In this document: in pieces, positions 1 through 64,000 of the stretch
Layout: each line of letters starts with the position of its first letter
Numbering within the stretch: the first letter of the stretch is position 1
NCBI GenBank assembly: GCA_003560595.1
Contig: PWKY01000066.1
Coordinates: forward strand, 226 to 64,225
Reading direction: 5' to 3'
Source: Thermoplasmata archaeon
GTDB lineage: Archaea > Thermoplasmatota > Thermoplasmata > Halarchaeoplasmatales > Halarchaeoplasmataceae
DNA: 64,000 nucleotides
Program-made: the position numbers and the translations under genes
The notes under the pieces: model-generated
What the model was told of the DNA's origin: nothing
What the model saw: the letters and a program-made list of their open reading frames with translations, nothing else
Database searches by the model: none

Positions 1-959
1 CAATCTTTCCCAATGAGAACGAAAAAGAGATTGATCTCTTAGAAAAATGGGGTTTGAAACCATCTGAGTTATCAAAGGTAAAAGTATTCACTATCGGAGA
101 TGTTCCCGAATCCCTAAAAAAAGATGCAAAAAAATATTCTTCCATCCCCTTCAAATTCAAGTTGAACGATCTTAGTGTACAGGATTGGATATCGCTGGTG
201 AGGACTAACAACAGTTTAGAAAAACAATTCATACAGACCGTAGTCGGTAACTTGAAAGATAAACGAAGGGAGACCGGTATGGACATAGGGTTCGAAGATA
301 TCTACAAAGAGATAGATTTGAGTGAAACCACAGCACATCAAGGAACGGTAAACGCCTTTCGAAGACATGTGAAAAATGTGGAGGAAATGAATATATGTGA
401 TAAAGATGGAACCCGGTTAGACGAACTCATAAAAAGGGATCAAATATCGATCATCAGCTTACAAACCACAGAAACATGGGTTCAAGATGTGGTTATGTCT
501 GTTTTATTTAAGAAGCTACAAAAGGCATTGCCTTTACTGAGAGCGAACAAGCTACCACCATTCCTTGTGTTCATCGACGAGCTTCATAAATTCTTTAAGG
601 GAGATTATAAAGATACTGGAAAATTACTTTCGGAGTTTATAACGGTTTGTAGGGCCGCCGGTTCGGGAATGATTATGGCAAGTCAAAGACCCTCAGACAT
701 ACCTATTGATGTATTATCACAGACCAATATGGTGATAGCTCACACAATAGATAAGAAAAAGGACGCAAAAAGACTAACTGAAATATTATCTACTGAACTA
801 CCTGAAATATTTTATAGTGGTCGTCAGAGAATTTTGAAAAACCTTCCACAGGGTTTTTGTGTAGTGTCCGATAGTGATGTTGGATCATTTCTTTTAGCTG
901 TAAGACCTAGAGTTTCGATGCATGGGGGGGCTACACCAGATATATTGGAAACCTTATAA
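1..959 (+). CDS. HerA-like (DUF87/FtsK-type) P-loop ATPase, C-terminal part; ORF is open to the window edge
   Basis: Reading frame has no stop back to base 3. Walker B-like VFIDELHKF and the HerA-type arginine-finger segment ASQRPSDIPIDVLSQTNMVIAHTIDKKKD are seen in the translation. Confidence 0.6.
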   Translation, partial: IFPNENEKEIDLLEKWGLKPSELSKVKVFTIGDVPESLKKDAKKYSSIPFKFKLNDLSVQDWISLVRTNNSLEKQFIQTVVGNLKDKRRETGMDIGFEDIYKEIDLSETTAHQGTVNAFRRHVKNVEEMNICDKDGTRLDELIKRDQISIISLQTTETWVQDVVMSVLFKKLQKALPLLRANKLPPFLVFIDELHKFFKGDYKDTGKLLSEFITVCRAAGSGMIMASQRPSDIPIDVLSQTNMVIAHTIDKKKDAKRLTEILSTELPEIFYSGRQRILKNLPQGFCVVSDSDVGSFLLAVRPRVSMHGGATPDILETL

Positions 960-980
960 CGAATATGTGGAAGAGTATAC

Positions 981-2297
981 ATGAAATATTCAAAAAAGGA
1001 TATAGTACCCGACGATAGATTATATGTTTATAAGTCCGAGGATGAAGAATTCAAAAAAATACATTTATTAACCGCCTTAAAGCAAATAGACCAGGGGTTA
1101 AAATTAAAATATTTCAGGGTTGAAAATAGAGAGCTATTGCCGGTTGCAGCGATCCATCCCCATACTAGGGTTACTAAAACAGGTAAAACCCAGAAAGTAA
1201 GGGGTCACTGGAGAAGAATTCCAGAAAAAATTGAAGAATTACCCGAGGACATTGATTTGGAAGAAGAAGATGATAAAATGGACGAAATAGAAAATTACAC
1301 AGATATAATTGAAGAATTCAGAAAAAAATACGAAAAAAACATATCAAAAGAAAAAGCGGATCCCCCTGAAAGAGGTGAATACGAATATGAGGATGAACTA
1401 GATGAAGAGGAGATTAAAGAAGAAATCGATGAATATGAATACGAGTCTAGAGAAGAGTCTGAGGAGATAATAGAAAAACCACCGGAGCCTCCAGAGGATT
1501 TTAGATGTACTGCATGGTATGTTGGATTCCATTATAATGATGAATGGGGGATATGGGCACGCCTAGAAGCCATTAAAGATCTGGCGAAAAATGCTCTATC
1601 TTACATCTATAATGATCACGACTTCGAAGGGGCTGAAAATTCTTTTACATCGAAAAAAGCTTTCCGTAAAGTTCTCGGTAAAATGGTTTTCAATGAAATG
1701 ATGGGCAGCATCATCAGACACGAGATGTTCCATCACATGGTAGAGGTAACAGCAACCAACTACGAAATCATATCCGGAAAGAAAGTTTATTTACCTTATA
1801 AACATAGAGTTTACGAACCGACATTCAATACAGAAAATAATGTGGAAGAAGCTATGGCTAGTGCAAATAGTGTCCTTCCTTTCACTTCTAGAGAATTCAT
1901 AATCAATTATTCAAACAATGATAAACACCTTCCAGAACAGTATCGGAGAATACTAACGGTCAAGTTTGTTGAGGATGTTGACAGATATATCAGAAAGAAT
2001 TGGTTAGATAATGCACCCTATTCTTACCGAAAATATGTTAAGTATTACAAAACTTGGAAGGACTTTATGAAAGGGATAAAGGAGCTAAATTCTCAAATAT
2101 TGACTGCAGACGTTAACACTAAAGAAAAAGACTCGATTGAAATGACCTCTGGTCAACTGTTCGGGTCTCCAGAAATAGTATTTGTTCGGGGTGGAATATT
2201 TTCGGATGTAATGTATAGACACATCGACTTTTTCTCTTTGGTGAGGGATCAAAAAAACCTAAAAGACAAATTTCCTATACCTCTACATTTTGTTTAA
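981..2297 (+). CDS. Uncharacterized acidic protein with a central Glu/Asp-rich low-complexity tract and an HExxH motif (IIRHEMFHHMVE), possible SprT/zincin-like metallopeptidase domain
   Basis: 438-aa ORF 22 bp downstream of the herA-like gene. The HEMFH motif resembles the SprT-family HEMIH signature. No other recognisable domain. Confidence 0.45.
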   Translation: MKYSKKDIVPDDRLYVYKSEDEEFKKIHLLTALKQIDQGLKLKYFRVENRELLPVAAIHPHTRVTKTGKTQKVRGHWRRIPEKIEELPEDIDLEEEDDKMDEIENYTDIIEEFRKKYEKNISKEKADPPERGEYEYEDELDEEEIKEEIDEYEYESREESEEIIEKPPEPPEDFRCTAWYVGFHYNDEWGIWARLEAIKDLAKNALSYIYNDHDFEGAENSFTSKKAFRKVLGKMVFNEMMGSIIRHEMFHHMVEVTATNYEIISGKKVYLPYKHRVYEPTFNTENNVEEAMASANSVLPFTSREFIINYSNNDKHLPEQYRRILTVKFVEDVDRYIRKNWLDNAPYSYRKYVKYYKTWKDFMKGIKELNSQILTADVNTKEKDSIEMTSGQLFGSPEIVFVRGGIFSDVMYRHIDFFSLVRDQKNLKDKFPIPLHFV

Positions 2298-2431
2298 GTA
2301 GCTTTTTTACAGTATAGCCTTCGCCTTTCTTTCTTCGTTTTTATTTGACATTTCTGCCTATATATTAAAAAATCATTTTAAAAAAGATTGTCAGATTCCA
2401 ATAAGTTTTTTACATAGTAACAATTAAACCA

Positions 2432-3010
2432 TTGAAAAGGCGTTGTAAAATTAACGAAAAGGTGCTGAAAATATACTATATAGCGAGATATCCATTACCA
2501 AGTGCGCTCTTGATAATTGCTAGTTTCTTCTCCTTCCTTTGGGCTATCACTAGAAGTGATGAGAATAAGAAGGGGGAAAAGGTAATTGAAACGATATTCC
2601 AATTTATCGGTTTTTCCTGGGGGGTGACAACTCTTGTCTGGGGTGTATATACATTGGGTTCGGAATCGCATCCTGGCTGGGTAGCTTGGATATTGATAGT
2701 TGTAGGTCTATCCCTTTTCTTAAAACCGATAAAAAACATACCATGGGCATCTTTGGTTAGCTTATTAGCAGCTAGCTCGTTAACAGCTCTGCTAGCTTAT
2801 AATATGAGCCCAATACCGTTTTTTGGTTTTGATCTGAGATGGCTACTTGCGATAGTCTTCTTTAGTTTACTCTTCACACTTTATATCATACTGAAATTTC
2901 TAGAAGACTTGTTTAAAGTCGTGGGAATCGTACTCAGCTCAGATCCGATATCGTTAATTATCGGATTTGCAGGTATGGCCCTAGGAATCGTTAGCTTGTT
3001 CGTAGTTTAG
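2432..3010 (+). CDS. Hypothetical integral membrane protein (about 5 predicted TM helices)
   Basis: Hydrophobic segments throughout the 192-aa ORF; AT-rich promoter-like region upstream. Confidence 0.45.
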   Translation: MKRRCKINEKVLKIYYIARYPLPSALLIIASFFSFLWAITRSDENKKGEKVIETIFQFIGFSWGVTTLVWGVYTLGSESHPGWVAWILIVVGLSLFLKPIKNIPWASLVSLLAASSLTALLAYNMSPIPFFGFDLRWLLAIVFFSLLFTLYIILKFLEDLFKVVGIVLSSDPISLIIGFAGMALGIVSLFVV

Positions 3011-3043
3011 ATATATACATCACATTGAACGTACCACTGGTAC

Positions 3044-3448
3044 ATGGTATTAATGTTCATATCGCACTCTCAGTTAACACAACAAAAACGCATAAATATC
3101 GCTCCAAGTATGTTTATCTGCATGATATATCGATTAGTCTTCACCGAAAAACCTGATTATAATCAATGGTTGTTCGGTTTGCAACGCGGTGGAGGTAGTA
3201 GAGTCACAGCAGTATTTTATGCTGAAGAAATGGATAAATTAGGTCTGAAAGCACCTAAACATGTGAACCCAAGGGCGAGATTTTACTTCACAGAGAGGGG
3301 TTGGGAAGAGATAGGCAAAAAGCTCGTGGAGAAGGCAAATAAAGAGGGGTTCAAGGTAAAGGTGATCAAGAAAAAGAACCCCAAGAGGAGCGATGTGGCA
3401 TATAGCGATCCGTATCAGGTGGCGTTACTGCCTAAGAGTAAACGTTGA
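3044..3448 (+). CDS. Hypothetical protein with a basic C-terminus
   Basis: ORF only; the true start may be an internal Met (MIYRLVF or MDKLGL). Confidence 0.3.
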   Translation: MVLMFISHSQLTQQKRINIAPSMFICMIYRLVFTEKPDYNQWLFGLQRGGGSRVTAVFYAEEMDKLGLKAPKHVNPRARFYFTERGWEEIGKKLVEKANKEGFKVKVIKKKNPKRSDVAYSDPYQVALLPKSKR

Positions 3449-3525
3449 ATTGCACACATTTATCTCAAAGATTCATCATAACTAACTTGTTCCATGTTTG
3501 AAAAGCTCGATGAAAGCACTATTTC

Positions 3526-4191
3526 CTATTCAAACATATCCATCCAATCACGTCTTTCCCCATCTAATTCTTCAAAAAACAACAGATCCTCATGCTTCTT
3601 TATTCGAAAGATAGAAACCGCGTAATCGTATAATGTGATCTCCATACTGACTTTTCCTATATTTAGGTCATAATCACTCTTTAAATGCATAATTTCTTTT
3701 GCTTCATCTAAAGTTAAACCATAACTCTGCCACTTCATCATTTCCTTCTTTAACTCGATATCAGAATACAACTTATCTTCGATCTCTTCCGGGCTCATTT
3801 GTTCTAGGTCTTTTGAACTAATGATAGAGAGATGATGATCTAAAAGATCCAATTCCGGGTTTATACCCGTTTTTTTACCTAGATAATCAACTCTAGTCCT
3901 CAGCTCTAGCAGATAATCATATCTTGTTCTTAATTCGTATATCTTGTTATTCATCTCGTTGATAAAATCCTCGGAAAGAAAATCCTGGGCTTTTTCATTC
4001 ATTTCGAAAATCTCTTCGTCTTTACAGCCCCCATCGATCATCTCATTAATCTTGTCGCATATCTCAATTAGTCCCTCTTCTTTTTTTCCTAATACCTCGT
4101 TAACTCTCTCAAAGTCTTCAACAAACTTCTCGTGCAATTCTAATGCGTGATATAATGCTTTGATGTATTCCTCATGGTCGATATTCATCAA
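3526..4191 (-). CDS. Hypothetical acidic protein
   Basis: 221-aa ORF with consistent codon usage; no recognised motif. Confidence 0.4.
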   Translation of the reverse strand: MMNIDHEEYIKALYHALELHEKFVEDFERVNEVLGKKEEGLIEICDKINEMIDGGCKDEEIFEMNEKAQDFLSEDFINEMNNKIYELRTRYDYLLELRTRVDYLGKKTGINPELDLLDHHLSIISSKDLEQMSPEEIEDKLYSDIELKKEMMKWQSYGLTLDEAKEIMHLKSDYDLNIGKVSMEITLYDYAVSIFRIKKHEDLLFFEELDGERRDWMDMFE

Positions 4192-4351
4192 TTATACAAG
4201 AACTCGTACCTTGATATAATTTTCGTAACTGTTAATTCTAGTTTGTTTTTCTCCACAAAGATGTTAATACGGTGACCGTCAGAATTAAGAAATCTATAAA
4301 CATGAAAGAAAAGCTTATTTTTCTCATGAAAACTTACACCATCGTGATTTC

Positions 4352-4810
4352 ATGGTCAGTTTATACGGAGGAAAGATATATAGATACCATAATCGGCTCT
4401 ACCATATAGTGGACCGGAAAGAAGAGGAAGGTACGGTGAAGATATCTAAGATAACTAATCCCAAAACTAGTTTCTGGGTAGAAGAGTCGGAAGTGGAGTT
4501 CGTAAGCGATATGTTCGATGTACAGGGTGACAGTGAATTAGAAACGTGTTACGTTGCACTGGGGGTATACGGAAGATATACTCAGGAACTCGATTTCATA
4601 AGAACTTGTGGAAGATTACTGGAAGATTACGCAAATATGAAGAGGTTCGACGTAGGTGATTCTCGTAAAGAATTTATCGAACACCTGGCGGAAATGGACA
4701 TACTGATAGAACAGATGAAGATACTCTTTTCCTATGAAGAAGAGTGGGAACATATACGATCTCATAAATTATCTAACATTCGTTTTAATATCGAGGATAT
4801 GTTGAGATGA
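4352..4810 (+). CDS. Hypothetical protein
   Basis: 152-aa ORF; no recognised motif. Confidence 0.4.
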   Translation: MVSLYGGKIYRYHNRLYHIVDRKEEEGTVKISKITNPKTSFWVEESEVEFVSDMFDVQGDSELETCYVALGVYGRYTQELDFIRTCGRLLEDYANMKRFDVGDSRKEFIEHLAEMDILIEQMKILFSYEEEWEHIRSHKLSNIRFNIEDMLR

Positions 4811-5079
4811 AAACATCGATAGACGTACTCAAATTAGATCGTTAAATTCTTAGTTCTTCATCAGTGAATGGATCTATCAGATAACACGATCATCTATAGG
4901 AACTTATCCACGCCCGGTAACGATCTCGTAGTCTTAGAGTTTTTTAAACTTGACATTCTAGCGGCTGTAGATTCGGTTGGTATTCCTGTAATTGAAGCAG
5001 TTCGTACTTCATCAGGCTTATATCTATTCCTAATTGAGATCAGGTCGCTTTATTGATCAAGATCGACCTCACCCCGTTG

Positions 5080-5736
5080 TCATCCTAATGTACTCAAAAC
5101 TTCTTTGCAATCTTCGTCAGAGGTGATAGGGTCTATCACAGCTTTGATAAAACGCACGATCAGATCATCTAAAGTGCCGAATGCATCGACCATATCTAGC
5201 TCTGGATAGGTTTCCAGCAATCTATCGTTCTTTATGCTGACGACGGTATCTGCTATATCTTCCAGTTCGTTCAAAGCTTTCTCGGCTCTTTTTCCCGATT
5301 TTGCCCCTTCCACCTTGAACGGTAGAACACATATAGCGAAGATAAGAGCACAGTGTTCCCTAGCGATCTCTGCAACCATAGGGGCGGTAGCGGTACCGGT
5401 TGACCCGCCTAATCCGCTTACAAGGAACGTTATATCCGTTTTCTCCATGATCTCATCTATGGTATCCCTCTCTTCTTTATCTGCTCCCACTGATGAAAAG
5501 ATGAAACCACCAGTTGGATCTTTACATATCAAATATTTGTTCTCGATGGGAACAGTTTCTAAATGTGTAGAATCAACATCTATCGCGACCAATCCTACCC
5601 CGTGCATATCTACCTCGGTAGCCTTCCGGACTATGTTGCAACCAGTACCGCCAACACCGATGATATTCTTTCTCAGTTTCAAAGTGTTCAAAACCTCTTG
5701 CAACTCTGTTTCATCTTCCTTTGTTTCCATTCTCAT
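5080..5736 (-). CDS. FtsZ/tubulin-superfamily GTPase-domain-only protein (truncated FtsZ paralog lacking the C-terminal T7-loop domain)
   Basis: GVGGTGCN (glycine-rich T1 loop) and GLGGSTGTATAPMVAEIA (tubulin signature GGGTGSG variant) align with the FtsZ N-terminal domain. The protein ends at about 218 aa, before the NxDxxD T7 region. Confidence 0.65.
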   Translation of the reverse strand: MRMETKEDETELQEVLNTLKLRKNIIGVGGTGCNIVRKATEVDMHGVGLVAIDVDSTHLETVPIENKYLICKDPTGGFIFSSVGADKEERDTIDEIMEKTDITFLVSGLGGSTGTATAPMVAEIAREHCALIFAICVLPFKVEGAKSGKRAEKALNELEDIADTVVSIKNDRLLETYPELDMVDAFGTLDDLIVRFIKAVIDPITSDEDCKEVLSTLG

Positions 5737-5886
5737 TTCACTCCAAGACGTATATATTATTACGATATTTAAACTTACATATTGGCTTATAACTCATGCC
5801 GTTATCTTTATCTGATAAACTCAGGATGAATATGTTCTTTAATGTTTCAAATATGTGAGGGGATGATACATCGATACTACTTGTCG

Positions 5887-6567
5887 TCACTTAAAACACA
5901 CCTCTATTGCTTTTGTTTCCATCATTTCAATTACCTCCCTTAGATCTCCTTCAGAGTATCCCTCCAACCCCTCGGTATCGGGATCGATGTGGGGCGGCCG
6001 GCTTTCATAGTCCTGTAACACATACCTTTTAAACGGAGATATGGACCTCACCAACTCCAGTACATCCTCCGGGAATACCACGCCAGGTACCAGTGTGGTC
6101 CTGAACTCGTATTCGATACCGGACGATCTGATCAGCTCCATGGACTCCCGTATATCATCAGGATCCACATCCCCCATGAGGTGATACCTGTGGAAAGAGG
6201 TCTTCACGTCCATGGCCAGGTAGTCCACCGATCCACGTTCTATGATCTCCCTTAAAACATCGGGCCGGGTCCCGTTGGTGTCCAACTTGACTAGATATCC
6301 CATCTCCCTGATATCCCCGAGAAACTTCAGCAGATCTGGCTGTAGGGTCGGCTCACCACCGGTTACACACACCGCCTCTAGTCTGTCCTTACGTTCTTCA
6401 AGAAATCCCATTACGTGCTCTTCCGATATCAAAGGTACATCACCTCTCACAAGCCTCACGTTATAGCAGTAAGGGCAGCGGAGATTGCATCCCACGGTCC
6501 AGATTACGGCACAGAGGTGATCAGGATAATCAAGCAGCGACAGTTTCTGCAGCCCGCCTATCTTCAT
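5887..6567 (-). CDS. nrdG: Anaerobic ribonucleoside-triphosphate reductase activating protein (radical SAM)
   Basis: CNLRCPYCYN radical-SAM motif; start overlaps the nrdD stop (ATGA coupling); gene order nrdD-nrdG. Confidence 0.85.
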   Translation of the reverse strand: MKIGGLQKLSLLDYPDHLCAVIWTVGCNLRCPYCYNVRLVRGDVPLISEEHVMGFLEERKDRLEAVCVTGGEPTLQPDLLKFLGDIREMGYLVKLDTNGTRPDVLREIIERGSVDYLAMDVKTSFHRYHLMGDVDPDDIRESMELIRSSGIEYEFRTTLVPGVVFPEDVLELVRSISPFKRYVLQDYESRPPHIDPDTEGLEGYSEGDLREVIEMMETKAIEVCFK

Positions 6568-8678
6568 GCTTCCGCACTCACAGAACTTCTAAAGGTCTTG
6601 CGGTGCACGAACTCCTGACCCTTGCCTTCGTTCCACTGGTCCACAGGCCTGAGGTATCCCACCACCCGTGAGTAAACCTCGCACCGTACCTTCTGTCCAT
6701 ACTCCGCACAGCGTGGACAATGTCGATGTTCGCCTGAAATATACCCATGGTTGGTGCATATGCTGAAGGTGGGTGTTAGGGTAAAATACGGTATTGTATA
6801 ATTCTCGGCGATGGTGCGAACGAGCTTTTTGGTTGACTCTACAGACGGAAGCCTCTCGCCCAGGAACGCGTGGAACACCGTTCCACCCGTGTATTTCGAC
6901 TGTAAGGGTTCCTGCATATCTAGGGCTTCGAATAGATCGTCCGTGAACCCCACCGGGAGTTGAGTCGAGTTGGTGTAGTACGGTATGGATCCCTCGCCTG
7001 TGCTGAACCGTATTCCGGGATATCTTTTTACATCCGCCCTTGCCAATCGGTAGCTCGTGCTCTCGGCCGGCGTCGCCTCCAGGTTGTGCAGGTTCCCGGT
7101 TTCCTCCTGGAATTCCAACAGTCGTTCGTTCATGTGGTCCAGCACCCTCTCGGCAAAGGACACACCTTCATCCGTACATATATCAGTACCGAGAAGATTT
7201 AACATCGCCTCGTTCATACCGACTATACCGATAGTACAAAAATGATTTTTCCAGTATTCTCCGAACCTCTCACGAACATCGGAGAGATAGAATCGTGAGT
7301 ACGGATGCAGGTTACTGTGGGTCAGCTCTTCGATGACCTCTCTCTTTATGCTCAAACAGTCCCTGGCCTTCTCCATCAACTCGTCCAGCCGCTCAAAAAA
7401 CTCATCTTCACTTTTGGATAGGTGACCGATCCTGGGTAGATTCAGCGTTACCACACCGACTGAACCGGTCTTCGGGTTCGCACCGAAGAGTCCGCCGCCC
7501 CTTTTTCGCAGTTCCCGACTGTCCAGCCTCAGCCGGCAGCACATGCTACGTGCATCTTCAGGCTTCATATCGCTGTTCACGAAATTTGAAAAATACGGTA
7601 CCCCGTACTTCGCCGTCATCTCCCAGATCGGATCCAACTCGCCATTATCCCAGTCAAAATCTCCCGTTATGTTGTACGTGGGTATGGGGAACGTGAAGGG
7701 TCTATCCGCAGCATCTCCCTCCAGCATCACTTCGGAAAAGGCTCTGTTGATGGTGACCATCTCCTCCGCATGATCACCGTACGTGTCTTCTTTCATCTCC
7801 CCGCCTATCACCACACCCTGATCACTCATGTAATTCGGTGGCTCCAAATCCATGGTTATGTTGGTAAAAGGTGTCTGGAAACCCACTCTGGTTGGCACGT
7901 TCATGTTGAACAGGAACATCTGTATCTCCTGCTTTACCTGCTGGTAGTTCAAGTCGTCCGCCCTAACGAAGGGTGCCAGTAAGGTATCGAAATTGGATAC
8001 CGCCTGGGCACCGGCGGCTTCCCCCTGAAGAGTGTACAGGAAATTAACCACCTGCATCAAAGCAACACTGAAGTGCTTCGCAGGGCCGCTCTCTATCTTT
8101 CCCCTAGCACCCCGGAACCCTTTCACCAATATCTCCTCTAGATCCCACCCTACACAGTAGGGTCCCAGTGTTCCCAGATCGTGTATGTGGATGTCGCCTT
8201 CCATGTGCAGTTTACTTATCTCCGAGGGGTAGAGCTTGTTCAACCAGTAATTAGAAACCACCGTTTCGGTGGTATAAACGTTGAGCCCCTGTAGCGAGTA
8301 GCTCATGTTGCTGTTCTCCTTCACCTTCCAATCCATCATGTCTAGATAGTTATCCACCACCTCGATCTCCTTGAGCAGTCCGCCGACCTCACGTATGTCC
8401 TGGTGCTGTTTTCGGTACAGTATGTAGGCCTTGGCGGTCCTGTACTCTCCGGCCTCCATGAGTACTTTCTCTACAAGGTCCTGCACGCTCTCCACATCGG
8501 GTATCTCGCCCATCGGCGTGTTCGACTTGAGTATCTCCACCACCTTGTCGGTCAGTTCCACAGCCGTATTGAGGTCTTTGTCACCCACAGCCAAGGATGC
8601 TTTCCATATTGCATTCGTTATCCTTACCGGGTTGAAATCCACAACTTTCCCATCCCTTTTTCTTATCTTTCTTATCAT
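6564..8678 (-). CDS. nrdD: Anaerobic ribonucleoside-triphosphate reductase, class III
   Basis: 704-aa ORF. C-terminal zinc site CPRCAEYGQKVRCEVYSRVVGYLRPV with a glycyl-radical-type region; conserved RNR class III blocks. Confidence 0.85.
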   Translation of the reverse strand: MIRKIRKRDGKVVDFNPVRITNAIWKASLAVGDKDLNTAVELTDKVVEILKSNTPMGEIPDVESVQDLVEKVLMEAGEYRTAKAYILYRKQHQDIREVGGLLKEIEVVDNYLDMMDWKVKENSNMSYSLQGLNVYTTETVVSNYWLNKLYPSEISKLHMEGDIHIHDLGTLGPYCVGWDLEEILVKGFRGARGKIESGPAKHFSVALMQVVNFLYTLQGEAAGAQAVSNFDTLLAPFVRADDLNYQQVKQEIQMFLFNMNVPTRVGFQTPFTNITMDLEPPNYMSDQGVVIGGEMKEDTYGDHAEEMVTINRAFSEVMLEGDAADRPFTFPIPTYNITGDFDWDNGELDPIWEMTAKYGVPYFSNFVNSDMKPEDARSMCCRLRLDSRELRKRGGGLFGANPKTGSVGVVTLNLPRIGHLSKSEDEFFERLDELMEKARDCLSIKREVIEELTHSNLHPYSRFYLSDVRERFGEYWKNHFCTIGIVGMNEAMLNLLGTDICTDEGVSFAERVLDHMNERLLEFQEETGNLHNLEATPAESTSYRLARADVKRYPGIRFSTGEGSIPYYTNSTQLPVGFTDDLFEALDMQEPLQSKYTGGTVFHAFLGERLPSVESTKKLVRTIAENYTIPYFTLTPTFSICTNHGYISGEHRHCPRCAEYGQKVRCEVYSRVVGYLRPVDQWNEGKGQEFVHRKTFRSSVSAEA

Positions 8679-9133
8679 TTATTCTTCTCCTTCAATAGTT
8701 TCTCGAGTTCTTTTTCAAAACACGTTATGTCCGCAAAGCTCCTATACACAGAGGCGAAACGTATGTAAGCGACCTGATCCAGTTCCTTCAGACCTTCCAT
8801 GATCTTTTCTCCTATCTCCTCGGCCTCCACTTCTCTGCACCCACTTTTCCTTATATCCGTCTCTATACGATTGACCATCTCTTCTATCTTGTCCACAGAG
8901 ACCGGTCTTTTCTCACAGGCCTTCTCTATCCCCTTACGGACCTTTTTTCGGTCGTATAGCTCCCGGTGACCGTCCTTCTTGACCACGTATAGCTCCACGG
9001 GCTCGATATACTCGTATGTTGTGAACCGTTCGCCGCAGTTCAAGCACTCTCTCCTACGGCGAATGGTATCACGGGACGAATCACGGGAGTCGGTCACCTT
9101 CGTACCTTCGTTGTCACAGTATGGGCATCTCAT
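8675..9133 (-). CDS. nrdR: Transcriptional repressor NrdR (zinc ribbon + ATP-cone)
   Basis: MRCPYCDNEGTKVTDSRDSSRDTIRRRRECLNCGERFTTYE and AYIRFASVYRSF are near-identical to bacterial NrdR blocks. Start taken at MRCPYC (the ORF track begins 4 codons earlier). Confidence 0.85.
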   Translation of the reverse strand: MRCPYCDNEGTKVTDSRDSSRDTIRRRRECLNCGERFTTYEYIEPVELYVVKKDGHRELYDRKKVRKGIEKACEKRPVSVDKIEEMVNRIETDIRKSGCREVEAEEIGEKIMEGLKELDQVAYIRFASVYRSFADITCFEKELEKLLKEKNK

Positions 9134-9604
9134 CCAAACCACCATATATAGTATATTTAATTCTTATAACTACAATATGGTGTATTTATTTAACCTTTTC
9201 GCAGAATCTAACGATATTATCAGAAGGTTTAACATACATGTTACCTATCATCAATGCATGGACCCTGATATGAGACTTGTAAAATACATAGACAAGGCGA
9301 TCAACAGTGGTGGAAAAAAGATACCCGTACCTGCACGTCTACTCAAGGCAGCTAGTCCTGATGGTAGAGATGCAGCTTCAAAACTGTGTAAATTGAACAA
9401 AGTGGAGATGGTGGTCGTATCTGGATGATATAGAGCTATCTTATTTTCAGAAGATATATTTTATTTCTTAACTCACCAGACTTTATACCTAGCTTTTCGT
9501 TAGGATACACCCTTATCTCTATTCAATAACCCTTCATGATTTGAGATCACCGAATTTGAAGTGCGTTATGCTTAAATACTGTTCCGAACTAGAAACCGTG
9601 TATA

Positions 9605-10876
9605 ATGATAAGCAAATACTTAAAAGAAGAAGTGAAACCCGCTACCGGATGCACCGAGCCCGCCGCGGTTGCCCTGGCTGTAGCCAAAGCGGCAAAGGAA
9701 TTGGTTGGAAATGTATATTCTATAAACGTGGAAGTCAGTAAAAGCATCTATAAAAATGGTCTTTTTGTTCTTATACCTGGGACCGAGGGGTTAAAGGGAA
9801 ATAAGATCGCAGCGGCACTAGGGGCTTTAGTCAAGGCAGAAGAACTGGATATCAACCTGTTACATCATACGAAGTCGGAAGATAAAAAAAAGGCTGTTGA
9901 ATTGATAGAAGAGAACAGGGTAAAAGTAACTTGTAATGATAAGATAGGAGTTTATGTGCACGCTTCGGTTCAAGACGATCTAAACAATGTATCTGAGTGT
10001 TATATCATCAACTCACATACAAATGTACAAAAGATCAAGTTGAATTCTAAAATTTTGTTTGGATCTGATGAGGATTTTCAAGAAAATAAAACCTTTTTTG
10101 AAAGGAATGGAATACAAGATATGTCTTTGGAAGATATCATAAAGATATCCACGGATATCAACGAAGAGGATGTAGATTTTATCTTTCACGGCGTTGATCT
10201 GAATATGGATGCCGCTTATTATTGTTTGAAACAAAAGGATGAATTTGTAAAAACTCCTGGGATCATTCTAAATGACGTTTTCGATGAGGATAACATCGCA
10301 GAAAAGATAAGAAAATATTCATCAGCAGCTTCTTTCACCCGGATGTTGGGATCAAACGTTACAGTCATGTCTTCCGGTGGTTCCGGTAATCAAGGTATAG
10401 TAGCGACCATACCTGTTTATCTATACGGTCTTTACAACGGTAACACAAAAGAGGAGATAGCACAGGCCCTGGCACTTAGTCATCTTCTATCGGGGTACGT
10501 TAAACACCTAGTCGGCAAGTTAGCTCCTATCTGCGGTGTTTTTTACTCTGCAGGCTCAGGTGCTGCAGCTGCTATCAGTTATTTGATGAATAAAGATCGG
10601 GATAAGATGTTAGATACCATCGATACCATGATATCCAATACCACTGGAATTATCTGCGACGGGGCGAAGGAAAGCTGTGCCTTCCGTATAGGTTTATCCG
10701 CCCATGAAACTTACATATCTGCCTTGATGGCCGATAGAGGTTTGTATGTAGAGATGGACCAAGGATTCATAGGTCAAAGCTGTAATGAAAGCATCAGAAA
10801 CATACAAAGATTAAATCTAGACGGTATGAAAGATCTGGATAACTTGATACTTTCGATCCTCGAAGGTCGAGGATGA
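9605..10876 (+). CDS. UPF0597/YhaM-family protein (L-cysteine desulfidase CdsB-like, Fe-S)
   Basis: The N-terminal KPATGCTEPAAVALAVA motif is typical of the YhaM/CdsB family. Confidence 0.65.
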   Translation: MISKYLKEEVKPATGCTEPAAVALAVAKAAKELVGNVYSINVEVSKSIYKNGLFVLIPGTEGLKGNKIAAALGALVKAEELDINLLHHTKSEDKKKAVELIEENRVKVTCNDKIGVYVHASVQDDLNNVSECYIINSHTNVQKIKLNSKILFGSDEDFQENKTFFERNGIQDMSLEDIIKISTDINEEDVDFIFHGVDLNMDAAYYCLKQKDEFVKTPGIILNDVFDEDNIAEKIRKYSSAASFTRMLGSNVTVMSSGGSGNQGIVATIPVYLYGLYNGNTKEEIAQALALSHLLSGYVKHLVGKLAPICGVFYSAGSGAAAAISYLMNKDRDKMLDTIDTMISNTTGIICDGAKESCAFRIGLSAHETYISALMADRGLYVEMDQGFIGQSCNESIRNIQRLNLDGMKDLDNLILSILEGRG

Positions 10877-10880
10877 GATC

Positions 10881-13484
10881 CTATTTCATTTTTGATTCTA
10901 TATGATCGATGACCTGGTGTATCTCACACGGTTGCACAACGATCAGATCTCCTTCTTTTGCCATCTCAAATCCGGCTTCTATGGCTTCTATCTCATCGAT
11001 TATCACCGTTACGCGATCTTCCGATAAACCAGCTTCTAAAACACCTTGTTTTACCAACTCCGCAGTTTCTCCGATGTTACGATACCTGGGGTCTGCATCG
11101 TTTATGATCACACGGTCGTATATCTTCCCGATACCCCTTCCAAAGTCGATGATATCTTCCGTCGGGCGGTTCCCAGTTCCCGAACATATAGTTATCTTTT
11201 CATTATCTGTTAGCTCATCCAATATCTTTGATATAGCTTCGACAGCGGGTCTGTTGTGTCCGTAGTCTATCATGACTTTGATCTTACCAACATCCATTAT
11301 GTTCATCCTTCCAGGATTTTGGTTGGTAGATGACTGGAAGGTCAAAAGCCCGCTTTTGATAGATTCGATGTCTATATCAAGGGCAAAGCATGAGGCAACT
11401 GCGGCTAATGAGTTCTGCAAGTTGAAGGCAGCTTTACCCTTAAATGCTATGGGTATATTAGCCACCTCGACCACCTTCCAAACGCTCTCACCTTTCTTTA
11501 TAACTATCCTATCGTCATCGACGGTTACAACTATACCGCCTTCGGAAAGATGTTCTTTTACTTCATTCATATCTGGGTCTAGTGAAAATAGTATGGTGTC
11601 CGCGTGAACGATATCTTTGTATCTGAACACATTGGGGTCCTCAGCATTGAGCACGGCTTTACCTGAAGCTTTAACGGTTTCCACCACGATACCCTTGAGG
11701 CGAGCCATGTCCCTTATGGTATTGATGCGCCCCTCACCCATGTGGTCCTTTGTGACGTTCAGGAACACGCCCACATCGCTCTCGTAATATCCTAACCCCC
11801 TTCTTAATATACCTCCTCGTGCCACCTCTAACACCGCATGATCAACGGTCTTTTCTTTTAGAACAAATTTTGCCCCCTGTGGTCCGCTAAAATCCCCCTC
11901 TTTCAATAGATGATCGCCTCTAAACAAACCGTCAGTACATGCGACGCCTACGTTTTTACCACTCAACATCAAGATATGGGCTATCAATCTGACTGTGGTG
12001 GTTTTTCCGTTGGTCCCTGTCACTGCCACTATCGGCACTCTACTCTTTGCTCCTGGTGGAAAGAGCATATCTAACACATACTTGGCAACGTTCCTCCGCT
12101 TCCCCTCATATGGATCCAAATGCATCCGAAATCCAGGTGCTGCGTTCACCTCTATTACCCCTCCATCACCATGCTTTATCGGTTGTTTCATGTCCTGAAC
12201 GATCAGATCGATACCCATAACATCCAAACCGATTATATCGGCGATCCTTTCAGCTAACACCTTATTATTTGGATGTAACGAATCGGTCACATCGGTAGCG
12301 GTCCCCCCCGAGCTTAGATTTGCGGTTGATTTCAGTAACAACTCTTCTCCTTCGGGAAGAACTGTGTCTAAAGTATGGTTATTCTGTTTGAGGATCCTTT
12401 TTGTCATGTAATCTATTTCGATCTTAGTAAGTGTTTTCTCGTGACCTACCCCTCTTCTTGGGTCGCTGTTCAATACCTCTATCAGTTCTTTTATAGATGA
12501 TCTACCATCACCCCTTATGAATGGAGGATCTCTTCTAGCTGCAGCAACAAGCTCTCCATCTATCACCAGCATCCTGTGATCGGCTCCTTTCAAATATTCT
12601 TCGATGACTACATTGGGATCGATCTTTTTAGCTATCTTAAAAGCGAGTTTTAATTCCTCACTATCCTCCACCCTTGAGGAGATCCCTCGTCCATGGTTAC
12701 CTATATTCGGTTTTACAGCTACTGGATAACCTGATCTCTTTGCCATGCTTAAAGCCTCCTCTATAGTTTTGACCGTCCCCCCTCGGGGAACGGGTATGCC
12801 CGCTTCTTCAAGGATATCTTTCGTATTTTTCTTATCATCGGCGATCTCAACGGCGATGGCGGAAGTGTTCTCGGTCATACTGGCTTGCACCCTCTTTTGA
12901 TAAGAACCATGGCCCAGCTGGACGTAGCTGTGCTGGTTCAGCCTTATATAAGGTATACCCCTGCGGTATGCTTCACTTACTATGGATTTTGTAGTAGGCC
13001 CAAGCATATTCTGGTCCCGAAGGTACTTCAATTTTTTTAATACCTCTTCGATATCCGGTTCCTCCCCCTTCGTCAAGGCTTTAACTACTCTTACTGCTTC
13101 TTTACCTGCTTCGATGCCGGCGTCTTCATCTCTGTACCTGAAAGCTATTTCGTATATCCCATGTTGGTCAGTAGACATAGTTTTTCCGAAACCTACATCC
13201 ATGTTGGCTAGGCACTGCAGTTCTATGGCCACATGTTCAACTATATGTCCTAACCATGTACCCAATTCCACTCGTTCCAAGAAACCTCCTTCGTATCCCC
13301 GGCTACAGCGATGGGCTTTCAATGAGGGTAAGAGTGATTTCAAGCGTTCTACGAAGCCTGGTATCTCATCAGATGGTCTATCTTCGAATTCTTCGATATC
13401 TAAAAGCATGTATACCACCTGATATCGACTAAAGTAATTTGGCCCTCTGAGGGCTCTGATCTCTTGGATCTCTATGATTATCAC
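10881..13484 (-). CDS. cphA: Cyanophycin synthetase (ATP-grasp + Mur-ligase domains)
   Basis: 867 aa. N-terminal IQEIRALRGPNYFS and FLERVELGTWLGHIVEHVAIELQ, an ATP-grasp core, then the Mur-ligase P-loop AVTGTNGKTTTVRLIAHIL. Collinear with bacterial CphA. Confidence 0.85.
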   Translation of the reverse strand: MIIIEIQEIRALRGPNYFSRYQVVYMLLDIEEFEDRPSDEIPGFVERLKSLLPSLKAHRCSRGYEGGFLERVELGTWLGHIVEHVAIELQCLANMDVGFGKTMSTDQHGIYEIAFRYRDEDAGIEAGKEAVRVVKALTKGEEPDIEEVLKKLKYLRDQNMLGPTTKSIVSEAYRRGIPYIRLNQHSYVQLGHGSYQKRVQASMTENTSAIAVEIADDKKNTKDILEEAGIPVPRGGTVKTIEEALSMAKRSGYPVAVKPNIGNHGRGISSRVEDSEELKLAFKIAKKIDPNVVIEEYLKGADHRMLVIDGELVAAARRDPPFIRGDGRSSIKELIEVLNSDPRRGVGHEKTLTKIEIDYMTKRILKQNNHTLDTVLPEGEELLLKSTANLSSGGTATDVTDSLHPNNKVLAERIADIIGLDVMGIDLIVQDMKQPIKHGDGGVIEVNAAPGFRMHLDPYEGKRRNVAKYVLDMLFPPGAKSRVPIVAVTGTNGKTTTVRLIAHILMLSGKNVGVACTDGLFRGDHLLKEGDFSGPQGAKFVLKEKTVDHAVLEVARGGILRRGLGYYESDVGVFLNVTKDHMGEGRINTIRDMARLKGIVVETVKASGKAVLNAEDPNVFRYKDIVHADTILFSLDPDMNEVKEHLSEGGIVVTVDDDRIVIKKGESVWKVVEVANIPIAFKGKAAFNLQNSLAAVASCFALDIDIESIKSGLLTFQSSTNQNPGRMNIMDVGKIKVMIDYGHNRPAVEAISKILDELTDNEKITICSGTGNRPTEDIIDFGRGIGKIYDRVIINDADPRYRNIGETAELVKQGVLEAGLSEDRVTVIIDEIEAIEAGFEMAKEGDLIVVQPCEIHQVIDHIESKMK

Positions 13485-13612
13485 CTCTAGCGTTTAGATA
13501 AAAGGTTTTTACTCTATTTATAACATATATGCATATAGTAGGTATTAAACATTACCGTTATCGTTGTTCATATCCTGAGTTAGGTCAGATCAACAAAAGC
13601 ATCATCCCTGGA

Positions 13613-14482
13613 TCAAAATTGACCTTTCATAAATACCTCGGCCTTTTTCATGACGGACCATGCGAAGAGAAAATAGCCGAAAGATAACACCATCTCCGCA
13701 GCTTCTTGTCCGGCTTTGTTGTCTGTCAATGGGATCTTGTAACTGTGTACTTGAAACATCAATGGGATCAGTATCAGGATCACCAAAACTAGATATCTCC
13801 CCCATCTCGGCGGTAGCTTTTTTACGTAATCCTTTGCGATCGGTAGTTGAAAAAGCACGAAAAGTGCTATAGTAAGTATTACAAAAGCGATCAGTTTTGG
13901 GATCACCCATCTATGGCCCACATAATACGTCAACGGAAGCAGAAAAAAGAAGTGAAGATCCGGAGACATCACCGGAAACTCAAATCTATCTATTAGACGA
14001 TGTATGGGCTCGACAGTTTCGTGCATGAGTGGAAGCACCACACCTAAAAGAAGGCTTCCCCCCCAAAGCAGAACGTGAAAAAGATCGGTATTCAAATTGT
14101 GTATGTTTATTTCGTCCTGTTCATTGATCTCGCCGATAGCTTCAGGGGTCTCTATCCCAAATATACGCTGGCCCCAGCTGATCTCCTCCATAGCAACGAA
14201 GAAAAATAGTATGGCGAAGGCTATCACAAATAATTTGTACCTTTTGCTGAGTGGTACCTTAAAAAACGTCCATAACAACATGACTCCTGCACCTATATAA
14301 AATATAGCTGTTAGATACTCGTAGGTCCAATCCTCAGAAAAGAACAACCTTCTTAACCATGGATATTCCTTGATCCCCCAGCCCACCAGTATGATCTGTA
14401 TTACGGTGAGGGCTGCTACGAATAAAAGACACCTTTTATAAAGATAAGTCCCTTTATAGACACCGAAGGATCGATAACCCAT
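13613..14482 (-). CDS. Hypothetical integral membrane protein
   Basis: 289-aa ORF with multiple hydrophobic helices. Confidence 0.4.
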   Translation of the reverse strand: MGYRSFGVYKGTYLYKRCLLFVAALTVIQIILVGWGIKEYPWLRRLFFSEDWTYEYLTAIFYIGAGVMLLWTFFKVPLSKRYKLFVIAFAILFFFVAMEEISWGQRIFGIETPEAIGEINEQDEINIHNLNTDLFHVLLWGGSLLLGVVLPLMHETVEPIHRLIDRFEFPVMSPDLHFFFLLPLTYYVGHRWVIPKLIAFVILTIALFVLFQLPIAKDYVKKLPPRWGRYLVLVILILIPLMFQVHSYKIPLTDNKAGQEAAEMVLSFGYFLFAWSVMKKAEVFMKGQF

Positions 14483-14553
14483 GTTATCGGATTTGAAAAC
14501 AAATTATAAAAGCTTTCCTTCAACTCATCGATAGATGCATAACGCAAAATGAT

Positions 14554-15792
14554 TCAAGCGAACATAACCTGTTTCTTTATCTTTCGCTCAGGTGAATCGG
14601 TGAGTACTTTATCTATCGCCTTTAAGAAATCTTCTTGGGTTATGACGTCATTTCCCTCTCTTAGCGTGAGCATCCCCGCCTCGGTACATATGGCTTTGAT
14701 ATCTGCTCCAGATGCCCCTTCAGTTTTCTTTGCAATGGTGTTCAGATCAACATCGTCATGTATGGGCATCATCAATGTATGGATACCAAAGATCTTCTTT
14801 CTGGCTTCCTTGTCGGGCAGTGGTACGGATATGATCCTATCAAAACGTCCTGGACGGAGTAGAGCTTTATCCAACAGTTCGGGCCTATTTGTAGCACCCA
14901 TGACTTTTACCTCACCTACAGGCTCAAAGCCGTCAAGTTCAGCCAGAAGCTGCATCATGGTCCTTTGGACTTCCCTATCACCTGATGTGGCCTGTTCCAT
15001 CCTTCTGGTAGCCACGGAGTCGAGTTCGTCTATGAATATTATAGAGGGTGATTTTTCTTTCGCCATCTGGAATAGCTCCCTGACCATCCGTGCCCCTTCT
15101 CCGATATATTTCTGTACCAACTCAGAACCTACCAGCTTGATAAAGGTAGCGTGAGTTCTGTTAGCAGCGGCCTTGGCGATCATGGTTTTACCTGTTCCGG
15201 GAGGTCCTACGAGCAGCACTCCTTTTGGTGGTTCGATACCCATGTGTTGATATCTTTTGGGGTTAAGTAAAGGCTCTTCAACGGTTTCTTTTACCTCTCT
15301 GATCTGATCTTCAAGTCCACCGATATCATCGTAGGTTATTTCCGGTTTTTCCAGTATCTCTGCACCCATAATATTTGGGTCAACAGATGGTGGAAGTACT
15401 TTTACTATGGAAAGAGTTTGTTTATTCAACGCAACTCTGGTTCCTGGACAGATATCTTTGGCTGAAAGATAATCTGCCACCGTAACGATAAAATCTGGGC
15501 CGGTAGAACTCTCTATTATAGCTTCACCGTGGGGTAAAGTTTCCTTTATATTCCCTACTATAAGAGGTGGCTTTTTCAATCTCGCCAATTCCTTCTTGAT
15601 CTCTCGGGTTTCCCTCTTTATCCTGTTCAGTTCCTCTACTATGTAATCCCTTTCCCCACCGTACTGGGTTTCTGCAAGGAGTTCATCGTGTTTACGTTGT
15701 AACTCCTCTATCCGCCGTGTGAGTCCTCTTGAAGAACCCTTCAAATCGTCGTCATCCAAACGATTCACCATATGTGTATTGTTTAAATTCAT
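14554..15792 (-). CDS. pan: Proteasome-activating nucleotidase (AAA+ ATPase)
   Basis: N-terminal coiled coil, Walker A GPPGTGKTM, Walker B IIFIDELD and the AAA second region of homology. Confidence 0.9.
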   Translation of the reverse strand: MNLNNTHMVNRLDDDDLKGSSRGLTRRIEELQRKHDELLAETQYGGERDYIVEELNRIKRETREIKKELARLKKPPLIVGNIKETLPHGEAIIESSTGPDFIVTVADYLSAKDICPGTRVALNKQTLSIVKVLPPSVDPNIMGAEILEKPEITYDDIGGLEDQIREVKETVEEPLLNPKRYQHMGIEPPKGVLLVGPPGTGKTMIAKAAANRTHATFIKLVGSELVQKYIGEGARMVRELFQMAKEKSPSIIFIDELDSVATRRMEQATSGDREVQRTMMQLLAELDGFEPVGEVKVMGATNRPELLDKALLRPGRFDRIISVPLPDKEARKKIFGIHTLMMPIHDDVDLNTIAKKTEGASGADIKAICTEAGMLTLREGNDVITQEDFLKAIDKVLTDSPERKIKKQVMFA

Positions 15793-15835
15793 GATTTCCG
15801 TTTGTTATAAAGATTTTGGTAACTTTCCAGAACTA

Positions 15836-16942
15836 TCATAGTAATTCATTCAATCTGTGGAGTGCGGATCGCTTCTCTTTTGCATCTACGGAACAACTTT
15901 CAAGGTCCCGTTCTAGTGTTTTTATGGTAGAATCATATACCTCCTGGTTTACAGGGAACGGAGTGCCGTCTTTTCCTCCGTGTGCAAAGCTGTACTTTAC
16001 CGGATCTTCCCAGCTAGCTTTGCTCCCATGTATCAAGTCGGCAACTAACGCCAGGGCTCTGATCTTTTTGGGCCCCATGCCCTTGAGTGAGATCAATTCC
16101 TCGTAACTATCAGGTTGGATCTCGTATGCTCTCTTCAATACCTTCCAACCTTGTGGTGTGATATCGTTATCCATCACTGGATGATGTGCGGGCATTTTTA
16201 TATTGTTGTTAGATGAAAAATCACTGAGTGAAGTCTGTAGAGCTTTAGATAGATATGGTTTTAGATGTTCCGGGCCATCCTTGATCAAATCCAATGATAT
16301 ATCCCGTGTTTCAGCGCTGTTATGGGAAGTCATATCCAACACCTCTAATTCTTTCCACTGCCCACATATGCCCTTATGTGGCTCCTCAACGAATTCCACC
16401 ACATCATCGCATATCCAGTGGTAGCGTCTGGCAAAACCGGTTTTATCTTTCATCCCCTGCTGGATTACCCCCCAATCTCCCTTCTCACTTAAAATAAATG
16501 AATGATGGTAAAGATGATAGTCGTCCTGTATGCAGGAATTATCTACCTTTGCCGTTAGTTTTGATATCCTTACCATGTCATCTAACTTCGACGGTTTGAT
16601 GGAGTAATGATCGTTCATGGAAAGGATCTCATCAGGTGTTTTACGACTTGCCGCCCCTTTACCACCCATAAAAGCTATCCCATGTTCCTCCGGATCTAGT
16701 GCTACTTTTAACGCCCCACAGGTTGTGGTAGTCGTTCCGCTGGAGTGCCAATCAAATCCTATGGTACATGCCAGTGCCTGAAACCAATAGGGATCGGTTA
16801 TTCGCTGTAAGAAAACTTCTTGTCCGTAGTCTTCTAACACCGTTTCGCTTATGGCACGGCTGAGTTTCACCATACGTTCGAACAACCATCTAGGAGCCCT
16901 TCCACCGTGGAGGGGTAGGTCCGTTACACCAGTACTTTTCAT
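15836..16942 (-). CDS. DUF763-family protein
   Basis: N-terminal LPLHGGRAPRWLFERM block typical of DUF763. Confidence 0.5.
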   Translation of the reverse strand: MKSTGVTDLPLHGGRAPRWLFERMVKLSRAISETVLEDYGQEVFLQRITDPYWFQALACTIGFDWHSSGTTTTTCGALKVALDPEEHGIAFMGGKGAASRKTPDEILSMNDHYSIKPSKLDDMVRISKLTAKVDNSCIQDDYHLYHHSFILSEKGDWGVIQQGMKDKTGFARRYHWICDDVVEFVEEPHKGICGQWKELEVLDMTSHNSAETRDISLDLIKDGPEHLKPYLSKALQTSLSDFSSNNNIKMPAHHPVMDNDITPQGWKVLKRAYEIQPDSYEELISLKGMGPKKIRALALVADLIHGSKASWEDPVKYSFAHGGKDGTPFPVNQEVYDSTIKTLERDLESCSVDAKEKRSALHRLNELL

Positions 16943-17027
16943 AGAACCCTATCAAAAGGATGCAGGCATCTATTAAAACTTTTGAAGGGGAAACGTTTTT
17001 TTTCCTATCCTCAGTTATATATCAAAG

Positions 17028-17654
17028 ATGGTAAGTACCAAAGAGCTTTTTGATATCTTGTTGGAGGAATTCGGTCCTCAAAATTGGTGGCCCGGGGATA
17101 GTGACTTTGAGATAATGGTAGGTGCCATCCTTACACAGAATGTGAATTGGTCAAATGTTGAAAAAGCACTAGACAATATGAAGAAAGCCGATTCTCTGAA
17201 CTTAGAAGCGGTATGTGAGATGGAAGATGAGCAGTTAGAAGCGTTGGTAAGGCCTACCGGCTTCTACAGGCAGAAAGCTGCAAGGCTGAAGCGATTGTCA
17301 CGTGTCATATTAGAAAAAGGTGGGATCAAATATTTTCTAAAAGAGGATGATCTAAGGGAACTACTTTTAGATGTAAAAGGTATAGGGCCCGAGACCGCAG
17401 ATAGTATAGCACTTTATGCAGCTAGAATACCTACTTTCGTTGTTGACGCTTACACCAAAAGGATAGTCGAAAGATTTTATGGTTATCGAGGTAACTATGA
17501 CGATATCAAAGATTTTTTTCAAAACAGTTTACCTAAGGATGTGGATATATACAACGAATATCACGCACTGCTGGTTAAATTAGGTAAAACCTACTGTAAA
17601 AAAACCGATCCCAGATGCGGTGAATGTCCTATTTCTTATCATTGTTCCTATTAA
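17028..17654 (+). CDS. HhH-GPD superfamily DNA glycosylase (endonuclease III-like, 4Fe-4S loop)
   Basis: LLDVKGIGPETADSIALYA helix-hairpin-helix and C-terminal CKKTDPRCGECPISYHC four-Cys cluster. Confidence 0.7.
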   Translation: MVSTKELFDILLEEFGPQNWWPGDSDFEIMVGAILTQNVNWSNVEKALDNMKKADSLNLEAVCEMEDEQLEALVRPTGFYRQKAARLKRLSRVILEKGGIKYFLKEDDLRELLLDVKGIGPETADSIALYAARIPTFVVDAYTKRIVERFYGYRGNYDDIKDFFQNSLPKDVDIYNEYHALLVKLGKTYCKKTDPRCGECPISYHCSY

Positions 17655-18225
17655 GCAAATTTCTTCTCCATCTGATGAGATCTCTTTTTGCTGAATCATA
17701 GAAAGAAGGAAAGTAAACTAAACTCAAGAAAACTGCTACGATCAGCACCGCTATGTAAAAGACTTCCTGATCAGCACGGTAAGGTTCTATACCTCCTATG
17801 ATAAATCCTAACTCATCAACTATCAATCCTAGACCTGCACCAAAGCTTATGGAACTGATCCTTACGATGGTTTTACTCCAGTAGTTGATGGCAAGCCAGG
17901 CCGAGATGCATATCAGTATTATACCATAGGTTATATGGTGTATGTGGTATCCCCCTATAACCACGTTTCTTCCTACATACACGATACCCTCCGGGGGTGG
18001 TCTTTGGGTGGCACCTAACAGTACCACCCATGATCTAGCTATGATAAAGGATACCAGAAAGGAAATAGATATCAAAAAAGGGACGGACTCACGTTTTTTC
18101 TTAACTTCTGATCTCAATGACCGAGGTATGTAAGTGATCGCCTTCAATAATTTTTTCTTTTCTACCATTTCATTACCCAGTGATATAGTAAATCGTTCTT
18201 TAGAATTAATAAAGATTTCGTTCAC
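17629..18225 (-). CDS. Hypothetical membrane protein
   Basis: Hydrophobic helices in a 198-aa ORF. Confidence 0.4.
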   Translation of the reverse strand: MNEIFINSKERFTISLGNEMVEKKKLLKAITYIPRSLRSEVKKKRESVPFLISISFLVSFIIARSWVVLLGATQRPPPEGIVYVGRNVVIGGYHIHHITYGIILICISAWLAINYWSKTIVRISSISFGAGLGLIVDELGFIIGGIEPYRADQEVFYIAVLIVAVFLSLVYFPSFYDSAKRDLIRWRRNLLNRNNDKK

Positions 18226-19887
18226 TTATCTGTTTATATCTATGAAATATACGTCGGTATATTCCCCTTGATAGATATTGTATCCGTTCCGATACCATCC
18301 CAGCAGTGTTCTATCCATGGGTCTGGGATTAGTTCCTTCTCTGACCGCCGCTCCTTGTATCATGTTGTCGTCCATCATGATATACCTCACTTCTAAGCTT
18401 AGGACCTCTTCTTTCGCCTCTTCGATAGAGTCAGAAAAGTAAGCGGATTCACCGTCGGTCCAGGACAGATCAGTGGAACCGGTGGAGAACACGGCGCCGC
18501 TCAACCGATGATCGGTGAGTATCTTTTGCCGTGTAGAATCTCTGACCCAGAATGAAGCTTCTACCGTGTCGTATTCGACCCATTCCACATATCCTCCAGC
18601 GGTCTCCTGTGAAGGATACATGAGAGGTAGGTTCAGGCCAAGGAGCAGTATTATACATAGGGATATGGCTTTTTTCTTCTCTGAAAAGGGATCGATCAAG
18701 TTATAAAACCAGACCATCCCGATACCAAATAGGATAGCCAAAGGAAGCATGAAAAAAGCCACCTGTCTTATTGTATAGAGAGATGAAGAACCGGTGACTG
18801 CCCCCAGTATGAATGTAAAGCTAACCGCCAAAAGCCATCCCTGGATGGTCACCCCCTCTCTGAATGATCGTAATGGTTTTCCGGAAAATAAAGCAAATAT
18901 ACCAAAGGCCGATAAAGGTGAATAAAACAATATATCATTTCCCAGAGTTATATCCGTACCAGGTATATTCACCAGAACGCTGTATATCAGTATGGCGATA
19001 ACCGTGATGGCGAGTATAAATGAAAAAACCATGAGATCACGTTTTTCGTTTCCACGGAGGTCTATCTTTGGTATCCATTCTTTCCGCCTTCGTGATCTGA
19101 TCATCAAGTGGGCCAAAATCACCGATACATATGGTGCAAGAACGATGGTGTAAGATGGTAACCATAGGGCATCCATCAAACGTTGTTCTCTGAAAACAGG
19201 GGCACCAAAGAACCAATAGAGTATGGTGGCAGTGGTGAACCCCAGGTATAACCAAAGTCTGAATTTATTGTTCCAGGAAGTGTTTCTTTTAAATAATTCA
19301 GAGAAGAAATATCCACCCAGCAGGAACAAGATCAAGAAAAATGATGTAAGATGATGGGTTATGATCAGTGCTCCTGAAAATAATATAAGTAAAGGTAAAA
19401 ATCTCTTCCAGTTTTGTTTACTTACCATGAAGGTCATCCATAGTATGGATATCATCAGAAAGAAACCCAAGGTTTCCGGCTTGGGTTGGGACTGGCTGTA
19501 AACAAAAGGTACTATGAAAGTGAGGAAACTGGCGGATAATAGCGATGCAAGCTTGTGAAGAGTGATGCGGTAAGTTAGAAGGAAGGCAACAAGGGGAACT
19601 AAGGAAGATAGTACCACTGGAGTAAAACTAACAGATCCGTAAATACCAACACCTGTTAGCATATGGAATGAACCACTCAAAGAAAAAAGTCCGGGAAAAA
19701 AGGGATATGCACCTGCCCATCCATCTATACTGTGATGCATACTGCCGGAAGTCACCCACTGGTTGGTATAGTAAACGTATTCTCCGGCATCCATACCCCA
19801 TAGATGATAATTGAAAAGGGGGTATGTCCTGACCAATATAGAAAGTATCACCAGCGTCAACAGGGCGTACCAGTATGACCTTTTCAT
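18226..19887 (-). CDS. Large polytopic membrane protein with a C-terminal soluble domain (possibly a glycosyltransferase-family-39/ArnT-like fold)
   Basis: 553-aa ORF with at least 10 hydrophobic segments followed by a hydrophilic tail of about 120 aa. Confidence 0.4.
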   Translation of the reverse strand: MKRSYWYALLTLVILSILVRTYPLFNYHLWGMDAGEYVYYTNQWVTSGSMHHSIDGWAGAYPFFPGLFSLSGSFHMLTGVGIYGSVSFTPVVLSSLVPLVAFLLTYRITLHKLASLLSASFLTFIVPFVYSQSQPKPETLGFFLMISILWMTFMVSKQNWKRFLPLLILFSGALIITHHLTSFFLILFLLGGYFFSELFKRNTSWNNKFRLWLYLGFTTATILYWFFGAPVFREQRLMDALWLPSYTIVLAPYVSVILAHLMIRSRRRKEWIPKIDLRGNEKRDLMVFSFILAITVIAILIYSVLVNIPGTDITLGNDILFYSPLSAFGIFALFSGKPLRSFREGVTIQGWLLAVSFTFILGAVTGSSSLYTIRQVAFFMLPLAILFGIGMVWFYNLIDPFSEKKKAISLCIILLLGLNLPLMYPSQETAGGYVEWVEYDTVEASFWVRDSTRQKILTDHRLSGAVFSTGSTDLSWTDGESAYFSDSIEEAKEEVLSLEVRYIMMDDNMIQGAAVREGTNPRPMDRTLLGWYRNGYNIYQGEYTDVYFIDINR

Positions 19888-19986
19888 CTTGGGGTTTATA
19901 GATAGAACAGGTATTAATTTTTTTGTAGGGTGCGCAACACTGCCTGACCGAAAATCTTAAGGGGCTAAACAATTGTTAACACACAC

Positions 19987-20766
19987 ATGAAATCTATGTT
20001 TGGAGAATCGAGTGAAAGTGACGTTACAAGAGCTATAGTGCGAGAATTCGGGAAGGTATTGGACGAGTATTCCGAATCCGATGTGATAATAGTGGGTGCG
20101 GGGCCGAGCGGACTGATGGCCGCCCGGGATCTGGCTTCCAAAGGTCATAAAACACTGGTGGTCGAGAGGAACAATTATCTGGGTGGTGGCTTCTGGTTGG
20201 GAGGTTATCTTATGAACACGGTTACAGTGCGCCCCCCTGCTCATAAGATCCTCGACGAGCTCGGTATACCGTACAAGAAGAGTGGCAATCTATACACTGC
20301 GTTGGGTCCTCACGCGTGCTCTAAGTTGATCGCTGCGGCCTGCGACGAGGGGATACAGATACTTAACATGACCGAGTTCGACGATGTGGTATTCAGAGGT
20401 AAGAAAAAGGTAGGCGGGGTGGTGATTAACTGGACACCCGTATCCGCATTACCACGGCAGATAACCTGTGTCGACCCTATATCGTTGGAGTCCAAGATGA
20501 TAATCGATTCCACCGGACACGATGCATGTGTGGTTAAGAAACTAGAGGAAAGGGGTCTGCTGGAAACTTCGGGTTTCGGTGGCATGTGGGTACAAGAGTC
20601 CGAAGATCTTGTGGTGGAGCACACCGGTAAGGTCATGGACGGTCTAGTGGTTACCGGGATGGCGGTTTCCACGACCTATGGTTTACCCCGTATGGGACCC
20701 ACCTTCGGTTCGATGCTCGTGTCCGGGAGGAAAGCCGCCGAGGTGGTAGATGAGCTTCTCAGTTGA
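19987..20766 (+). CDS. thi4: Thiamine thiazole synthase Thi4 (archaeal type)
   Basis: FAD-binding [11 protein letters not shown] motif and the [11 protein letters not shown] block; collinear with Thi4/THI1. Confidence 0.85.
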
Positions 20767-21511
20767 ATTACCATTTGATAGAACGATATTGTACCTCCCA
20801 GCTGATCTTGAACATCTAGACGGCGACGAGATGCTGGAATTCACCGAAGAGTACACCGGTTTACCGGTAGAATTACGGGATGATTTCTTCCATGAATATT
20901 ACCGTGAGGACCTACCTAGAAGATCGGCTCAGACCAGGGTCAGGGATCTTACCGAAAGGAGGTTCATCGAACCCCTTCCGGTGGAGGTCGATCTTGAAGA
21001 GAAGATAATACATGGAAGGAACGTCCGGGGTATTATCTACGACGGGCGGAGGTTAACAAAGATGATACGGGAGTATATAGCTCCGGCGAAGGGCCATCAT
21101 GTGGTCATCACCGATAGAGCGGTGGGTACTATGGAGGAGCACGATGCCCGCTATCATATTCGAACGCTTATCTGTTCGATCCCTTCTCTTATCTCCACTT
21201 CCGGTATCGTAGAAGGTCCGGCGAAACCGAGGGAGTATTACACCGGCTTGAAGTCGGATCTCGGATTCGAGCCCATGAAGTACGGAGACACTCGTATGAC
21301 GGATGCGGTGAAGTCATACATCCTTCAATCTCTCGCATGGAGGATCACCGGGGAGCCCTTTTGTGAGGATAAAGGGTGCCGTCTTTACAATTCTCACTGG
21401 CAGAAAGAAGTGGTCGAGTATCAGCTGAAAGGTGAGCTGTGTGACGAAGACATGAAATTATTTCGAGAGTTCCAAAATTTTATGTATTCAAAGGATGATG
21501 CGAGGATATGA
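20750..21511 (+). CDS. Conserved hypothetical protein between thi4 and the ThiF-like E1
   Basis: 253-aa ORF whose boundaries overlap thi4 and the downstream E1 gene (ATGA coupling); Cys-containing C-terminal region. Confidence 0.4.
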
Positions 21512-22497
21512 CAAGGTATTCTCGCCAAACCGTGCTGCCCGAGATCGGGGACGAAGGCCAGAAACGTTTGAGCGAGAGCCGGGTAGCTATAATAGGACTA
21601 GGCGGGCTGGGTTCGGTGATGGCGGAAGGGTTGGCGAGAGCCGGTGTGGGTTATCTTAGAGTGGTGGACAGGGATGTGCTGGAATTATCCAACCTTCAGC
21701 GCCAGGCACTTTATGGCGAAGGAGATATCGGGAAAGCCAAAGCCGAGTTGGTAAAAGAGAAGATAGGCCGGATCAACTCCGAGGTTAGTGTTGGATCTCA
21801 CGTGGTCGAGGTAGGTTCGAAAAATATTGAAAAACTCATAGATGGTGCAGATATAGTATTAGATGCCACGGACAACATGAAAACCCGTTTCATACTCAAC
21901 GATGCCTGTGTGAAACACGGGATACCTTGGATTTATACTTCTATCTTAGGCACCTACGGTATGACCATGGATGTTGTACCCGGAAAAGGCCCCTGCTTAC
22001 GCTGCTTGCTCGTGAAGATGCCGGAACCCGGGAGTATGGAGACCTGTGCCACCGCCGGTGTGCTTTTTTCTTTACCACGGATCATGGCGAACATAGCCGC
22101 CACCGAGGCAGTGAAATATTTAATCGGGGCGGATACGAGAAATACTTTACTGACGATAGATATTTGGAAGAACGATTACGAACAGATCCAAGTGACTCAA
22201 AGAGAAGACTGTGGATGCTGCGCTAAAAAGGATTTCGAATATCTGCAAAAAGAAGACGATCTCACCACTTCCATGTGCGGTAGAGAAGCGGTACAGGTGA
22301 CACCCGAGGAGAGAGTTGAGGTCGATCTAGACAAGTTCGTTAAAAAGTACGGCGGAAAGATGGTAGGGAGATCATTGGCAAAGTTTGAAATGGATGCTTA
22401 CACACTCACACTCTTCAAAGACGGAAGGCTTATCGTCGAGGGGACTGAAGATCCTAAAAAGGCGATAAGTATTTACTCGGAGTACATAGGTAGATGA
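21508..22497 (+). CDS. ThiF/MoeB/HesA-family E1-like adenylyltransferase with an additional C-terminal domain of about 80 aa
   Basis: YSRQ start, nucleotide-binding IIGLGGLGS motif and two CxxC pairs (CLRCLL, CGCCAKK). Confidence 0.8.
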   Translation: MTRYSRQTVLPEIGDEGQKRLSESRVAIIGLGGLGSVMAEGLARAGVGYLRVVDRDVLELSNLQRQALYGEGDIGKAKAELVKEKIGRINSEVSVGSHVVEVGSKNIEKLIDGADIVLDATDNMKTRFILNDACVKHGIPWIYTSILGTYGMTMDVVPGKGPCLRCLLVKMPEPGSMETCATAGVLFSLPRIMANIAATEAVKYLIGADTRNTLLTIDIWKNDYEQIQVTQREDCGCCAKKDFEYLQKEDDLTTSMCGREAVQVTPEERVEVDLDKFVKKYGGKMVGRSLAKFEMDAYTLTLFKDGRLIVEGTEDPKKAISIYSEYIGR

Positions 22498-22501
22498 TAA
22501 G

Positions 22502-23680
22502 ATGGACGTAGAAGATATCAGAAAGGACTTTCCTTTAGTCGATGAATACATATACTTTGATAACGCCTGTTTGACCCTTAAACCGTATCAGGTGATCGAT
22601 GCGGTGGATGAATATTATCATAAGTTTCCCGTCTGCGCCGGACGCAGTTCTCACAGTTTATCCAACCTACTCACCCGTAAGATAATATCCGCTCGTGACT
22701 CGATACGATCGTTTATAAATGCAGACGATCCGTCTGAGATAGTATTCACCAAAAATACTACAGAGTCCATCAACCTGGTCGCACGTGGTATGGGTTTTGA
22801 AAAAGGAGACGCGGTGCTTTCAACGGATAAAGAACACAACAGCAACCTGGCACCGTGGCTTTTGCTCAAGAAAGATAAGGGTATAGAATACGATCAGGTC
22901 CCTTCACTACCGGACGGCACCTTCGATCTAGAGAAGTTCGAGGAGATGATGGATAACGACGTCAAGATGGTCTCCATGGTACACACATCTAATCTGGATG
23001 GTGTGACCATACCTTCAAAAGAGATAGGTAAGATAGCTCACGATCACGACGCTTACTTTATGCTGGATGCCGCCCAAAGCGTACCCCATAGATCTATAGA
23101 CGTGAAGGAGCTGAACGTTGATTTTTTGGCTTTCTCGATCCACAAGATGCTGGGTCCCACCGGTGTCGGCGTACTCTACGGTCGTAGAGAGTTGATGGAT
23201 GAGTTGGACCCCTTGGTGGTCGGTGGAGGCAGTGTAAAGGACACATCATACGAAGAAGTAACTCTACACTCGTCGCCCAATAAGTTCGAAGGCGGACTAC
23301 AGAATTACGCGGGCCTTTGCGGTGTGAAGGCTGCTGTGGATTATTTGCTCGACATCGGTTTGGATAAGATAGAGAAACACGAGATCGAGCTCAACAAACG
23401 TGCCACCGACGCTTTGAAGGATAGAGTCACCATACTCGGTCCCGAGGATCCCGAGTCGAGATCAGGTATATTTAACTTCAACCTAAATGAACTGGGCTGC
23501 CACGAAACCGCCTTACTACTGGAGGAAAGTAAGATACTCACCAGGGGTGGTATGCAGTGTGTACATTCATGGTACAATAAACGAGGTTTGGAAGGGGGAA
23601 CAAGGATTTCTTTTTACCTTTATAACACTGTAGAAGAAGTGGATATACTGGTCGAGACCATGGAGAGCCTGCTGGGTTAG
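22502..23680 (+). CDS. Cysteine desulfurase (class V aminotransferase, SufS/CsdA-like)
   Basis: PLP-lysine context FSIHKMLGPTGVGVLYG and an N-terminal block typical of NifS/SufS. Confidence 0.8.
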   Translation: MDVEDIRKDFPLVDEYIYFDNACLTLKPYQVIDAVDEYYHKFPVCAGRSSHSLSNLLTRKIISARDSIRSFINADDPSEIVFTKNTTESINLVARGMGFEKGDAVLSTDKEHNSNLAPWLLLKKDKGIEYDQVPSLPDGTFDLEKFEEMMDNDVKMVSMVHTSNLDGVTIPSKEIGKIAHDHDAYFMLDAAQSVPHRSIDVKELNVDFLAFSIHKMLGPTGVGVLYGRRELMDELDPLVVGGGSVKDTSYEEVTLHSSPNKFEGGLQNYAGLCGVKAAVDYLLDIGLDKIEKHEIELNKRATDALKDRVTILGPEDPESRSGIFNFNLNELGCHETALLLEESKILTRGGMQCVHSWYNKRGLEGGTRISFYLYNTVEEVDILVETMESLLG

Positions 23681-23961
23681 TCCTCTTTGTTCTCTTCCAT
23701 CACCGGAGCTAATTCCTCGAATAATCTATCGACGATCTCCTTGTCGGTGGTTTTGAACAGCAGCTTTCCCGAAGGGTAGAATCCTACTTCTACATCTTGA
23801 TCTGGATGTAAAGCAACGATGATGACTTCCGAGGTGAACTTCATCTTGTAACCTTTGTTTTCCAACCGATCCTGCACTCCCTCCATGTTGATCTTCGTCT
23901 TCTTTTCAGGCTCGGCAACGTATGCTCCGGAATCCGAACAGGGTTCTACCACATGATACAT
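23677..23961 (-). CDS. Small hypothetical protein
   Basis: 94-aa ORF coupled to the upstream ThiI-like gene; no motif recognised. Confidence 0.3.
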   Translation of the reverse strand: MYHVVEPCSDSGAYVAEPEKKTKINMEGVQDRLENKGYKMKFTSEVIIVALHPDQDVEVGFYPSGKLLFKTTDKEIVDRLFEELAPVMEENKED

Positions 23962-23964
23962 TTT

Positions 23965-24591
23965 TCAACCACCTTTTTTCTCGAATAACAATCCTTCGAT
24001 GAGATCTTCTACATCTAGATATACTTCCTGCTTTTTAACCTCTTTCACCGTACTGCTTACACGGGGTCCGTCGGGAGTCAGCATGCAGCACACCGCCGGC
24101 TGTGTGGATATATCAAAGGTCCCGATCTTTTTTGCGATCTGGATCACCTCTTCTTTATCCAGTCCTATCAACGGCCGGTGTATCGTGATATCTACTGCGT
24201 CGTCTTCTGAAGCGAGATTAGAAAGCGTCTGTGAAGCCACCTGTCCCAGTGACTCACCGGTAGCTATCGCATCCGCACCTATTTGTTTTGCTAGTCTTTC
24301 AGCTCCCCGGTACATCATCCTGCGGCATAAGATGCACTGGAAGTGGCTGCTTGCGTTCTTAGCGATTGATTTTTCGACCTCTGAAAAGTCACAGGTATAA
24401 AAGTCGATATCGTCATGTATTTTCTGCAGCCTTTCAGCCAAACTGTGAACGGCTGCCACCGTGTTGTCATCGGTGAACGGACGGGTATCCATGTATAGTA
24501 AGCTGACCTCGAAACCCGCCTCCGCTAAAAGGTGTGCCGCTACGGGGGAGTCGATACCTGCCGACAGTAATAAAACTACCTTCTGGACCAT
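23965..24591 (-). CDS. ThiI-like PP-loop ATP pyrophosphatase (tRNA 4-thiouridine synthase catalytic domain only, no THUMP domain)
   Basis: PP-loop LLSAGIDSPVAAHLL; 208 aa. Confidence 0.7.
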   Translation of the reverse strand: MVQKVVLLLSAGIDSPVAAHLLAEAGFEVSLLYMDTRPFTDDNTVAAVHSLAERLQKIHDDIDFYTCDFSEVEKSIAKNASSHFQCILCRRMMYRGAERLAKQIGADAIATGESLGQVASQTLSNLASEDDAVDITIHRPLIGLDKEEVIQIAKKIGTFDISTQPAVCCMLTPDGPRVSSTVKEVKKQEVYLDVEDLIEGLLFEKKGG

Positions 24592-25053
24592 GATATACTA
24601 CAAAATACGGTTGAGTATATTATGATTGGGGTTGCGGTGGTGAATGAGCATATCACCATCGAAGAGGTTTTTGGATAGAATGGATCCGTTTTTCATCTTT
24701 AGGGTAACTTAGGAGGTTGTAGAAGTGAACAGAAAAATATACATAGGATCAAAGATATAGATAAAGGTTGAGAGTATGATGATCAAAAAGGTAGGTACAG
24801 TGTGTTTCGTGGTTTTACTTATAGTCAGTGTATTTGGAGGGGTGTTTGGATATGTTGTTGAGGGTGAGTTGGAAGAGGAAAGTAGAGGCGGAGTGGATCA
24901 GTAGCTGTGATTTATCGGGACAGACAGTTTGTATTCGAAAACACTGTGATTTTTTAGATCCTTTGACAAGGGATAAGCCTTTTAGTGGGGAAACCTTTAA
25001 TTATAACGTACAGATAACCCAACATTATAGATTACCCTGGAGCGTAGTACATT

Positions 25054-25509
25054 ATGGTAACAGTATACGACGTGCCTCCTGAAAGGCTCATAGACGAGAT
25101 AAGCAAAAAGCTGAAAGAGACGAAAGAGATCGTTGAACCAGAGTGGGCTCCCTTCGTTAAGACAGGGATGCATAAGGAAAAAGCCCCACTACAGGCTCAT
25201 TGGTGGCACACACGTGTGTCCGCTATATATCGGTCCGTGTATCTAGAGGGCCCTATCGGCATATCTCGATTGAGGTCTAAATACGGTGGATCGAAGGATA
25301 GAGGATCCAAACCTTACAAAGCGGTCAAGGGTTCTGGTTCAATAGTAAGAACCGCACTCAAGCAGCTTGAGGATGCAGGTCTGGTCAAAAAGGATGGTCA
25401 CAAAGGTAGAATAGTCACACCCAAAGGTCAATCTTTACTCGACAATACCGCTTTCGAGGTGATGAAAGATATGGCCAAAGATGATCCAGAATTGTCGAAA
25501 TATCTTTAA
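25054..25509 (+). CDS. rps19e: 30S ribosomal protein S19e
   Basis: Conserved S19e blocks (WAPFVKTG, RSKYGGSKDRG); position at the head of the conserved S19e-L39e-L31e-aIF6 cluster. Confidence 0.9.
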   Translation: MVTVYDVPPERLIDEISKKLKETKEIVEPEWAPFVKTGMHKEKAPLQAHWWHTRVSAIYRSVYLEGPIGISRLRSKYGGSKDRGSKPYKAVKGSGSIVRTALKQLEDAGLVKKDGHKGRIVTPKGQSLLDNTAFEVMKDMAKDDPELSKYL

Positions 25510-25527
25510 GTTAGGTAGTACGATAAG

Positions 25528-25857
25528 ATGGACGAAGAAAGCGAGATGATCAAGCGTAAAAAGCTTGAGCAGCTTAAAAAACAACTCGAAGCGTCTGAAG
25601 CCCAAGAAGAAAGCAACGAACAGTTCGAGCAGGAAAAAGATGCCTTGCTACGATCGTTATTGACTCCTGAAGCAAGGGAAAGATTAGGTCGTGTTAAGGT
25701 GGCTCGTCCCGAGGTTGCTGAGGGTATCGAGCAGCAGATCATCATGCTTGCTCAAAGAGGTATGGTAAAGGGCAAGATAGACGACGAAACACTTAAGAAG
25801 TTGTTAAAGAAAATAACGGATAACCAAAAAGTAAATTTCACTATCAGAAGGCGATAA
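25528..25857 (+). CDS. PDCD5-family DNA-binding protein (COG2118)
   Basis: Sequence blocks typical of PDCD5/TFAR19 homologs; conserved position between S19e and L39e in archaea. Confidence 0.75.
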
Positions 25858-25859
25858 TC

Positions 25860-26015
25860 ATGGCAAGGAATAAACCCGGTCCCAAAAAGCGAAGATTACT
25901 CAAGAAAGGGAATCAAAACAAGCGTGTTCCAGCTTGGGTTATGCAGCGTACAAACAGAAGATTCACCTCCCATCCCAAGAGGAGAAATTGGAGGAGAAAC
26001 AACCTCGATGAATGA
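25860..26015 (+). CDS. rpl39e: 50S ribosomal protein L39e (51 aa, absent from the ORF track because it is under 60 aa)
   Basis: Translation [51 protein letters not shown] read directly from the sequence. Confidence 0.9.
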
Positions 26016-26036
26016 GGTTGAAACATAGGTGATCAA

Positions 26037-26303
26037 ATGGCTGAACCTGAAGAAAGAGTGATGAATATACCTCTAAGAAAGGTAAAAAGGGACCCAGTTA
26101 GCAAGAGAGCATCTGTTGCTATGGGCATAATACGAAAACACGTTTCTAATCACATGAACGTACCTGAAGAGGACGTTTGGATAGACTCATCCACCAACGA
26201 AGAAGTTTGGAAGAGGGGTATCTCTAAGCCGCCTTCGAAGATCCGGGTCAGGGTAATTAAGTTCGAAGATGGAATTGTAGAAGTATCTATGCCCGGTGAG
26301 TAA
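26037..26303 (+). CDS. rpl31e: 50S ribosomal protein L31e
   Basis: NIPLRKVKR..VEV block and operon context. Confidence 0.85.
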   Translation: MAEPEERVMNIPLRKVKRDPVSKRASVAMGIIRKHVSNHMNVPEEDVWIDSSTNEEVWKRGISKPPSKIRVRVIKFEDGIVEVSMPGE

Positions 26304-26309
26304 TCAAAT

Positions 26310-26960
26310 ATGCTAAAAAAATACTCTATCGAATCGCAACCTTATATAGGTATATTTTCCGCCACCTCCGAAGAGCTAACGGTAGTTATGCCCGTTGAAA
26401 CTTCGGTGTTCTCGGAGGCTATGGAAACCCCTGTAGTCAACACTACCATCGGAGGTACACGTTTGGTTGGAGCATTGTGTGTGATGAACTCCCACGGTAT
26501 GCTCGTAGCGGATATCACCGATGAGAGAGAACTTGAACCTATATTGGAATATACCGGGGTTACACTACTTTCTGAGAAGCACAATGCGTTAGGAAACAAT
26601 ATTCTAGCTAATGATAATGGTGCACTTATCAATCCAAACCTCAGTGAAAAAAGCGAAGAAGCCATCGCTGAAACTTTAGATGTAGATGTGAAAAGAGGTA
26701 CGATCGCAGGCTTAAAGATGGTGGGTTCTCTTGGTGTAGCTACAAACAAAGGAGTCCTCTGCCACCCACACGTGGACCAACAAGAGATGGAATTGATGGA
26801 AGATCTTTTTAAAGTATCAGTTACAAAGACTACAGCCAATCACGGTTCTGGTTGGATCGGTACAAGCATCATCGCAAATACCAAAGGCGCAGTAGTTGGC
26901 GATGCAACGACACCCATAGAGATGGGTAGAATAGAGGATGGTTTGGGATATCTAGAGTGA
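26310..26960 (+). CDS. eif6: Translation initiation factor 6 (aIF6)
   Basis: IGIFSATSEEL and GTSIIANTKGAVVG blocks of the pentein fold. Confidence 0.9.
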   Translation: MLKKYSIESQPYIGIFSATSEELTVVMPVETSVFSEAMETPVVNTTIGGTRLVGALCVMNSHGMLVADITDERELEPILEYTGVTLLSEKHNALGNNILANDNGALINPNLSEKSEEAIAETLDVDVKRGTIAGLKMVGSLGVATNKGVLCHPHVDQQEMELMEDLFKVSVTKTTANHGSGWIGTSIIANTKGAVVGDATTPIEMGRIEDGLGYLE

Positions 26961-27656
26961 AAATACCCATATCTCGGTTTCTTCAGGTATATCACAATCT
27001 AAGAATTCAAGTTCAACGCCTACTTTGTGTATCTTATCTTTATCATAATAAGCTAAAAATGGCTCAACACTTCTGATATTGAGAGAAAGACCTCCTACTT
27101 TATAGTGCATGGGGATGGCAATTTTTGGTTTCACCATATCGATAACTTTTGCTGCCTTCTCCGGACCTATAGTGAAGGTACCGCCTACCGGTATAAATAG
27201 AAAATCCACATCTTTTATCTCCTCCAACACTTCTTTGGAAGGGATATGGCCCAGATCTCCTAGATGACAAAATTCGATCTGATCGGTAGTGAATTTATAT
27301 ATTATATTCTCCCCTCGCTTTATGCCTTCATCTTCGTCATGGTAAGTAGTCAGACCCTCTACTTTCACATCTCCTAATGTAAAGGCTCCTGGTTCATCTA
27401 CTATCTCTGAAGATCGTTTTTTCACTATCCTAGTTGCGTTGTGATCGAAGTGGTCATGACTCACCAGGATGATATCCCCCTCTACGTGCGGTGTTTTTAT
27501 CCCGATGCTTTTTCCATCGTGTGGATCTGTAACTATAACCTGCTCGTTTTCGATCTCAAAACACGCATGTCCATGCCATCTTATCCTCATAAATATCTCC
27601 TCGTTAGTAGCATCCCACATATATTTTAGTCTTGTCCTTTTGAAATAGATGAGCAC
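26952..27656 (-). CDS. Metallo-beta-lactamase-fold hydrolase (UPF0173-like)
   Basis: HxHxDH motif VSHDHFDHN. Confidence 0.7.
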   Translation of the reverse strand: MLIYFKRTRLKYMWDATNEEIFMRIRWHGHACFEIENEQVIVTDPHDGKSIGIKTPHVEGDIILVSHDHFDHNATRIVKKRSSEIVDEPGAFTLGDVKVEGLTTYHDEDEGIKRGENIIYKFTTDQIEFCHLGDLGHIPSKEVLEEIKDVDFLFIPVGGTFTIGPEKAAKVIDMVKPKIAIPMHYKVGGLSLNIRSVEPFLAYYDKDKIHKVGVELEFLDCDIPEETEIWVFSL

Positions 27657-27691
27657 AAAGGATTTAAAAACCTGGGTTAGTTGATAGTTTT

Positions 27692-29599
27692 ATGAAGGAA
27701 GAGATGGAGTCCTTGGAAATAACCGCCGTTTGTAGAGAGTTTCAGTCGTTGATAGGTGGCTACATTCAAAAGGTTTACAAACCGGGTAAAGACACCCTCT
27801 CTTTTAGAATACATGTTCCTGGGATCGGTAAAAAAACTCTTCTTTTCAAGGTGGGTTCCGCCCTTTACCTCACCGAAAAGGAAATAGATAATCCCATGGA
27901 ACCCGGAAGTTTCATCATGTTGATCCGAAAACAACTGGGCAACGCAAGGATCGAAGCTGTTCGACAGCATGGATTCGATAGGGTCATGGTTATCGAATTG
28001 GGCGGAAGGCATACCTTTCAGCTGATATTCGAAGTGTTTGGCAAAGGTAATCTCATACTGGTCGTCGAGGATAAAATACTTCTACCATATCGTTCGGAAT
28101 CCTGGAGACACAGAGATCTGAAAAAGGGTGAACTATACAAATTCCCTCCGTCACGCTTAAATCCATTTGAATTAGATCCAGATGAGATAGAAGAGGAGAT
28201 AAAGAACTCTAAATCGGACCTTGTACGCACCCTTGCCGTGGTCTTAAATCTGGGTGGTAAATACGCGGAAGAGATATGCGCGCGGATGGATGTGGACAAA
28301 AATACCAAGGAATTGGAGCCTCTGATAGATAAAATAGTCAAAGCAGTAGAAGAGATGAAAGCATCGCTTTTCGAGAATGAATTGGAACCATGTGTTATCA
28401 TGGATGAAGACGAAAGATCGGACGCCGTACCGTTTCCCTTAAAAATCTACTCAGAAAAACAGATGGAGAAAAAAGAAACTTACAACGAAGCTTTAGACGA
28501 AGTAATCGAACCGGTGTCTGAAGAGACCGAGGAGAGCAAAGCGAAGTCCAAGATAGAAAGGAGGCTGGATAGGCAGAAAGCTGCCATAGAACCTTTAAAG
28601 ACCAGTATAGTTGAAGATAGGATCAAGGCGGAATTGATATATCAAAACTACAATCTTGTGGACGAACTGCTTAAAACCATATTGGAGGCCAGGGAAGAAG
28701 GGGTGCGGGAAGAGGTTTTTCAGGCGTTATCCAGCAGTGACCGGATAAAACAGATAAACGATGCGGATGAGTATGTGATAGTTAACCTCAAAGGAGATCA
28801 TGATGGTGAGCATCACGATCTGAACGTTCGATTAGACTTCCGTAAAGATGTTAACGCCAATGCTCAGATGTACTATCAAAAAAGCAAAAAAAGTAAAAAG
28901 AAACTAGAAGGGACCAAAAAAGCTATCGAAGAAACCAAGAAGCAGATACAAAAGGGTATGGAGAAAGTAAAGAAAACCAAAAAGAAACCAACACACAAGT
29001 TTTGGTTCGATCGTTTCAAATGGTTTTTATCTTCTGAAAAAAATCTCGTAGTGGCTGGAAAGGATGCTCAAAGCAACGAAGAAGTTGTAAAAAAATATCT
29101 AGAAAAGAACGGTAAATACGCCCATGCCGAGGCTGGCGGAGCCCCCAGCGTAGTCATCAGAAAGGGTGAGGGTGATATAGGGGAAGACACACTCAAAGAG
29201 GCCTGTCAGTTCGCACTCATACATTCAAAAGAATGGAAACGGGGTATAGCCGGAGGAACTGCATACTGGGTTTCTCCTTCTCAGGTAAGTAAAACAGCAG
29301 AGGCCGGTGAGTCACTACCCACCGGTGCATTCGTTATACGCGGTAAGAGAAACTATGTTTCTAACATACCCATGGAAGCGGTTCTTATAGAGATAAAGTA
29401 CGAGGGAAATAAAAAAGTGATGTGTGCTCCATCATGGGCGGTCGAGGATAGCGTATCAAATAAACAAGTGGTATTTACCCCTGGAAAACTATCTGTTGGG
29501 GAATTTGCCAAGGATATGTCAGATCACTTCAAGGTACCTCAAGTTGAGATACAGAAGATATTACCTCCAGGTGATGTTAAGATAATAAAGAAAAAATAA
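27692..29599 (+). CDS. Rqc2/NEMF/FbpA-family protein (NFACT-N plus NFACT-R/DUF814), ribosome quality control homolog
   Basis: N-terminal NFACT-N block, central coiled coil and C-terminal FDRFKWFLSSEKNLVVAGKDAQSNEEV (DUF814). Confidence 0.75.
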   Translation: MKEEMESLEITAVCREFQSLIGGYIQKVYKPGKDTLSFRIHVPGIGKKTLLFKVGSALYLTEKEIDNPMEPGSFIMLIRKQLGNARIEAVRQHGFDRVMVIELGGRHTFQLIFEVFGKGNLILVVEDKILLPYRSESWRHRDLKKGELYKFPPSRLNPFELDPDEIEEEIKNSKSDLVRTLAVVLNLGGKYAEEICARMDVDKNTKELEPLIDKIVKAVEEMKASLFENELEPCVIMDEDERSDAVPFPLKIYSEKQMEKKETYNEALDEVIEPVSEETEESKAKSKIERRLDRQKAAIEPLKTSIVEDRIKAELIYQNYNLVDELLKTILEAREEGVREEVFQALSSSDRIKQINDADEYVIVNLKGDHDGEHHDLNVRLDFRKDVNANAQMYYQKSKKSKKKLEGTKKAIEETKKQIQKGMEKVKKTKKKPTHKFWFDRFKWFLSSEKNLVVAGKDAQSNEEVVKKYLEKNGKYAHAEAGGAPSVVIRKGEGDIGEDTLKEACQFALIHSKEWKRGIAGGTAYWVSPSQVSKTAEAGESLPTGAFVIRGKRNYVSNIPMEAVLIEIKYEGNKKVMCAPSWAVEDSVSNKQVVFTPGKLSVGEFAKDMSDHFKVPQVEIQKILPPGDVKIIKKK

Positions 29600-29607
29600 A
29601 GGGGTTT

Positions 29608-31050
29608 TTACTCGTTTGTTTCTAGGAATGCCATATAGCCTCTATAGGTGTGATGTAGATCTATCTTAGAGACGATCTCAAATGGTGAGTGCATACCTAG
29701 AACTGCAGGGCCTGCATCGATGGTTTCTATATTCAACCTAGATAGGTCCTTTGCCACCGTACCTCCTCCACCTTCATCGACTTTCCCCAACTCACATGCC
29801 TGCCAACGAACGTTCTTTTTATTGAATGTCCTCCGGATGAATGAAACGTACTCGGCATGTGCATCGTTAGCACTGTATTTTCCACCAGCTCCTGTGAATT
29901 TTGTAACAACTATACCCTGACTCATCTTAGGAGCGTTCATCATCTCGTGAACTCCTTTGAAGGACGGATTGACTCCCGCACTAACATCGCCGGATATGGC
30001 TTTGGAGTTGTTCAACGTTCTTTGGAGATCGTCGTAGCTGTACCCCTCAAGTATTCTATTCAACAGTTCTGACAAAAAGGAGTTCAAGAACATCGAACCG
30101 GCTCCGGTGTTACCAAGACTACCGATCTCCTCCTTATCGAACATCATCACTACTGAGGTTTTCTTGGGGGTATCCGGCAAGTCTATGCATGCCATCATAG
30201 ATGTATAGGCACATACTCTATCATCATGGCCGTAAGCTCCTATCATACTCCTATCCAATCCAACATCTCTAGCCGGGCCGGACGGCACTATCTCGATCTC
30301 GGCGCTTATGAAGTCTTCTTCTTTTATCCCGTATTCATCGTTGAGGAGTTTCAAAATATTCATCTTTAGTTTACTATCTATGTCATCATCATCGATAGGT
30401 CTGCCGCCAACGATTATATTCAGTTCTTCACCCTTTATCACTTCTGCCATCTTTCTTTTTCCCTGGGCCTTTTTAGAGAGATGTGGTAAAAGGTCTGTGA
30501 TCACTACAACGGGATCATCTTCATCTTCTCCAATCCTTATATCTACCTTTGAACCATCCTCTTTTACTACTTTACCGAAGATGGATAATGGGGTGTTAAC
30601 CCATTGATATTTCTTTATACCTCCGTAATAATGTGTTTTGAATATGGCTAAAAGAGAATCGTTATCCTCGTACAGTGGTCTCGCCTTAAGGTCGATCCTT
30701 GGTGAATCGATATGGCTGGCCAATATGTTACATCCCTTTCTTATATCATCTTCACCGATAACTGCGATCGCCAGTGATTTATCTCTGTTGTTCAAGAATA
30801 CTTTATCTCCCTTGGCTAGCTTTTCAAAATCGTGGATCGATCTAAATCCGTTATCAGTAAGTATCTCTTCTGCTACGTCTACTGCCTCTCTTTCTGTTTT
30901 TGCCCTAGTTATGTAATCTTTGTATCCCTGGGCAAAATCCATTATATTTTTCAGATCCTTTTCATCCGTTTCCTTCCAAGCGGACTCGAGTTTTAAAGTG
31001 AGTTCGTCTTCCAGTTTACTCTCTTCTTTTGATGGCATGTATATCAGCAA
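29608..31050 (-). CDS. M18-family aminopeptidase (aspartyl/DAP aminopeptidase-like)
   Basis: HIDSP motif and overall collinearity with M18 peptidases. Confidence 0.7.
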   Translation of the reverse strand: MLIYMPSKEESKLEDELTLKLESAWKETDEKDLKNIMDFAQGYKDYITRAKTEREAVDVAEEILTDNGFRSIHDFEKLAKGDKVFLNNRDKSLAIAVIGEDDIRKGCNILASHIDSPRIDLKARPLYEDNDSLLAIFKTHYYGGIKKYQWVNTPLSIFGKVVKEDGSKVDIRIGEDEDDPVVVITDLLPHLSKKAQGKRKMAEVIKGEELNIIVGGRPIDDDDIDSKLKMNILKLLNDEYGIKEEDFISAEIEIVPSGPARDVGLDRSMIGAYGHDDRVCAYTSMMACIDLPDTPKKTSVVMMFDKEEIGSLGNTGAGSMFLNSFLSELLNRILEGYSYDDLQRTLNNSKAISGDVSAGVNPSFKGVHEMMNAPKMSQGIVVTKFTGAGGKYSANDAHAEYVSFIRRTFNKKNVRWQACELGKVDEGGGGTVAKDLSRLNIETIDAGPAVLGMHSPFEIVSKIDLHHTYRGYMAFLETNE

Positions 31051-31238
31051 AAGCTAGCAAGTTTGTGTACCTATATTATATTTTCGTCTTCATGCAAGGG
31101 TTACCGTCGTTTGATACATATGAAAGAGTTTTAATGTATGAAATTATCGCCATAAATATGTGCGAAAGACTTATAAAGGGAATGTATATTGAATAACTTG
31201 ATTTACCAAATCACAAATTACTGGACAGTGCTTCAACC

Positions 31239-33561
<2,323 letters not shown>

Positions 33562-33564
33562 ATC

Positions 33565-34485
33565 TCAAAGAAATCCTCCTATGATCAATGGAAGAAGCAC
33601 GGTAGCATCTCCTTCAACAGTGACTCTGTTGGCCATATCCCGTATCTTACCCCAGGATATAGCCTCTCTCAATCTAGCTCCTGAAAGTGAACCGTCGTAC
33701 TCCACCGCAGTGGTTATGTAAACGGCGTGATCCAACCCACCTCTAAACTGGTTCCACCAGATGGTATGGTGTTTGGATATACCTCCTCCTATCATCAACG
33801 CACCGCTTTCTTGAGCTGGAAATACTATATCGGCCAGATCCTCTTGATCTTTCATAAGGTCTATGTGAAAATCTTTGTTCCGCTGCCAGTACATCCAAAG
33901 CTGTGTTCCGAATGCCCCGTCGGTTATCCCGGGTACGAATATCGGCACCTGGTTCTTGGCGGCCCAATATAGGATCGAATCCTTGTCTTTCAAGCGTTTT
34001 CCGAACTCCCATATGATCTCTTTAGTACTCAGTTTAGCCCCCCTTTCTTCAACGATCTCTTCTAGGATCGGTTGCATGTTATCTTCGATAACCTGACCGT
34101 AGGATGAGTTAGGTATGAATATGTTACCCAGTCGGTTAACACCTTCTTTGTAAAGGGTGGAATCATCGGCATTAAAGCTGCCGTGATAGTAATCCTCCCA
34201 TACCCGTGCTAGATCATGGTCCAATGTTCCGCAGGTAGTGATCATCACATCGAACAGCCCATTTTTTACCGCTTCTTTTATTATACCTCTGGTCCCAGTA
34301 GATATTATACATGCAGGGAACGACAAAAAGTTCGTGCATTCTTCGTGGAACATATTTTCCAGGATATCCCGTGCCAAGCTTACTTTTTTTGCTGTGAATC
34401 CACCGGCTGAACCGTATTGATCTATCAGCTCGGAAAGACTGGTTTCACCATCTATTTTTAGATCCTCAACCTTTTTTCTTTTCAT
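33565..34485 (-). CDS. dys: Deoxyhypusine synthase
   Basis: Collinear with DHS (GGFTAKKVS, TTCGTLDHD blocks). Confidence 0.85.
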   Translation of the reverse strand: MKRKKVEDLKIDGETSLSELIDQYGSAGGFTAKKVSLARDILENMFHEECTNFLSFPACIISTGTRGIIKEAVKNGLFDVMITTCGTLDHDLARVWEDYYHGSFNADDSTLYKEGVNRLGNIFIPNSSYGQVIEDNMQPILEEIVEERGAKLSTKEIIWEFGKRLKDKDSILYWAAKNQVPIFVPGITDGAFGTQLWMYWQRNKDFHIDLMKDQEDLADIVFPAQESGALMIGGGISKHHTIWWNQFRGGLDHAVYITTAVEYDGSLSGARLREAISWGKIRDMANRVTVEGDATVLLPLIIGGFL

Positions 34486-34523
34486 CTTTAGACTTGAAAA
34501 CTTTGTTTGATAAAAGTTTGATG

Positions 34524-34565
34524 GTGTGTCTAATGTCAGACGATTTTTTTATAATGTCAGACATT
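34524..34565. promoter_or_regulatory. Direct repeat TAATGTCAGAC x2 (21-bp register) containing the TGTC-A-GACA palindrome, about 115 bp upstream of ftsZ
   Basis: Read directly at 34531-34541 and 34552-34562. Confidence 0.35.
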
Positions 34566-34677
34566 TGGCACATTTTATTTCGATTACGTAGGACGAGATA
34601 TGGATATTCGTCATCTTACGAGCTTAAAAAAGAACAACTCTTAAATACCTCCAATTAGATAGCGGGACAATAAATGG

Positions 34678-35814
34678 ATGGGATCCAATATGGAGTCTAT
34701 AATTAACAAAGCTTTGGATAAGCACAAAAAAGAAGAAGAAACCGGTGTGGAAAAAAAACGTATAGAAGAGTTAGAAGGTGCGCCGGAAGATGAAGAGCTT
34801 CGCAAGCTTTTGGAAACGATCGAAGTCAAGATCAGGATATTTGGTTGTGGAGGCGGCGGCTCAAATACCATCGACCGTCTGACACAAACCGGTATAACGG
34901 GTGCTGAATTGATCGCTTGTAATACTGATGCTAACCATCTCCTGCAGACTCATGCACAAAAAAAGGTTCTACTTGGAAAGAATAAAACAAGAGGACTGGG
35001 TGCAGGCGCTCGACCTGAGATAGGAGAGGAATCTGCAAGGGAGGCACAAGAACAACTTAAGAGATACGTTGACAATTCAGACATAGTGTTCATCACCGCC
35101 GGGATGGGCGGTGGTACTGGTACGGGTGCAGCTCCTGTGATCGCCCAGATGGCAGACGATGAAGGTGCCCTCACCATGGGTATCGTTACCATGCCTTTCC
35201 AAGCAGAAGGAAGAGAAAGGATGAGAAATGCTCAAAAAGGTCTAATGAAGATGGAGAGACATTGTGACACTACCGTCATAATACCCAACGATAAATTGCT
35301 AGACCTTGTTCCTAATTTACCCTTGGATGCTGCCTTTAAGGTGGCGGACGAGATATTGATGGAATCTATAAAGGGAATAACAGAGATAATCACAAAGCCC
35401 GGACTCGTCAACCTTGATTACAACGACGTTCGAACCATAATGGACGAAGGAGGACTAGCCATGATCGGGATCGGCGATTCCGACGATCCGAATACTCGAG
35501 TTGAAGATGCAGTATCTCAGGCATTAGGTTCACCATTACTGGGTGATATCGATGTCAGCGAATCAAAGGGCGCTTTGATACGTGTTACCGGCGGACCTGA
35601 CATGACCGTCACCGAGGCACAAAAAGCCGCGGACCTTGTCAACGAACGCATCTCCAAGGACGCAAGGATAATCTGGGGCTGTAACGTAGAAGAAGACCTA
35701 AAGAATACCATAAAGATACTACTGGTCATAACCAACGTGCACTCGGATACCGAAGAATTCGCCAAGATGTCCATGGGCGGTTCCTTGGACGGCGGCATCG
35801 ACATGGTTAATTGA
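34678..35814 (+). CDS. ftsZ: Cell division GTPase FtsZ (full length)
   Basis: GCGGGGSN, AGMGGGTGTGAAPVIA and the C-terminal T7-loop domain are all present. Confidence 0.9.
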   Translation: MGSNMESIINKALDKHKKEEETGVEKKRIEELEGAPEDEELRKLLETIEVKIRIFGCGGGGSNTIDRLTQTGITGAELIACNTDANHLLQTHAQKKVLLGKNKTRGLGAGARPEIGEESAREAQEQLKRYVDNSDIVFITAGMGGGTGTGAAPVIAQMADDEGALTMGIVTMPFQAEGRERMRNAQKGLMKMERHCDTTVIIPNDKLLDLVPNLPLDAAFKVADEILMESIKGITEIITKPGLVNLDYNDVRTIMDEGGLAMIGIGDSDDPNTRVEDAVSQALGSPLLGDIDVSESKGALIRVTGGPDMTVTEAQKAADLVNERISKDARIIWGCNVEEDLKNTIKILLVITNVHSDTEEFAKMSMGGSLDGGIDMVN

Positions 35815-35855
35815 TACCCAAAAATCCTTAACCCCTTCTCTTTTTCTTTATCTGC

Positions 35856-36455
35856 ATGATAGCTAAAGGTGCAGGCAAGCCGCTGCTTTACATGATAATC
35901 CCATCGTTCATGTCATACGTTCTTTTCATCTTTATAGGATGTACTATCCTCTTTTTGTTGGGTACCCTTTTTTTAACATTACCGTTATTCACACTCTTTT
36001 TCTTCAGGGATCCTGAGAGGAACATAGGTGATGGTATCATATCACCTGCCGACGGTAGAGTGATAAACGTTACAGAAAGCTCTTTTGATGTATTCATGAG
36101 TGCTACCAACGTTCACGTTAACCGGAGTCCGGACTCCGGAAGGGTAGCAAAGATGGTTCATCGGTCAGGAACTCATCGACCGGCCTATTCAGATGATATA
36201 AGTGGTAACGAGAGGTTGACGACAACCCTGGAGACAGATGAGGGGTCTGTACGCATAACTCAGATAGCGGGTATCTTTGCAAGAAGGATCGTACCCTATG
36301 TTTCAGAGGGGGATGAGATAAAAAAGGGTGATAAGATCGGTATGATAAGGTTCGGTTCCCGGGTGAGGGTTGAACTCCCACCGACTGCAAAGATCACTAT
36401 TTCAAATGGTGTGATAGTAAGGGCCGGTGAAACAAAGGTGGGTGAATGGTCTTGA
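35856..36455 (+). CDS. psd: Phosphatidylserine (archaetidylserine) decarboxylase proenzyme
   Basis: PSD family blocks including the FGSR self-cleavage region. Confidence 0.8.
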   Translation: MIAKGAGKPLLYMIIPSFMSYVLFIFIGCTILFLLGTLFLTLPLFTLFFFRDPERNIGDGIISPADGRVINVTESSFDVFMSATNVHVNRSPDSGRVAKMVHRSGTHRPAYSDDISGNERLTTTLETDEGSVRITQIAGIFARRIVPYVSEGDEIKKGDKIGMIRFGSRVRVELPPTAKITISNGVIVRAGETKVGEWS

Positions 36456-37189
36456 CCGATAGCAGGAAATTGACCTTAGCGGATGCAGTTACACTGTTCA
36501 ATGGATTACTGGGTTTTCTAGCCATCACCTATATAGTTGATGGTAGATTCTTCGAGGCCTCGATACTCATATTATCATCCGTCGTGGTCGATGGTTTAGA
36601 TGGTATTATAGCCAGAGGTATGGGAACAACACACGAGGTTGGCGCATATCTTGACCTTTTTTCAGATTCGGTATCATTCTGCTTTGCACCGGCGTTGCTG
36701 ATATACTCCTTGTATTACGACAAAGAATTAGGACGTGCATGGATGTCACCGGTTAACGCCGCAGCCACAGTCATTCCTATGGTCATAGTGTTCTTCGGGG
36801 TGCTTCGCCTTTCCAGGTTTGCAGATAAAGAGAGTACCTCTGATTTTTACAACGGATTACCGGTACCAGTATTGGCTATGGTGATAGTGCTGCTCACAAA
36901 TCTACTAGGTGTCAACGGTAAGATCAATATTTCAATAGTTTTAAGCATCACTGTAGCCATCTCCCTGCTTTTATATTCAAGTATCAAGTATCCTAAATTA
37001 CGCCGCAGGGGATGGACCATAACTGGAGCCATGGTTTTATCGGCAGCCTTTTTAGGTATGATCTTAACGAAAAGTAGTTATGCCTTGGGCAGCATACTCC
37101 TTTTTGCTGCACTATCATCGTGCATATTGTATATAATAATAGGACCAATGGTGGTTGGATATGAAGAAAAATCCGGAAGAGATAGCTGA
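36446..37189 (+). CDS. CDP-alcohol phosphatidyltransferase (archaetidylserine synthase-like)
   Basis: DG..AR..G motif (VVDGLDGIIARGMG), polytopic; adjacent to psd. Confidence 0.8.
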   Translation: MVLTDSRKLTLADAVTLFNGLLGFLAITYIVDGRFFEASILILSSVVVDGLDGIIARGMGTTHEVGAYLDLFSDSVSFCFAPALLIYSLYYDKELGRAWMSPVNAAATVIPMVIVFFGVLRLSRFADKESTSDFYNGLPVPVLAMVIVLLTNLLGVNGKINISIVLSITVAISLLLYSSIKYPKLRRRGWTITGAMVLSAAFLGMILTKSSYALGSILLFAALSSCILYIIIGPMVVGYEEKSGRDS

Positions 37190-37547
37190 AGATTACTTTG
37201 GCTGTAATGACAGAGAAAGAGCGGCCTTTGAGCTCGGTATTAAACTGGGAGCTTTATTTCATCAATTCGTAGGGGCTCCGGTGAGCAGTGAAAATATCGA
37301 AGTACTCGAACGGGCCATCGAAAAGACTACGGAAAGACAGGCCTTTGTAAAAAATGCCGAGGTCCATATAATCCCCAAGGGATTGGAAAGGCGTACTGAA
37401 TCGGTTTTTCATGATTATACCACATTATCCGGGGATATGTTGGATGCCACGGTAGAAGTTGATTTTAAAGGCATAAATGCAAAAGGCAGACTGAAGTATG
37501 TAGAGGAGTTGGATTACCCTCTTATGTATATCGAATATATCAAATAA
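37155..37547 (+). CDS. DUF381/MptD-like protein (possible archaeal dihydroneopterin aldolase family)
   Basis: ERAAFELGIKLGALFHQFVG block recalled from the MptD family; the call rests on memory of that family. Confidence 0.45.
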   Translation: MDMKKNPEEIAEDYFGCNDRERAAFELGIKLGALFHQFVGAPVSSENIEVLERAIEKTTERQAFVKNAEVHIIPKGLERRTESVFHDYTTLSGDMLDATVEVDFKGINAKGRLKYVEELDYPLMYIEYIK

Positions 37548-37608
37548 AGAGCTTTCAAATCACACAAATAATTATTTTAATCAGTAGAGCTATTAGGGGA
37601 TAGATATT

Positions 37609-38157
37609 ATGGCAAGAAGTTTAAAGATAGGGATCAGTGGTACCTTAGGTTTGGGTAAAACTGAAACCCTCATACGGATCATCGACATGCTTAAAGAAGA
37701 AGGGATATCGGTGGGAGGTATGTTGACCGATCCTATCTTCGAAGATAACAGACAGGTTGGTTTTCAGGTGATGGACTGGCGAAACAAGGAAAAGGGGGTA
37801 TTCGCCCATCTATACATAGACACGTCTTTAGAGGTAAATGGGTACAATGTTGATCTTGATACTTTAGAAGAAGTAGGAGTTAAAGCTATCGAACAGGCTT
37901 GTATTGAAGAAGATGTTGTTTTAGTGGATGAAGCCGGAAAGATGATGGTAAAAAGTGATAAGTTCAACCTAGCAGTTAAAAACGCTCTTAACATGGACAA
38001 ACCTGTTATACTCACTTTTAATAAAAAATCAAGGAATCCACTCCTTCAAGATGTAAGACGCAGGGACGACATCAGGATACTTGAACTGACAGAAGTAAAC
38101 AAAGAGCTTTTGCCCTACAAAGTTGTCGAACTGCTCAAAGGTGAAGTAGAGAGATGA
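37609..38157 (+). CDS. Nucleoside-triphosphatase THEP1 family
   Basis: P-loop GTLGLGKT, VLVDEAGKM Walker B-like; size 182 aa. Confidence 0.65.
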   Translation: MARSLKIGISGTLGLGKTETLIRIIDMLKEEGISVGGMLTDPIFEDNRQVGFQVMDWRNKEKGVFAHLYIDTSLEVNGYNVDLDTLEEVGVKAIEQACIEEDVVLVDEAGKMMVKSDKFNLAVKNALNMDKPVILTFNKKSRNPLLQDVRRRDDIRILELTEVNKELLPYKVVELLKGEVER

Positions 38158-39221
38158 AGGACGTGGAATACGTCACCATCAAAGAAGGGAGAACAACTTT
38201 GTTAGTGCCCCCTCACCAAGAGGGAAAGGGACCAAAAGGTATAGGTGATGAGGTATTTTTTAATCCGGCCATGGAGTTGAACAGGGATATATCCATCGCT
38301 TTTCTCCGGGCTTGGGGGGTAGATGGGAAAAAGGTATTGGACGGTATGTCTGCAACCGGTGTCCGTGGTGTAAGGATAGCAAATGAGACCGATGCCCAGG
38401 AAGTGGTGATGCTTGATCTTTACCAAGAGGCGGTTGATATGATAAATAAAAATATCGAGCACTCAGGTGTTCGAGCAGATGTTAGGAAGGAGTCCATAGA
38501 AGGCCACATGCTTAACAATAGGTACAAGTACGATTATGTGGATATCGACCCCTTCGGTACCCCTGTTCCTTATTTTCCATCGGCCGCCAGGTTCGTATCT
38601 CGTGGAGGGATAGTTGCTGTAACTGCCACAGATACCGCTGTTCTCTGCGGTACGTACAAACAAAAATGTTTACGGCGTTATTCTGCCATCCCTAAAAATA
38701 ACTGGTGCTGTCATGAGATCGGTTTACGGATACTCATAGGATATTGTGCTAGGGAAGCTGCAAGATACGGTAGAGGTGCTGTGCCCATCCTTTCATACTA
38801 CGATGGTCATCACTTTAGAACCTATCTGAAGATTAACGAAAGTGCTGCGGAAGCCGACGCCTCTTTAGATGAACTTCGAACTTACAAGTTTTCAAACTAT
38901 AGTTGGAAAGAGGGTGCTGGAACAGGTCCTTTATGGGGCGGCTCACTTTTCCATGAAGATATTTTAAATGATCTAAAGCCTGCAGGATCTTTGGACGATG
39001 ATCTGATAGATACATGGGTTTCCGAGAGCACCTTACCCCCCTTCTTTTACGATACAAATGTTTTGGGCAGTATCGTGGGCAAGTCCCCACCAAGGCTAAA
39101 AAAGATGATATCTGCCATGAAAAGATCAAGTCATCGAACAACCAGAACCCACTTCTCACCCACCGCCTTCAAAACCGACGCAGATCCAGAAACTGTTCTA
39201 GAGATATTCAAAGATCTTTGA
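38154..39221 (+). CDS. trm1: tRNA (guanine26-N2)-dimethyltransferase
   Basis: SATGVRGVRIANE SAM-binding block and overall Trm1 collinearity. Confidence 0.85.
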   Translation: MKDVEYVTIKEGRTTLLVPPHQEGKGPKGIGDEVFFNPAMELNRDISIAFLRAWGVDGKKVLDGMSATGVRGVRIANETDAQEVVMLDLYQEAVDMINKNIEHSGVRADVRKESIEGHMLNNRYKYDYVDIDPFGTPVPYFPSAARFVSRGGIVAVTATDTAVLCGTYKQKCLRRYSAIPKNNWCCHEIGLRILIGYCAREAARYGRGAVPILSYYDGHHFRTYLKINESAAEADASLDELRTYKFSNYSWKEGAGTGPLWGGSLFHEDILNDLKPAGSLDDDLIDTWVSESTLPPFFYDTNVLGSIVGKSPPRLKKMISAMKRSSHRTTRTHFSPTAFKTDADPETVLEIFKDL

Positions 39222-40938
39222 TCACTCTGTGTGTATACTCGATGATGGGACATTTTTTTAAGCATCTTCCACAGCTAGTGCATCTTTCCTGGTATATATT
39301 GATACCTTGCTTTAAGTACAAGGCATCCTCGGGACATGCGGATACGCACACACCGCATTCACTACAGTGTTGGATCCTCATCTGTATGTTCAAGATATCT
39401 TCTTTACTTCTTTTTTCGCCTAAAACTTTCATCATTGGATGTTCCATTAGTTCATCATTTAAAGCCGGCTCATGTTCTGTTCTAGCTTCTCCGCCTGCGT
39501 TTATCATATCCATGATCTCCTTGGGTACGTTCAACCATCTCCACAGCCCTAGGTCGATCCATGCCTGTGAAAGCCCCCTCTTCTTTTTGTGATCTTTTAA
39601 AAATTCTTCGAATCGACTGTATCCATCGAACTCCTCTTTTAAAAATTCGAGCTCTGCTAGATCCGACGCAGGACAGACCCAGCACCCTATGCGTTCGAAG
39701 CCCTTTTCATACCATGGATTGTAACTTGCCTTCTTCATGAATAGATATAACCATACATGCAGAGCAGTCCAATCTTGGATAGGAGATGCACCGATCTGCC
39801 CCGGCACCCATGGATTAGTCCATGTATCTCCATGTTCCATCCTATTTTGGGACTCGTATCGTCTTTGGCCTATGAAGGATAATACACCTTTCGGGAAGTG
39901 CTTTTTTATCAACAGCCCGGTAGGCCCAAGTTTGCATGTTTTACAGCACCAGCGATAGTCCCTTGCTGAAGGGCCGAAATGCAGGATATTATTCCAGTAA
40001 CCATCTTTAGAATCCGCTTTCAAAAGATTCAAGTCGTGTTTATTTACTACCTCTTCTATATTATCCAAGGTTTCCGGAAGTTCGATCCCCGTATCAACGA
40101 ATAATAGATCGGGCTTCAGATCGGCATCCATAACCAGGTGCAGTACAGCAAGTGAATCTTTACCTCCGCTGTAAGATACTGCGTAAGGAAGGTCGTATTC
40201 CTCGATCTTTGATAGGATGAACCTCTTTCCCTCCTCGACCTTCTTCTTCATCATATCCTCATTGGCTTTTATCACATCATCCCAAGTCCGTGTTCCAGAT
40301 GCAATCTCATCCTTTGATACTTTCCACCTTACTTTGACCCCCTTCCCCCTATCTGCGTTGAGAAGGGTGTCACCGTTTTTATAGGATGGTCCGGTTCCGA
40401 TTATCTTTTTATCCGGCCCCAATATCAACACTTCATCACCGATAGCTATTTTTTCATCTGCTTCTAAGATGCCGACTGCCAGGGCACTAGCACCGTTCGA
40501 TATGGGTTTTACCGCCCCTTTGTCCATGACCACGTAACCCTTTTTTGGCGTAGGCAATGTTTCCCACGGACGGATCAAAAAAACGAAGGGTTCTTTGTTA
40601 TCTATCTTTCTATCAACACAGTATCTGAGTATACCTCTGACCTTACCATCAACGATAACTTCGTCCATACGGTCTACGTCTGGAGAATTGTTCAGCAGCA
40701 CTACTTTATCATCCGGTATCACGTATTTTGAATATCCTTCACCCCACTGTCTATCTATGGTTTTTCTGATGAGTTGGATATCGCTATCGAATGCTGGTCT
40801 GACATCTCCTGGAGGGGTGATCTTTACAGGCTGACCCATATCACCACAGGTGCTGCATCTCCCTTTTTCCACCAATGGTAGATCACATCGGCTGCACCAA
40901 TGTAAGTTAACTCTACCTAGATATACTGCTGGCATCAC
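39208..40938 (-). CDS. PAPS-reductase-family PP-loop ATPase with N-terminal zinc ribbon/PUA-like region and C-terminal 2x[4Fe-4S] ferredoxin domain
   Basis: YAVSYSGGKDS PP-loop; CSRCDLPLVEKGRCSTCG zinc ribbon; CSECGVCVSACPEDA..CTSCGRCLKKCP ferredoxin motifs. Confidence 0.6.
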   Translation of the reverse strand: MMPAVYLGRVNLHWCSRCDLPLVEKGRCSTCGDMGQPVKITPPGDVRPAFDSDIQLIRKTIDRQWGEGYSKYVIPDDKVVLLNNSPDVDRMDEVIVDGKVRGILRYCVDRKIDNKEPFVFLIRPWETLPTPKKGYVVMDKGAVKPISNGASALAVGILEADEKIAIGDEVLILGPDKKIIGTGPSYKNGDTLLNADRGKGVKVRWKVSKDEIASGTRTWDDVIKANEDMMKKKVEEGKRFILSKIEEYDLPYAVSYSGGKDSLAVLHLVMDADLKPDLLFVDTGIELPETLDNIEEVVNKHDLNLLKADSKDGYWNNILHFGPSARDYRWCCKTCKLGPTGLLIKKHFPKGVLSFIGQRRYESQNRMEHGDTWTNPWVPGQIGASPIQDWTALHVWLYLFMKKASYNPWYEKGFERIGCWVCPASDLAELEFLKEEFDGYSRFEEFLKDHKKKRGLSQAWIDLGLWRWLNVPKEIMDMINAGGEARTEHEPALNDELMEHPMMKVLGEKRSKEDILNIQMRIQHCSECGVCVSACPEDALYLKQGINIYQERCTSCGRCLKKCPIIEYTHRVIKDL

Positions 40939-40993
40939 CTCTCAATCCTGTTGCATCGGATATAATCTTTGTGGAAACGAATATATGAGATTT

Positions 40994-42490
40994 TTACCGT
41001 CTGAACTTGAATATGGATGCTATCCTCTTTCTCTTATATAGTCCCGGGTTGAACAATACAACCGCTGTGAATATCTCTAGCCTGCCGATCCACATGAGTA
41101 TCGAGAGAAGTAAACGACCTGCTAAAGGTACTCCCCTGGCGTTGAATTCGGGGCCGAGTCCTGCTAGAGCGGGTCCAACGTTACTCATGGCCGAAACCGT
41201 GCCGGAGATACTTGTCATCATATCTAGACCTAGACCCACCAGTATCAGAGCACCTATCGCAAATATTAGTAGATAAGCCATGAAGAACATCGTTATACTG
41301 GTTAGAATTTTTTCATCGATCACCCTATCACCCAATCGTACCACTACCACTCTCCGTGGATTTATGAACTGTTTGAAACTCCTTAAGACGTTTTTAAAAA
41401 CCAGCATTATTCTAATTACCTTCATACCCCCGCCTGTCGAACCAGCAGATGCGCCGATGAACATCAGCAGAAATATTATCATCTTAGCCAATTTAGGCCA
41501 TCTATCGTAATTGGTGGTAGCGTATCCCGTACTGGTGCTTAGAGATACTACCTGAAATACTGCGTGACGTATCGATTCTGAAGCCACAATTCCCGTGTCT
41601 ATCAGAGCGATGCTGATCACCGCCGAGGCACCGATCAAGATACTTAGGAAAACCTGCAGCTCTCTATTTGAAATAGCCTTTTTAATATCCCCTTTAAATG
41701 CTTGATAGTGAAGTGAGAAGTTTATACCGCCCATAAGCATAAATCCGATGATGATCCATTGAACAGGCGAACCGAAGTAACCCACACTATCGGTGTAGGG
41801 TGAGAAACCGCCGGTGGACATAGTGGTGAAAGAGTGGTAAACTGAGTCGTAAAGGGATAACCCGGCGGCTAAAAGCATGATCGTTTGGCACAGTGTAAAT
41901 AGTGCATATATGTACCACAATATCTTTGCGGTTTCCATGATCTTGGGTTTAAGCCGGGTGATGGACGGGCCAGGAGCCTCGGATTCAAGTAAAGTAAGTC
42001 CGCCCCGTGTAAGCTTGCTCAAAATCGCCACGGATAGAACGATCACTCCCATACCACCCAACCACTGTAAAAGACCCCTCCAAAACATCACACTCTTGGG
42101 ATGCTGCTCTAGAGGATAAGGGAGTACTGTAGCTCCAGTGGTTGTCATACCCGACATGGCCTCGAAGAATCCGTCTATCGGGCTGGAAAGCATGCCGGAA
42201 AGTAAAAAGGGCATAGAAGATATAAGGGCCAGTACCAGCCATAAACTGCCGACTATCACCACTGCTTCATCATGGTGGAAGTCTTCAGCCTTTCCGAAGG
42301 TTTGCAGCGGATATCCCACGGTTATCGTGAAATTGGCCATGAATAAAAATATCAACGCATTGAGAGGTAGGAAACCAAAGACAAACGGTGCTTCATAGTA
42401 GTATAGTGCCGGGATCACCGGAACATAAAAGGCGAAACCGAATAAGGTCAGTATCGACCCTATGTTACCAAAAACCACCCTCCACCGCAT
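40994..42490 (-). CDS. trkH: Trk-type K+ uptake membrane subunit
   Basis: Polytopic 498 aa with repeated pore-loop GG motifs; adjacent trkA. Confidence 0.8.
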   Translation of the reverse strand: MRWRVVFGNIGSILTLFGFAFYVPVIPALYYYEAPFVFGFLPLNALIFLFMANFTITVGYPLQTFGKAEDFHHDEAVVIVGSLWLVLALISSMPFLLSGMLSSPIDGFFEAMSGMTTTGATVLPYPLEQHPKSVMFWRGLLQWLGGMGVIVLSVAILSKLTRGGLTLLESEAPGPSITRLKPKIMETAKILWYIYALFTLCQTIMLLAAGLSLYDSVYHSFTTMSTGGFSPYTDSVGYFGSPVQWIIIGFMLMGGINFSLHYQAFKGDIKKAISNRELQVFLSILIGASAVISIALIDTGIVASESIRHAVFQVVSLSTSTGYATTNYDRWPKLAKMIIFLLMFIGASAGSTGGGMKVIRIMLVFKNVLRSFKQFINPRRVVVVRLGDRVIDEKILTSITMFFMAYLLIFAIGALILVGLGLDMMTSISGTVSAMSNVGPALAGLGPEFNARGVPLAGRLLLSILMWIGRLEIFTAVVLFNPGLYKRKRIASIFKFRR

Positions 42491-43819
42491 CTAAAATAAG
42501 CCCTCCACGTTGTTTATGTCATCCTTGGTAACGAATACCATCATCTCGTCGCCCTCCTTTATACTCGTTTTTCCCTTCGGTATTATAGTTCTATCGTTAC
42601 GGATGATAGCTCCGATTATGCAGCTATCGGATAGTGACAGATCTTCAAGTTTTTTTCCCACTACTGGTGAATCCTCTGAAACGTGTGTCTCGAGTATGTA
42701 TAGATCACCGCCGTGGAAAGAGATGGCTTTTAGAGGATTTAATTCCCGGGCCAGCCTGAGCATTGCACGTGATGTTACCAACTGCGGCGAAGCGGCCATG
42801 TCTATACCTACTGTTTCGATGAGGGATTTAAGTCCTAGTTCTCTAACTACCGCGATGGTCTTATCCACACCATATATCTTTGCCAAAAGAGAGACCAGTA
42901 CGTTAAATTCTTCGGATGAAGTTGTAGATGCGAAAGCATCAACCCTCAGTATCCCCTCTTCTATCAATAAGGATTTTTCTCTAGCATCCCCCTCAATGAT
43001 CTCAACCGTTTTCAACATCTCCGCAGCACGCCTTGCACGGGTTCGAGAGGAGTCTATCAGCTTGATCTTTATACCTCTTTTCTCCAAAACCCTAGCTACG
43101 TTGATACCTATATCCGTAGCACCAATGATCATGATTGTGTGTACATCGCTACGGCGAGTACCTATGAGTTTAAGCATCTGTTTCTCGGCCTTTTTTCCCT
43201 CGCTCATCACTATTAGCGTGTCTCTTTCTTTGATGACCGTATCCCCATGAGGTACCAGAACCTCATTCCCTCGGATGATCGCCCCTAGATTAACCCTACT
43301 TGGCAGTTTGATCTGTTTTAATGGTTTACCTTCAATTTTAGACTTGTGTAATACTTTGAACTCCACGACGTTGATCTTTCCCCCCATGAATAGGTTCGTA
43401 TCTATAGCCGATGGTATCTCGATTATATTTGATATCTTCTTGGCGATCAATAATTCGGGTGATACGACATAATCAACACCGATCTTAGAGAACCTTCGGG
43501 ATATGGGTTTAGAGATGTACTCTAGACCGTTTATACGTGCTATGGTCTTACAGCCTGCAGCTTTGGCGATAGCACAGGAGACCAGGTTCGCTTCATTATT
43601 GTCGGTAACTGCAAAAAAATAGTTTCCCTGATCGATGTCTAGAGAGTTTAGTAGTTCTGGTCGAGCGCCGTTTCCTTTGACCACTTTGACGTCCAGCCCC
43701 CTCGCTCGTTTACAGGCACTCTCCCTCTTATCTACTATTATAACGTCATGCCCCTTACGCCTTATCGACTCGGCTAATTCGTATCCCACTTCTCCGGCAC
43801 CGATGATTATGACTTTCAT
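42491..43819 (-). CDS. trkA: Trk system NAD-binding subunit (two RCK domains)
   Basis: IIGAGEVG and IIGATDIG Rossmann motifs. Confidence 0.85.
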   Translation of the reverse strand: MKVIIIGAGEVGYELAESIRRKGHDVIIVDKRESACKRARGLDVKVVKGNGARPELLNSLDIDQGNYFFAVTDNNEANLVSCAIAKAAGCKTIARINGLEYISKPISRRFSKIGVDYVVSPELLIAKKISNIIEIPSAIDTNLFMGGKINVVEFKVLHKSKIEGKPLKQIKLPSRVNLGAIIRGNEVLVPHGDTVIKERDTLIVMSEGKKAEKQMLKLIGTRRSDVHTIMIIGATDIGINVARVLEKRGIKIKLIDSSRTRARRAAEMLKTVEIIEGDAREKSLLIEEGILRVDAFASTTSSEEFNVLVSLLAKIYGVDKTIAVVRELGLKSLIETVGIDMAASPQLVTSRAMLRLARELNPLKAISFHGGDLYILETHVSEDSPVVGKKLEDLSLSDSCIIGAIIRNDRTIIPKGKTSIKEGDEMMVFVTKDDINNVEGLF

Positions 43820-43856
43820 GCGCTCTCACTATTACAGGGCGGCCATATAGAAAACA

Positions 43857-44153
43857 CTATAAAAAATTATCCGTTAGACCCCTTTTCAATAAGCTCTGAT
43901 GAGTCATCATCTTCACGTTTTCTCCCCCTTCGACACCTAGCCTTTTCATGTCACCTTCTCTCAGTTTTATATATCCGTTCTCGATCAGAGGATCTGAAAA
44001 AATATTCACCAGGATGTCCCTTCTCTCAGAGCGTATCACAGCGAGATCTCGATCATCTAAACCTAGTTCTCTCATGATCTTTGTATTAACCCTAGCCGTT
44101 CCTTGTATTTTTACTAGACTAGGTTCAACTATCAGGTCTACACTCTTAGGCAT
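43857..44153 (-). CDS. Stand-alone Cdc48/VAT N-terminal-like double-psi beta-barrel domain protein
   Basis: G.ARV..KIMRELGL..D.AVI....R..LV (psi-loop pattern matching VAT-N), 98 aa. Confidence 0.5.
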   Translation of the reverse strand: MPKSVDLIVEPSLVKIQGTARVNTKIMRELGLDDRDLAVIRSERRDILVNIFSDPLIENGYIKLREGDMKRLGVEGGENVKMMTHQSLLKRGLTDNFL

Positions 44154-44181
44154 GTAAGTATATTATAGCACGTCCTCATTA

Positions 44182-44868
44182 TCAAATTTTTCCCTCTTTA
44201 ATCATCTTTATCCTTCGAGAAGCATCGATACATTCTCGATGATCAAGGGTGTTATCGAATTCTGGGTTTTCTAATAGATAAACTAATTCATTTATCAGTT
44301 TAGATATCCCATGAGAAAAACTCCAGCTAGACAGGTATTCACAATGTATATCTCCTCCACGCTCCGGCGGCGCGATGTTTGGATGGTATATCTGTGACTG
44401 CCATTTTACTCTGGGAGCCACATAAGGATAGGCCCTTGCTAATGACAAAGATAATTTATGTTTAAAGGAGTTGGCGATCATATCTCCGATCAAAACAGGA
44501 CCGGGTATGTTTTTTAATGTAACCTCTACATCGAATCTATTTTCGGAAGAGTCACAGGAAACGCTGTATCCATCGTTTTTTAAAGACTTGACCTCGTTTA
44601 AAATCCTCTGTTCCCAAATCTCTTCTGGAAGTCTGTTTGGATCGTCAGATGGTCTGAGTATCAGTACTTCTCCATGGTCAAAAGATACATTTGACCAGGT
44701 CATATGAGTCGAGATCATTTCACCATCAAGTTCAAATACGTGTGGTTCATGCAATTCCCAGTAAGAACTTACGTCTGAAAGTGTTTTAGAAACTTTATCT
44801 TGGGGCGAAACGGATACACTAACCCTGTCCCCTGTGCCCTCTTTTAAGATCGATAATACCTTACTCAT
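44182..44868 (-). CDS. Ubiquitin-conjugating enzyme E2-like protein (UBC fold with HPN motif and catalytic Cys) with an N-terminal extension of about 80 aa
   Basis: QIYHPNIAPPERGGDIHCEYLSSWSFSHGISKLINELVYLLENPEFDNTL aligns block by block with eukaryotic UBC (KIYHPNI..GSICLDIL..WSP..ISKVLLSI.SLL.DPNPDDPL). The upstream helix-1 and beta-meander regions are also collinear. Confidence 0.75.
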   Translation of the reverse strand: MSKVLSILKEGTGDRVSVSVSPQDKVSKTLSDVSSYWELHEPHVFELDGEMISTHMTWSNVSFDHGEVLILRPSDDPNRLPEEIWEQRILNEVKSLKNDGYSVSCDSSENRFDVEVTLKNIPGPVLIGDMIANSFKHKLSLSLARAYPYVAPRVKWQSQIYHPNIAPPERGGDIHCEYLSSWSFSHGISKLINELVYLLENPEFDNTLDHRECIDASRRIKMIKEGKI

Positions 44869-45004
44869 TAAAAGCGGTGAAAGGGCCGATAGATAAAAGT
44901 TTTACTAACAAAAACTCCCGTAAACTATAAATCTTCTATACATTATGAGCTAGAGCCCACTCGAAGAGTTTATTTGGGTTAACATAGATGACCATTTGCA
45001 AACG

Positions 45005-45020
45005 CCTATTTATTGTGGGG
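45005..45020 (+). promoter_or_regulatory. Candidate archaeal TATA box (TTTATTTATT) about 25 bp upstream of the giant repeat-protein gene
   Basis: AT-rich box upstream of the TTG start at 45030. Confidence 0.3.
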
Positions 45021-45029
45021 ATGTAGAAA

Positions 45030-48000
45030 TTGTCAGGTAAATACCTCAAAGCGAGGCAACTCGCAAAAGAGATGGAAAAGCTCGCAAAAAAGACTGCCGA
45101 GGATAAGAAGGAAGCCTTAGATAATCTAGAGAAGGCCGAAGAACTACTAGATGATTCAAAGGAGCTGGGGGCAGATGTTGAGGGGGCTGAAGAACTCATA
45201 GATGAAGCCCGGGAACACTTCGAAGAAAAGGAATTAGAAAAGACGATCGAAAAGGTAGAAAAAGGGTTGGAAATAATTCGTGAAGCCAATAGTAAGAGGG
45301 TCACCGATCTGATGAAAGGTACCGAAGAACTTCATGAAATGATCGCAGAGGAAGATAGATACAAAGAGTCTCTAGAACTCCTTGATCAGGCTAAGGAGGC
45401 GATGGAGGATGATGATTTTAAAGGTGCCATGGAAAAGGCAAAAGAATCTTTGGACCTAGCTCTGCTCGAGATACAAGAAAAACTGACTGATGAATTCGCC
45501 ACCTTGGATTCAATGGTCATCTCTCTTGAAGATAAAGGGGAAGATCCAGAAGAGATCGAAACCAAGGTGCAGGAAGCTAGAGATGCCATGGAACAAGATG
45601 ATTTCCAGACCGCCGTATCACTGGTTAATGAATGCAAAGAATTACTGCATAAGGACTTGAAGGCATTGGTCGAGGAAGAGATAAATAAAGTGAAGAAGCA
45701 GGAGGAGATGATAAGAGAGGGTGGAGGAACAACTGTAGATATCGAAGAGATGATAAGCAAAGCTAGAAACCGTATCAAGGATGGTCACTTTGAAAGTGCC
45801 GTAGAATTCGTCGATGACGCAAAAAATGAATTGAACGAGGCCATGGAAGCTGTAGTTGAAAAGGTGGAAGGCGATATCGAAGGATCACTCAATGAAGCTA
45901 AAGAGATCGAATGTGACATAAGCAAGATAGACGAGATGAGAGAAAGGCTCGTCGACTTAAAATATGAAGGTAAATACAGCGAAGCTTATGAACATATCCA
46001 GAAAATAATTGACAAGCTCGAGGAATTAAAATTCCAAAGAGTGTTAAAGACCATCGCGGAGTCCAGAGACCATTTTATCAAGGGCAAAGAGATAGGGATA
46101 GACATATCTGAACCCATGGGTCTTTTGAATAAGGCGAGGACCTCTCTAAAGGAAGGGGATCATAAAGGAGCATTGGATTGGGCAAATGCCGGGAGACAGA
46201 AGGTAAGGGAGCTTGTGGAGGAACACGAACGCATCGAGATGCGTATAGCCGAAGCCAAGAGAGTAAAGCAGGACCTTGTTGATATAGGCATAGAGCTAAC
46301 CGAAGCAACCAGTATAATATCAGCATCTGAGGAGGCCCTAGGAAAAAAGGATTACGGCGCAGCCGAAGAAAAGCTGGAAGAATTCGACGGATATATCGAT
46401 AAAAATGCCTATGAAGAGATAATGAAACTGGTAGAAGATCTAGAGGTCAAATTAAATATCGCAGAAGATATGGATCTAGATGTTGCTGAGTACACTGAAA
46501 GTTTGGAAGTGGCCATCGCAAATACTAAATCAGCCGAGTATGCAAAGGCTGGTAAGATAACCTTAGATACTTTAGAAGAACTGAATGATCTGATAGAAGA
46601 AGCACTGGATAAACGTATAAAAAACATGAGAGAACTCGTACAAAAGACACAGCAAGAGATGACTGAGGAAGAGGACCTGGAAGAGTTGGAGAAAGTAGAG
46701 GGATTAGTAGAGGAAGTAGAGAGTGCGTTCGATGAAAGCGATTATCGCAAAGCTCACGATTGTTTAAAGAACGTATCTTCCGAGATCAAAAGATGGAGGG
46801 TTGGAGAGGCGGAAGAAAGATATACACGTGTCAAGGAACTGGTCGGTTTGGTCAAAGAACTCGAGATTGAAAATATAGATGAGGATGCGTATGAAGAAAG
46901 GCTTGAGAAAGTCACTGAGGCATTCGACGATGACGATTATACCAACGTTGTAAAGCTCTCCGATGAGATGCTTGATAGTCTTAATAAAGAGTTCGAAAGC
47001 ACTGCTGAGGAAGTATTCTCCCGGGCCAAGATGGAGGCCGTTAAAGCAAAGAAGGCCGGGGTCGATATCGAAGATCTAAGAAGCAGACTGATCGACTGTA
47101 AGAAACTCATACGAAATCAGGACTTTACCTTAGCGATAAGGAATTCCTTGAAGGTCGAAGAGGACGCTAAAAGGATGACGAAAAAAAGAAAATCCAGTTA
47201 CGATCTTATATCCTCTTTATCTACAACTTTAACCAAGCTCAGAAAGAAGGGAGAGATCGAAGATATAACTCCTGCTAAGGAATTATTACTTAAAGCAAAG
47301 ACCAGTTTCCAGGATAAAGATTATACTCAAGCTGAAAATTTGGCACTACAGGCTAAAGAAAAGATAGGCGAACTCACAGCAAAGAGCGAATTCGAATCGA
47401 AACTCAGGAAGCTTCGGGAAAACCTAGAGGAAGCCAATGCTCTTGGTATCGACACTACAGATATAGAACTTGATCTAGATGAAGTAACCTCAATTATGAA
47501 AGAAGGAGATATCGAAGAAGCTGTGGAGGGTATAAGAGAGGCTCAGGAGAATATAAAGGAAAAGATGAGTGATTTTGTAAAACCTGAGATCGAACGCACC
47601 CGTGACATAATCAACTCTGCTAACAACATCGGTGTTGACGTATCTACTCCTGAAGCCATACTTGAAGAGGTCGAGAGTTTATGGGAAGCTGGTGACTTCT
47701 CAAAAGCTTTGACCGAGATAGAAGAATGTAAACGAGAGATCGAGGGCATCAAGAACAAAAGCAAACGTGCAGCAAGTGGTGTAAAACGTGTAAAAGATAG
47801 GATATCAAAGGCCAAGGATCTTAATGCGGATGTTAAAGAACCGGAAAAATACATGAATCAAGCTATAAAAGCACTGAAGGAAGACAGGTATGAAGATTCA
47901 ATCAAATTCACAAAAAAGGCAGAGGAGAGTGTTGAAGAGGCTGAGATGGTTAGGGTTTACAGCATACTGGAAACCTTCAATAAGAAAATAGCAGAAGTAA

Positions 48001-49394
48001 GAAAGGAAGGAGTGAACACCGCCTTCGCAGATAACCTGATGAAGCGTGCTGAAAAAGCCATGGATGCAGGTAAATACCACGAAGCGATCAACTTGGCTAT
48101 GCAGAGTGAAGGGGAGGTAGAGAGGATAGAACTGCAGAAGGATATCGCAAAAAGGAGTATCTCTACAACTCAAAAGAAGATCGAGGATGCCAAGGAAGAA
48201 GGCATAAAGGTAGGCGACGCAAAAAAACTATTAGACCAGGCAAAACAAGCATACAAAGGTGGCTTTTACGTAAAGGCATTCGATAACGCAGTTAAAAGCG
48301 GAGACGACGTCAACCATGTACTCAAAGCACATCAGGAGGTATCAGAAAGATTAGAGTCACTGCCCAAACTGATAGATGCCATGGATGGGCTTGAAGTAGG
48401 GGAAAAAGAATTACAAAAACGATTTGAAGACATCAAACGTTCTATGAGTAGAGGAAGGTACACCAAGGCTTTAGAAACCATCAAAGAAAACGAGAAAAGT
48501 TTGGAAGAAGTCAAAGAGCGTTTACATGATAAAATAGATGAAATCGAAAAAACTGTAAATAATTATCAGGATCAGGGAAAAGAAGTGGGGTCCGCATCTG
48601 AGTTACTTCAAAACGCAAAAGGGAACGTAGATATGGGTGAGTTGATCGAAGCGTGTAACCAGATACAAAGTGCTAAAAAGGAGTTCGGAGGAGATGCTGT
48701 AGAAGGGTATCAAAAATATATCGGCGAGGCTAAAGAATTGATACAGATGGCTAAGAAGTTCGGAGCATCCATCACAGATGCTCAAGGGCTGATCAAGGAG
48801 GCCACTTCTTTGGAAGGGGAAGATATATCTGGTGCTAGAGATAAGGCCCACGAAGCACTAGAGTGCATAGAAAAGTCTTTAGAACCCTACAGTCCCAATA
48901 TATCCTTATCTTCAAAAGCCAAGCTTCAGAAGGGAGATTGGAATACTATCAAAGTCGAATTTAAAAATACTGGTAGAGGGGTCGCGAAAAGTCCCGAGCT
49001 ATCCGTGTCAGGCGGCGAATTGAAAAAAGTTGATCTACCAGCCATGCTCAAGGCCGATGAGGAATTGGAATTAGAAATTAAGTTGAAACCCATCGATGAA
49101 GTAGTTACTCTTACCGCTTTGGGAACTCGAATATTCGACCAAAAAGAACTGACCGATGAAGAAGAGATCGAAGTTGTTGAAAAGTTGTACGGATTTGTAG
49201 AGGCGGAGGGAGGAGAGCACTGCAATATATGCGGTGGTACGATAAAAGAAGGGTTAGAGATAATCCGATGTAGTTGTGGAGAAACCATTCATAAACCGTG
49301 TGGGGAAAGGGAAGGTAAATGCCCGAACTGCGGGGTAGAATTGAAGGAAAAGAAAAAGAAGAAGGCATCTAAACGGGTGGCTTTGAAGATATGA
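45030..49394 (+). CDS. Giant (1454 aa) acidic helical-repeat protein: about 18 tandem TPR/MIT-like helical-hairpin units separated by coiled coil, with a C-terminal C4HC3 RING/PHD-like zinc finger and a poly-Lys tail
   Basis: Recurrent [LI]G[IVA]D[IV]s..e.ll..A.......GD[FY]..A......A unit about every 35-40 residues. C-terminus HCNICGGTIKEGLEIIRCSCGETIHKPCGEREGKCPNCG. TTG start in the track; first in-frame ATG at 45072. Confidence 0.6.
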   Translation: MSGKYLKARQLAKEMEKLAKKTAEDKKEALDNLEKAEELLDDSKELGADVEGAEELIDEAREHFEEKELEKTIEKVEKGLEIIREANSKRVTDLMKGTEELHEMIAEEDRYKESLELLDQAKEAMEDDDFKGAMEKAKESLDLALLEIQEKLTDEFATLDSMVISLEDKGEDPEEIETKVQEARDAMEQDDFQTAVSLVNECKELLHKDLKALVEEEINKVKKQEEMIREGGGTTVDIEEMISKARNRIKDGHFESAVEFVDDAKNELNEAMEAVVEKVEGDIEGSLNEAKEIECDISKIDEMRERLVDLKYEGKYSEAYEHIQKIIDKLEELKFQRVLKTIAESRDHFIKGKEIGIDISEPMGLLNKARTSLKEGDHKGALDWANAGRQKVRELVEEHERIEMRIAEAKRVKQDLVDIGIELTEATSIISASEEALGKKDYGAAEEKLEEFDGYIDKNAYEEIMKLVEDLEVKLNIAEDMDLDVAEYTESLEVAIANTKSAEYAKAGKITLDTLEELNDLIEEALDKRIKNMRELVQKTQQEMTEEEDLEELEKVEGLVEEVESAFDESDYRKAHDCLKNVSSEIKRWRVGEAEERYTRVKELVGLVKELEIENIDEDAYEERLEKVTEAFDDDDYTNVVKLSDEMLDSLNKEFESTAEEVFSRAKMEAVKAKKAGVDIEDLRSRLIDCKKLIRNQDFTLAIRNSLKVEEDAKRMTKKRKSSYDLISSLSTTLTKLRKKGEIEDITPAKELLLKAKTSFQDKDYTQAENLALQAKEKIGELTAKSEFESKLRKLRENLEEANALGIDTTDIELDLDEVTSIMKEGDIEEAVEGIREAQENIKEKMSDFVKPEIERTRDIINSANNIGVDVSTPEAILEEVESLWEAGDFSKALTEIEECKREIEGIKNKSKRAASGVKRVKDRISKAKDLNADVKEPEKYMNQAIKALKEDRYEDSIKFTKKAEESVEEAEMVRVYSILETFNKKIAEVRKEGVNTAFADNLMKRAEKAMDAGKYHEAINLAMQSEGEVERIELQKDIAKRSISTTQKKIEDAKEEGIKVGDAKKLLDQAKQAYKGGFYVKAFDNAVKSGDDVNHVLKAHQEVSERLESLPKLIDAMDGLEVGEKELQKRFEDIKRSMSRGRYTKALETIKENEKSLEEVKERLHDKIDEIEKTVNNYQDQGKEVGSASELLQNAKGNVDMGELIEACNQIQSAKKEFGGDAVEGYQKYIGEAKELIQMAKKFGASITDAQGLIKEATSLEGEDISGARDKAHEALECIEKSLEPYSPNISLSSKAKLQKGDWNTIKVEFKNTGRGVAKSPELSVSGGELKKVDLPAMLKADEELELEIKLKPIDEVVTLTALGTRIFDQKELTDEEEIEVVEKLYGFVEAEGGEHCNICGGTIKEGLEIIRCSCGETIHKPCGEREGKCPNCGVELKEKKKKKASKRVALKI

Positions 49395-49909
49395 AGATAC
49401 TTATCCACGCCTGCTGTGCTCCTTGCTTGACTTATACCTATAAATGTTTTAAAGAATCAGATTTGACGGTATATTGGTTCAACCCCAACATACATCCTTT
49501 TAAAGAGTATCAAGAGCGTTTTGATTCCATGATCGATTTTATTGAATCAAAAGATATAAGATTTATCCATGGCGGTGATTATGCTCTTGAAGAATTTATG
49601 GATGGTGCTTTAAAGGCGGATGATAGGTGCAGATTTTGTTATAGATGGAGACTTGAAGAGACCGCTAGATACGGGGCGGATAATGATTTTGAGGCTTTTA
49701 CCACGACGCTGACTATATCTCCCTACCAGGACCATGATCTTATCCAAGAGATCGGTGATGAACTAGGTAAAAAATATGGTATAGAATTCAAATACAGAGA
49801 TATGAGAGAAGGCTTTCGTGAAAGTCATAGGTTGGCTAGAAGTTTTGGATTGTATATGCAGAAGTACTGTGGTTGTATATTCAGTGAAGAAGAAAGGTAT
49901 CGAAGCTAA
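49391..49909 (+). CDS. queH: Epoxyqueuosine reductase QueH-like (DUF208)
   Basis: MKILIHACCAPCLTY start and the CGC...C cluster typical of QueH; 4-bp ATGA overlap with the upstream giant gene. Confidence 0.7.
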   Translation: MKILIHACCAPCLTYTYKCFKESDLTVYWFNPNIHPFKEYQERFDSMIDFIESKDIRFIHGGDYALEEFMDGALKADDRCRFCYRWRLEETARYGADNDFEAFTTTLTISPYQDHDLIQEIGDELGKKYGIEFKYRDMREGFRESHRLARSFGLYMQKYCGCIFSEEERYRS

Positions 49910-50700
49910 GAATCCTTTCTAAAGTATCTCCCTTGACCTCCAAGCTCGTCGATCTTTTTAACAGCTTCTTTGGCCTGACTTTCAAAAACTTCTTCCGCCA
50001 CTTTGTAATCCGTAGATCTGACTTCTACTCTATATTTGGGTGCAGCGGTGTAACTCACCTCTACCTTTGACCCCTCTTCATCGTGGAATATAGAGAGAGC
50101 ATCTTTTATATCGTCAACACCGTTTTTATTTTTTGAACTAATTTCAAGGAAACCGGTGATACTGATGTAGGGTGGTGATATATTATCCCTAGCTACCTGA
50201 CCAAATACATCGATCCAGTCTCCTTCAAAACCGGCTTCTTCCAATGCATTTTCATTTAAAGTACATTTTTCAAAGGCTTCGTATAAGCTCCCGATCTCAT
50301 CGATGAGATCGTAGCCGAATTTTTCATAGCACTCGTCGATAGACCATCCAAGCTCTTCAGCGACTATAGACAAAAGTTTTTCAGCTTTTTGATGGTTCTT
50401 CCATGCCTGCAATTTTTCCCGCTTCTGATGTTCGTTGACTTGTTTGAGAGATAGATCGATATGTCCCTGTTCTTTATCTACCTTGAGGACCTTACAAACC
50501 CGTTTTTGACCTTCGCGTATGTAATCTCTGATCCTCTTTACCCATCCTGCAGATATCTCGGAGATATGTATGAATCCTACCTTGCCTTCATATTCTTCCA
50601 GTTCTACAAATGAGCCAAAGTTCTTTACAGTCTGAACTTTACCTAAGACCAGTTCGCCCTCGCTGGGCCAGTCGTAATCCATCTCTTCTTCAGGCATCAT
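49906..50700 (-). CDS. eif2a: Translation initiation factor 2 alpha subunit (aIF2-alpha)
   Basis: S1 domain block GELVLGKV...GFIHISEI and the conserved helical and C-terminal domains. Confidence 0.85.
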   Translation of the reverse strand: MMPEEEMDYDWPSEGELVLGKVQTVKNFGSFVELEEYEGKVGFIHISEISAGWVKRIRDYIREGQKRVCKVLKVDKEQGHIDLSLKQVNEHQKREKLQAWKNHQKAEKLLSIVAEELGWSIDECYEKFGYDLIDEIGSLYEAFEKCTLNENALEEAGFEGDWIDVFGQVARDNISPPYISITGFLEISSKNKNGVDDIKDALSIFHDEEGSKVEVSYTAAPKYRVEVRSTDYKVAEEVFESQAKEAVKKIDELGGQGRYFRKDS

Positions 50701-50876
50701 TCGACCTCTTCTACAACCTCACCTTTGAAGGATGAATAACCTCCGGTTGGTTCGGCAAGTCTTGCACCACAAACGTTACAGTCAACCGCAGAGGCTATAC
50801 GGAAGAAGGTGATCTGTTCGTTACCACAGTCTCCACACTTGACCTTAACGAATGACGATTTTATTTTTTCTGCCAT
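50697..50876 (-). CDS. rps27e: 30S ribosomal protein S27e (59 aa, absent from the ORF track)
   Basis: Translation MAEKIKSSFVKVKCGDCGNEQITFFRIASAVDCNVCGARLAEPTGGYSSFKGEVVEEVE read from the minus strand. C4 zinc finger. Stop overlaps the aIF2-alpha start. Confidence 0.85.
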   Translation of the reverse strand: MAEKIKSSFVKVKCGDCGNEQITFFRIASAVDCNVCGARLAEPTGGYSSFKGEVVEEVE

Positions 50877-50882
50877 TTGAAT

Positions 50883-51161
50883 CTACTCCGTGAATTCCAA
50901 TTTTCGTGAACGTATACACTTTTTCTGCCAAGTCTTTCCACACTCTGAGCAAGTGTACTTCAGATACACCCTTTTGACAGGTTTACCGGCACCTGAGGGC
51001 TTGGACCAGGGAAAACCACCGTAACCGGATGTTACTCGCCTGAACCGTCTCTGCCCCTTCCGTAGCTCACTTCCCGGTCGATTCTTACCTCGGGAAAGAT
51101 CCATGTTTGTATGCGTATCACAACTTGGACAGTAGTCCTTGATTTTTCTAGGTCTTTTCAT
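50883..51161 (-). CDS. rpl44e: 50S ribosomal protein L44e
   Basis: YCPSC...GQRRFRRVTSGYGGFPWSKPSGAGKPVKRVYLKYTCSECG matches the L44e zinc-finger protein. Start taken at MKRPRK. Confidence 0.85.
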   Translation of the reverse strand: MKRPRKIKDYCPSCDTHTNMDLSRGKNRPGSELRKGQRRFRRVTSGYGGFPWSKPSGAGKPVKRVYLKYTCSECGKTWQKKCIRSRKLEFTE

Positions 51162-51199
51162 ATCGATTCCCCTCACTATAAGCATGGGCTATTAAAACA

Positions 51200-52402
51200 T
51201 TACTCTTTGTTCCAACCTGCCTCCACTTTTTTTAGCTGATCTAGAACCCGGTCTCGAAGGTTGGAAGCTTCCACCCCTTTCTTGGTCCGGACTCCGTTTT
51301 TTAAGTAATGTTCTAACATCGGATTCATATCTGTACCGCACCCGCACACCGGATCTTTTTCCTGTTCCCAATGTACATTTTTAAATGTCAAGCACTCCGG
51401 GCATCGATAGACCATCTTTTTGCCACTGAATTTCCCCCTCTTAGCCACCGGTACCCCTTCCTTTTCAACGATATCCATGGCGAAATTTATGGTCCGGGCA
51501 TTTGAAACACTAGTTCCCACACCGAACGAACTCACACCTGCCTCCTTCAAGGCGGGTATCGAGTATTCGTTTATCCCTCCTGAGGCTATTATCTTTGCAT
51601 CTATACCTCTAACATCCATCTCCCATCTTACTTCCTGTACTATCTTAATCAGGTCACCTCTCCTTGAAGACGGAGTGTCCAACCGAACGCCGTAGAGATT
51701 TTCCCCCATGGCTTTAGAGGCCATAAAGGTTTCCAAAGTCTCATCATGATACGTGTCAACCAAGGCTATACGGGGGACGTCTTCGGATAAAACCTCGTCG
51801 AAGGCCCTGAAAGCATCTTCCGGGGAACCGAACATGATAGTGAGTGCATGTGGCATGGTCCCAGTCGGTTCGACGCCTACGGCTTCTGCACCGGCTATAC
51901 AAGATATGTTATCGCAGCCACCGATGTATGCGGATCTATCGATGGATGGCGCTATCGCAGGATGCATCCTCCTTATACCGAAGGACATGACGGTAGCATC
52001 ACCGGCCGCTTTCTTTACACGAGCCGCCTTGGTGGCTACACCTGAGGGATGGCACATGAACCCAAGTAATGGTGTTTCATAAATGCAGAATTCCTTGTAA
52101 GGGCCCTGGATCATCATCACAGGGGTGAGTACACCTTTATCATCTCTAGGTCGAAAGATGGTACCTTCGGGTAGAGAGTAAAGATCTACTGGTTTTCCTT
52201 CGAGAAGTGTGATAACATCTTCCAGCCCTACAAAAACCCCCCATCCTCCATCTTCTGGAAGTGAAGTGGTGGTGAACTCCGCTACGACATATTCTCCTCC
52301 GACCCCCTTTTCTTCAAATATTTTCAAGGTGTTTTCAAAGTAAACGTCGGTGGTTTTACCGTTTTTTATATCTTCTTCCGAAGCGATGTTAAATTTGTTC
52401 AT
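51200..52402 (-). CDS. Nicotinate phosphoribosyltransferase, archaeal type with C-terminal zinc ribbon
   Basis: Type II PRTase blocks and C-terminal CPECLTF..CGCG. Confidence 0.75.
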   Translation of the reverse strand: MNKFNIASEEDIKNGKTTDVYFENTLKIFEEKGVGGEYVVAEFTTTSLPEDGGWGVFVGLEDVITLLEGKPVDLYSLPEGTIFRPRDDKGVLTPVMMIQGPYKEFCIYETPLLGFMCHPSGVATKAARVKKAAGDATVMSFGIRRMHPAIAPSIDRSAYIGGCDNISCIAGAEAVGVEPTGTMPHALTIMFGSPEDAFRAFDEVLSEDVPRIALVDTYHDETLETFMASKAMGENLYGVRLDTPSSRRGDLIKIVQEVRWEMDVRGIDAKIIASGGINEYSIPALKEAGVSSFGVGTSVSNARTINFAMDIVEKEGVPVAKRGKFSGKKMVYRCPECLTFKNVHWEQEKDPVCGCGTDMNPMLEHYLKNGVRTKKGVEASNLRDRVLDQLKKVEAGWNKE

Positions 52403-52455
52403 TTTATCATCTTTTTTTTACCGAAGGATTAAAGAGGGTAAACTATATTTATAGT

Positions 52456-52911
52456 TTGATGAAGCAGTGTCCCTCATGTTCCCGGATGGTCGAAGAGTTT
52501 TCTGATCGATGTCCAACCTGTGGTATGGTCATGATGCCTTCTAAAGAACCAAGCAAGTATCCTGAGGTAGCCGGTGTTTTGATGGTGGTGGCAGCTTTGA
52601 TCGCTATCTTATTTGCCATCTCTGCGATCATGGGTTTAGGTGAGGTGGTCGAACAGGTTCAGCCCGAGCTGCCCGAAGAATTGGATACGGATTTTTTTGA
52701 AACGATACTCAACGCCTGCTTTGTTCTTATCTCCGTATTTGGTGTAGTCCTTTTAGTTGGAGGTTTTCTAGCCTATAATCGAAAGAGCTGGCTAATGGTC
52801 ATGGTATGCGCGATAATAGGAATATTTTCCATAGGTTTTTTCTTGATCTCATCTGTTTTATCTATAGTAGCTCTGATATTAATCGTTATGAGTAAGGATG
52901 AATTTCAATGA
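52456..52911 (+). CDS. Membrane protein with N-terminal CPxC-x12-CPxCG zinc ribbon (first of three consecutive zinc-ribbon paralogs)
   Basis: CPSCSRMVEEFSDRCPTCG followed by three hydrophobic helices. Confidence 0.55.
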   Translation: MMKQCPSCSRMVEEFSDRCPTCGMVMMPSKEPSKYPEVAGVLMVVAALIAILFAISAIMGLGEVVEQVQPELPEELDTDFFETILNACFVLISVFGVVLLVGGFLAYNRKSWLMVMVCAIIGIFSIGFFLISSVLSIVALILIVMSKDEFQ

Positions 52912-52972
52912 AGAGCAAAAGTTATAAAACCCTCATTCTTTATCCCAAACGCAGAAGAAAAGGTGAGTTATT

Positions 52973-53830
52973 TTGGTAGAACAAGGTGAAATAAAATGTC
53001 CAGTATGCGACTCTTTGTTAGATAAAGACAGCAGGAATTGTCCTTCATGTGGGTTGACTCGCAGCCTTATCGACATGGAAAAAAATATGGATGAGGACCC
53101 AGTTCTAGATCTTATGGGAGATATAATCGATGATATAACCGATGATAGATTAAAGGAGAGTGAAGATGAGATCTTTAATATTGTGAAGAAATTGAACAAC
53201 TCTAAAGAATTAAATGGTGATGAGACCGTAGAAGTGACTGGTGATGAGACCGTAGAAGTGACTGGTGATGAGACCGTAGAATTGACCGGTGATGAGACCG
53301 TAGAAGTGACTGGTGATGAGACCGTAGAATTGACCGGTGATGAGACCGTAGAAGAAGTGGTGATCTTTGAGTGCCCAATTTGTTCTGCAGAGGTGGAGGA
53401 AACCGATTCTGAATGTCCAGGGTGTGGGGCTATATTTGAAGACGATGAAGAAGACATCGAGGAGTTATTGGATGAAGAGTTATCTAACGCAAGGAACGGT
53501 CTGGTAGAGATCAGGGATCTACCGATTTCTCCGGATGCTTTGAAGGACTTGGTAAAGCAGTCGGTGACGATGAAAAAGGAAGGGGACCTAGAAAGAGCCT
53601 TAGAGAAGGCTGTTGAAGCGAACGACTTACGCCATAAGTTAGAAGAATTCGTTAACATACTTTCAGATTCCAAAAAGATGCTGAAAAAGATGAAAGAGAA
53701 TGGAATGGATTATATGGGTCACATGAAAGATTTAAAGGACTCAAAAAATATGGTAGAACTCGGAGACGTACATGGTGGACTGGAATCTTCACGGCAAACA
53801 TATACCGAAATATTAAAAAAAATTGGTTGA
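52973..53830 (+). CDS. Zinc-ribbon / acidic-repeat / coiled-coil protein (paralog of the next gene)
   Basis: CPVCDSLLDKDSRNCPSCG, then 6x GDETVEVT repeats, a second ribbon CPICSAEVEETDSECPGCG, then one helical repeat unit and a coiled coil. TTG start. Confidence 0.6.
   Translation: MVEQGEIKCPVCDSLLDKDSRNCPSCGLTRSLIDMEKNMDEDPVLDLMGDIIDDITDDRLKESEDEIFNIVKKLNNSKELNGDETVEVTGDETVEVTGDETVELTGDETVEVTGDETVELTGDETVEEVVIFECPICSAEVEETDSECPGCGAIFEDDEEDIEELLDEELSNARNGLVEIRDLPISPDALKDLVKQSVTMKKEGDLERALEKAVEANDLRHKLEEFVNILSDSKKMLKKMKENGMDYMGHMKDLKDSKNMVELGDVHGGLESSRQTYTEILKKIG
53215..53360 (+). repeat. 24-bp tandem repeat x6 (GGTGATGAGACCGTAGAAGTGACT), coding for GDETVE[VL]T
   Basis: Read directly; the variants differ only by gtg/ttg. 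Confidence 0.9.
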
Positions 53831-54130
53831 TGGGGAGAATATTATTCCACCGCATTTATAGCATCAGCTATCACGATAGGATCTCTCTATATCACTCCTT
53901 TACTATGGGGTTCAAGCCAGATATCCATTTTGTTTCTGGCTTTGGCTGTTGTATTGTTCATACTCGTATTGATATCTCCATTGATATTGATCTTATCATA
54001 CCTATCTTCATTGGCGACACACCGTTTCTTGAAGGATACGTCACCGTCAACACAGCTGACAGACCTTTAAAATTGGTAATAGAACCAAAATCTAAATACA
54101 GGGCTTTTACTTAATCTATGCCGTACAGAG

Positions 54131-56734
54131 GTGCAGAAACTGAGCGAAAACAAGGGTATCATCTGCCCAGTATGCAAAACCGAGATACCGGATGAGTTGG
54201 AGGAGTGCCCTAGCTGTGGCCTTGATAAGATACTCATCGAGCTTGAAGAGGGAGAGGATAACGATGAATACGTCGAGAACTTAGAGAAACTATTAGCCGA
54301 CGAACTAGACGACGATCTTTTGGATCTGGAGGATGATCTAGATGAGTTAGACTTGGACGATCTAGATGATGAATCACTGGACGATATATTGGGATTAGAA
54401 GAGTCAGACGATATATCGGAATTAGAAGAGTCAGACGATATATCGGAATTAGAAGAGTCAGACGATATATCGGGATTAGAGGAGTCAGACGATATATCGG
54501 AATTAGAAGAGTCAGACGATATATCGGGATTAGAAGAGTCAGACGATATATCGGAATTAGAAGAGTCAGACGATATATCGGAATTAGAAGAGTCAGACGA
54601 TATATCGGAATTAGAAGAGTCAGACGATATATCGGAATTAGAGGAGTCAGCTGATATATCGGAATTAGAAGAGTCAGTTGATATATCGGAATTAGAAGAG
54701 TCAGCTGATATATCGGGATTAGAAGAGTCAGACGATATATCGGAATTAGAGGAGGAGGTAGAGCAAGACGATCTTCTGTTGGGATTAGAGGATGAGGTGG
54801 AAGATATATCCGAAGAAGAGCTTCTGAAGGAGCTAGAGGAAGAACTTGAGGTATCGGATGAAGTGGTGTACGAATGTCCAACATGCGGTCACCATTTAAA
54901 GGAAGAGGACAAAAAGTGTTCTTCCTGCGGAACGGTTTTTGAAGACTCAGAAGAAGAACTTGAAGATGAGCTCAGTCTGTTAGAACAAACCCTTGAGGAT
55001 CTAGCTGAAGATGAGTTGGAACCGACCTCGGAAGATGAGCAGGAAGTTATAGAGATAATGGAGGAGATCCAACGATTCATAAAAGATCTGGAAGAAGAAC
55101 CGATAAAATTAGATGTGGTACGCCAGCTTTATGAACAAGTTGAAGGGGAAAAAGCGAAGGGCAACATCGAATCAGCCTCACGTCTCGGATTGGAAGCCTT
55201 AAAAGTATGCGAGAACATGGAGCGCTTTTTGGATAGGAGCCGAACACTGAAAAAAGAGCTTACCTTTTTCAAAAAAGTAGGTCTGAACTACGATCATTAT
55301 GTAAGTGAACTGAACTCCGCTAGAAGGTCTGTCGAATCAGGTCTTACCAAGAAGGGATTGGAACGGGTAGATAAGTTGATCGAGAAAGCGGAGTCAAAGA
55401 AAAACAACTATGAGAAATTACACGATACCAAGCAAAACATCAACGATGTGGTATCTAACCTAAATCAGATATTGAGCTCCGCTAAATCTTTGAAGATGCC
55501 TTTGGAATCAGAAAGGGAGTTGATTTCAAATGCTCTAGTGGCCTCCAAAGACGGTGATGTACAAAAGGCCTTAGATTGGCTATTAAAAGCTAGAGAACGC
55601 TCTATAGATAAGATAGAGGATACCATATCTCAGAATATACGGGATTTTGAAGAGAAGGTCCACGAGTTGAGAGCAGATAATAGAGATAAATTAGAAGATA
55701 TGTTGATGAAAGTTAGAGATGCTAAGGTCGAAGGGAACTATATCCGAGCGGGTAAACTTATAGGCCGAGTGAATAAGTTGGTTGAAGGGACATTAAAGGA
55801 AGATAACGGGGAACTAGACGCTTTAAAAGACTTGATCGATGCTGCGGTATCCATCGGCGTAGATACAACCGCGTGCATTGAACACTATCAAAAGGCGATC
55901 GATTCCATGGACCCTAGAAGAAGAAAGATACACATCAACAACGCCAAGAGACATCTCACGAAACGGTTACCACCTAAATTACAGTCAGCCATGAAAGAAT
56001 CCTTGATAAAGCTAGAGAAGGCGCGAGAAAATGAAAAAAACATCTCCAAGCCGGTGACCTATTTAAAACAGGCCAACCTGAACGTCAAGAAAAAAAATTA
56101 CCTTAAAGCCTTGGAGTACATCAAGGTATTCAACGATAAAATACGGCCGATGCTGGAAGAAGAGGAAGAAAAAGAAGAGGTAAAGGAAGCCGGCGTATTA
56201 CGCATACAAAAGAAATTGAAGAAAGAACCAAAACCCACTAAAACCATCGATCTAAAAAAGACCAAAACCATCCCGAGGGATCTGATGAAAGGTTCAACAT
56301 ACCTTTTTACCGAAACAGACCCAGTTGAAGCCTTTAAGATGGCCAAAAAAAAGGTCGATGAAGGTATAAGAGGTATCTGCGTTACCAGACAGTACCCTGA
56401 TAAGGTGAAATCAAGATATAATATGAGGGATGTCAGAATAATATGGTTATCGAATATAGACCAAGCCGATGCGATCAAACCTAAGGCATTGGATGATCTG
56501 AGCTTGGAGATGGAGGATTTCCTAAAAGATGAAGGTGGATTGATACTGCTTGATGGGTTGGAATATTTGATATCAAATAACGACTTCAAAATTGTATTCC
56601 ATGTTATACAATCTATCAAAGACCAAGTTGCCATCTCCGATTCCATACTTATACTTACATTAACGCCGGATACACTGGAAAAACACCAGATAAGCCTTTT
56701 GGAAAAAGAAGTCGATGAAACCTATCATCTTTAA
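54131..56734 (+). CDS. Zinc-ribbon / LEESDDISE-repeat / coiled-coil protein with a C-terminal DUF835-like domain (867 aa)
   Basis: ICPVCKTEIPDELEECPSCG, 13x 9-aa acidic repeats, a second ribbon ECPTCGHHLKEEDKKCSSCG, helical repeats of the giant-protein type, and a C-terminal GSTYLFTE..GICVTRQYP..IIWLSN..LLDGLEYLISNNDF..ILILTLTPDTL block. GTG start. Confidence 0.6.
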   Translation: MQKLSENKGIICPVCKTEIPDELEECPSCGLDKILIELEEGEDNDEYVENLEKLLADELDDDLLDLEDDLDELDLDDLDDESLDDILGLEESDDISELEESDDISELEESDDISGLEESDDISELEESDDISGLEESDDISELEESDDISELEESDDISELEESDDISELEESADISELEESVDISELEESADISGLEESDDISELEEEVEQDDLLLGLEDEVEDISEEELLKELEEELEVSDEVVYECPTCGHHLKEEDKKCSSCGTVFEDSEEELEDELSLLEQTLEDLAEDELEPTSEDEQEVIEIMEEIQRFIKDLEEEPIKLDVVRQLYEQVEGEKAKGNIESASRLGLEALKVCENMERFLDRSRTLKKELTFFKKVGLNYDHYVSELNSARRSVESGLTKKGLERVDKLIEKAESKKNNYEKLHDTKQNINDVVSNLNQILSSAKSLKMPLESERELISNALVASKDGDVQKALDWLLKARERSIDKIEDTISQNIRDFEEKVHELRADNRDKLEDMLMKVRDAKVEGNYIRAGKLIGRVNKLVEGTLKEDNGELDALKDLIDAAVSIGVDTTACIEHYQKAIDSMDPRRRKIHINNAKRHLTKRLPPKLQSAMKESLIKLEKARENEKNISKPVTYLKQANLNVKKKNYLKALEYIKVFNDKIRPMLEEEEEKEEVKEAGVLRIQKKLKKEPKPTKTIDLKKTKTIPRDLMKGSTYLFTETDPVEAFKMAKKKVDEGIRGICVTRQYPDKVKSRYNMRDVRIIWLSNIDQADAIKPKALDDLSLEMEDFLKDEGGLILLDGLEYLISNNDFKIVFHVIQSIKDQVAISDSILILTLTPDTLEKHQISLLEKEVDETYHL
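54392..54750 (+). repeat. 27-bp tandem repeat x13 (ATTAGAAGAGTCAGACGATATATCGGA with minor variants), coding for LEESDDIS[EG]
   Basis: Read directly; the variants are gac to gct/gtt and gaa to gga. Confidence 0.9.
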
Positions 56735-56890
56735 GTCAAAAACTATAAATATAAAAACGATATCCACGGCTTACACAGGTGACTTGGATGTCAGAAAAAA
56801 GAAAAAAAATGTTAGAAAAAATCGACGAGATCATCGCGGAGATAGAAAGGGCTTGATTTAGTACCGTGATCTTCTCGTAAAATCCATTTT

Positions 56891-58552
56891 TCAATAACTA
56901 CCTCTTCTAACTATAATGCTCAGAAGCCAAATACCCATCAACACTGAGACCAAAAATATGTAGGGACCGAACATCACCTGCTCACCCGACATGACCACAA
57001 GTGCAGAGCCGATGATTATCGCCGCTGTAATGATGGTATAACTCAACCTGTTAGAGATAGTTTCCAACCGCATCTCCAATTCTTTTAAACCCTTGTGTTC
57101 TATGGACACTGCAAAGTCACGCTCCTCGAACCTTTCAAGCACGTCGTTGATCTTAGTTGGTAAATTTGAGATCAATCTTTTGTAGTCCTTAGCGCTGCTG
57201 TAAATGGATTTGAGCTGGGCTTTAGGGCCGTACCTCATCTTGATTATATCGACGATAACAGGTTCAGCGGACTGGAAGAAATCGAATTTTGGGTCCAGTG
57301 CGTTACAGATACCCTCGATCTCTATCAACGCCCTTTCCATGAGTAGGAAATTAGCTGGTAGAGATATATTGTGCTTATTAACGATCATCATTATCTCTTC
57401 ATTTGCACCTTCCTTGAACATGACGTCTTCTTTGCGTTTGTAGAGTTCCAATATATCTTCGATATCCCACTCCAGCTCTTGTGGATCATAATCTCCGTGC
57501 TGTACGCTTATATCTATGAGTACATCCTTAACTCTGATGGTATCCCCCTTGGCCATCGCTATGAATAAATCTATCAGTTTATTACGGCGTTCATGGTTCA
57601 ACCTACCCACCGCTCCGAAGTCTAGGAACACTATCTTACCTTCCTCACAGAAGAACACGTTCCCCGGTGACGGGTCGGCGTGGAAGATACCGTGTATAAA
57701 GAACTGGCGAAGCATCGCCTGTGCCAATTCACTAGCCAGCTTTTGTTTGAACTCGACTGGATAGTCACCGTCCATGGCCTGTCTGATGCTTTTTCCCTTC
57801 ACATTCTCAAGCACCAGTACTTTTTGAGTAACGTACTTCCAATACACCTTAGGTATTATGATATCAGGATCATCCTCAAAGGCTTCGTAAAATCTTTGAG
57901 CGTTCCTTGCTTCTATGGTATAGTTCAATTCCTTCTCTAACATCTTTTTGAATTCGTAAACCGTGTCTTGGGGGTGATACATCTCACTTTCAGGTACCCA
58001 TTTCTCGATAAGCTCAGCCACCTTTTTTATCAAAGCCATGTCCGCTCGAACACGCTCCCTTATGTTCGGACGCTGTACCTTTACAACGACTTCTTCACCG
58101 GTTTTCAAGGTCGCTTCGTGTACCTGGCCTATGGATGCCGAACCGAGTGGTGTGTTGTAAAACTCGTCGAACAATTCTGATATCGGTGCCCCGAGTTCTT
58201 CTTCTATTATCTCCCTTGCATCTTCAGCAGGGTAAGGGCTCACGTGTTCGTAGAGCTTTCTTAACTCGTTGGCGAACTCCAATGGTACAAGGTCTGGACG
58301 GAGTGCCAAAAATTGTCCCAATTTGATGAACGTAGGTCCTAGATCTTCCAGTAACTTACGCATCTGGGGTGCGTCGACAGTCTCCATCTGCTCTTCTAAC
58401 TGATCTTCCATCCTAGACCTGGAAACAAAGCTGATCAGTCCCAATTCTTTTATGAAATCAACTAGACCATGCTTAAGCAATACCTCGACAATCTCCCTTA
58501 TACGATCTATCTTACTCGTTTTCTTCATCTTCAAAAAGAATATTGTCAACAT
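56891..58552 (-). CDS. ubiB: UbiB/ABC1-family atypical protein kinase with C-terminal TM helices
   Basis: ABC1 kinase-like blocks (ASIGQVH, the HADPSPGN catalytic loop, DFG). Confidence 0.8.
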   Translation of the reverse strand: MLTIFFLKMKKTSKIDRIREIVEVLLKHGLVDFIKELGLISFVSRSRMEDQLEEQMETVDAPQMRKLLEDLGPTFIKLGQFLALRPDLVPLEFANELRKLYEHVSPYPAEDAREIIEEELGAPISELFDEFYNTPLGSASIGQVHEATLKTGEEVVVKVQRPNIRERVRADMALIKKVAELIEKWVPESEMYHPQDTVYEFKKMLEKELNYTIEARNAQRFYEAFEDDPDIIIPKVYWKYVTQKVLVLENVKGKSIRQAMDGDYPVEFKQKLASELAQAMLRQFFIHGIFHADPSPGNVFFCEEGKIVFLDFGAVGRLNHERRNKLIDLFIAMAKGDTIRVKDVLIDISVQHGDYDPQELEWDIEDILELYKRKEDVMFKEGANEEIMMIVNKHNISLPANFLLMERALIEIEGICNALDPKFDFFQSAEPVIVDIIKMRYGPKAQLKSIYSSAKDYKRLISNLPTKINDVLERFEERDFAVSIEHKGLKELEMRLETISNRLSYTIITAAIIIGSALVVMSGEQVMFGPYIFLVSVLMGIWLLSIIVRRGSY

Positions 58553-58733
58553 CTATTTTATAATTTTTCCGTCCTCCAACGGAGTTGATAAAAAACTATA
58601 TATATAACACCCCCATCGCCCCTAATCAAGGGGGTTACAGGAAATCACTGTTTTAACCCTCCTCAACCAAAAACGTCCTGTAACCCTCATCTCCTCTAAA
58701 TTCTTAAATATACCTTCACTTATCTGTCTGAGA

Positions 58734-60104
58734 GTGAATACGATGTTGGAACCGGAGCCATTCAGGATAAAGGTGGTCGAACCTCTAAGCCGCTTGTCCA
58801 AAGAGGAAAGGAAAGAGAAGATAAGATCCGCAGGATATAACGTTTTTAAACTCGATGCTGAAGATGTTTTTATCGATATGTTGACGGATTCAGGTATGTC
58901 CGCCATGAGCGACAGACAGTGGGGTAAGATGTTCACCACCGAACAGTCTTACGCCGGAAGCAGTTCATACCGTTTGTTGGAAAAAGCGGTGTCAGACATA
59001 TTCGGTTTTGATAGATTCGTCACCGTACATCAAGGACGGGCGGCGGAAAACATCCTCTTTTCTACGACAGTTAAAGAGGGGGATTTCGTTCCCAACAACA
59101 TGCATTTTGATACCACTTACGCCAACGTAAAGCACAAGGGAGGCACCCCTGTCAACTTGGTAGTGGATGAGGCCTACGACTCGGGAAGTCCCGGTGATTT
59201 CAAAGGGAACATGGATATATCCAAATTGAAGGAGTTCCTAGAAGAAAAAGACAACGTACCGGTGATCATGCTCACCATAACGAACAACACCGCAGGTGGA
59301 CAGCCGGTATCAATGAAAAACATACGGGAAGTAAGTCGGCTAGCCCGGGAACACGATATTCCTCTGTTCCTGGATGCATGCAGGTTCGCAGAGAACGCCT
59401 TTTTCATCAAAACCAAGGAAAAGGGCTACGCCGATAAATCTATCAAAGAGATAGTGAAGGAGATGTTCTCTTATGCAGATGGTTTCACCTTCAGTGCAAA
59501 AAAGGATGGGTTGACCAATATAGGTGGAATACTCGGGGTCAGAAACGAAGAGCTCCACAAAAAGTGTATAGAGTTAGGTATCATCATAGAAGGATTCCCC
59601 ACCTACGGCGGTATGGCGTGTCGTGAACTGGCAGCCATGGCCCAGGGTATAAGAGAATCGACTGATATCCAGTACCTCGATTACAGGCACCAACAGATCA
59701 AATATCTTGGGGATCTGCTGCATGAAGCCGGTATCCCCATAGCAAGACCGGTGGGAGGCCATGCTGTATTTATCGATGCCGATAAGTTCCTACCAGATGT
59801 ACCACAAGTAGAGTTCCCAGCTCAATCCTTGACCGCCGAGCTTTACATGGAGGGAGGTATAAGGGGAGTGGAACTCGGGACCAGTGCCTTCGGTGAGATG
59901 GACGAAGAGGGGAACGTTATACCTGCACCTTTGGAGTTCCTGAGGTTGGCCATACCCAGACGGGTTTACACCATCAATCATCTAAATTTTGTTGCCCAGT
60001 GTGTCGCATCGCTTTACGAGAAACGAGAGAATATAAAGGGATTGAAACGCACCTATGCTCCAAAACTTCTCGGACACTTCATGGCCGAGTTCGAACCACT
60101 CTAG
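58734..60104 (+). CDS. tnaA: Tryptophanase / tyrosine phenol-lyase family beta-eliminating lyase (PLP)
   Basis: FRIKVVEP start and the PLP-lysine context FSAKKDGL; collinear with TnaA/TPL. Confidence 0.8.
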   Translation: MNTMLEPEPFRIKVVEPLSRLSKEERKEKIRSAGYNVFKLDAEDVFIDMLTDSGMSAMSDRQWGKMFTTEQSYAGSSSYRLLEKAVSDIFGFDRFVTVHQGRAAENILFSTTVKEGDFVPNNMHFDTTYANVKHKGGTPVNLVVDEAYDSGSPGDFKGNMDISKLKEFLEEKDNVPVIMLTITNNTAGGQPVSMKNIREVSRLAREHDIPLFLDACRFAENAFFIKTKEKGYADKSIKEIVKEMFSYADGFTFSAKKDGLTNIGGILGVRNEELHKKCIELGIIIEGFPTYGGMACRELAAMAQGIRESTDIQYLDYRHQQIKYLGDLLHEAGIPIARPVGGHAVFIDADKFLPDVPQVEFPAQSLTAELYMEGGIRGVELGTSAFGEMDEEGNVIPAPLEFLRLAIPRRVYTINHLNFVAQCVASLYEKRENIKGLKRTYAPKLLGHFMAEFEPL

Positions 60105-60147
60105 ATAAAGGCCGATAATCTTTTATGCAATCTCTAGAGATAAGCGG

Positions 60148-61245
60148 GTGAAGATGACCATAGAAGAAGAGATAGAGGCCATCGAAGAGGAGATCCGAGA
60201 AACTCCTTATAATAAGGCTACTCAACAACACATAGGTAGATTGAAGGCTAAACTTGCCAAGTTAAAGGAGAAACAGATAAAACAGGGCAAGGGTACCAAC
60301 AGCTCAGGAGGCTATGCGATCAAAAAGGAGGGCGATGCCACCATCGGATTGATCGGTTATCCCAGTGTTGGTAAAAGTACGCTCCTCAACGCGTTAACCA
60401 ACGCTAAGAGCGAAGTAGGTAATTATCACTTCACCACCCTGGATGTTATACCGGGTGTTATGGAACACAACGAGGCTATCTTTCAAATATTGGACCTACC
60501 AGGTTTAGTAAGTGGTGCCGCTGCTGGAAAGGGGAGAGGCAAGGAAGTACTTTCAGTTGCCAGAGTGATGGACCTTTTAGTTTTGATCGGCGACGTTCAC
60601 CGTCCTGATATAATGAGCATGGCTCAGGAACTTGAACAGATGGGTATCAGGTTGAACAAAGAACCTCCGGAGATAGTCATAAAAAAACATGATCGAGGTG
60701 GCATCGAAGTCGCTAGTACGGTAGAACTCAACAGGATCGATCCAGAAACGGTTAAGTCCATAATGCGTGAGTACGGTTTCATAAACGGAACTATCGTGAT
60801 ACGTACCGACATAGATGTCGAGGAGTTGATAGACCATCTTTCGGGAAACCGGGTTTACATTCCGGCCATCGCGGTCATAAACAAAACGGATGCAGCTAAA
60901 GATGAGCAGTTAGATATCATAAAAGATGATCTCGAAGGTTGGGACCCCATTTTCATATCTGCTGAAGAATGCAGGGGATTGGATGGTCTAAAAGAACGTA
61001 TGTTCGAAGCACTTGATCTCATCCGTGTTTATCTTAAGCCTCAGGGAGAAAAGGGTGACGATGAACCGTTGATAATAAACCGAGGTTCTACAGTTGAAGA
61101 TGTCTGTAGAAAGCTCCACACCGACTTCGTTAAGAACTTTCGATACGCTCGTATCTGGGGTCCGACCGCTAAATTCCCAAAACAAAGGGTCGGCCCTGAC
61201 CACGTTCTAGAGGAAGGGGACACTTTACGTATAATCACGGGATAG
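60148..61245 (+). CDS. Obg-family DRG-like GTPase with C-terminal TGS domain
   Basis: G1 GYPSVGKST, G3 DLPG and the TGS block at the C-terminus. Confidence 0.8.
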   Translation: MKMTIEEEIEAIEEEIRETPYNKATQQHIGRLKAKLAKLKEKQIKQGKGTNSSGGYAIKKEGDATIGLIGYPSVGKSTLLNALTNAKSEVGNYHFTTLDVIPGVMEHNEAIFQILDLPGLVSGAAAGKGRGKEVLSVARVMDLLVLIGDVHRPDIMSMAQELEQMGIRLNKEPPEIVIKKHDRGGIEVASTVELNRIDPETVKSIMREYGFINGTIVIRTDIDVEELIDHLSGNRVYIPAIAVINKTDAAKDEQLDIIKDDLEGWDPIFISAEECRGLDGLKERMFEALDLIRVYLKPQGEKGDDEPLIINRGSTVEDVCRKLHTDFVKNFRYARIWGPTAKFPKQRVGPDHVLEEGDTLRIITG

Positions 61246-61279
61246 TTTTATATCACATGTTGATTAGTAGTGTATCAAG

Positions 61280-61813
61280 ATGAAAGAGATAATCTCTAGA
61301 GCCATGAGTTCAGGCATGGATTTTACACGGGGGAGTACCATCAAGGCATTCCTAGCACGCATCGATATAGACCAGGATGCCTACGATCGGGTTTACATCA
61401 CTCTCAAAAACATGGCTTTTAAGCAGGATTTTACCAACACCCACTTCGACCAAAGGATAGTCCTTTTACCTCACTGCCTCAGGAACGTAGAAAGATGTGA
61501 AGCGGAATTTACCGAATTAGGTTACATCTGCGCCCATTGTGGTGCTTGTGATATAGGAGATATAAAGAAGCAGGCCGATGAACTCGGTTACAAAGGAGTA
61601 TTCGTAGTTCCCGGTGGCAGCATGGCTAGAAAGGTGATGGAAGATATAAGGCCCTCGGCAGTTGTCGGGGTCGCTTGTTTTTTGGAACTGGCAGAGAGTA
61701 TGGAGCAGGCAGTGGTGTACCATATCATACCACAGGGTGTTCCTCTTTTAAAGGATGGCTGCATAGATACGGTGGTGGATAAAGAAGAGTTAAAGAAGAT
61801 AATGAAGGGATGA
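61280..61813 (+). CDS. Conserved Cys-rich protein (DUF116-like)
   Basis: LPHCLRN..C....CAHCGACD motif recalled from the DUF116 family; call rests on memory. Confidence 0.4.
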   Translation: MKEIISRAMSSGMDFTRGSTIKAFLARIDIDQDAYDRVYITLKNMAFKQDFTNTHFDQRIVLLPHCLRNVERCEAEFTELGYICAHCGACDIGDIKKQADELGYKGVFVVPGGSMARKVMEDIRPSAVVGVACFLELAESMEQAVVYHIIPQGVPLLKDGCIDTVVDKEELKKIMKG

Positions 61814-61853
61814 TGACCTTAAGTTTATAACCACCTTATCTTTAACTATATAT

Positions 61854-62750
61854 GTGAAACGTGTCAAGGCATTTTTAGAAGTAAGTCGTTGGAGGATACA
61901 GCTGGTGTCTCTGGCAACCATATTACTCGGGCCGCTTTATGGAGCCGGATCTCTAAAGGATATCTTCACATCTGATATTGTAATATTTGCCCTTCTGTTC
62001 TTGTCTACTATAACCTTCGCATGCAACGTAAATTGTTATCACGACAGGGGTGTAGATTCTTTGGAAAAAAAACACCTTTCTGATTCAGTCGATACCTTGG
62101 GTTTTGGTGTTCTCAAAAAGATCATGATTATGGAGATACTCTTTATCTTCGTATTATCTGTTTATTTTATCTATCGAACTCATCTGATAGTAGCTCTACT
62201 CGGATCCCTAGGACTCCTGTTTGGTTATACCTATTCCTCCCCTCCCTTACGTCTTAAAAGTAGAGGACTCATAGGAGTTATCCCTGTAAATTTAGGTGTA
62301 TATGTACTACCCATATTAGCCGGCTATCTTATCATCGATCAAAATGTTACCTTGGATTTTTTACTTTTTATCCTCGGCTATGCACTTCTCAACCTAGGTA
62401 TCAACTTGGTCAATGTAGCAGAGGATCATGATGTGGATAAACGCTGTGACATATTTACCATCGCACATAAGTTGGGCATAAGGAAAACAATCGGGACAGC
62501 ATCTCTAACCACCATCCTCGGCAGCTTAATTATTTTGAGCATGCTGTTCATCCAAATAAATAACATATATTCCGTAATCTTTTTCTTCCTACTTTTAACC
62601 ACGATGGCTTTTACATCTCTGGATATCTCTACGACCCTTTTAAAACAAGATATCGAAACAGCAGTAAAGAAAAAGGGAAAACGACTTCCTTTATACTTTA
62701 TCTCAACACGATATCCCATGATACTTATCTTATTATTTTCCCTGATATAG
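61854..62750 (+). CDS. UbiA-family prenyltransferase (possible (di)geranylgeranylglyceryl-phosphate synthase type)
   Basis: Polytopic; Asp-rich YHDRGVDS and EDHDVDKR motifs; GTG start. Confidence 0.6.
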   Translation: MKRVKAFLEVSRWRIQLVSLATILLGPLYGAGSLKDIFTSDIVIFALLFLSTITFACNVNCYHDRGVDSLEKKHLSDSVDTLGFGVLKKIMIMEILFIFVLSVYFIYRTHLIVALLGSLGLLFGYTYSSPPLRLKSRGLIGVIPVNLGVYVLPILAGYLIIDQNVTLDFLLFILGYALLNLGINLVNVAEDHDVDKRCDIFTIAHKLGIRKTIGTASLTTILGSLIILSMLFIQINNIYSVIFFFLLLTTMAFTSLDISTTLLKQDIETAVKKKGKRLPLYFISTRYPMILILLFSLI

Positions 62751-62805
62751 CGAACCAAAAAAATTATTATGGTCCACCGGGCATAACATATATCGGTGAA
62801 CACAT

Positions 62806-63372
62806 ATGAAGGTTAGATGGCTGGGAAACGCTTGTGTTGAGATAGTGGCCGAGGAAAGAGTGATCATCGATCCCCACCCTACCGTCGATTTGAAGGGTCG
62901 GGCGGACAAGATCTTCATAACCCACGAACACGACGACCACTTTGATAAAGATACCTTCGATAGGATATCAAAGGATGCCGAGACCTACGCACCGAAACAC
63001 ACTCTAAACAAATTTGACATCCAAGGAAAAGCCGTCAAGCCGGGTGACGAATTTTCCGATATAAAAGTTTTAGACTGCGATTGCTGGAAGTCAAAGGAAA
63101 GTGTAGGTTTTTACTACAAAGGTATTCTTCATCCCGGTGATTCTGCGGAATTCTACGTCGATGAACAGGTCTTACTTGCCTTCAGCCCGTGCTTTGAAAG
63201 TAACTACTATGATTATCTTGAGAGCGTATCAAAGACCGAACCGGGCTTGGTCGTCCCCTTCCACTATGATCACATAGAGAAAAAAGATGAAGCTGAAGGA
63301 CTGGTCGATCTACTAAAAAAAGAAGGCTTCTCATGTAAATTACTATCACCAGGCGATGAACTAATCCTGTGA
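62806..63372 (+). CDS. Metallo-beta-lactamase-fold hydrolase
   Basis: ITHEHDDHFD motif. Confidence 0.65.
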   Translation: MKVRWLGNACVEIVAEERVIIDPHPTVDLKGRADKIFITHEHDDHFDKDTFDRISKDAETYAPKHTLNKFDIQGKAVKPGDEFSDIKVLDCDCWKSKESVGFYYKGILHPGDSAEFYVDEQVLLAFSPCFESNYYDYLESVSKTEPGLVVPFHYDHIEKKDEAEGLVDLLKKEGFSCKLLSPGDELIL

Positions 63373-64000
63373 TCACCGTATCAGATTTCGATAATACGCC
63401 GGTAACTTTGATTCTGTTTTATTCAGAGCCAAGCAGCCGCATATAGGTTCGGAGAAATCACTATTCATCCTTCCCCAGATATCGTCGATATCTTCACGGT
63501 ATATGTTACCCCTGATTTCATGAAGCATATCACAAGGATAAACGTCCCCTTCCGCCGTTATATGCATGCGGTTGTACCCTGCGGTGCAGCCCATGAACTG
63601 TTCGCTGTCCATGAAAGGCCCTGAGATGATCCTAGGATATCCACGCTCTTTTTTAGATCTTTTTTGGATGTTCATCAGATACTCTCTCTCATCCGGATCC
63701 AACATATTTTCATCAGAGGTCAACATAGGTTCAAAGATGGCCACGTCTGTGACCCCTTGTTTCCTAACGAACTTTAGATACTTATCAACATATGGTATCA
63801 TCTCGGAAGTGACGACGATCCAGCTGCCGGTGAGCATCCCTGCTTTTTTCACGTTTTGGATGGATTTCAAGCTGCGTTTGTAAGCACCCTTACATCCCAT
63901 CAACTTGTCGTTGTTTTTCTCATCATGGTGCTCCAAAGCGACCAACACCCCCTGACACCCTGCTTTTTTGAGTGATCTCGCTCTTTTTATATCTATAGGT
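63373..64000 (-). CDS. Radical-SAM protein with SPASM/twitch C-terminal domain; C-terminal part only, ORF is open to the window edge
   Basis: Cys-rich tail (CTAGYNRMHITAEGDVYPCD, CGCLALN). Reading frame continues without a stop past base 64000. Confidence 0.55.
   Translation of the reverse strand, partial: PIDIKRARSLKKAGCQGVLVALEHHDEKNNDKLMGCKGAYKRSLKSIQNVKKAGMLTGSWIVVTSEMIPYVDKYLKFVRKQGVTDVAIFEPMLTSDENMLDPDEREYLMNIQKRSKKERGYPRIISGPFMDSEQFMGCTAGYNRMHITAEGDVYPCDMLHEIRGNIYREDIDDIWGRMNSDFSEPICGCLALNKTESKLPAYYRNLIR

Follow-up and report, generated by a model that had tools for sequence, protein, structure and literature searches.

In a 64-kb stretch of Thermoplasmata DNA (64,000 nucleotides in full, hereafter the window), we found a giant gene whose product ends in what is, by profile matches and conservation, a genuine and strongly conserved RING-family double zinc finger, of a type that is already known. 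Because the gene adjoins that of a ubiquitin-conjugating enzyme (E2), a ubiquitin-ligase role of the giant protein is plausible. That the finger is a two-zinc cross-brace RING docking the neighbouring fusion of a ubiquitin-like domain (Ubl) and an E2, with the giant protein serving as scaffold E3 or adaptor, is in our judgement an evenly balanced proposition. Literature searches on prokaryotic RINGs, on RING and E2 proteins of Thermoplasmata and on binuclear treble clefs turned up no account of the giant family. The features of the locus are collected in Table 1.

Table 1. Features of the giant gene and its surroundings (positions are those of the window)
Feature	Coordinates	Strand	Evidence
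98-aa ORF directly downstream of the E2 gene	43857..44153	-	kept in L001/L005, L006, L007
Ubl-E2 fusion gene, 228 aa	44182..44868	-	UQ_con E 7.6e-12
Divergent intergenic region between E2 gene and giant gene, 161 bp	44869..45029	.	sequence
Giant gene, 1454 aa, TTG start	45030..49394	+	ORF list and translation
~20 tandem alpha-helical repeats, 62-66 aa each (aa 1-1282)	45030..48875	+	jackhmmer self-search
CARDB/Ig-like beta-sandwich (about aa 1291-1391)	48900..49202	+	AF2 model, CARDB profile
C4HC3 RING-family (Prok-RING_1-like) zinc finger, predicted binuclear (aa 1398-1434)	49221..49331	+	translation, profiles, AF2 model
Basic C-terminal tail KEKKKKKASKRVALKI	49344..49391	+	identical in L007

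A C4HC3 finger at the end of a giant repeat protein

A sequence-only reading had placed a C4HC3 ligand pattern at the C-terminal end of the giant protein, and both direct reading of the DNA and its translation reproduced the spacing exactly (C-x2-C-x12-C-x-C-x4-H-x2-C-x6-C-x2-C). The finger, HCNICGGTIKEGLEIIRCSCGETIHKPCGEREGKCPNCG, is in frame with the giant ORF, from the start of its first Cys codon at 49221 to the end of its last at 49331, and lies within the last 60 residues of the protein; of the 14 Cys in the whole protein, 7 fall within its 37 residues. When all six frames of the window were scanned with a RING/PHD regular expression, in a strict and in a general form, both forms yielded this site only, and shuffled controls (n = 200) gave 0 and 0.005 matches per shuffle, respectively. 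The protein continues with VELKEKKKKKASKRVALKI and then stops, which bears out the reported basic run KEKKKKKASKR, except that the residues 'VEL' had been skipped. The description of the loops as unusually short was overstated, since x12 and x6 fall inside the ranges of classical RINGs (x9-39 and x4-48). Loop lengths are nonetheless fixed at 12/4/6 across the finger family.

From N- to C-terminus, the giant protein consists of the helical repeats, the CARDB-like β-sandwich, the finger and the basic tail. Its start is supported by the N-terminus (M/L)SGKYLKARQL, which is kept from the first codon in three related genomes (L005, L006 and L007). End-to-end alignment shows the protein to be orthologous, over its full length, to proteins of about 1450-1530 aa from Thermoplasmata; the L007 protein is collinear with it at 64% identity over 1454 aa, and P0007 shares 44% identity over its entire length. 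The repeat units are rich in E and K, and each contains a helix marked by 'GDY..A' and a turn marked by 'G.D'; the self-search recovered 23 stretches (E<1e-10 for 17). Aligned against the PDB, the repeats showed only short TPR/PPR-like similarity that covered one helix. We rejected the readings of the protein as a simple coiled coil and as a relative of Rad50/SMC, both on the score of the Rad50 NCBIfam model (17.8 bits against a cut-off of 700) and on the ~64-aa repeat make-up of the protein.

The β-sandwich was modelled by AF2 with ~8 strands at a pLDDT of 72-79, and 10 of 29 family members have a match to the CARDB profile, at best with E 1.3e-7. With the whole 176-aa C-terminal model, Foldseek returned generic β-sandwiches only (among them adaptin appendage, DsbD-N and NBR1; E about 1e-3). 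This search was uninformative on the finger, which we therefore modelled alone. Of 69 C-terminal modules, 27 carry the basic tail, in some cases behind a long Pro/Ala/Thr linker; in its consensus, a stretch of K/R leads into [VL]x[LF]x[IVLF](G), with which the protein ends.

The finger belongs to a large Thermoplasmata family

The best Pfam match of the window finger was Prok-RING_1 (PF14446), with 26.8 bits for the finger alone and 25.3 bits inside the 176-aa module, both below the gathering score of 29.1. Several relatives scored above this cut-off (P0020, 50.9 bits; P0110, 34.6; P0142, 34.0; P0028, 33.1), and Prok-RING_1 matched 27 of 29 homologues at E<=0.01, being the best-scoring family for these. 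Other RING models were also among the matches, RING profiles align all eight ligands, and by profile comparison the finger aligns with the RING of a complete Micrarchaeota ubiquitin operon. Of the RING-CH/PHD assignment made from the sequence alone, the RING superfamily is thus supported by profiles, ligands and predicted fold, but neither RING-CH nor PHD specifically is: for the isolated window finger, RINGv (PF12906) gave no match at E<=10 (17 Pfam families listed), and PHD (PF00628) did not match it either, the best relative reaching 23.0 bits against a gathering score of 24 and only 1 of 29 members matching at E<=0.01.

All eight ligands, whose conservation had been proposed as a check, are invariant in 29 diverse homologues, and 140 of 146 instances have exactly the same spacing. 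Conserved G6, K9, G20 and R30 are particular to this branch. In some close relatives the His ligand is replaced by E, Q or D, and one has no finger. The finger also occurs in tandem on the tails of surface-type proteins and together with FHA; the compact RING-like family comprises 240 cluster representatives at 50% identity in Thermoplasmata.

The predicted fold is that of a cross-brace RING

The AF2 model of the finger superposes on cross-brace RING E3 domains (1.4-1.8 Å over 47-50 of 58 residues), with its secondary structure in treble-clef order. This comparison, likewise proposed at the outset, matched RING E3 domains and not tandem zinc ribbons, and gave no sign of sequential pairing. On the model, then, the fold is a cross-brace binuclear treble clef. 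From the superposition of this predicted structure we infer binding of two zinc ions, one putatively by C1398, C1401, H1421 and C1424 (site 1) and the other by C1414, C1416, C1431 and C1434 (site 2).

Two positions that contact the E2 in RING ligases are occupied as expected, namely the hydrophobic I1400 (C1+2) and P1432 (C7+1); I or V is found at the former in 81% of the family, and P at the latter in 82%. The canonical position of the linchpin Arg/Lys (C8+1) is a Gly, as in 59% of the family, and only 6 residues, none of them Trp, remain for the helix between ligands 6 and 7. Another Arg, at motif position R30, is conserved in 93% of the family.

A divergent Ubl-E2 gene adjoins the giant gene

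The adjoining E2 gene of the sequence-only reading is real and lies upstream of the giant gene in divergent orientation. A PDB profile search with its product retrieved UBE2L6, UBE2N and UBE2C at about 1e-11. Its N-terminal ~80 aa make up a ubiquitin-like domain that lacks Gly-Gly. The UBC core forms the C-terminal part; HPN is present there, and a Cys, found in all four orthologues, sits one residue downstream of the canonical column. Across these orthologues, the Gly-Gly position of the fused Ubl reads PN, DK, SR or LR. The divergent order of E2 and giant gene is kept in the window and in L005, L006 and L007; QueH is encoded downstream of the giant ORF.

In the window and the loci searched, the only matches of a ubiquitin HMM were the N-terminus of the fusion protein and of its three orthologues, and no free ubiquitin-like gene with Gly-Gly was found. 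JAB deubiquitinases gave no match in the window or in L005, L006 and L007. A dedicated E1 was not found in the 64-kb window, where the only E1-like gene is ThiF (21508-22497), 23 kb off and beside ThiI and a cysteine desulfurase. The 98-aa ORF next to the E2 gene was rejected as a ubiquitin-like modifier (no match to the ubiquitin HMM, no Gly-Gly, weak similarity to double-psi beta-barrels). It is possibly a stand-alone double-psi beta-barrel of the CDC48_N type, judging by weak matches to CDC48_N (E 2.9e-4) and to a designed DPBB (E 0.016).

Farther afield, we searched 80 loci of a single, distant giant-protein subfamily from soil and found no E2 near the giant gene in the flanks covered, ~6 kb on the start side and up to 10 kb on the end side. 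There the giant gene is the fourth, after SMC, ScpA and ScpB. Because these loci are mutually syntenic on both flanks, the SMC linkage amounts to effectively one observation. The E1-Ub-E2-JAB clusters of Methanomassiliicoccales have no such finger within 10 kb.

A scaffold-type ligase and its alternatives

The analysis shows the motif, its conservation, the profile-level family and the RING-like predicted fold; E2 binding and any ligase activity are inferred. The finger would cap a rod- or solenoid-like scaffold made of the helical repeats and the CARDB-like sandwich. In the soda-lake Thermoplasmata lineage, it would most likely dock the UBC core of the divergently encoded fusion protein, which would make the giant protein a scaffold-type RING E3 or, at the minimum, an adaptor that recruits the E2 and brings it to partners bound along the repeats. 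The giant protein had been put forward as the candidate E3 for the adjoining E2, and in favour of this stand the adjacency kept in the window and three genomes and the homology of the finger to the RING of an archaeal ubiquitin operon. Several findings weaken the explanation. The window finger scores below the Pfam gathering score, carries Gly at the linchpin position and has a short helix without Trp; in some close relatives the His ligand is replaced, and in one the finger is missing. The fused Ubl has lost its Gly-Gly in all four orthologues and the Cys of the E2 is shifted, and the window holds neither a free Gly-Gly Ubl nor a JAB, nor any E1-like gene other than ThiF. Further weight is lost through the 80 soil loci without an E2, the Methanomassiliicoccales clusters without the finger, and the tandem fingers on surface-type tails and with FHA.

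These last occurrences fit a finger with a RING fold and no ligase function, a general protein- or ligand-binding domain like PHD, C1 and FYVE fingers. A common archaeal partner would then read the finger, the giant protein would have a structural role, for instance as a rod associated with the chromosome or with division, and the E2 adjacency in the soda-lake lineage would be lineage-specific or secondary. We consider this quite possible, if somewhat doubtful: by sequence profile the finger falls among RING E3 domains rather than PHD or C1 fingers, a complete ubiquitin operon contains a homologous RING, and the divergent E2 persists in the window and three related genomes. Moreover, the SMC linkage in soil counts as one observation, and the absence of E2 genes there covers only the flanks given above.

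An unlikely further reading joins these elements. A Thermoplasmata-wide rod of ~1500 aa and ~20 fixed repeats would take part in chromosome organisation or cell division, its RING recruiting the unusual E2 with its own non-conjugatable Ubl. What results would be an SMC-associated RING in the manner of SMC5/6 Nse1 or, alternatively, an E2-E3 pair of ubiquitin origin turned into a non-covalent assembly module that works without E1 and free ubiquitin. A zinc module that binds nucleic acid and anchors the giant protein, with its repeats, on DNA or the chromosome is very improbable, given that the sequence-profile matches are all RING, PHD or C1-type binuclear fingers, that PARP fingers hold a single zinc and do not resemble the finger at profile level, and that most family members have no basic tail. 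Two zinc ribbons or knuckles in sequence, one using ligands 1-4 and the other 5-8, without RING topology would suit the short loops and several weak zinc-ribbon Pfam matches over the second half of the finger (E 0.007-5), but are hardly credible against the superposition on cross-brace RINGs, the treble-clef order of the model and the alignment of all eight ligands by RING profiles.

Comparison with known RING systems

A close archaeal counterpart to the proposed RING-E2 pair is the small RING finger protein (srfp), encoded beside the E2 in the ubiquitin operon of the Caldiarchaeum subterraneum/Asgard type (PMC5654768). In srfp, C3 and H4 are shifted out of register by two residues and there is an extra Cys (PMC5654768), which resembles the C-x-C arrangement of the window finger. 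The Ile after C1 that srfp requires for E2 binding, I30 (PMC5654768), has its counterpart in I1400, and the Micrarchaeota homologue that aligns with the window finger comes from the same operon type. However, srfp is small and free-standing and shares its operon with Ub-GG, E1, E2 and Rpn11/JAB, and its Trp W58 and linchpin Arg R69 were shown to be important (PMC5654768), whereas the window finger ends a 1454-aa repeat protein, has neither the Trp nor a C8+1 linchpin, and has no Ub-GG, E1 or JAB in its neighbourhood. As in archaeal ubiquitin operons, a UBC-fold E2 with HPN and Cys stands beside a RING protein in the window and three genomes.

Prok-RING_1 reportedly stems from the work of Burroughs, Iyer and Aravind on prokaryotic RING fingers in 2011. 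Its members and the window finger are both binuclear treble-clef fingers of prokaryotes that sometimes lie beside E2 genes; a classical example adjoins an E2-like match in Singulisphaera (L043). The present branch differs in its rigid, compact 12/4/6 spacing with C-x-C-x4-H, where the planctomycete example has C-x2-C-x3-HH, and in its expansion in Thermoplasmata on giant repeat and surface-type proteins. Compared with eukaryotic RING-H2 E3s (RNF165/Ark2C, Arkadia, ZNRF1, RNF38 and RNF12), the window finger is C4HC3 instead of C3H2C3, its ligands 3 and 4 form a C-x-C two residues earlier, and its central helix is x6 instead of about x10, without the Trp and the C8+1 linchpin. With PHD and RING-CH (RINGv) fingers it shares the C4HC3 order and the C-x(1-4)-C-x4-H-x2-C in the middle, but its second loop is far shorter than is usual there.

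The pairing of RING E3 ligases with E2s is a hallmark of eukaryotes, and the few archaeal examples (Aigarchaeota, Asgard and some DPANN) serve in reconstructing the origin of ubiquitin signalling. To these the present locus adds a euryarchaeal lineage, Thermoplasmata, with a RING on a very large repeat scaffold and an E2 into which the ubiquitin gene has been merged, with loss of its Gly-Gly. Given this combination, the locus may represent the archaeal ubiquitin system in a derived or decaying state. It also exposes a large, unnamed finger family of Thermoplasmata, carried by giant repeat proteins and the tails of surface-type proteins. If the finger does bind E2s, the E3 repertoire of these archaea would be wider than recognised; if it does not, it would be a clear prokaryotic case of a RING fold serving another purpose.

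The giant protein ends in a predicted RING finger

Translation of nt 49218-49334 in the frame of the ORF 45030..49394 (+) gives HCNICGGTIKEGLEIIRCSCGETIHKPCGEREGKCPNCG. A regular-expression check placed the pattern C-x2-C-x12-C-x-C-x4-H-x2-C-x6-C-x2-C exactly at nt 49221-49331, corresponding to residues 1398-1434 of the 1454-residue giant protein, as the sequence-only reading had described. The finger holds seven of the 14 cysteines of the protein and was the sole match to the strict or a general RING/PHD pattern in a six-frame translation of the window, which also encodes the archaeal markers eIF2-alpha and ribosomal protein L44e. Across 200 shuffled controls, the strict pattern gave 0 and the general pattern 0.005 matches per shuffle. 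A basic run does follow the finger, but its exact letters had been misread: up to the stop codon, the sequence is VELKEKKKKKASKRVALKI.

Scanned alone against Pfam, the finger matched Prok-RING_1 (PF14446) best (E = 5e-6, 26.8 bits; gathering score 29.1), followed by weaker matches to zf-C3H2C3, zf-RING_2 and zf-RING_5. The last 176 residues served as query in an exhaustive HMMER search of 1.84 billion cluster representatives, which retrieved 240 proteins at E ≤ 1e-3, including 52 at E ≤ 1e-10; among the best 150 of these 240 relatives, the 12/4/6 spacing was identical in 140 of 146 finger instances. All eight ligands assigned in the earlier reading were invariant across 29 aligned C-terminal modules (25-51% identity to the window), the only other invariant columns being two residues of the preceding domain. 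Prok-RING_1 matched 27 of the 29 modules at E ≤ 0.01 (best 2.9e-9) and zf-RING_2 matched 18. Curated cut-offs were exceeded by several relatives, among them P0020 (50.9 bits) and P0142 (34.0 bits), and for zf-RING_2 at 32-35 bits. Compared with solved structures, the family profile ranked RING-H2 E3 ligases at the top (RNF165/Arkadia, 4.8e-6), with RNF126, RNF24, RLIM, RING2, AMFR and XIAP next. RINGv (RING-CH) gave no match and the PHD profile stayed below cut-off in Pfam scans of the lone finger, its relatives and the 29 modules. Judged by profile matches, fixed spacing and ligand conservation, the finger is a member of the RING superfamily, closest to Prok-RING_1. The proposed RING-variant/PHD-like character thus holds for the C4HC3 ligand order, which is shared with RING-CH and PHD, but not for membership of either family.

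Of the classical E2-contact residues, Ile/Val is kept in 81% and Pro in 82% of the finger family. Gly occupies the linchpin position after the last Cys in 59%, ligands 6 and 7 are separated by only six residues, none of them Trp, and the non-ligand positions with the highest conservation (G6, K9, G20 and R30; 89-93%) have no classical counterpart. In the close giant-protein relatives P0009, P0011, P0014 and P0019, the His ligand is replaced by E, Q or D (e.g. CSCGKTYERSC), and another, P0035, ends after the beta-sandwich without a finger while keeping the basic tail.

Over the last 176 residues, an AF2 model reached a moderate overall pLDDT of 69.7, with 74-88 over the finger; a model of the isolated finger (58 residues, 21-row alignment) reached 81.4. 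In the latter model, the knuckle is followed by a beta-hairpin and then by a short helix starting at the His ligand, in treble-clef order, and RING E3 domains made up all 50 of the 50 best Foldseek matches (TM 0.5-0.7). From this superposition and treble-clef logic, the predicted ligand pairing is C1398, C1401, H1421, C1424 / C1414, C1416, C1431, C1434. Sequential pairing, which would have indicated a tandem zinc-ribbon topology, was not seen in the predicted model, and we regard that topology as highly improbable.

The neighbouring E2 carries a ubiquitin-like fusion

The E2 gene expected beside the finger gene is present, but it lies upstream and divergent (44182..44868, −), the downstream gene being QueH. 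Its product is a UBC-fold protein (UQ_con, 7.6e-12) with PDB profile matches to UBE2L6, UBE2N and UBE2C (about 1e-11), an HPN motif, a YPY loop-4 motif and a conserved Cys. This putative catalytic Cys is positioned one residue after the canonical column, which is occupied by H or S. An identical protein is encoded on soda-lake sediment contigs (JGI 3300000563, SRR490128), and its nearest relatives among species-representative genomes are in three Thermoplasmata MAGs.

When an HMM of five archaeal operon ubiquitins was run on the window and the three related loci L005-L007, it matched only the E2 proteins, within their N-terminal ~80 residues (E 5.5e-6 to 2.5e-3). This stretch can be aligned with free ubiquitins, ending in Gly-Gly, that are encoded in Methanomassiliicoccales and Micrarchaeota operons, whereas all four Ubl-E2 orthologues have PN, DK, SR or LR at the Gly-Gly position. 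In Methanomassiliicoccales clusters, the Ub gene directly adjoins the start of the E2 gene or overlaps it, so the fusion looks like read-through of such a Ub-E2 pair, with the conjugation site lost afterwards.

No further Ubl or JAB/MPN gene was detectable in the 64 kb of the window. Its single E1-like gene belongs to the ThiF family, lies 23 kb away and probably encodes an activator of the sulfur-transfer or SAMP type; the neighbours of this gene encode a DUF6775 putative metallopeptidase, a class-V (cysteine desulfurase-like) aminotransferase and ThiI. The 98-aa ORF next to the E2 gene is kept in four genomes (49-60% identity) and weakly resembles the CDC48 N-domain and designed double-psi beta-barrels; it lacks Gly-Gly. 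Elsewhere in the window, the third of three zinc-ribbon genes (867 aa) encodes a further ribbon and, at the C-terminus, a DUF835 domain; L007 also has the first two genes, in unchanged relative order.

Coordinates of loci and genes in the window and in related genomes
Feature	Position	Strand	Details
Cyanophycin-synthetase-like gene, 867 aa	window 10881-13484	−	cyanophycin synthase N-terminal domain (1.1e-44), ATP-grasp and Mur ligase domains
ThiF-family E1-like gene	window 21508-22497		within cluster 19987-24591
98-aa ORF directly after E2	window 43857-44153	−	also L001 2221-2529, L006 2107-2403, L007 10707-11003
Basic C-terminal tail	window 49344-49391	+	KEKKKKKASKRVALKI (KK.SKRVALKI)
Three consecutive zinc-ribbon genes	window 52456-52911, 52973-53830, 54131-56734	+	each begins CPxC-x(11-15)-CPxCG
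Methanomassiliicoccales MAG clusters	L009 9420-11130, L010 8985-10976, L011 ~8904-11244, L008 3366-4246		compact E1-like / Ub(GG) / E2 / JAB
Soil subfamily giant loci	L075 771-10510; L131, L134, most of L074-L153		giant gene (~1500 aa) directly after SMC, ScpA, ScpB

Archaeal E2 loci fall into three kinds

A scan of species-representative genomes with an E2 alignment revealed three kinds of archaeal locus. Three soda-lake-type Thermoplasmata MAGs share the arrangement of the window (giant gene, divergent E2, 98-aa ORF, TrkA and TrkH). In one of them, L007, a complete 1454-aa giant orthologue aligns without gaps at 64% identity, and its finger, CSVCGGSIKEGLEIIRCSCGDTIHKPCGEKEGTCPNC, retains all ligands while differing at seven other positions. 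Methanomassiliicoccales instead carry E1-Ub(GG)-E2-JAB clusters, with no RING-like finger within 10 kb in MAGs L008-L011. The full cluster of Micrarchaeota (L012, L014) consists of E1, a 277-aa RING protein, JAB, a Ub ending in GG, and E2. This RING protein (C-x2-C-x17-C-x-C-x4-H-x2-C-x12-C-x2-C) differs from the window family by insertions in two loops, and a profile comparison aligned the two with all eight ligands in register (probability 90%, E 1.6e-6). The RING protein of the same operon type in Caldiarchaeum subterraneum is needed for E1/E2-dependent ubiquitylation in vitro, as are its Ile after the first Cys, its Trp and its linchpin Arg (PMC5654768). In bacteria, a classical Prok-RING_1-type finger, CKVCGEAIEGPRVFCAICRTPHHRDCWEYVGTCSIYGC, was found just upstream of an E2-like match in Singulisphaera acidiphila (L043 8306-9250), and L067 has a similar finger; both illustrate the known bacterial RING/E2 association.

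The giant protein family and its soil branch

Residues 1-1282 are made up of alpha-helical repeats of 62-66 residues, about 20 in tandem, for which known repeat families gave no convincing match beyond short TPR/PPR-like similarity over one helix; a CARDB-like beta-sandwich follows (residues ~1291-1391). Full-length relatives, all hypothetical proteins from Thermoplasmata or Candidatus Thermoplasmatota, align end to end at 35-45% identity and vary little in length: members of the nearest branch measure 1451-1467 aa, those of the soil branch about 1495-1530 aa. Such a fixed repeat number suggests that length matters. Of 69 family modules, 27 share the tail pattern, in which a K/R run is combined with [VL]x[LF]x[IVLF](G); sometimes it lies past a long Pro/Ala/Thr linker. 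The tail is suggestive of a docking peptide. Large Thermoplasmatota proteins (P0016, P0022, P0025, P0110) with PKD, NosD/beta-helix, FG-GAP, LamG, DUF2341 and also FHA domains likewise carry two to four compact fingers in tandem at their C-termini, resembling receptor-like proteins with RING tails. From its tandem copies on such varied multidomain proteins, we take the finger to be a mobile intracellular module in Thermoplasmatota.

A metagenome scan seeded on a distant branch of the giant-protein family yielded 80 loci, which come from high-GC archaea of soil and groundwater. By HMM, no UBC-fold ORF was present in any of them over the span covered, ~6 kb past the start of the giant gene and as much as 10 kb past its end. 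Wherever enough upstream DNA was available, the giant gene came after SMC, ScpA and ScpB on the same strand; downstream are a convergent gene of ~500 aa and SAM synthetase. As these loci are syntenic on both sides, the SMC linkage counts as one lineage observation.

Discussion

Profiles and the predicted model show the fold and family of the finger; zinc binding, E2 binding and catalysis are inferred. Several observations weaken an E3 role: the local E2 is fused to a ubiquitin-like domain that lacks Gly-Gly, and its Cys is shifted; the window offers no other Ubl or JAB/MPN and only a ThiF in a sulfur context; the finger family has no Trp, Gly at the linchpin position and a short 6-7 segment; the soil and groundwater loci have SMC-ScpA-ScpB in place of an E2; and some close relatives have another residue in place of the His ligand, with one lacking the finger. 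The main rival, which we consider a substantial though lesser probability, is a RING-fold binding module devoid of ligase function on a structural protein possibly linked to SMC. A nucleic-acid-binding module is unlikely.

RING fingers in prokaryotes, RING-E2 gene association and a working archaeal E1/E2/RING cascade are already known. In the literature searched, we found no description of the compact 12/4/6 branch and its Thermoplasmata expansion, of a finger ending a conserved ~1500-aa repeat protein, or of its pairing with a Gly-Gly-less Ubl-E2 fusion lacking neighbouring E1, Ub and deubiquitinase genes. In the reading we favour, to which we give roughly even chances, the finger would fold as a two-zinc cross-brace RING and, in the soda-lake Thermoplasmata lineage, dock the UBC core of the divergent Ubl-E2 fusion. 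This would make the giant repeat protein a RING E3 of the scaffold type or, at the minimum, an adaptor that recruits the E2.

Follow-up and report, generated by a model that had tools for sequence, protein, structure and literature searches.

Three neighbouring genes with an N-terminal Cys4 ribbon

The window analysed here, a 64 kb stretch of DNA taken as a whole, contains three consecutive open reading frames whose products have 151, 285 and 867 residues, as well as the gene of a giant 1454-residue protein (Table 1). An earlier note on this DNA had described the three as paralogues opening with the same zinc ribbon. All three ORFs are present, and the five ribbon strings that it quoted lie where it placed them and nowhere else in the 64 kb. 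In a six-frame scan of the whole window the pattern CPxC-x8-20-C[PS]xCG occurs five times, always inside these ORFs and always as a CPxC-x12-14-C(P/S)xCG knuckle; none of 100 shuffled sequences contained it. Ribbon 1 of the 867-residue protein keeps all four Cys in 14 of 14 loci examined, at identities down to ~29%, so these are not chance cysteine pairs. Ribbon 2 of the same protein passes the gathering scores of zinc-ribbon Pfam families (30.6 against 27 and 28.2 against 25; PF13248, PF13240 and PF12773 were tested), ribbon 1 of the 285-residue product is borderline (26.8 against a cut-off of 27), and AF2 models of both products show the ribbons as beta-hairpin knuckles. The CxxC knuckle pattern is that of generic zinc-ribbon domains (Zn_ribbon_3, Zn_Ribbon_1, DZR), Pfam families that are uninformative on function. 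Here, in contrast, the ribbon is fixed at the extreme N-terminus and followed by a conserved hydrophobic-acidic motif, of the GLDRIIIELEE type in the 867-residue product, where ribbon and motif are both kept in all 14 loci.

Table 1. Features of the locus, in positions of the window
Feature	Position	Strand	Details or evidence
Giant 1454-aa protein	45030-49394	+	~20 units of ~62 aa, Ig-like beta domain, C-terminal RING-like finger
151-aa putative membrane protein	52456-52911	+	N-terminal Cys4 ribbon, then three hydrophobic stretches
Ribbon, 151-aa product	52468-52524	+	
285-aa apparent truncated paralogue (head only)	52973-53830	+	TTG start after AAGGTGA-N6
Ribbon 1, 285-aa product	52997-53053	+	
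Acidic disordered region, 285-aa gene	53215-53354		24-nt x 5.8 repeats, unit TGDETVEV
Ribbon 2, 285-aa product	53372-53428	+	
Two helical repeat units, 285-aa gene	~53444-53827		
867-aa initiation region (probable)	54128-54145	+	Shine-Dalgarno GAGGTG 54128-54133, 6-nt spacer, CTG 54143-54145
867-aa ribbon-rod-DUF835 protein	54131-56734	+	Pfam, repeats, AF2, fold matches
Ribbon 1, 867-aa product	54164-54220	+	
Acidic disordered region, 867-aa gene	54380-54754		27-nt x 13.9 repeats (copy number from the assembled MAG, may be imprecise), unit SDDISELEE
Ribbon 2, 867-aa product	54875-54931	+	
Helical rod, 867-aa product	55031-56167		residues 301-679
Lys-rich disordered linker, 867-aa product			residues 680-715
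DUF835 / inactivated KaiC-like domain (predicted), 867-aa product	56336-56710		residues 736-860
ABC1/UbiB-type atypical kinase gene	56891-58552	-	Pfam ABC1, E 5e-77

The proposed paralogy holds for the 285- and 867-residue products, which are related by BLASTP (E 2e-13); the shorter is collinear with the N-terminal ~425 residues of the 867-residue family, at ~30% identity. It does not extend to the 151-residue product, which has a generic 19-residue ribbon alone in common with the others. Its BLASTP alignment to the 285-residue product is limited to 22 residues, and its Pfam matches are weak (UPF0547/DZR, E ~0.01-0.03). The hydrophobic segments of this product are centred at residues 42-59, 88-100 and 119-140 (Kyte-Doolittle), codon 2 of the ORF is ATG, making ATG 52459 the likely start, and the gene is missing from every locus of an 867-residue orthologue compared. 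It appears to encode an unrelated ribbon-anchored membrane protein that has only the ribbon in common with its neighbours.

The acidic tandem repeats noted earlier between the ribbons are real and in frame in both the 285- and 867-residue genes, with 93-94% matching. Orthologues of the larger protein differ in the length of the acidic spacer and in the repeats within it, and the spacer has expanded independently in the two paralogues. Two antisense ORFs (52933-53673 and 54234-54884) were discounted as by-products of the tandem repeats.

The 285-residue product retains all eight Cys and both helical units, the latter at high AF2 model confidence, and matches positions 5-124 of the 867-family helical profile (E 1.4e-19). 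Among external sequences it comes closest to the N-termini of 867-residue orthologues (locus L006, E 5e-25). No other homologue was returned by a word-indexed search of 5.8e9 proteins, in which acidic repeats saturated the scored candidates, and a metagenome scan covering close relatives gave only a 31-residue ribbon-2 motif on unrelated contigs. The gene is missing from every orthologous locus compared. Judged from these matches, it is a genome-specific truncated paralogue consisting of the head and two helical units. The deposited annotation (P0009) has 247 residues and lacks ribbon 1.

Layout and start codon of the 867-residue protein

Read from its N-terminus, the 867-residue protein has ribbon 1, the disordered acidic repeats and ribbon 2, followed by a rigid rod of about six 62-residue helical units, a flexible basic linker and DUF835. 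The deposited AF2 models, built on shallow alignments of 7-8 sequences, give a pLDDT of ~90 for the rod and ~85 for DUF835, and values below 50 for residues 86-227. By inspection, no signal peptide or transmembrane segment is apparent in the 867- and 285-residue sequences.

Two of the three genes had been assigned non-ATG starts. The TTG of the 285-residue gene stands, with its own AAGGTGA-N6 upstream, and the GTG of the 867-residue gene is probably wrong. This GTG (54131) falls within the Shine-Dalgarno hexamer GAGGTG; in at least seven loci the GTG is not in frame, or a stop codon comes after it, and an in-frame TAG lies immediately 5' in four. GAGGTG-N6/7-CTG is invariant in all 14 loci, implying a conserved CTG start, and the gene probably begins at CTG 54143. 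A TATA-like element is located ~35-40 nt upstream of the initiation region (~54089-54100). Within the window, GAGGTG-N6-CTG is unique to this gene, a single instance that rules it out as a general habit of the genome; any SD-like element was found for 13 of the 54 genes. No RNA genes or tRNAs were found in the window. GAGGTG-N6/7-CTG represents a rare, comparatively well-supported candidate for a conserved CTG initiation codon in archaea. Gene callers cut off the N-terminal ribbon in several deposited members (P0002, P0003, P0006-P0008 and P0009 are truncated), which hides the defining feature of the family from databases.

A 62-residue helical repeat shared with the giant protein

Each rod unit alternates a short helix of 15 residues with a long helix of 35-48 residues. 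The earlier note had proposed that the giant protein carries the same unit, and profile comparisons bear this out: the 867-family helical profile matches the giant in 8 stretches (E 3.6e-40) and, besides the giant and the 285-residue product, no other ORF in the window. In the reverse direction, a repeat HMM that finds 21 copies with a period of 62 in the giant scores 15.9 bits on the 867-residue rod, where none of 500 shuffles exceeded 8.5. It does not rise above shuffles on the 285-residue product, which is detected only by the 867-family profile. Among 1.84e9 representatives, giant-type proteins match the 867-family profile at E 1e-24 to 1e-35. An orthologue of the giant (P0066) and two distant members (P0032 and P0035) have the same architecture as the giant. 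These giants resemble the 867-residue protein in their repeat and their phylum (Thermoplasmatota), but have ~20 repeats, no N-terminal ribbons, and an Ig-like domain and RING-like finger in place of DUF835; the Prok-RING_1 match in the giant is weak (E 3e-4). Their genomic partners are an E2 in the window and scpA-scpB elsewhere.

Relatives of the helical module form at least 400 representative clusters in Thermoplasmatota, including Methanomassiliicoccales, and many are ribbon-headed without DUF835. A ribbon lies within the first 25 residues in 52 of the top 153. The ribbon-head and helical-repeat architecture is therefore Thermoplasmatota-wide, and not the lineage-specific expansion that had been suggested. 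Only the DUF835-tailed form appears to be restricted to halo(alkali)philic Thermoplasmata, and only the 285-residue copy to this genome. Word-indexed searches with the 867-residue product were swamped by acidic and Lys/Glu-rich words and yielded 4 and 7 proteins; an exhaustive profile search was used instead.

The 62-residue unit matched no Pfam family, and sequence comparison did not retrieve DUF357. A 20-residue 'GDYxxA' motif can be aligned with consensus TPR proteins, with each stretch non-significant and a period of 62 against 34; no TPR Pfam match was obtained for the 867-residue product, the giant or single repeat units, and a TPR identity was rejected. A spectrin or EzrA-type identity was rejected as well. 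The spectrin-like rod of EzrA (PDB 4uy3) has ~106 residues per three-helix-bundle repeat, compared with 62 here, and the present proteins lack a membrane anchor. The helical repeat has no sequence match to EzrA or to DUF357/AF_1782 (PDB 2oo2), a small archaeal three-helix protein.

The C-terminal DUF835 domain

The C-terminal domain had been called DUF835-like, and it matches PF05763 over residues 736-860 with 107.7 bits against a cut-off of 33.1 (E 5.2e-31), spanning profile positions 10-135 of 136. All orthologues have precomputed PF05763 assignments. Following the suggestion that this region be compared with KaiC-like folds, a structure comparison of the model matched the KaiC/ArlH-like fold, indicating a RecA/KaiC-like alpha/beta fold. 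The Walker A motif GxxxxGK[ST] is absent from all DUF835-tailed members (P0001-P0015), and the segment after strand 1 reads TETDPVEAFKMAKK in the 867-residue protein. ATP binding by the tail is thus not expected, and the domain appears to be an inactivated ATPase fold that is missing its P-loop. It has no sequence-level match to any solved KaiC or ArlH chain, with 14-17% identity to ArlH/FlaH and archaeal KaiC-like ATPases (PDB 4yds, 4wia and 2dr3), and NCBIfam ArlH gives 13 bits against a cut-off of 215 (E 0.046). Those ATPases are single-domain proteins, in contrast to the multidomain protein here, which lacks Walker A. The resemblance to active KaiC/ArlH ATPases is at the level of the fold only and does not extend to membership of their class.

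In archaeal response regulators, DUF835 has been classed as an output domain of the 'inactivated KaiC' kind, with REC-DUF835 and REC-PAS-PAS-DUF835 architectures and Thermoplasmata among the reported hosts (Galperin et al., 2018; PMC5847659). The present protein resembles those in its C-terminal 125 residues and its fold without a P-loop. It differs in its N-terminal part, where a pair of Cys4 ribbons and a disordered acidic spacer are combined with a helical rod of 375 residues. This combination is not mentioned in that paper, the sole source naming DUF835 in the literature searched, in which no experiments on DUF835 proteins were found. The same DUF835 subfamily is also appended to an IleRS-like synthetase with HhH (L020 and L021, the latter adding a RING-like finger), which fits a docking or assembly module. 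As a C-terminal module on non-signalling proteins (rods and an aminoacyl-tRNA synthetase), DUF835 stands in a new context that points to a testable role in docking or assembly.

Orthologues and gene neighbourhood

Full-length orthologues of the 867-residue protein occur in at least 13 Thermoplasmata MAGs from soda and salt lakes; three of them have lost ribbon 2. The ABC1/UbiB kinase gene is convergent (tail-to-tail) with the 867-residue gene in 13 of 14 loci, although other neighbours vary with the clade. One clade has an S26-like membrane protein together with a giant surface protein upstream; in another clade the upstream neighbour is an aldo-keto reductase/Fe-S protein. Synteny was explored as a source of operon or partner genes and gave only the convergent ABC1 gene as conserved; the clade-specific upstream neighbours look unrelated. 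No E2 or giant gene lies within 10 kb of an 867-residue orthologue in any other locus. The functional link to the E2 and giant locus that had been suspected has no support in synteny, and the shared repeats are the only connection.

Discussion

We tentatively favour a role for the 867-residue protein as a cytoplasmic elongated scaffold or adaptor in an archaeal KaiC-type network. Sequence, profiles and models predict a head in which a disordered acidic tether, variable in length, lies between two rubredoxin-type Cys4 knuckles. The head and its adjacent hydrophobic-acidic motif would capture a partner, the rod of about six 62-residue units would serve as a spacer or platform, and the dead KaiC-like domain would dock onto, or co-oligomerize with, a RecA/KaiC-type ring in KaiC-centred signalling. 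The conserved CTG start may keep the protein at low copy number, and the head-only 285-residue paralogue might either compete for this partner or form a bridge to it. Against a scaffold, no KaiC-like gene is linked to the locus, the sole conserved neighbour is a kinase without obvious connection, and ribbon 2 is dispensable.

It is somewhat unlikely that the three genes form no functional unit, being adjacent by accident and comprising, next to the larger gene, a decaying partial duplicate and an unrelated ribbon membrane protein. The absence of both smaller genes from every orthologous locus would agree with this, as would the generic ribbon of the 151-residue product, the lack of relatives of the 285-residue gene elsewhere in the protein database and metagenome scan, and the conserved promoter and Shine-Dalgarno sequence that the 867-residue gene has of its own. 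However, the 285-residue ORF is intact, has its own SD-N6-TTG start and has kept its Cys and helical units; in-frame repeats have expanded in it much as they have in the larger gene, and its identity to the larger protein is too low for a recent decaying copy.

We consider it clearly unlikely that the protein is a structural component of the nucleoid or chromosome, with ribbons that bind DNA and a rod family, including the giant RING protein, that works with condensin. Three helical-module relatives (P0018, P0023 and P0029) do carry HhH_5 DNA-binding domains and multiple ribbons, the rod geometry is EzrA-like, and at two loci, L038 and L039, scpA-scpB is followed immediately, in the same orientation, by a distant member of the giant family, with smc also called upstream in L038. 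Yet the proteins are extremely acidic, and their ribbons are minimal knuckles without a basic surface. Neither the annotated portion of the window nor the surroundings of any DUF835-tailed orthologue yielded SMC/Scp genes, and the linkage to condensin concerns two loci of the giant family, not the DUF835-tailed family.

A redox or metal sensor, in which the CPxCG knuckles act as Fe(Cys)4 sites of the rubredoxin kind, or as Zn sites that respond to redox state, and relay a signal through the rod to the KaiC-like domain, seems very improbable. In its favour, ribbon 2 with its flanks is weakly similar (E 2e-3) to rubrerythrin's rubredoxin domain, the hosts are archaea of anaerobic sediments, and two-component proteins use DUF835 for output (PMC5847659). 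Against it, the CPxC...CPxCG signature is common to hundreds of zinc ribbons, the Pfam assignments are to Zn_ribbon families, three orthologues have lost ribbon 2, and a 140-residue disordered spacer offers no long-range allosteric path. We give the least credence to a single Thermoplasmatota-specific intracellular scaffold, built from a new 62-residue spectrin-like repeat, that would unite the ribbon-headed rods with the giant rod-RING protein and with the HPN-Cys E2 encoded next to it. Such a scaffold would be tied to chromosome organization, in view of the smc-scpAB linkage seen elsewhere; the rods would co-assemble via their repeats, the DUF835 tail would connect them with KaiC-type signalling, and a ubiquitin-like step by E2 and RING would regulate the whole.

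The 285- and 867-residue products, rod proteins of salt-lake Thermoplasmata, appear to belong to a large, previously undescribed family. Their repeat is unannotated across its representative clusters; neither a Pfam model nor any literature on it was found. The repeat is combined again and again with ribbon, HhH, RING and DUF835 modules, which makes it a target for family building and for studies of archaeal intracellular organization.

Results

Three neighbouring genes encode products of 151, 285 and 867 residues. Both these ORFs and the five zinc ribbons that the earlier note had quoted from them were found in the sequence. When all six frames of the window were scanned for CPxC-x8-20-C[PS]xCG, exactly these five matches and no others came up, and the motif was absent from 100 shuffles of the window, so the clustering of the ribbons is far beyond chance. 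The two larger genes each carry an acidic tandem repeat, in frame and 93-94% matching at the DNA level, between ribbon 1 and ribbon 2, the Cys4 motifs that precede and follow it. As a whole the observation is confirmed, and its interpretation as a lineage-specific family of ribbon-headed scaffold or signalling proteins is supported in part.

Coordinates of features in the window and in related loci
Feature	Locus	Positions	Strand	Description
151-aa ORF	window	52456-52911	+	
285-aa ORF	window	52973-53830	+	
867-aa ORF	window	54131-56734	+	
Acidic tandem repeat, 285-aa gene	window	53215-53354		24 nt x 5.8, TGDETVEV (Tandem Repeats Finder)
Acidic tandem repeat, 867-aa gene	window	54380-54754		27 nt x 13.9, SDDISELEE (Tandem Repeats Finder)
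SD hexamer to CTG, 867-aa gene	window	54128-54145	+	comparison of 14 loci
ABC1/UbiB kinase gene	window	56891-58552	-	
CDC48_N-like ORF, 98 aa	window	43857-44153	-	comes after E2
E2-like gene	window	44182-44868	-	UQ_con E 7.6e-12, HPN motif, downstream Cys
Giant helical-repeat gene	window	45030-49394	+	C-terminal RING-like finger, Prok-RING_1 E 3e-4
IleRS-like + HhH + DUF835	L020	6584-10486		
IleRS-like + HhH + RING-like finger + DUF835	L021	6-2465		
Cyanophycin-synthetase-like ORF, 867 aa	window	10881-13484	-	Cyanophycin_syn N-domain E 1e-44, ATP-grasp, Mur ligase M + C
218-aa ORF	window	5080-5736	-	tubulin/FtsZ GTPase domain as sole match, E 6.5e-27

The three genes had been taken for paralogues, which holds for the 285-aa and 867-aa products and fails for the 151-aa product. 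By BLASTP the two larger products match with E values of 2e-13 over ribbon 2 and the first helical units and 9e-7 across ribbon 1. In alignment, the 285-aa product follows the N-terminal ~425 residues of the 867-aa family collinearly and stops after the second helical unit. The 151-aa product aligns with the other two over 22 residues, which are the ribbon only, and has three hydrophobic stretches outside it; it falls outside the family, as a generic ribbon-anchored membrane protein. Since the 285-aa gene matched only itself in a word-indexed search of 5.8 billion proteins (the scored candidates were saturated with acidic repeats), had no close relatives in a metagenome scan and finds its best external matches in the orthologue N-termini of other genomes (L006, E 5e-25), it is a diverged, truncated paralogue specific to this genome.

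In the AlphaFold2 model, residues 301-679 of the 867-aa product form a rod, with a pLDDT of about 90, in which short helices (~15 residues) take turns with long ones (35-48 residues), and residues 158-284 of the 285-aa model have the same pattern. An HMM of the giant, the 1454-aa helical-repeat protein, picks out a 49-residue core that recurs 21 times in it with a period of ~62 residues; against the rod it scores 15.9 bits, where the best of 500 shuffles reached 8.5, and the match is weak but real. The reverse test, a 375-position profile of the family's rod against the window ORFs, is decisive for the repeat shared by rod and giant. It matched just three ORFs: the 867-aa product itself, the giant (E 3.6e-40, eight stretches) and the 285-aa product (E 1.4e-19, profile positions 5-124). 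The helical unit proposed to be common to these products is therefore borne out.

Against 1.84 billion representative proteins, the rod profile found 400 relatives with E values of 1e-3 or below, 221 of them at 1e-10 or below. The best 153 include 13 with the DUF835 signature, at least 25 of the giant type with a C-terminal RING-like finger, and 52 that have a ribbon beginning in the first 25 residues and no DUF835, typically with an acidic spacer next and then a second ribbon or ribbon cluster. HhH_5 domains are present in some relatives; named ones are 'zinc ribbon domain-containing protein [Methanomassiliicoccales archaeon]' and 'hypothetical protein [Thermoplasmata archaeon]'. The range of the relatives and their ribbon heads show that the ribbon-head/rod architecture is old and phylum-wide. 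The helical-repeat family is large and covered by no Pfam model, and no literature on it was found.

Full-length orthologues of the 867-aa product (29-54% identity) occur in at least 13 species-level Thermoplasmata MAGs from soda-lake and hypersaline sediments (Kulunda B1Sed10, T1Sed10 and CSSed; Great Salt Lake), one of them Ca. Natronoplasma sp. Of the ribbon-headed forms, the DUF835-tailed one alone is restricted to the halophilic clade. Ribbon 1 and the GLDRIIIELEE-like motif after it are present in all orthologues; ribbon 2 is absent from three and displaced in one. An ABC1/UbiB kinase gene lies tail-to-tail with the 867-aa-type gene in 13 of 14 loci; in the distant clade just 13-24 nt separate the two genes. 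The upstream neighbours vary by clade, and all neighbours but ABC1/UbiB turn over. The 151-aa, 285-aa, E2 and giant genes are all missing within 10 kb of any orthologue. The suggested functional link to the E2/giant locus is not upheld, since neither gene of that locus lies near an orthologue and the shared repeats are its sole footing.

The gene start was compared in 14 loci (the window and L002, L004-L007, L009, L012, L015-L019 and L023 in other genomes). All 14 have, upstream of ribbon 1, GAGGTG, 6 or 7 variable bases and a CTG in the ribbon frame. The window's listed start is the GTG inside this hexamer. Six loci have this GTG out of frame, a seventh has TGA after it, and in four a TAG directly precedes it. 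In several loci, those with the TAG, no ATG, GTG or TTG occurs before the first cysteine. Spacer length differs between loci, so no conserved frame is possible upstream of the CTG. Downstream of it, the peptide LS[EDK]K[PE]EI is conserved and third-position changes are in excess (217 vs 136 and 118). The simplest reading would be an SD-led CTG start at 54143, conserved across loci; the start would be non-ATG as the earlier note had it, with CTG in place of its GTG. The 285-aa ORF is preceded by AAGGTGA-N6-TTG. In most loci a TATA-like box lies ~30 nt 5' of the SD, which indicates that the 867-aa gene is served by a promoter of its own. The ~300-nt gap that separates it from the 285-aa gene (53831-54127) has one non-conserved 95-aa ORF (53827-54114) and no Rfam or tRNA hit, and presumably houses this promoter.

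With a CTG start, the family's database proteins would be N-terminally truncated. For P0002, P0003 and P0006-P0008, gene callers begin at internal ATGs and the ribbon is lost; the 285-aa gene was deposited with a 247-aa annotation that likewise leaves out ribbon 1. Of the by-products of this analysis, the two that lend themselves most directly to testing are the conserved CTG start and the ribbon head's systematic mis-annotation.

The predicted DUF835-like domain at the C-terminus was recovered at residues 736-860 (PF05763, E 5.2e-31, 107.7 bits vs a cut-off of 33.1), with a pLDDT of about 85 in the AlphaFold2 model (eight family members). Walker A is absent from every DUF835-tailed member, and a sequence search with the domain recovered no solved KaiC/ArlH chain. 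DUF835 has been described as an 'inactivated KaiC' output domain of archaeal response regulators in Methanomicrobia and Thermoplasmata (PMC5847659), the only paper in the literature searched that names it. The Pfam, model and Walker A results match this label. Related domains of the same subfamily (45-50% identity to the window's) are C-terminal on IleRS-like class I aminoacyl-tRNA synthetases with HhH motifs in L020 and L021, which suggests a portable role for DUF835 as a module for docking or assembly. The RING-like finger between the synthetase/HhH part and DUF835 in L021 is 43% identical to the giant's.

Discussion

The ribbon-rod-DUF835 protein is a new architecture on a known, uncharacterised domain. 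Inspection of its sequence turned up no TM segment and no signal peptide, and it is apparently neither membrane-bound nor secreted. It is modular: a flexible acidic tether carries two Cys4 knuckles, and a stiff helical rod comes next, then a basic linker and a tail of KaiC/ArlH fold deficient in its nucleotide site. As a tentative reading, somewhat short of an even chance, the tail would dock onto, or assemble together with, a RecA/KaiC-type ring, the rod would act as a spacer or presenter and the ribbon head would bind a partner. The CTG start may hold abundance low, and the head-only 285-aa paralogue may modulate the same interaction as the 867-aa head.

The first alternative is that ribbon-rod proteins associate with the nucleoid or condensin. 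The rod has HhH-bearing relatives, and distant giant repeat/RING members are encoded immediately 3' of scpA-scpB, on the same strand, in two loci (P0035, L038 731-10491; P0032, L039 793-6873); in L038 an smc call lies upstream as well. This arrangement hints at a link between the giant repeat family and condensin. Alternatively, the ribbons may sense redox state or metals, as ribbon 2 resembles rubrerythrin's rubredoxin domain (E 2e-3). The last rival is that there is no functional unit whatever.

In the window, the E2-like gene, whose product has an N-terminal extension of ~80 residues, is divergently paired with the giant gene, and the two products may be an E2/E3 pair. The closest E1-like gene (ThiF, 21508-22497) lies 22 kb off and adjoins a DUF6775 metallopeptidase gene. 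A cyanophycin-synthetase architecture such as that encoded in the window is unusual in an archaeon; the listed GTG start of this ORF falls within TAGAGGTG sequence. The 218-aa ORF with the tubulin/FtsZ GTPase domain may come from a split FtsZ gene or from a call that was cut short.

Follow-up and report, generated by a model that had tools for sequence, protein, structure and literature searches.

Our question about this locus is how two near-perfect tandem repeats, of different unit length and in neighbouring archaeal genes, came to lie in reading frame between predicted zinc-binding modules, and whether the repeated sequence itself matters to the proteins that carry it. The window is the whole stretch of 64,000 nucleotides that was analysed, and all coordinates refer to it. 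The repeats and the degenerate copies that border the longer one are as follows.

54392-54742, + strand: thirteen full 27-bp units, [EG]LEES[DAV]DIS, in frame of ORF 54131-56734(+), residues 88-204 of the 867-aa protein
54365-54391, + strand: degenerate upstream unit DDESLDDIL, 16 of 27 matches to the 27-bp consensus
54743-54769, + strand: degenerate downstream partial unit ELEEEVEQD, 15 of 27 matches to the 27-bp consensus
53213-53356, + strand: six 24-bp units, [NT]GDETVE[VLE], in frame of ORF 52973-53830(+)

The sequence-only reading had proposed in-frame arrays of thirteen 27-bp and six 24-bp units, and both were recovered by TRF and by tabulating the units; their positions held, while the end points shifted slightly, to 54754 (TRF) or 54742 (full units) rather than 54750, and to 53354 or 53356 rather than 53360. 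TRF places the longer array at 54380-54754, with period 27, 13.9 copies, 94% matches, no indels and a score of 652, and its units have a mean pairwise identity of 94.3%. Six of the thirteen are identical (GAATTAGAAGAGTCAGACGATATATCG, encoding ELEESDDIS), four are of a G type (GGA, giving GLEESDDIS), one of these also having a synonymous GAG, and three adjacent units carry GCT or GTT, which replaces D with A or V. The shorter array (53215-53354; period 24, 5.8 copies, 93% matches, score 252) has a mean pairwise unit identity of 91.4% and a higher-order periodicity of 48 bp, in which GTG-ACT and TTG-ACC alternate. The upstream DDESLDDIL unit is likely to be the seed motif of the 27-bp array.

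Nothing else of this strength was found in the 64-kb window, where TRF at a score of at least 40 gave three further entries, all two-copy and scoring 49 or less; both arrays fall within the linkers between zinc ribbons, which make up about 1.5% of the window. Rfam and tRNA scans of the window gave no match, and nothing pointed to an RNA role for the repeats; a promoter and terminator scan gave background-level results, its models being bacterial and so not applicable to an archaeon. Antisense ORFs over the arrays (54234-54884, 52933-53673 and 53202-53378, all on the minus strand) were rejected as shadow ORFs with periodic nonsense translations.

Short-read metagenome assembly could have created such arrays or mis-sized their copy number, given that the sequence evidently comes from a MAG (one NCBI contig, 82,460 bp in length) and that near-identical tandem units are a classical cause of collapse or expansion. 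Against this, the arrays are interior to a long contig and not terminal, both are exactly in frame, and degenerate partial copies flank the 27-bp array. The longest exact self-repeat is 87 bp in the 27-bp array and 67 bp (offset 48) in the 24-bp array, which is below usual read and k-mer lengths, because variant units are interspersed in the arrays. Independently assembled orthologs, discussed below, show the same phenomenon in the same place, and we consider an assembly artefact very unlikely.

The larger host gene encodes a multidomain protein identical to the NCBI-derived P0001, and its parts, defined from the ORF, Pfam and AlphaFold, are listed here.

54131-56734, + strand: host gene, 867 aa, comprising zinc ribbon 1, acidic disordered linker, zinc ribbon 2, six helical hairpins, K-rich linker and DUF835
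54164-54217, + strand: zinc ribbon 1 (C12, C15, C26, C29), pLDDT ~84, conserved in orthologs
54218-54874, + strand: acidic linker of 219 aa, 50% D+E with three K+R, net charge -107, mostly pLDDT <50
54875-54928, + strand: zinc ribbon 2 (C249, C252, C263, C266), where residues 247-270 match Pfam Zn_ribbon_3 and Zn_Ribbon_1
55031-56176, + strand: six helical hairpins, each a short helix and a long helix of 34-48 residues, pLDDT ~90
56288-56734, + strand: DUF835, with an alpha/beta fold of RecA/KaiC type that lacks the Walker A motif (PF05763, Foldseek)

The ribbons are predicted from paired CxxC knuckles (expected spacing about 10-14 residues), present four times over the two proteins as CPxC...CPxCG; zinc ribbon 2 of the 867-aa protein scores 30.6 bits with Zn_ribbon_3 (cutoff 27) and 28.2 bits with Zn_Ribbon_1 (cutoff 25). 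The DUF835 assignment is strong (PF05763, residues 736-860, 107.7 bits against a cutoff of 33.1, E 5.2e-31), and the top Foldseek matches of its model are FlaH (4yds), KaiC, RecA and Rho, with probability 1.0 and weak E-values of 1.5e-3 to 3e-2; no GK[ST] was found in the domain. The helical hairpins are the best-conserved region of the protein besides DUF835. One AlphaFold model gives confident folds for DUF835, the helical region and each zinc ribbon, and in it residues 87-227 have a pLDDT of 29-44 and no secondary structure (alignment of 15 sequences), so that the 27-bp array and its linker are predicted to be intrinsically disordered. The expectation of an extremely acidic spacer between two zinc ribbons was confirmed, since CxxC pairs flank each array and the 117-aa product of the 27-bp array has a net charge of -58; that the arrays might bind cations or basic proteins, as the same reading suggested, is speculation.

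The near-perfect repeats have a high potential for slippage, and repeat-number change could in principle toggle such genes on and off, as at a phase-variable contingency locus. The units of 27 and 24 bp, like those of 57, 54, 42 and 30 bp in the orthologs, all lie inside ORFs, and because every one is a multiple of three, a change in copy number never shifts the frame; moreover, signal peptide and surface features are absent from the host protein, which begins with zinc ribbons of cytoplasmic type. Phase variation is rejected on these grounds, the chance left to it being close to negligible. The same divisibility means that the downstream frame is kept and that whole-unit duplications and deletions are therefore tolerated.

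The 24-bp array belongs to a second, shorter gene upstream.

52973-53830, + strand: truncated paralog, 285 aa with a TTG start, comprising zinc ribbon 1, the 24-bp-array linker, zinc ribbon 2 and helical hairpins, without DUF835
52997-53050, + strand: paralog zinc ribbon 1 (C9, C12, C23, C26), upstream of the publicly annotated start (P0155, 247 aa)
53372-53425, + strand: paralog zinc ribbon 2 (C134, C137, C148, C151), Zn_ribbon match just under the cutoff (26.8 against 27)

Homology to the 867-aa protein, proposed when the gene was called a neighbouring paralog, is borne out by BLASTP (E 2e-13 over zinc ribbon 2 and the first helical hairpins, E 9e-7 for zinc ribbon 1), but the relationship is only partial, because the 285-aa protein lacks the C-terminal half and DUF835. 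A separate ortholog was found in none of the related loci, and a search of 5.8 billion proteins returned only the paralog itself. In the public annotation, the paralog is called without its first zinc ribbon.

For this shorter array an ordered structure has also to be considered, in which the VTGDETVE octads would form rungs of a triple-stranded beta-helix like that of T4 gp5 or VgrG upon trimerisation. Pfam Gp5_C (PF06715, an 8-residue VxGxxxxx repeat) scores 20.7 bits over the whole protein (cutoff 20.4), with all single stretches below threshold, Gp5_trimer_C matches residues 75-125 with E 7.7e-4, and the alternating V/T pattern would favour beta strands. The Gp5_C match is, however, to low-complexity periodic sequence, each 8-residue unit carries a net charge of -3, and the octad repeat occurs in no homolog. 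The array has a pLDDT of 37-50 and isolated bridges only in a single-sequence AlphaFold monomer model, itself poor and of low confidence. We regard the beta-helix as highly improbable.

Orthologs of the host protein were retrieved by an index-free HMMER search and pattern scans; word-indexed homolog searches gave only four, two and one proteins, because low-complexity acidic and K/E-rich words swamped them. A shared gene neighbourhood, with the ABC1 kinase and a beta-eliminating lyase, is the basis for orthology. The orthologs are syntenic loci of Thermoplasmata MAGs from soda lakes and hypersaline sites, and every comparison rests on metagenome assemblies. Their linkers, including that of the window, measure 83, 138, 206 and 219 aa and are 43-50% acidic, yet they are not mutually alignable. 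The 27-bp unit is shared by no ortholog, and the nearest relative (L006, 54% amino-acid identity) has a linker of 138 aa with an unrelated 42-bp repeat in 2.3 copies, which upholds the proposal of a recent expansion. Evolution is faster in the host protein than in its neighbour, whose amino-acid identity to the same relative is 79.5%. Other loci carry, in the equivalent segment, units of 57 bp (3.9 copies in L001, 4.9 in L031), 54 bp (3.3-3.7 copies in L032) or 30 bp (2.3 copies in L007), and L008 and L009 have no tandem repeat in their linker segment.

Length polymorphism between strains, which the sequence-only reading thought likely, may hold for the arrays of the window; change in whole units can be seen directly in two ortholog pairs, and only in these. 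L001 and L031 are 97.5-98% identical in DNA and have identical flanking protein sequence, and they differ in both the number and the type of their repeat units (+34 aa and -19 aa), the L031 array including one ambiguous base. L007 and L008 are 99.3-99.9% identical in DNA, and their sole indel is a perfect 30-bp duplication. For the window's own species no second genome was found by 90% protein clustering (one member), exact-protein contig look-up or a 25-mer scan of metagenome contigs. Per kb, the ORFs of the DUF835 genes hold 0.124 tandem arrays and the DNA flanking them 0.042, an enrichment of about three-fold drawn from small counts (9 against 11 arrays) at partly redundant loci.

Taken together, both arrays are probably genuine coding minisatellites that arose recently by slippage or unequal recombination in a linker constrained by composition and not by sequence. 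Each consists of high-identity head-to-tail copies whose unit is a multiple of three and in frame within a genuine gene, and the ORFs that host them have Pfam domains and syntenic orthologs. In mechanistic terms, replication slippage or unequal recombination would have generated both arrays recently, giving a disordered, strongly acidic tether that may act as a spacer between two zinc-ribbon modules at the N-terminus. The carrier would be a cytoplasmic scaffold-type protein with six helical hairpins and a degenerate, non-catalytic KaiC-like DUF835, which might dock onto KaiC-type ATPase assemblies; neither a KaiC-like ATPase gene nor a second DUF835 gene was found within the 64-kb window. A lineage-specific truncated duplicate would bear an equivalent tether. 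Selection would act on the composition of the tether (about 45-50% D/E, with almost no K or R) and not on its sequence, a broad range of lengths being tolerated, and gains and losses of whole units would recur independently in each lineage, altering both its length and its charge.

The linker sequence may not be wholly unconstrained, because the motifs [DE]ES[L]D[DE] and LGL[DE][DE] recur in several ortholog linkers. A rival possibility is selected multivalency: amplification of a short linear motif, serving as a docking site or as a phospho-acceptor Ser in acidic context, would have produced the array of 9-aa units, and their copy number would tune the avidity or threshold of scaffold assembly. 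EESDDIS resembles the adjacent DDESLDDIL minus one residue, and three of the four variant types in the 27-bp array alter an amino acid with the core LEES.DIS retained. The first motif is present in the linkers of the distant orthologs L032 (where it too is amplified, within an 18-aa unit), P0013 and P0063, and the second in about half of the orthologs. The ES-D-D motif is, however, missing from the closest orthologs (L006, L007/L008 and L009), the units amplified in other lineages are quite unlike it (e.g. DIDLDDELDLDEDEGDL and EEDIDKEKEY), and chance matches to short motifs come easily in such acidic sequence. The partner or kinase is only hypothetical and, to our knowledge, the syntenic ABC1/UbiB-type kinase is not a known protein kinase. 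Selected multivalency thus appears unlikely, and its more specific form, in which the thirteen-fold array is a lineage-specific amplification of a conserved acidic motif of the DDESLDDI-LGLEE type that yields a platform for multivalent docking or with multiple phospho-acceptor sites, a little more so. Were it correct, the degenerate KaiC domain (DUF835) could be the route by which the platform sets the threshold for assembling a KaiC-like signalling hub, and copy-number change between strains would be a rapid tuning knob.

Under the coding-minisatellite explanation the arrays are an ordinary, known type of fast-evolving protein linker, and the evolutionary pattern is a well-known one. Sequence-unconstrained disordered spacers whose length matters include the C-terminal linker of FtsZ and the Ser-Asp stalk of staphylococcal ClfA/Sdr proteins, and the DNA for the latter consists of in-frame repeats, rich in Ser and Asp, that are polymorphic in length. 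By analogy, the linkers described here appear to join folded modules, to keep composition but not sequence, and to differ greatly in length among relatives, in proteins, a cellular location and a domain of life that are all different.

Galperin et al. 2018 (PMC5847659) describe DUF835 (PF05763) as an inactivated KaiC-like domain (iKaiC) found in signalling proteins of archaea, and the family is reported there from Methanomicrobia and Thermoplasmata. In the host protein, the C-terminal domain agrees with this in scoring far above the Pfam threshold, in its predicted KaiC/FlaH/RecA-like fold and in the loss of the P-loop. The architectures described there are REC-DUF835 and REC-PAS-PAS-DUF835, whereas here two zinc ribbons with an acidic linker between them precede six helical hairpins in the N-terminal part; no description of this arrangement was found in Galperin et al. 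(PMC5847659). The host family may offer an entry point to archaeal KaiC-type signalling hubs.

The closest parallel for the repeats themselves is provided by the amino-acid tandem repeats (aaTRs) of Borg extrachromosomal elements of Methanoperedens, one hotspot of which takes in a zinc-ribbon subfamily of proteins with seven distinct units (Schoelmerich et al. 2023, PMC9879509). The two systems share near-perfect DNA tandem repeats in archaeal ORFs with units divisible by three, disordered segments (here predicted), flanking partial repeats, and independent origin in homologous proteins of similar amino-acid composition (PMC9879509). Borg aaTRs pervade the genome and their units are strongly enriched in A; the hosts here look cytoplasmic and not like extracellular or membrane proteins. 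A chromosomal setting among housekeeping genes (eIF2-alpha, a NAPRT-type enzyme, an ABC1 kinase and a DRG-type GTPase), only two arrays in 64 kb, and an A content in the units (38.2%) not markedly above that of the rest of the gene (36.6%) set the present arrays outside the Borg type. Such arrays could serve as strain markers for soda-lake metagenomes, and they are sites where assemblies and gene calls need caution. Until now it is mainly Borg elements for which pervasive archaeal aaTRs have been highlighted. The locus discussed here appears to be a hotspot of in-frame repeat expansion on the chromosome of an uncultured, halo-alkaliphilic lineage of Thermoplasmata, with polymorphism seen directly in two ortholog pairs.

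Both tandem arrays lie within a run of three consecutive forward-strand genes, each of which starts with a CPxC...CPxCG zinc ribbon, and in the two array-bearing proteins a second such ribbon follows so that the pair brackets the array, as the sequence-only reading had placed it.

Genes and zinc ribbons (ZnR1, first ribbon; ZnR2, second ribbon)
52456-52911, forward strand: 151-aa protein
52973-53830, forward strand: small protein, 285 aa, carrying the 24-bp array; ZnR1 C9/C12/C23/C26, ZnR2 C134/C137/C148/C151
54131-56734, forward strand: large protein, 867 aa, carrying the 27-bp array; ZnR1 C12/C15/C26/C29, ZnR2 C249/C252/C263/C266

Tandem Repeats Finder located the 27-bp array at 54380-54754 (period 27, 13.9 copies, 94% matches, no indels, score 652) and the 24-bp array at 53215-53354 (period 24, 5.8 copies, 93% matches, score 252). 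Read in frame, these comprise 13 full units (54392-54742) and six units (53213-53356), confirming the copy numbers and frame first reported; the positions also stand, apart from the ends, which are to be trimmed by a few bases. With the threshold lowered, a search of all 64 kb of the window added just three two-copy rows with scores of at most 49. One of these, a 12-bp repeat of 2.3 copies (GATATAACCGAT, encoding DIIDDITDD) at 53120-53147, upstream of the 24-bp array in the small-protein linker, may be an incipient array.

Mean pairwise identity among the 27-bp units is 94.3%: six of the 13 are identical and encode ELEESDDIS, four carry GGA and encode GLEESDDIS, and three, lying side by side, carry GCT, GTT and GCT to give ELEES[A/V]DIS, with two synonymous GAA-to-GAG changes besides. 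On both sides the array gives way to decayed copies, which agree with the consensus at 16/27 positions upstream and 15/27 downstream. The 24-bp units encode [NT]GDETVE[VLE], and since GTG-ACT alternates with TTG-ACC, a 48-bp double unit has been duplicated. Assignment of this array to the octad beta-helix repeats of the T4 gp5 type is borderline, as the Pfam match reaches 20.7 bits (cutoff 20.4) with no stretch passing alone; a single-sequence model of its fold was uninformative.

A gross assembly artefact is an unlikely source of the arrays, given that both are internal to a long contig, exactly in frame and interspersed with variant units, and that independent assemblies of orthologs display the same repeat behaviour at the homologous site. 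Because of the variant units the longest exact self-repeat is just 87 bp in the 27-bp array and 67 bp in the 24-bp array, lengths resolvable by 150-bp reads and large k-mers, while a copy-number error of one or two units may have occurred in the run of three identical units.

The large protein, an identical sequence of which is present in a public protein collection (from one NCBI contig, 82,460 bp long), ends in a DUF835 domain (PF05763, 107.7 bits versus a cutoff of 33.1), and an AlphaFold model built with a 15-sequence alignment predicts the following architecture.

Predicted segments of the large protein
Residues about 10-30: ZnR1, pLDDT about 84
Residues 87-227: segment without secondary structure (array, residues 88-204), pLDDT 29-44
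Residues about 246-270: ZnR2, pLDDT about 75
Residues 301-682: six helical hairpins, each a short helix plus a long helix of 34-48 residues, pLDDT about 90
Residues 679-711: Lys-rich disordered segment, pLDDT below 50
Residues 720-867: alpha/beta domain (DUF835), pLDDT about 86

Foldseek matched the DUF835 model to FlaH (4yds), many KaiC chains, RecA and Rho in the PDB with probability 1.0 and weak E-values of at least 1.5e-3. In the published classification DUF835 is a KaiC domain that has lost activity (iKaiC) and occurs as an output domain of Methanomicrobia and Thermoplasmata (PMC5847659), and the absence of GK[ST] from the DUF835 domain of the large protein agrees with this classification. 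From family knowledge only, the domain may dock on KaiC-type ATPases, and the same holds for what the ribbons may bind. The extreme acidity claimed for the spacer is borne out by a net charge of -58 over the 117-residue array and -107 over the 219-residue inter-ribbon linker, where K+R = 3; the two repeat proteins (pI 4.16 and 4.33) rank with the most acidic of the window, whose other proteins are only moderately so (pI mostly ~5).

Two stretches of similarity, one over ZnR1 (E 9e-7) and one over ZnR2 together with the initial helical hairpins (E 2e-13, 29% identity), equate the small protein with approximately residues 1-410 of the large one and uphold its description as a paralog. As no related locus holds a separate ortholog, and 5.8 billion proteins returned its self-match only, it is a lineage-specific partial duplicate. 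In the public call of this protein (P0155, 247 aa) translation starts from Met 39, inside the ORF, so that the 52973-53088 stretch is left out and with it the first ribbon, which requires the TTG start at 52973. Because that ribbon resembles its large-protein counterpart, ZnR1 (E 9e-7), the call with the longer ORF is probably correct. Between the two repeat genes, a gap of 300 bp (53831-54130) contains a putative, strongly hydrophobic 46-aa ORF at 53930-54070 on the forward strand (MFLALAVVLFILVLISPLILILSYL...), overlapped by a putative 95-aa ORF with no family match. The 151-aa protein has, by eye, a hydrophobic membrane-type look beyond its ribbon, with no Pfam match and no counterpart beside orthologs. 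Further upstream, 45030-49394 (forward strand) encodes a 1454-aa protein, 24% acidic, nearly all of which is made up of helical units of about 75 aa. A '...GD[YF]xxA...' motif recurs in these units, which are of the same kind as those in the DUF835-protein helical region (weak BLASTP, E 6e-4), and the protein closes with a Cys-rich module that resembles a RING or a zinc ribbon (Pfam Prok-RING_1, below cutoff at 21 bits).

Scans of one-genome-per-species collections and metagenome contigs found full-length relatives solely in Thermoplasmata MAGs and in Kulunda, Cock Soda Lake and other hypersaline sediment metagenomes, the closest (54% identity) being from isolate B1Sed10_107R1. The source study (PMC6146748) describes such MAGs as relatives of the uncultured KTK 4A group of Thermoplasmata, in which the window would probably fall. 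Among 1.84 billion representatives, HMMER run without an index picked out 2542 DUF835-type relatives, of which no more than about a dozen have the helical region. Orthology is supported by a syntenic downstream ABC1-type kinase and, at several loci, a beta-eliminating lyase beyond it. The kinase is 79.5% identical to the nearest relative's copy versus 54% for the DUF835 protein, which therefore evolves faster than its neighbour. These two genes adjoin in the window; in the closest relative (L002/L003/L006) an 859-861-aa AAA_16 + TPR (MalT/STAND-like) gene lies between them.

Among orthologs, good alignments are obtained for the helical region and for DUF835. The inter-ribbon segment is unalignable, ranging from 83 aa (L007, L008) through 138 aa (L006) and 206 aa (L001) to 219 aa in the window (~102 aa without the 117-aa array), and is 43-50% D+E in all of these.

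Repeats in the acidic segment of the window protein and of related loci
Window: 27 bp x13
L001: 57 bp x3.9 (95%)
L031: 57 bp x4.9
L032: 54 bp x3.3-3.7
L006 / L002: 42 bp x2.3
L007: 30 bp x2.3 (100%)
L008, L009: no repeat

Two pairs of these loci are direct evidence of repeat-length polymorphism in orthologs. L001 and L031 each derive from a different soda-lake sediment sample; their DNA is 97.5-98% identical and the protein sequence to either side of the array is the same, but L031 carries two additional variant units of 17 aa and is short of one unit of 19 aa relative to L001. L007 and L008, from MAGs deposited as separate isolates (HAP25, CSSed162cmB_145), share 99.3-99.9% identity across some 8.4 kb, with a single indel, a perfect tandem duplication of 30 bp (EEDIDKEKEY) that falls within the acidic segment directly after ZnR2. 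No second sequence of the window's own species turned up in the collections searched, and for its two arrays length polymorphism is a prediction.

More distant members have periodic low-complexity stretches, e.g. EEPE[IV]IPE[LP]K (P0008) and PVEVEPVRE (P0011), and across 45 DUF835 loci, some redundant, strong arrays are ~3x denser in DUF835 ORFs than in their flanks (0.124 vs 0.042 per kb; small counts). Among more distant DUF835 genes of unrelated archaeal MAGs, in-frame arrays lie directly upstream of the domain in L023 (5482-5941, 15 bp x30.7) and near it in L022 (6567-6674, 24 bp x4.5) and L020 (7263-7377), which suggests that the wider family is repeat-prone; L022 has a further array outside the DUF835 ORF (12085-12273, 45 bp x4.2). 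In the distant ortholog P0015 (905 aa) an extended periodic segment rich in Pro and Glu (EIPPPPP...EE repeats, residues about 560-790) replaces the short Lys-rich linker from helical region to DUF835, making this junction a second variable linker position. Zinc-ribbon number also varies: the helical-region relatives P0037 (754 aa) and P0050 (591 aa) have five to seven serial ribbons, no DUF835 and, by eye only, a possible helix-hairpin-helix-like N-terminus.

The most economical reading is a four-part mechanism. The tether would be held by its composition, without sequence constraint; whole units would be gained or lost through slippage or unequal recombination, as suggested by near-identical units, the 48-bp higher-order duplication and partial copies at the flanks; the frame would be kept because every unit length is a multiple of three; and the reach and charge of the tether joining the two ribbons would alter in consequence. 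The same unit lengths rule out phase variation. The main rival, in which the unit is an amplified functional motif, draws on the resemblance of the 27-bp unit product to the adjoining DDESLDDIL and on the recurrence of [DE]ES[L]D[DE] and LGL[DE][DE] in several ortholog linkers, but the closest orthologs lack [DE]ES[L]D[DE] and other lineages have amplified unrelated units. The sequence-only reading stands as far as testable, with length polymorphism of the window's own arrays as its prediction.

The closest described phenomenon is that of the Borg-element amino-acid tandem repeats, which are near-perfect, in frame, create disordered regions and arise independently in homologous proteins of similar composition, with one hotspot that includes a zinc-ribbon subfamily (PMC9879509). 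The window arrays differ in being chromosomal, isolated where those of Borgs are pervasive, and without notable A-enrichment. In function the tether may resemble length-variable disordered spacers such as the FtsZ C-terminal linker and the staphylococcal Ser-Asp repeat stalks. The case is one more instance of a well-known mode of evolution, here in an archaeal family of uncharacterised proteins.
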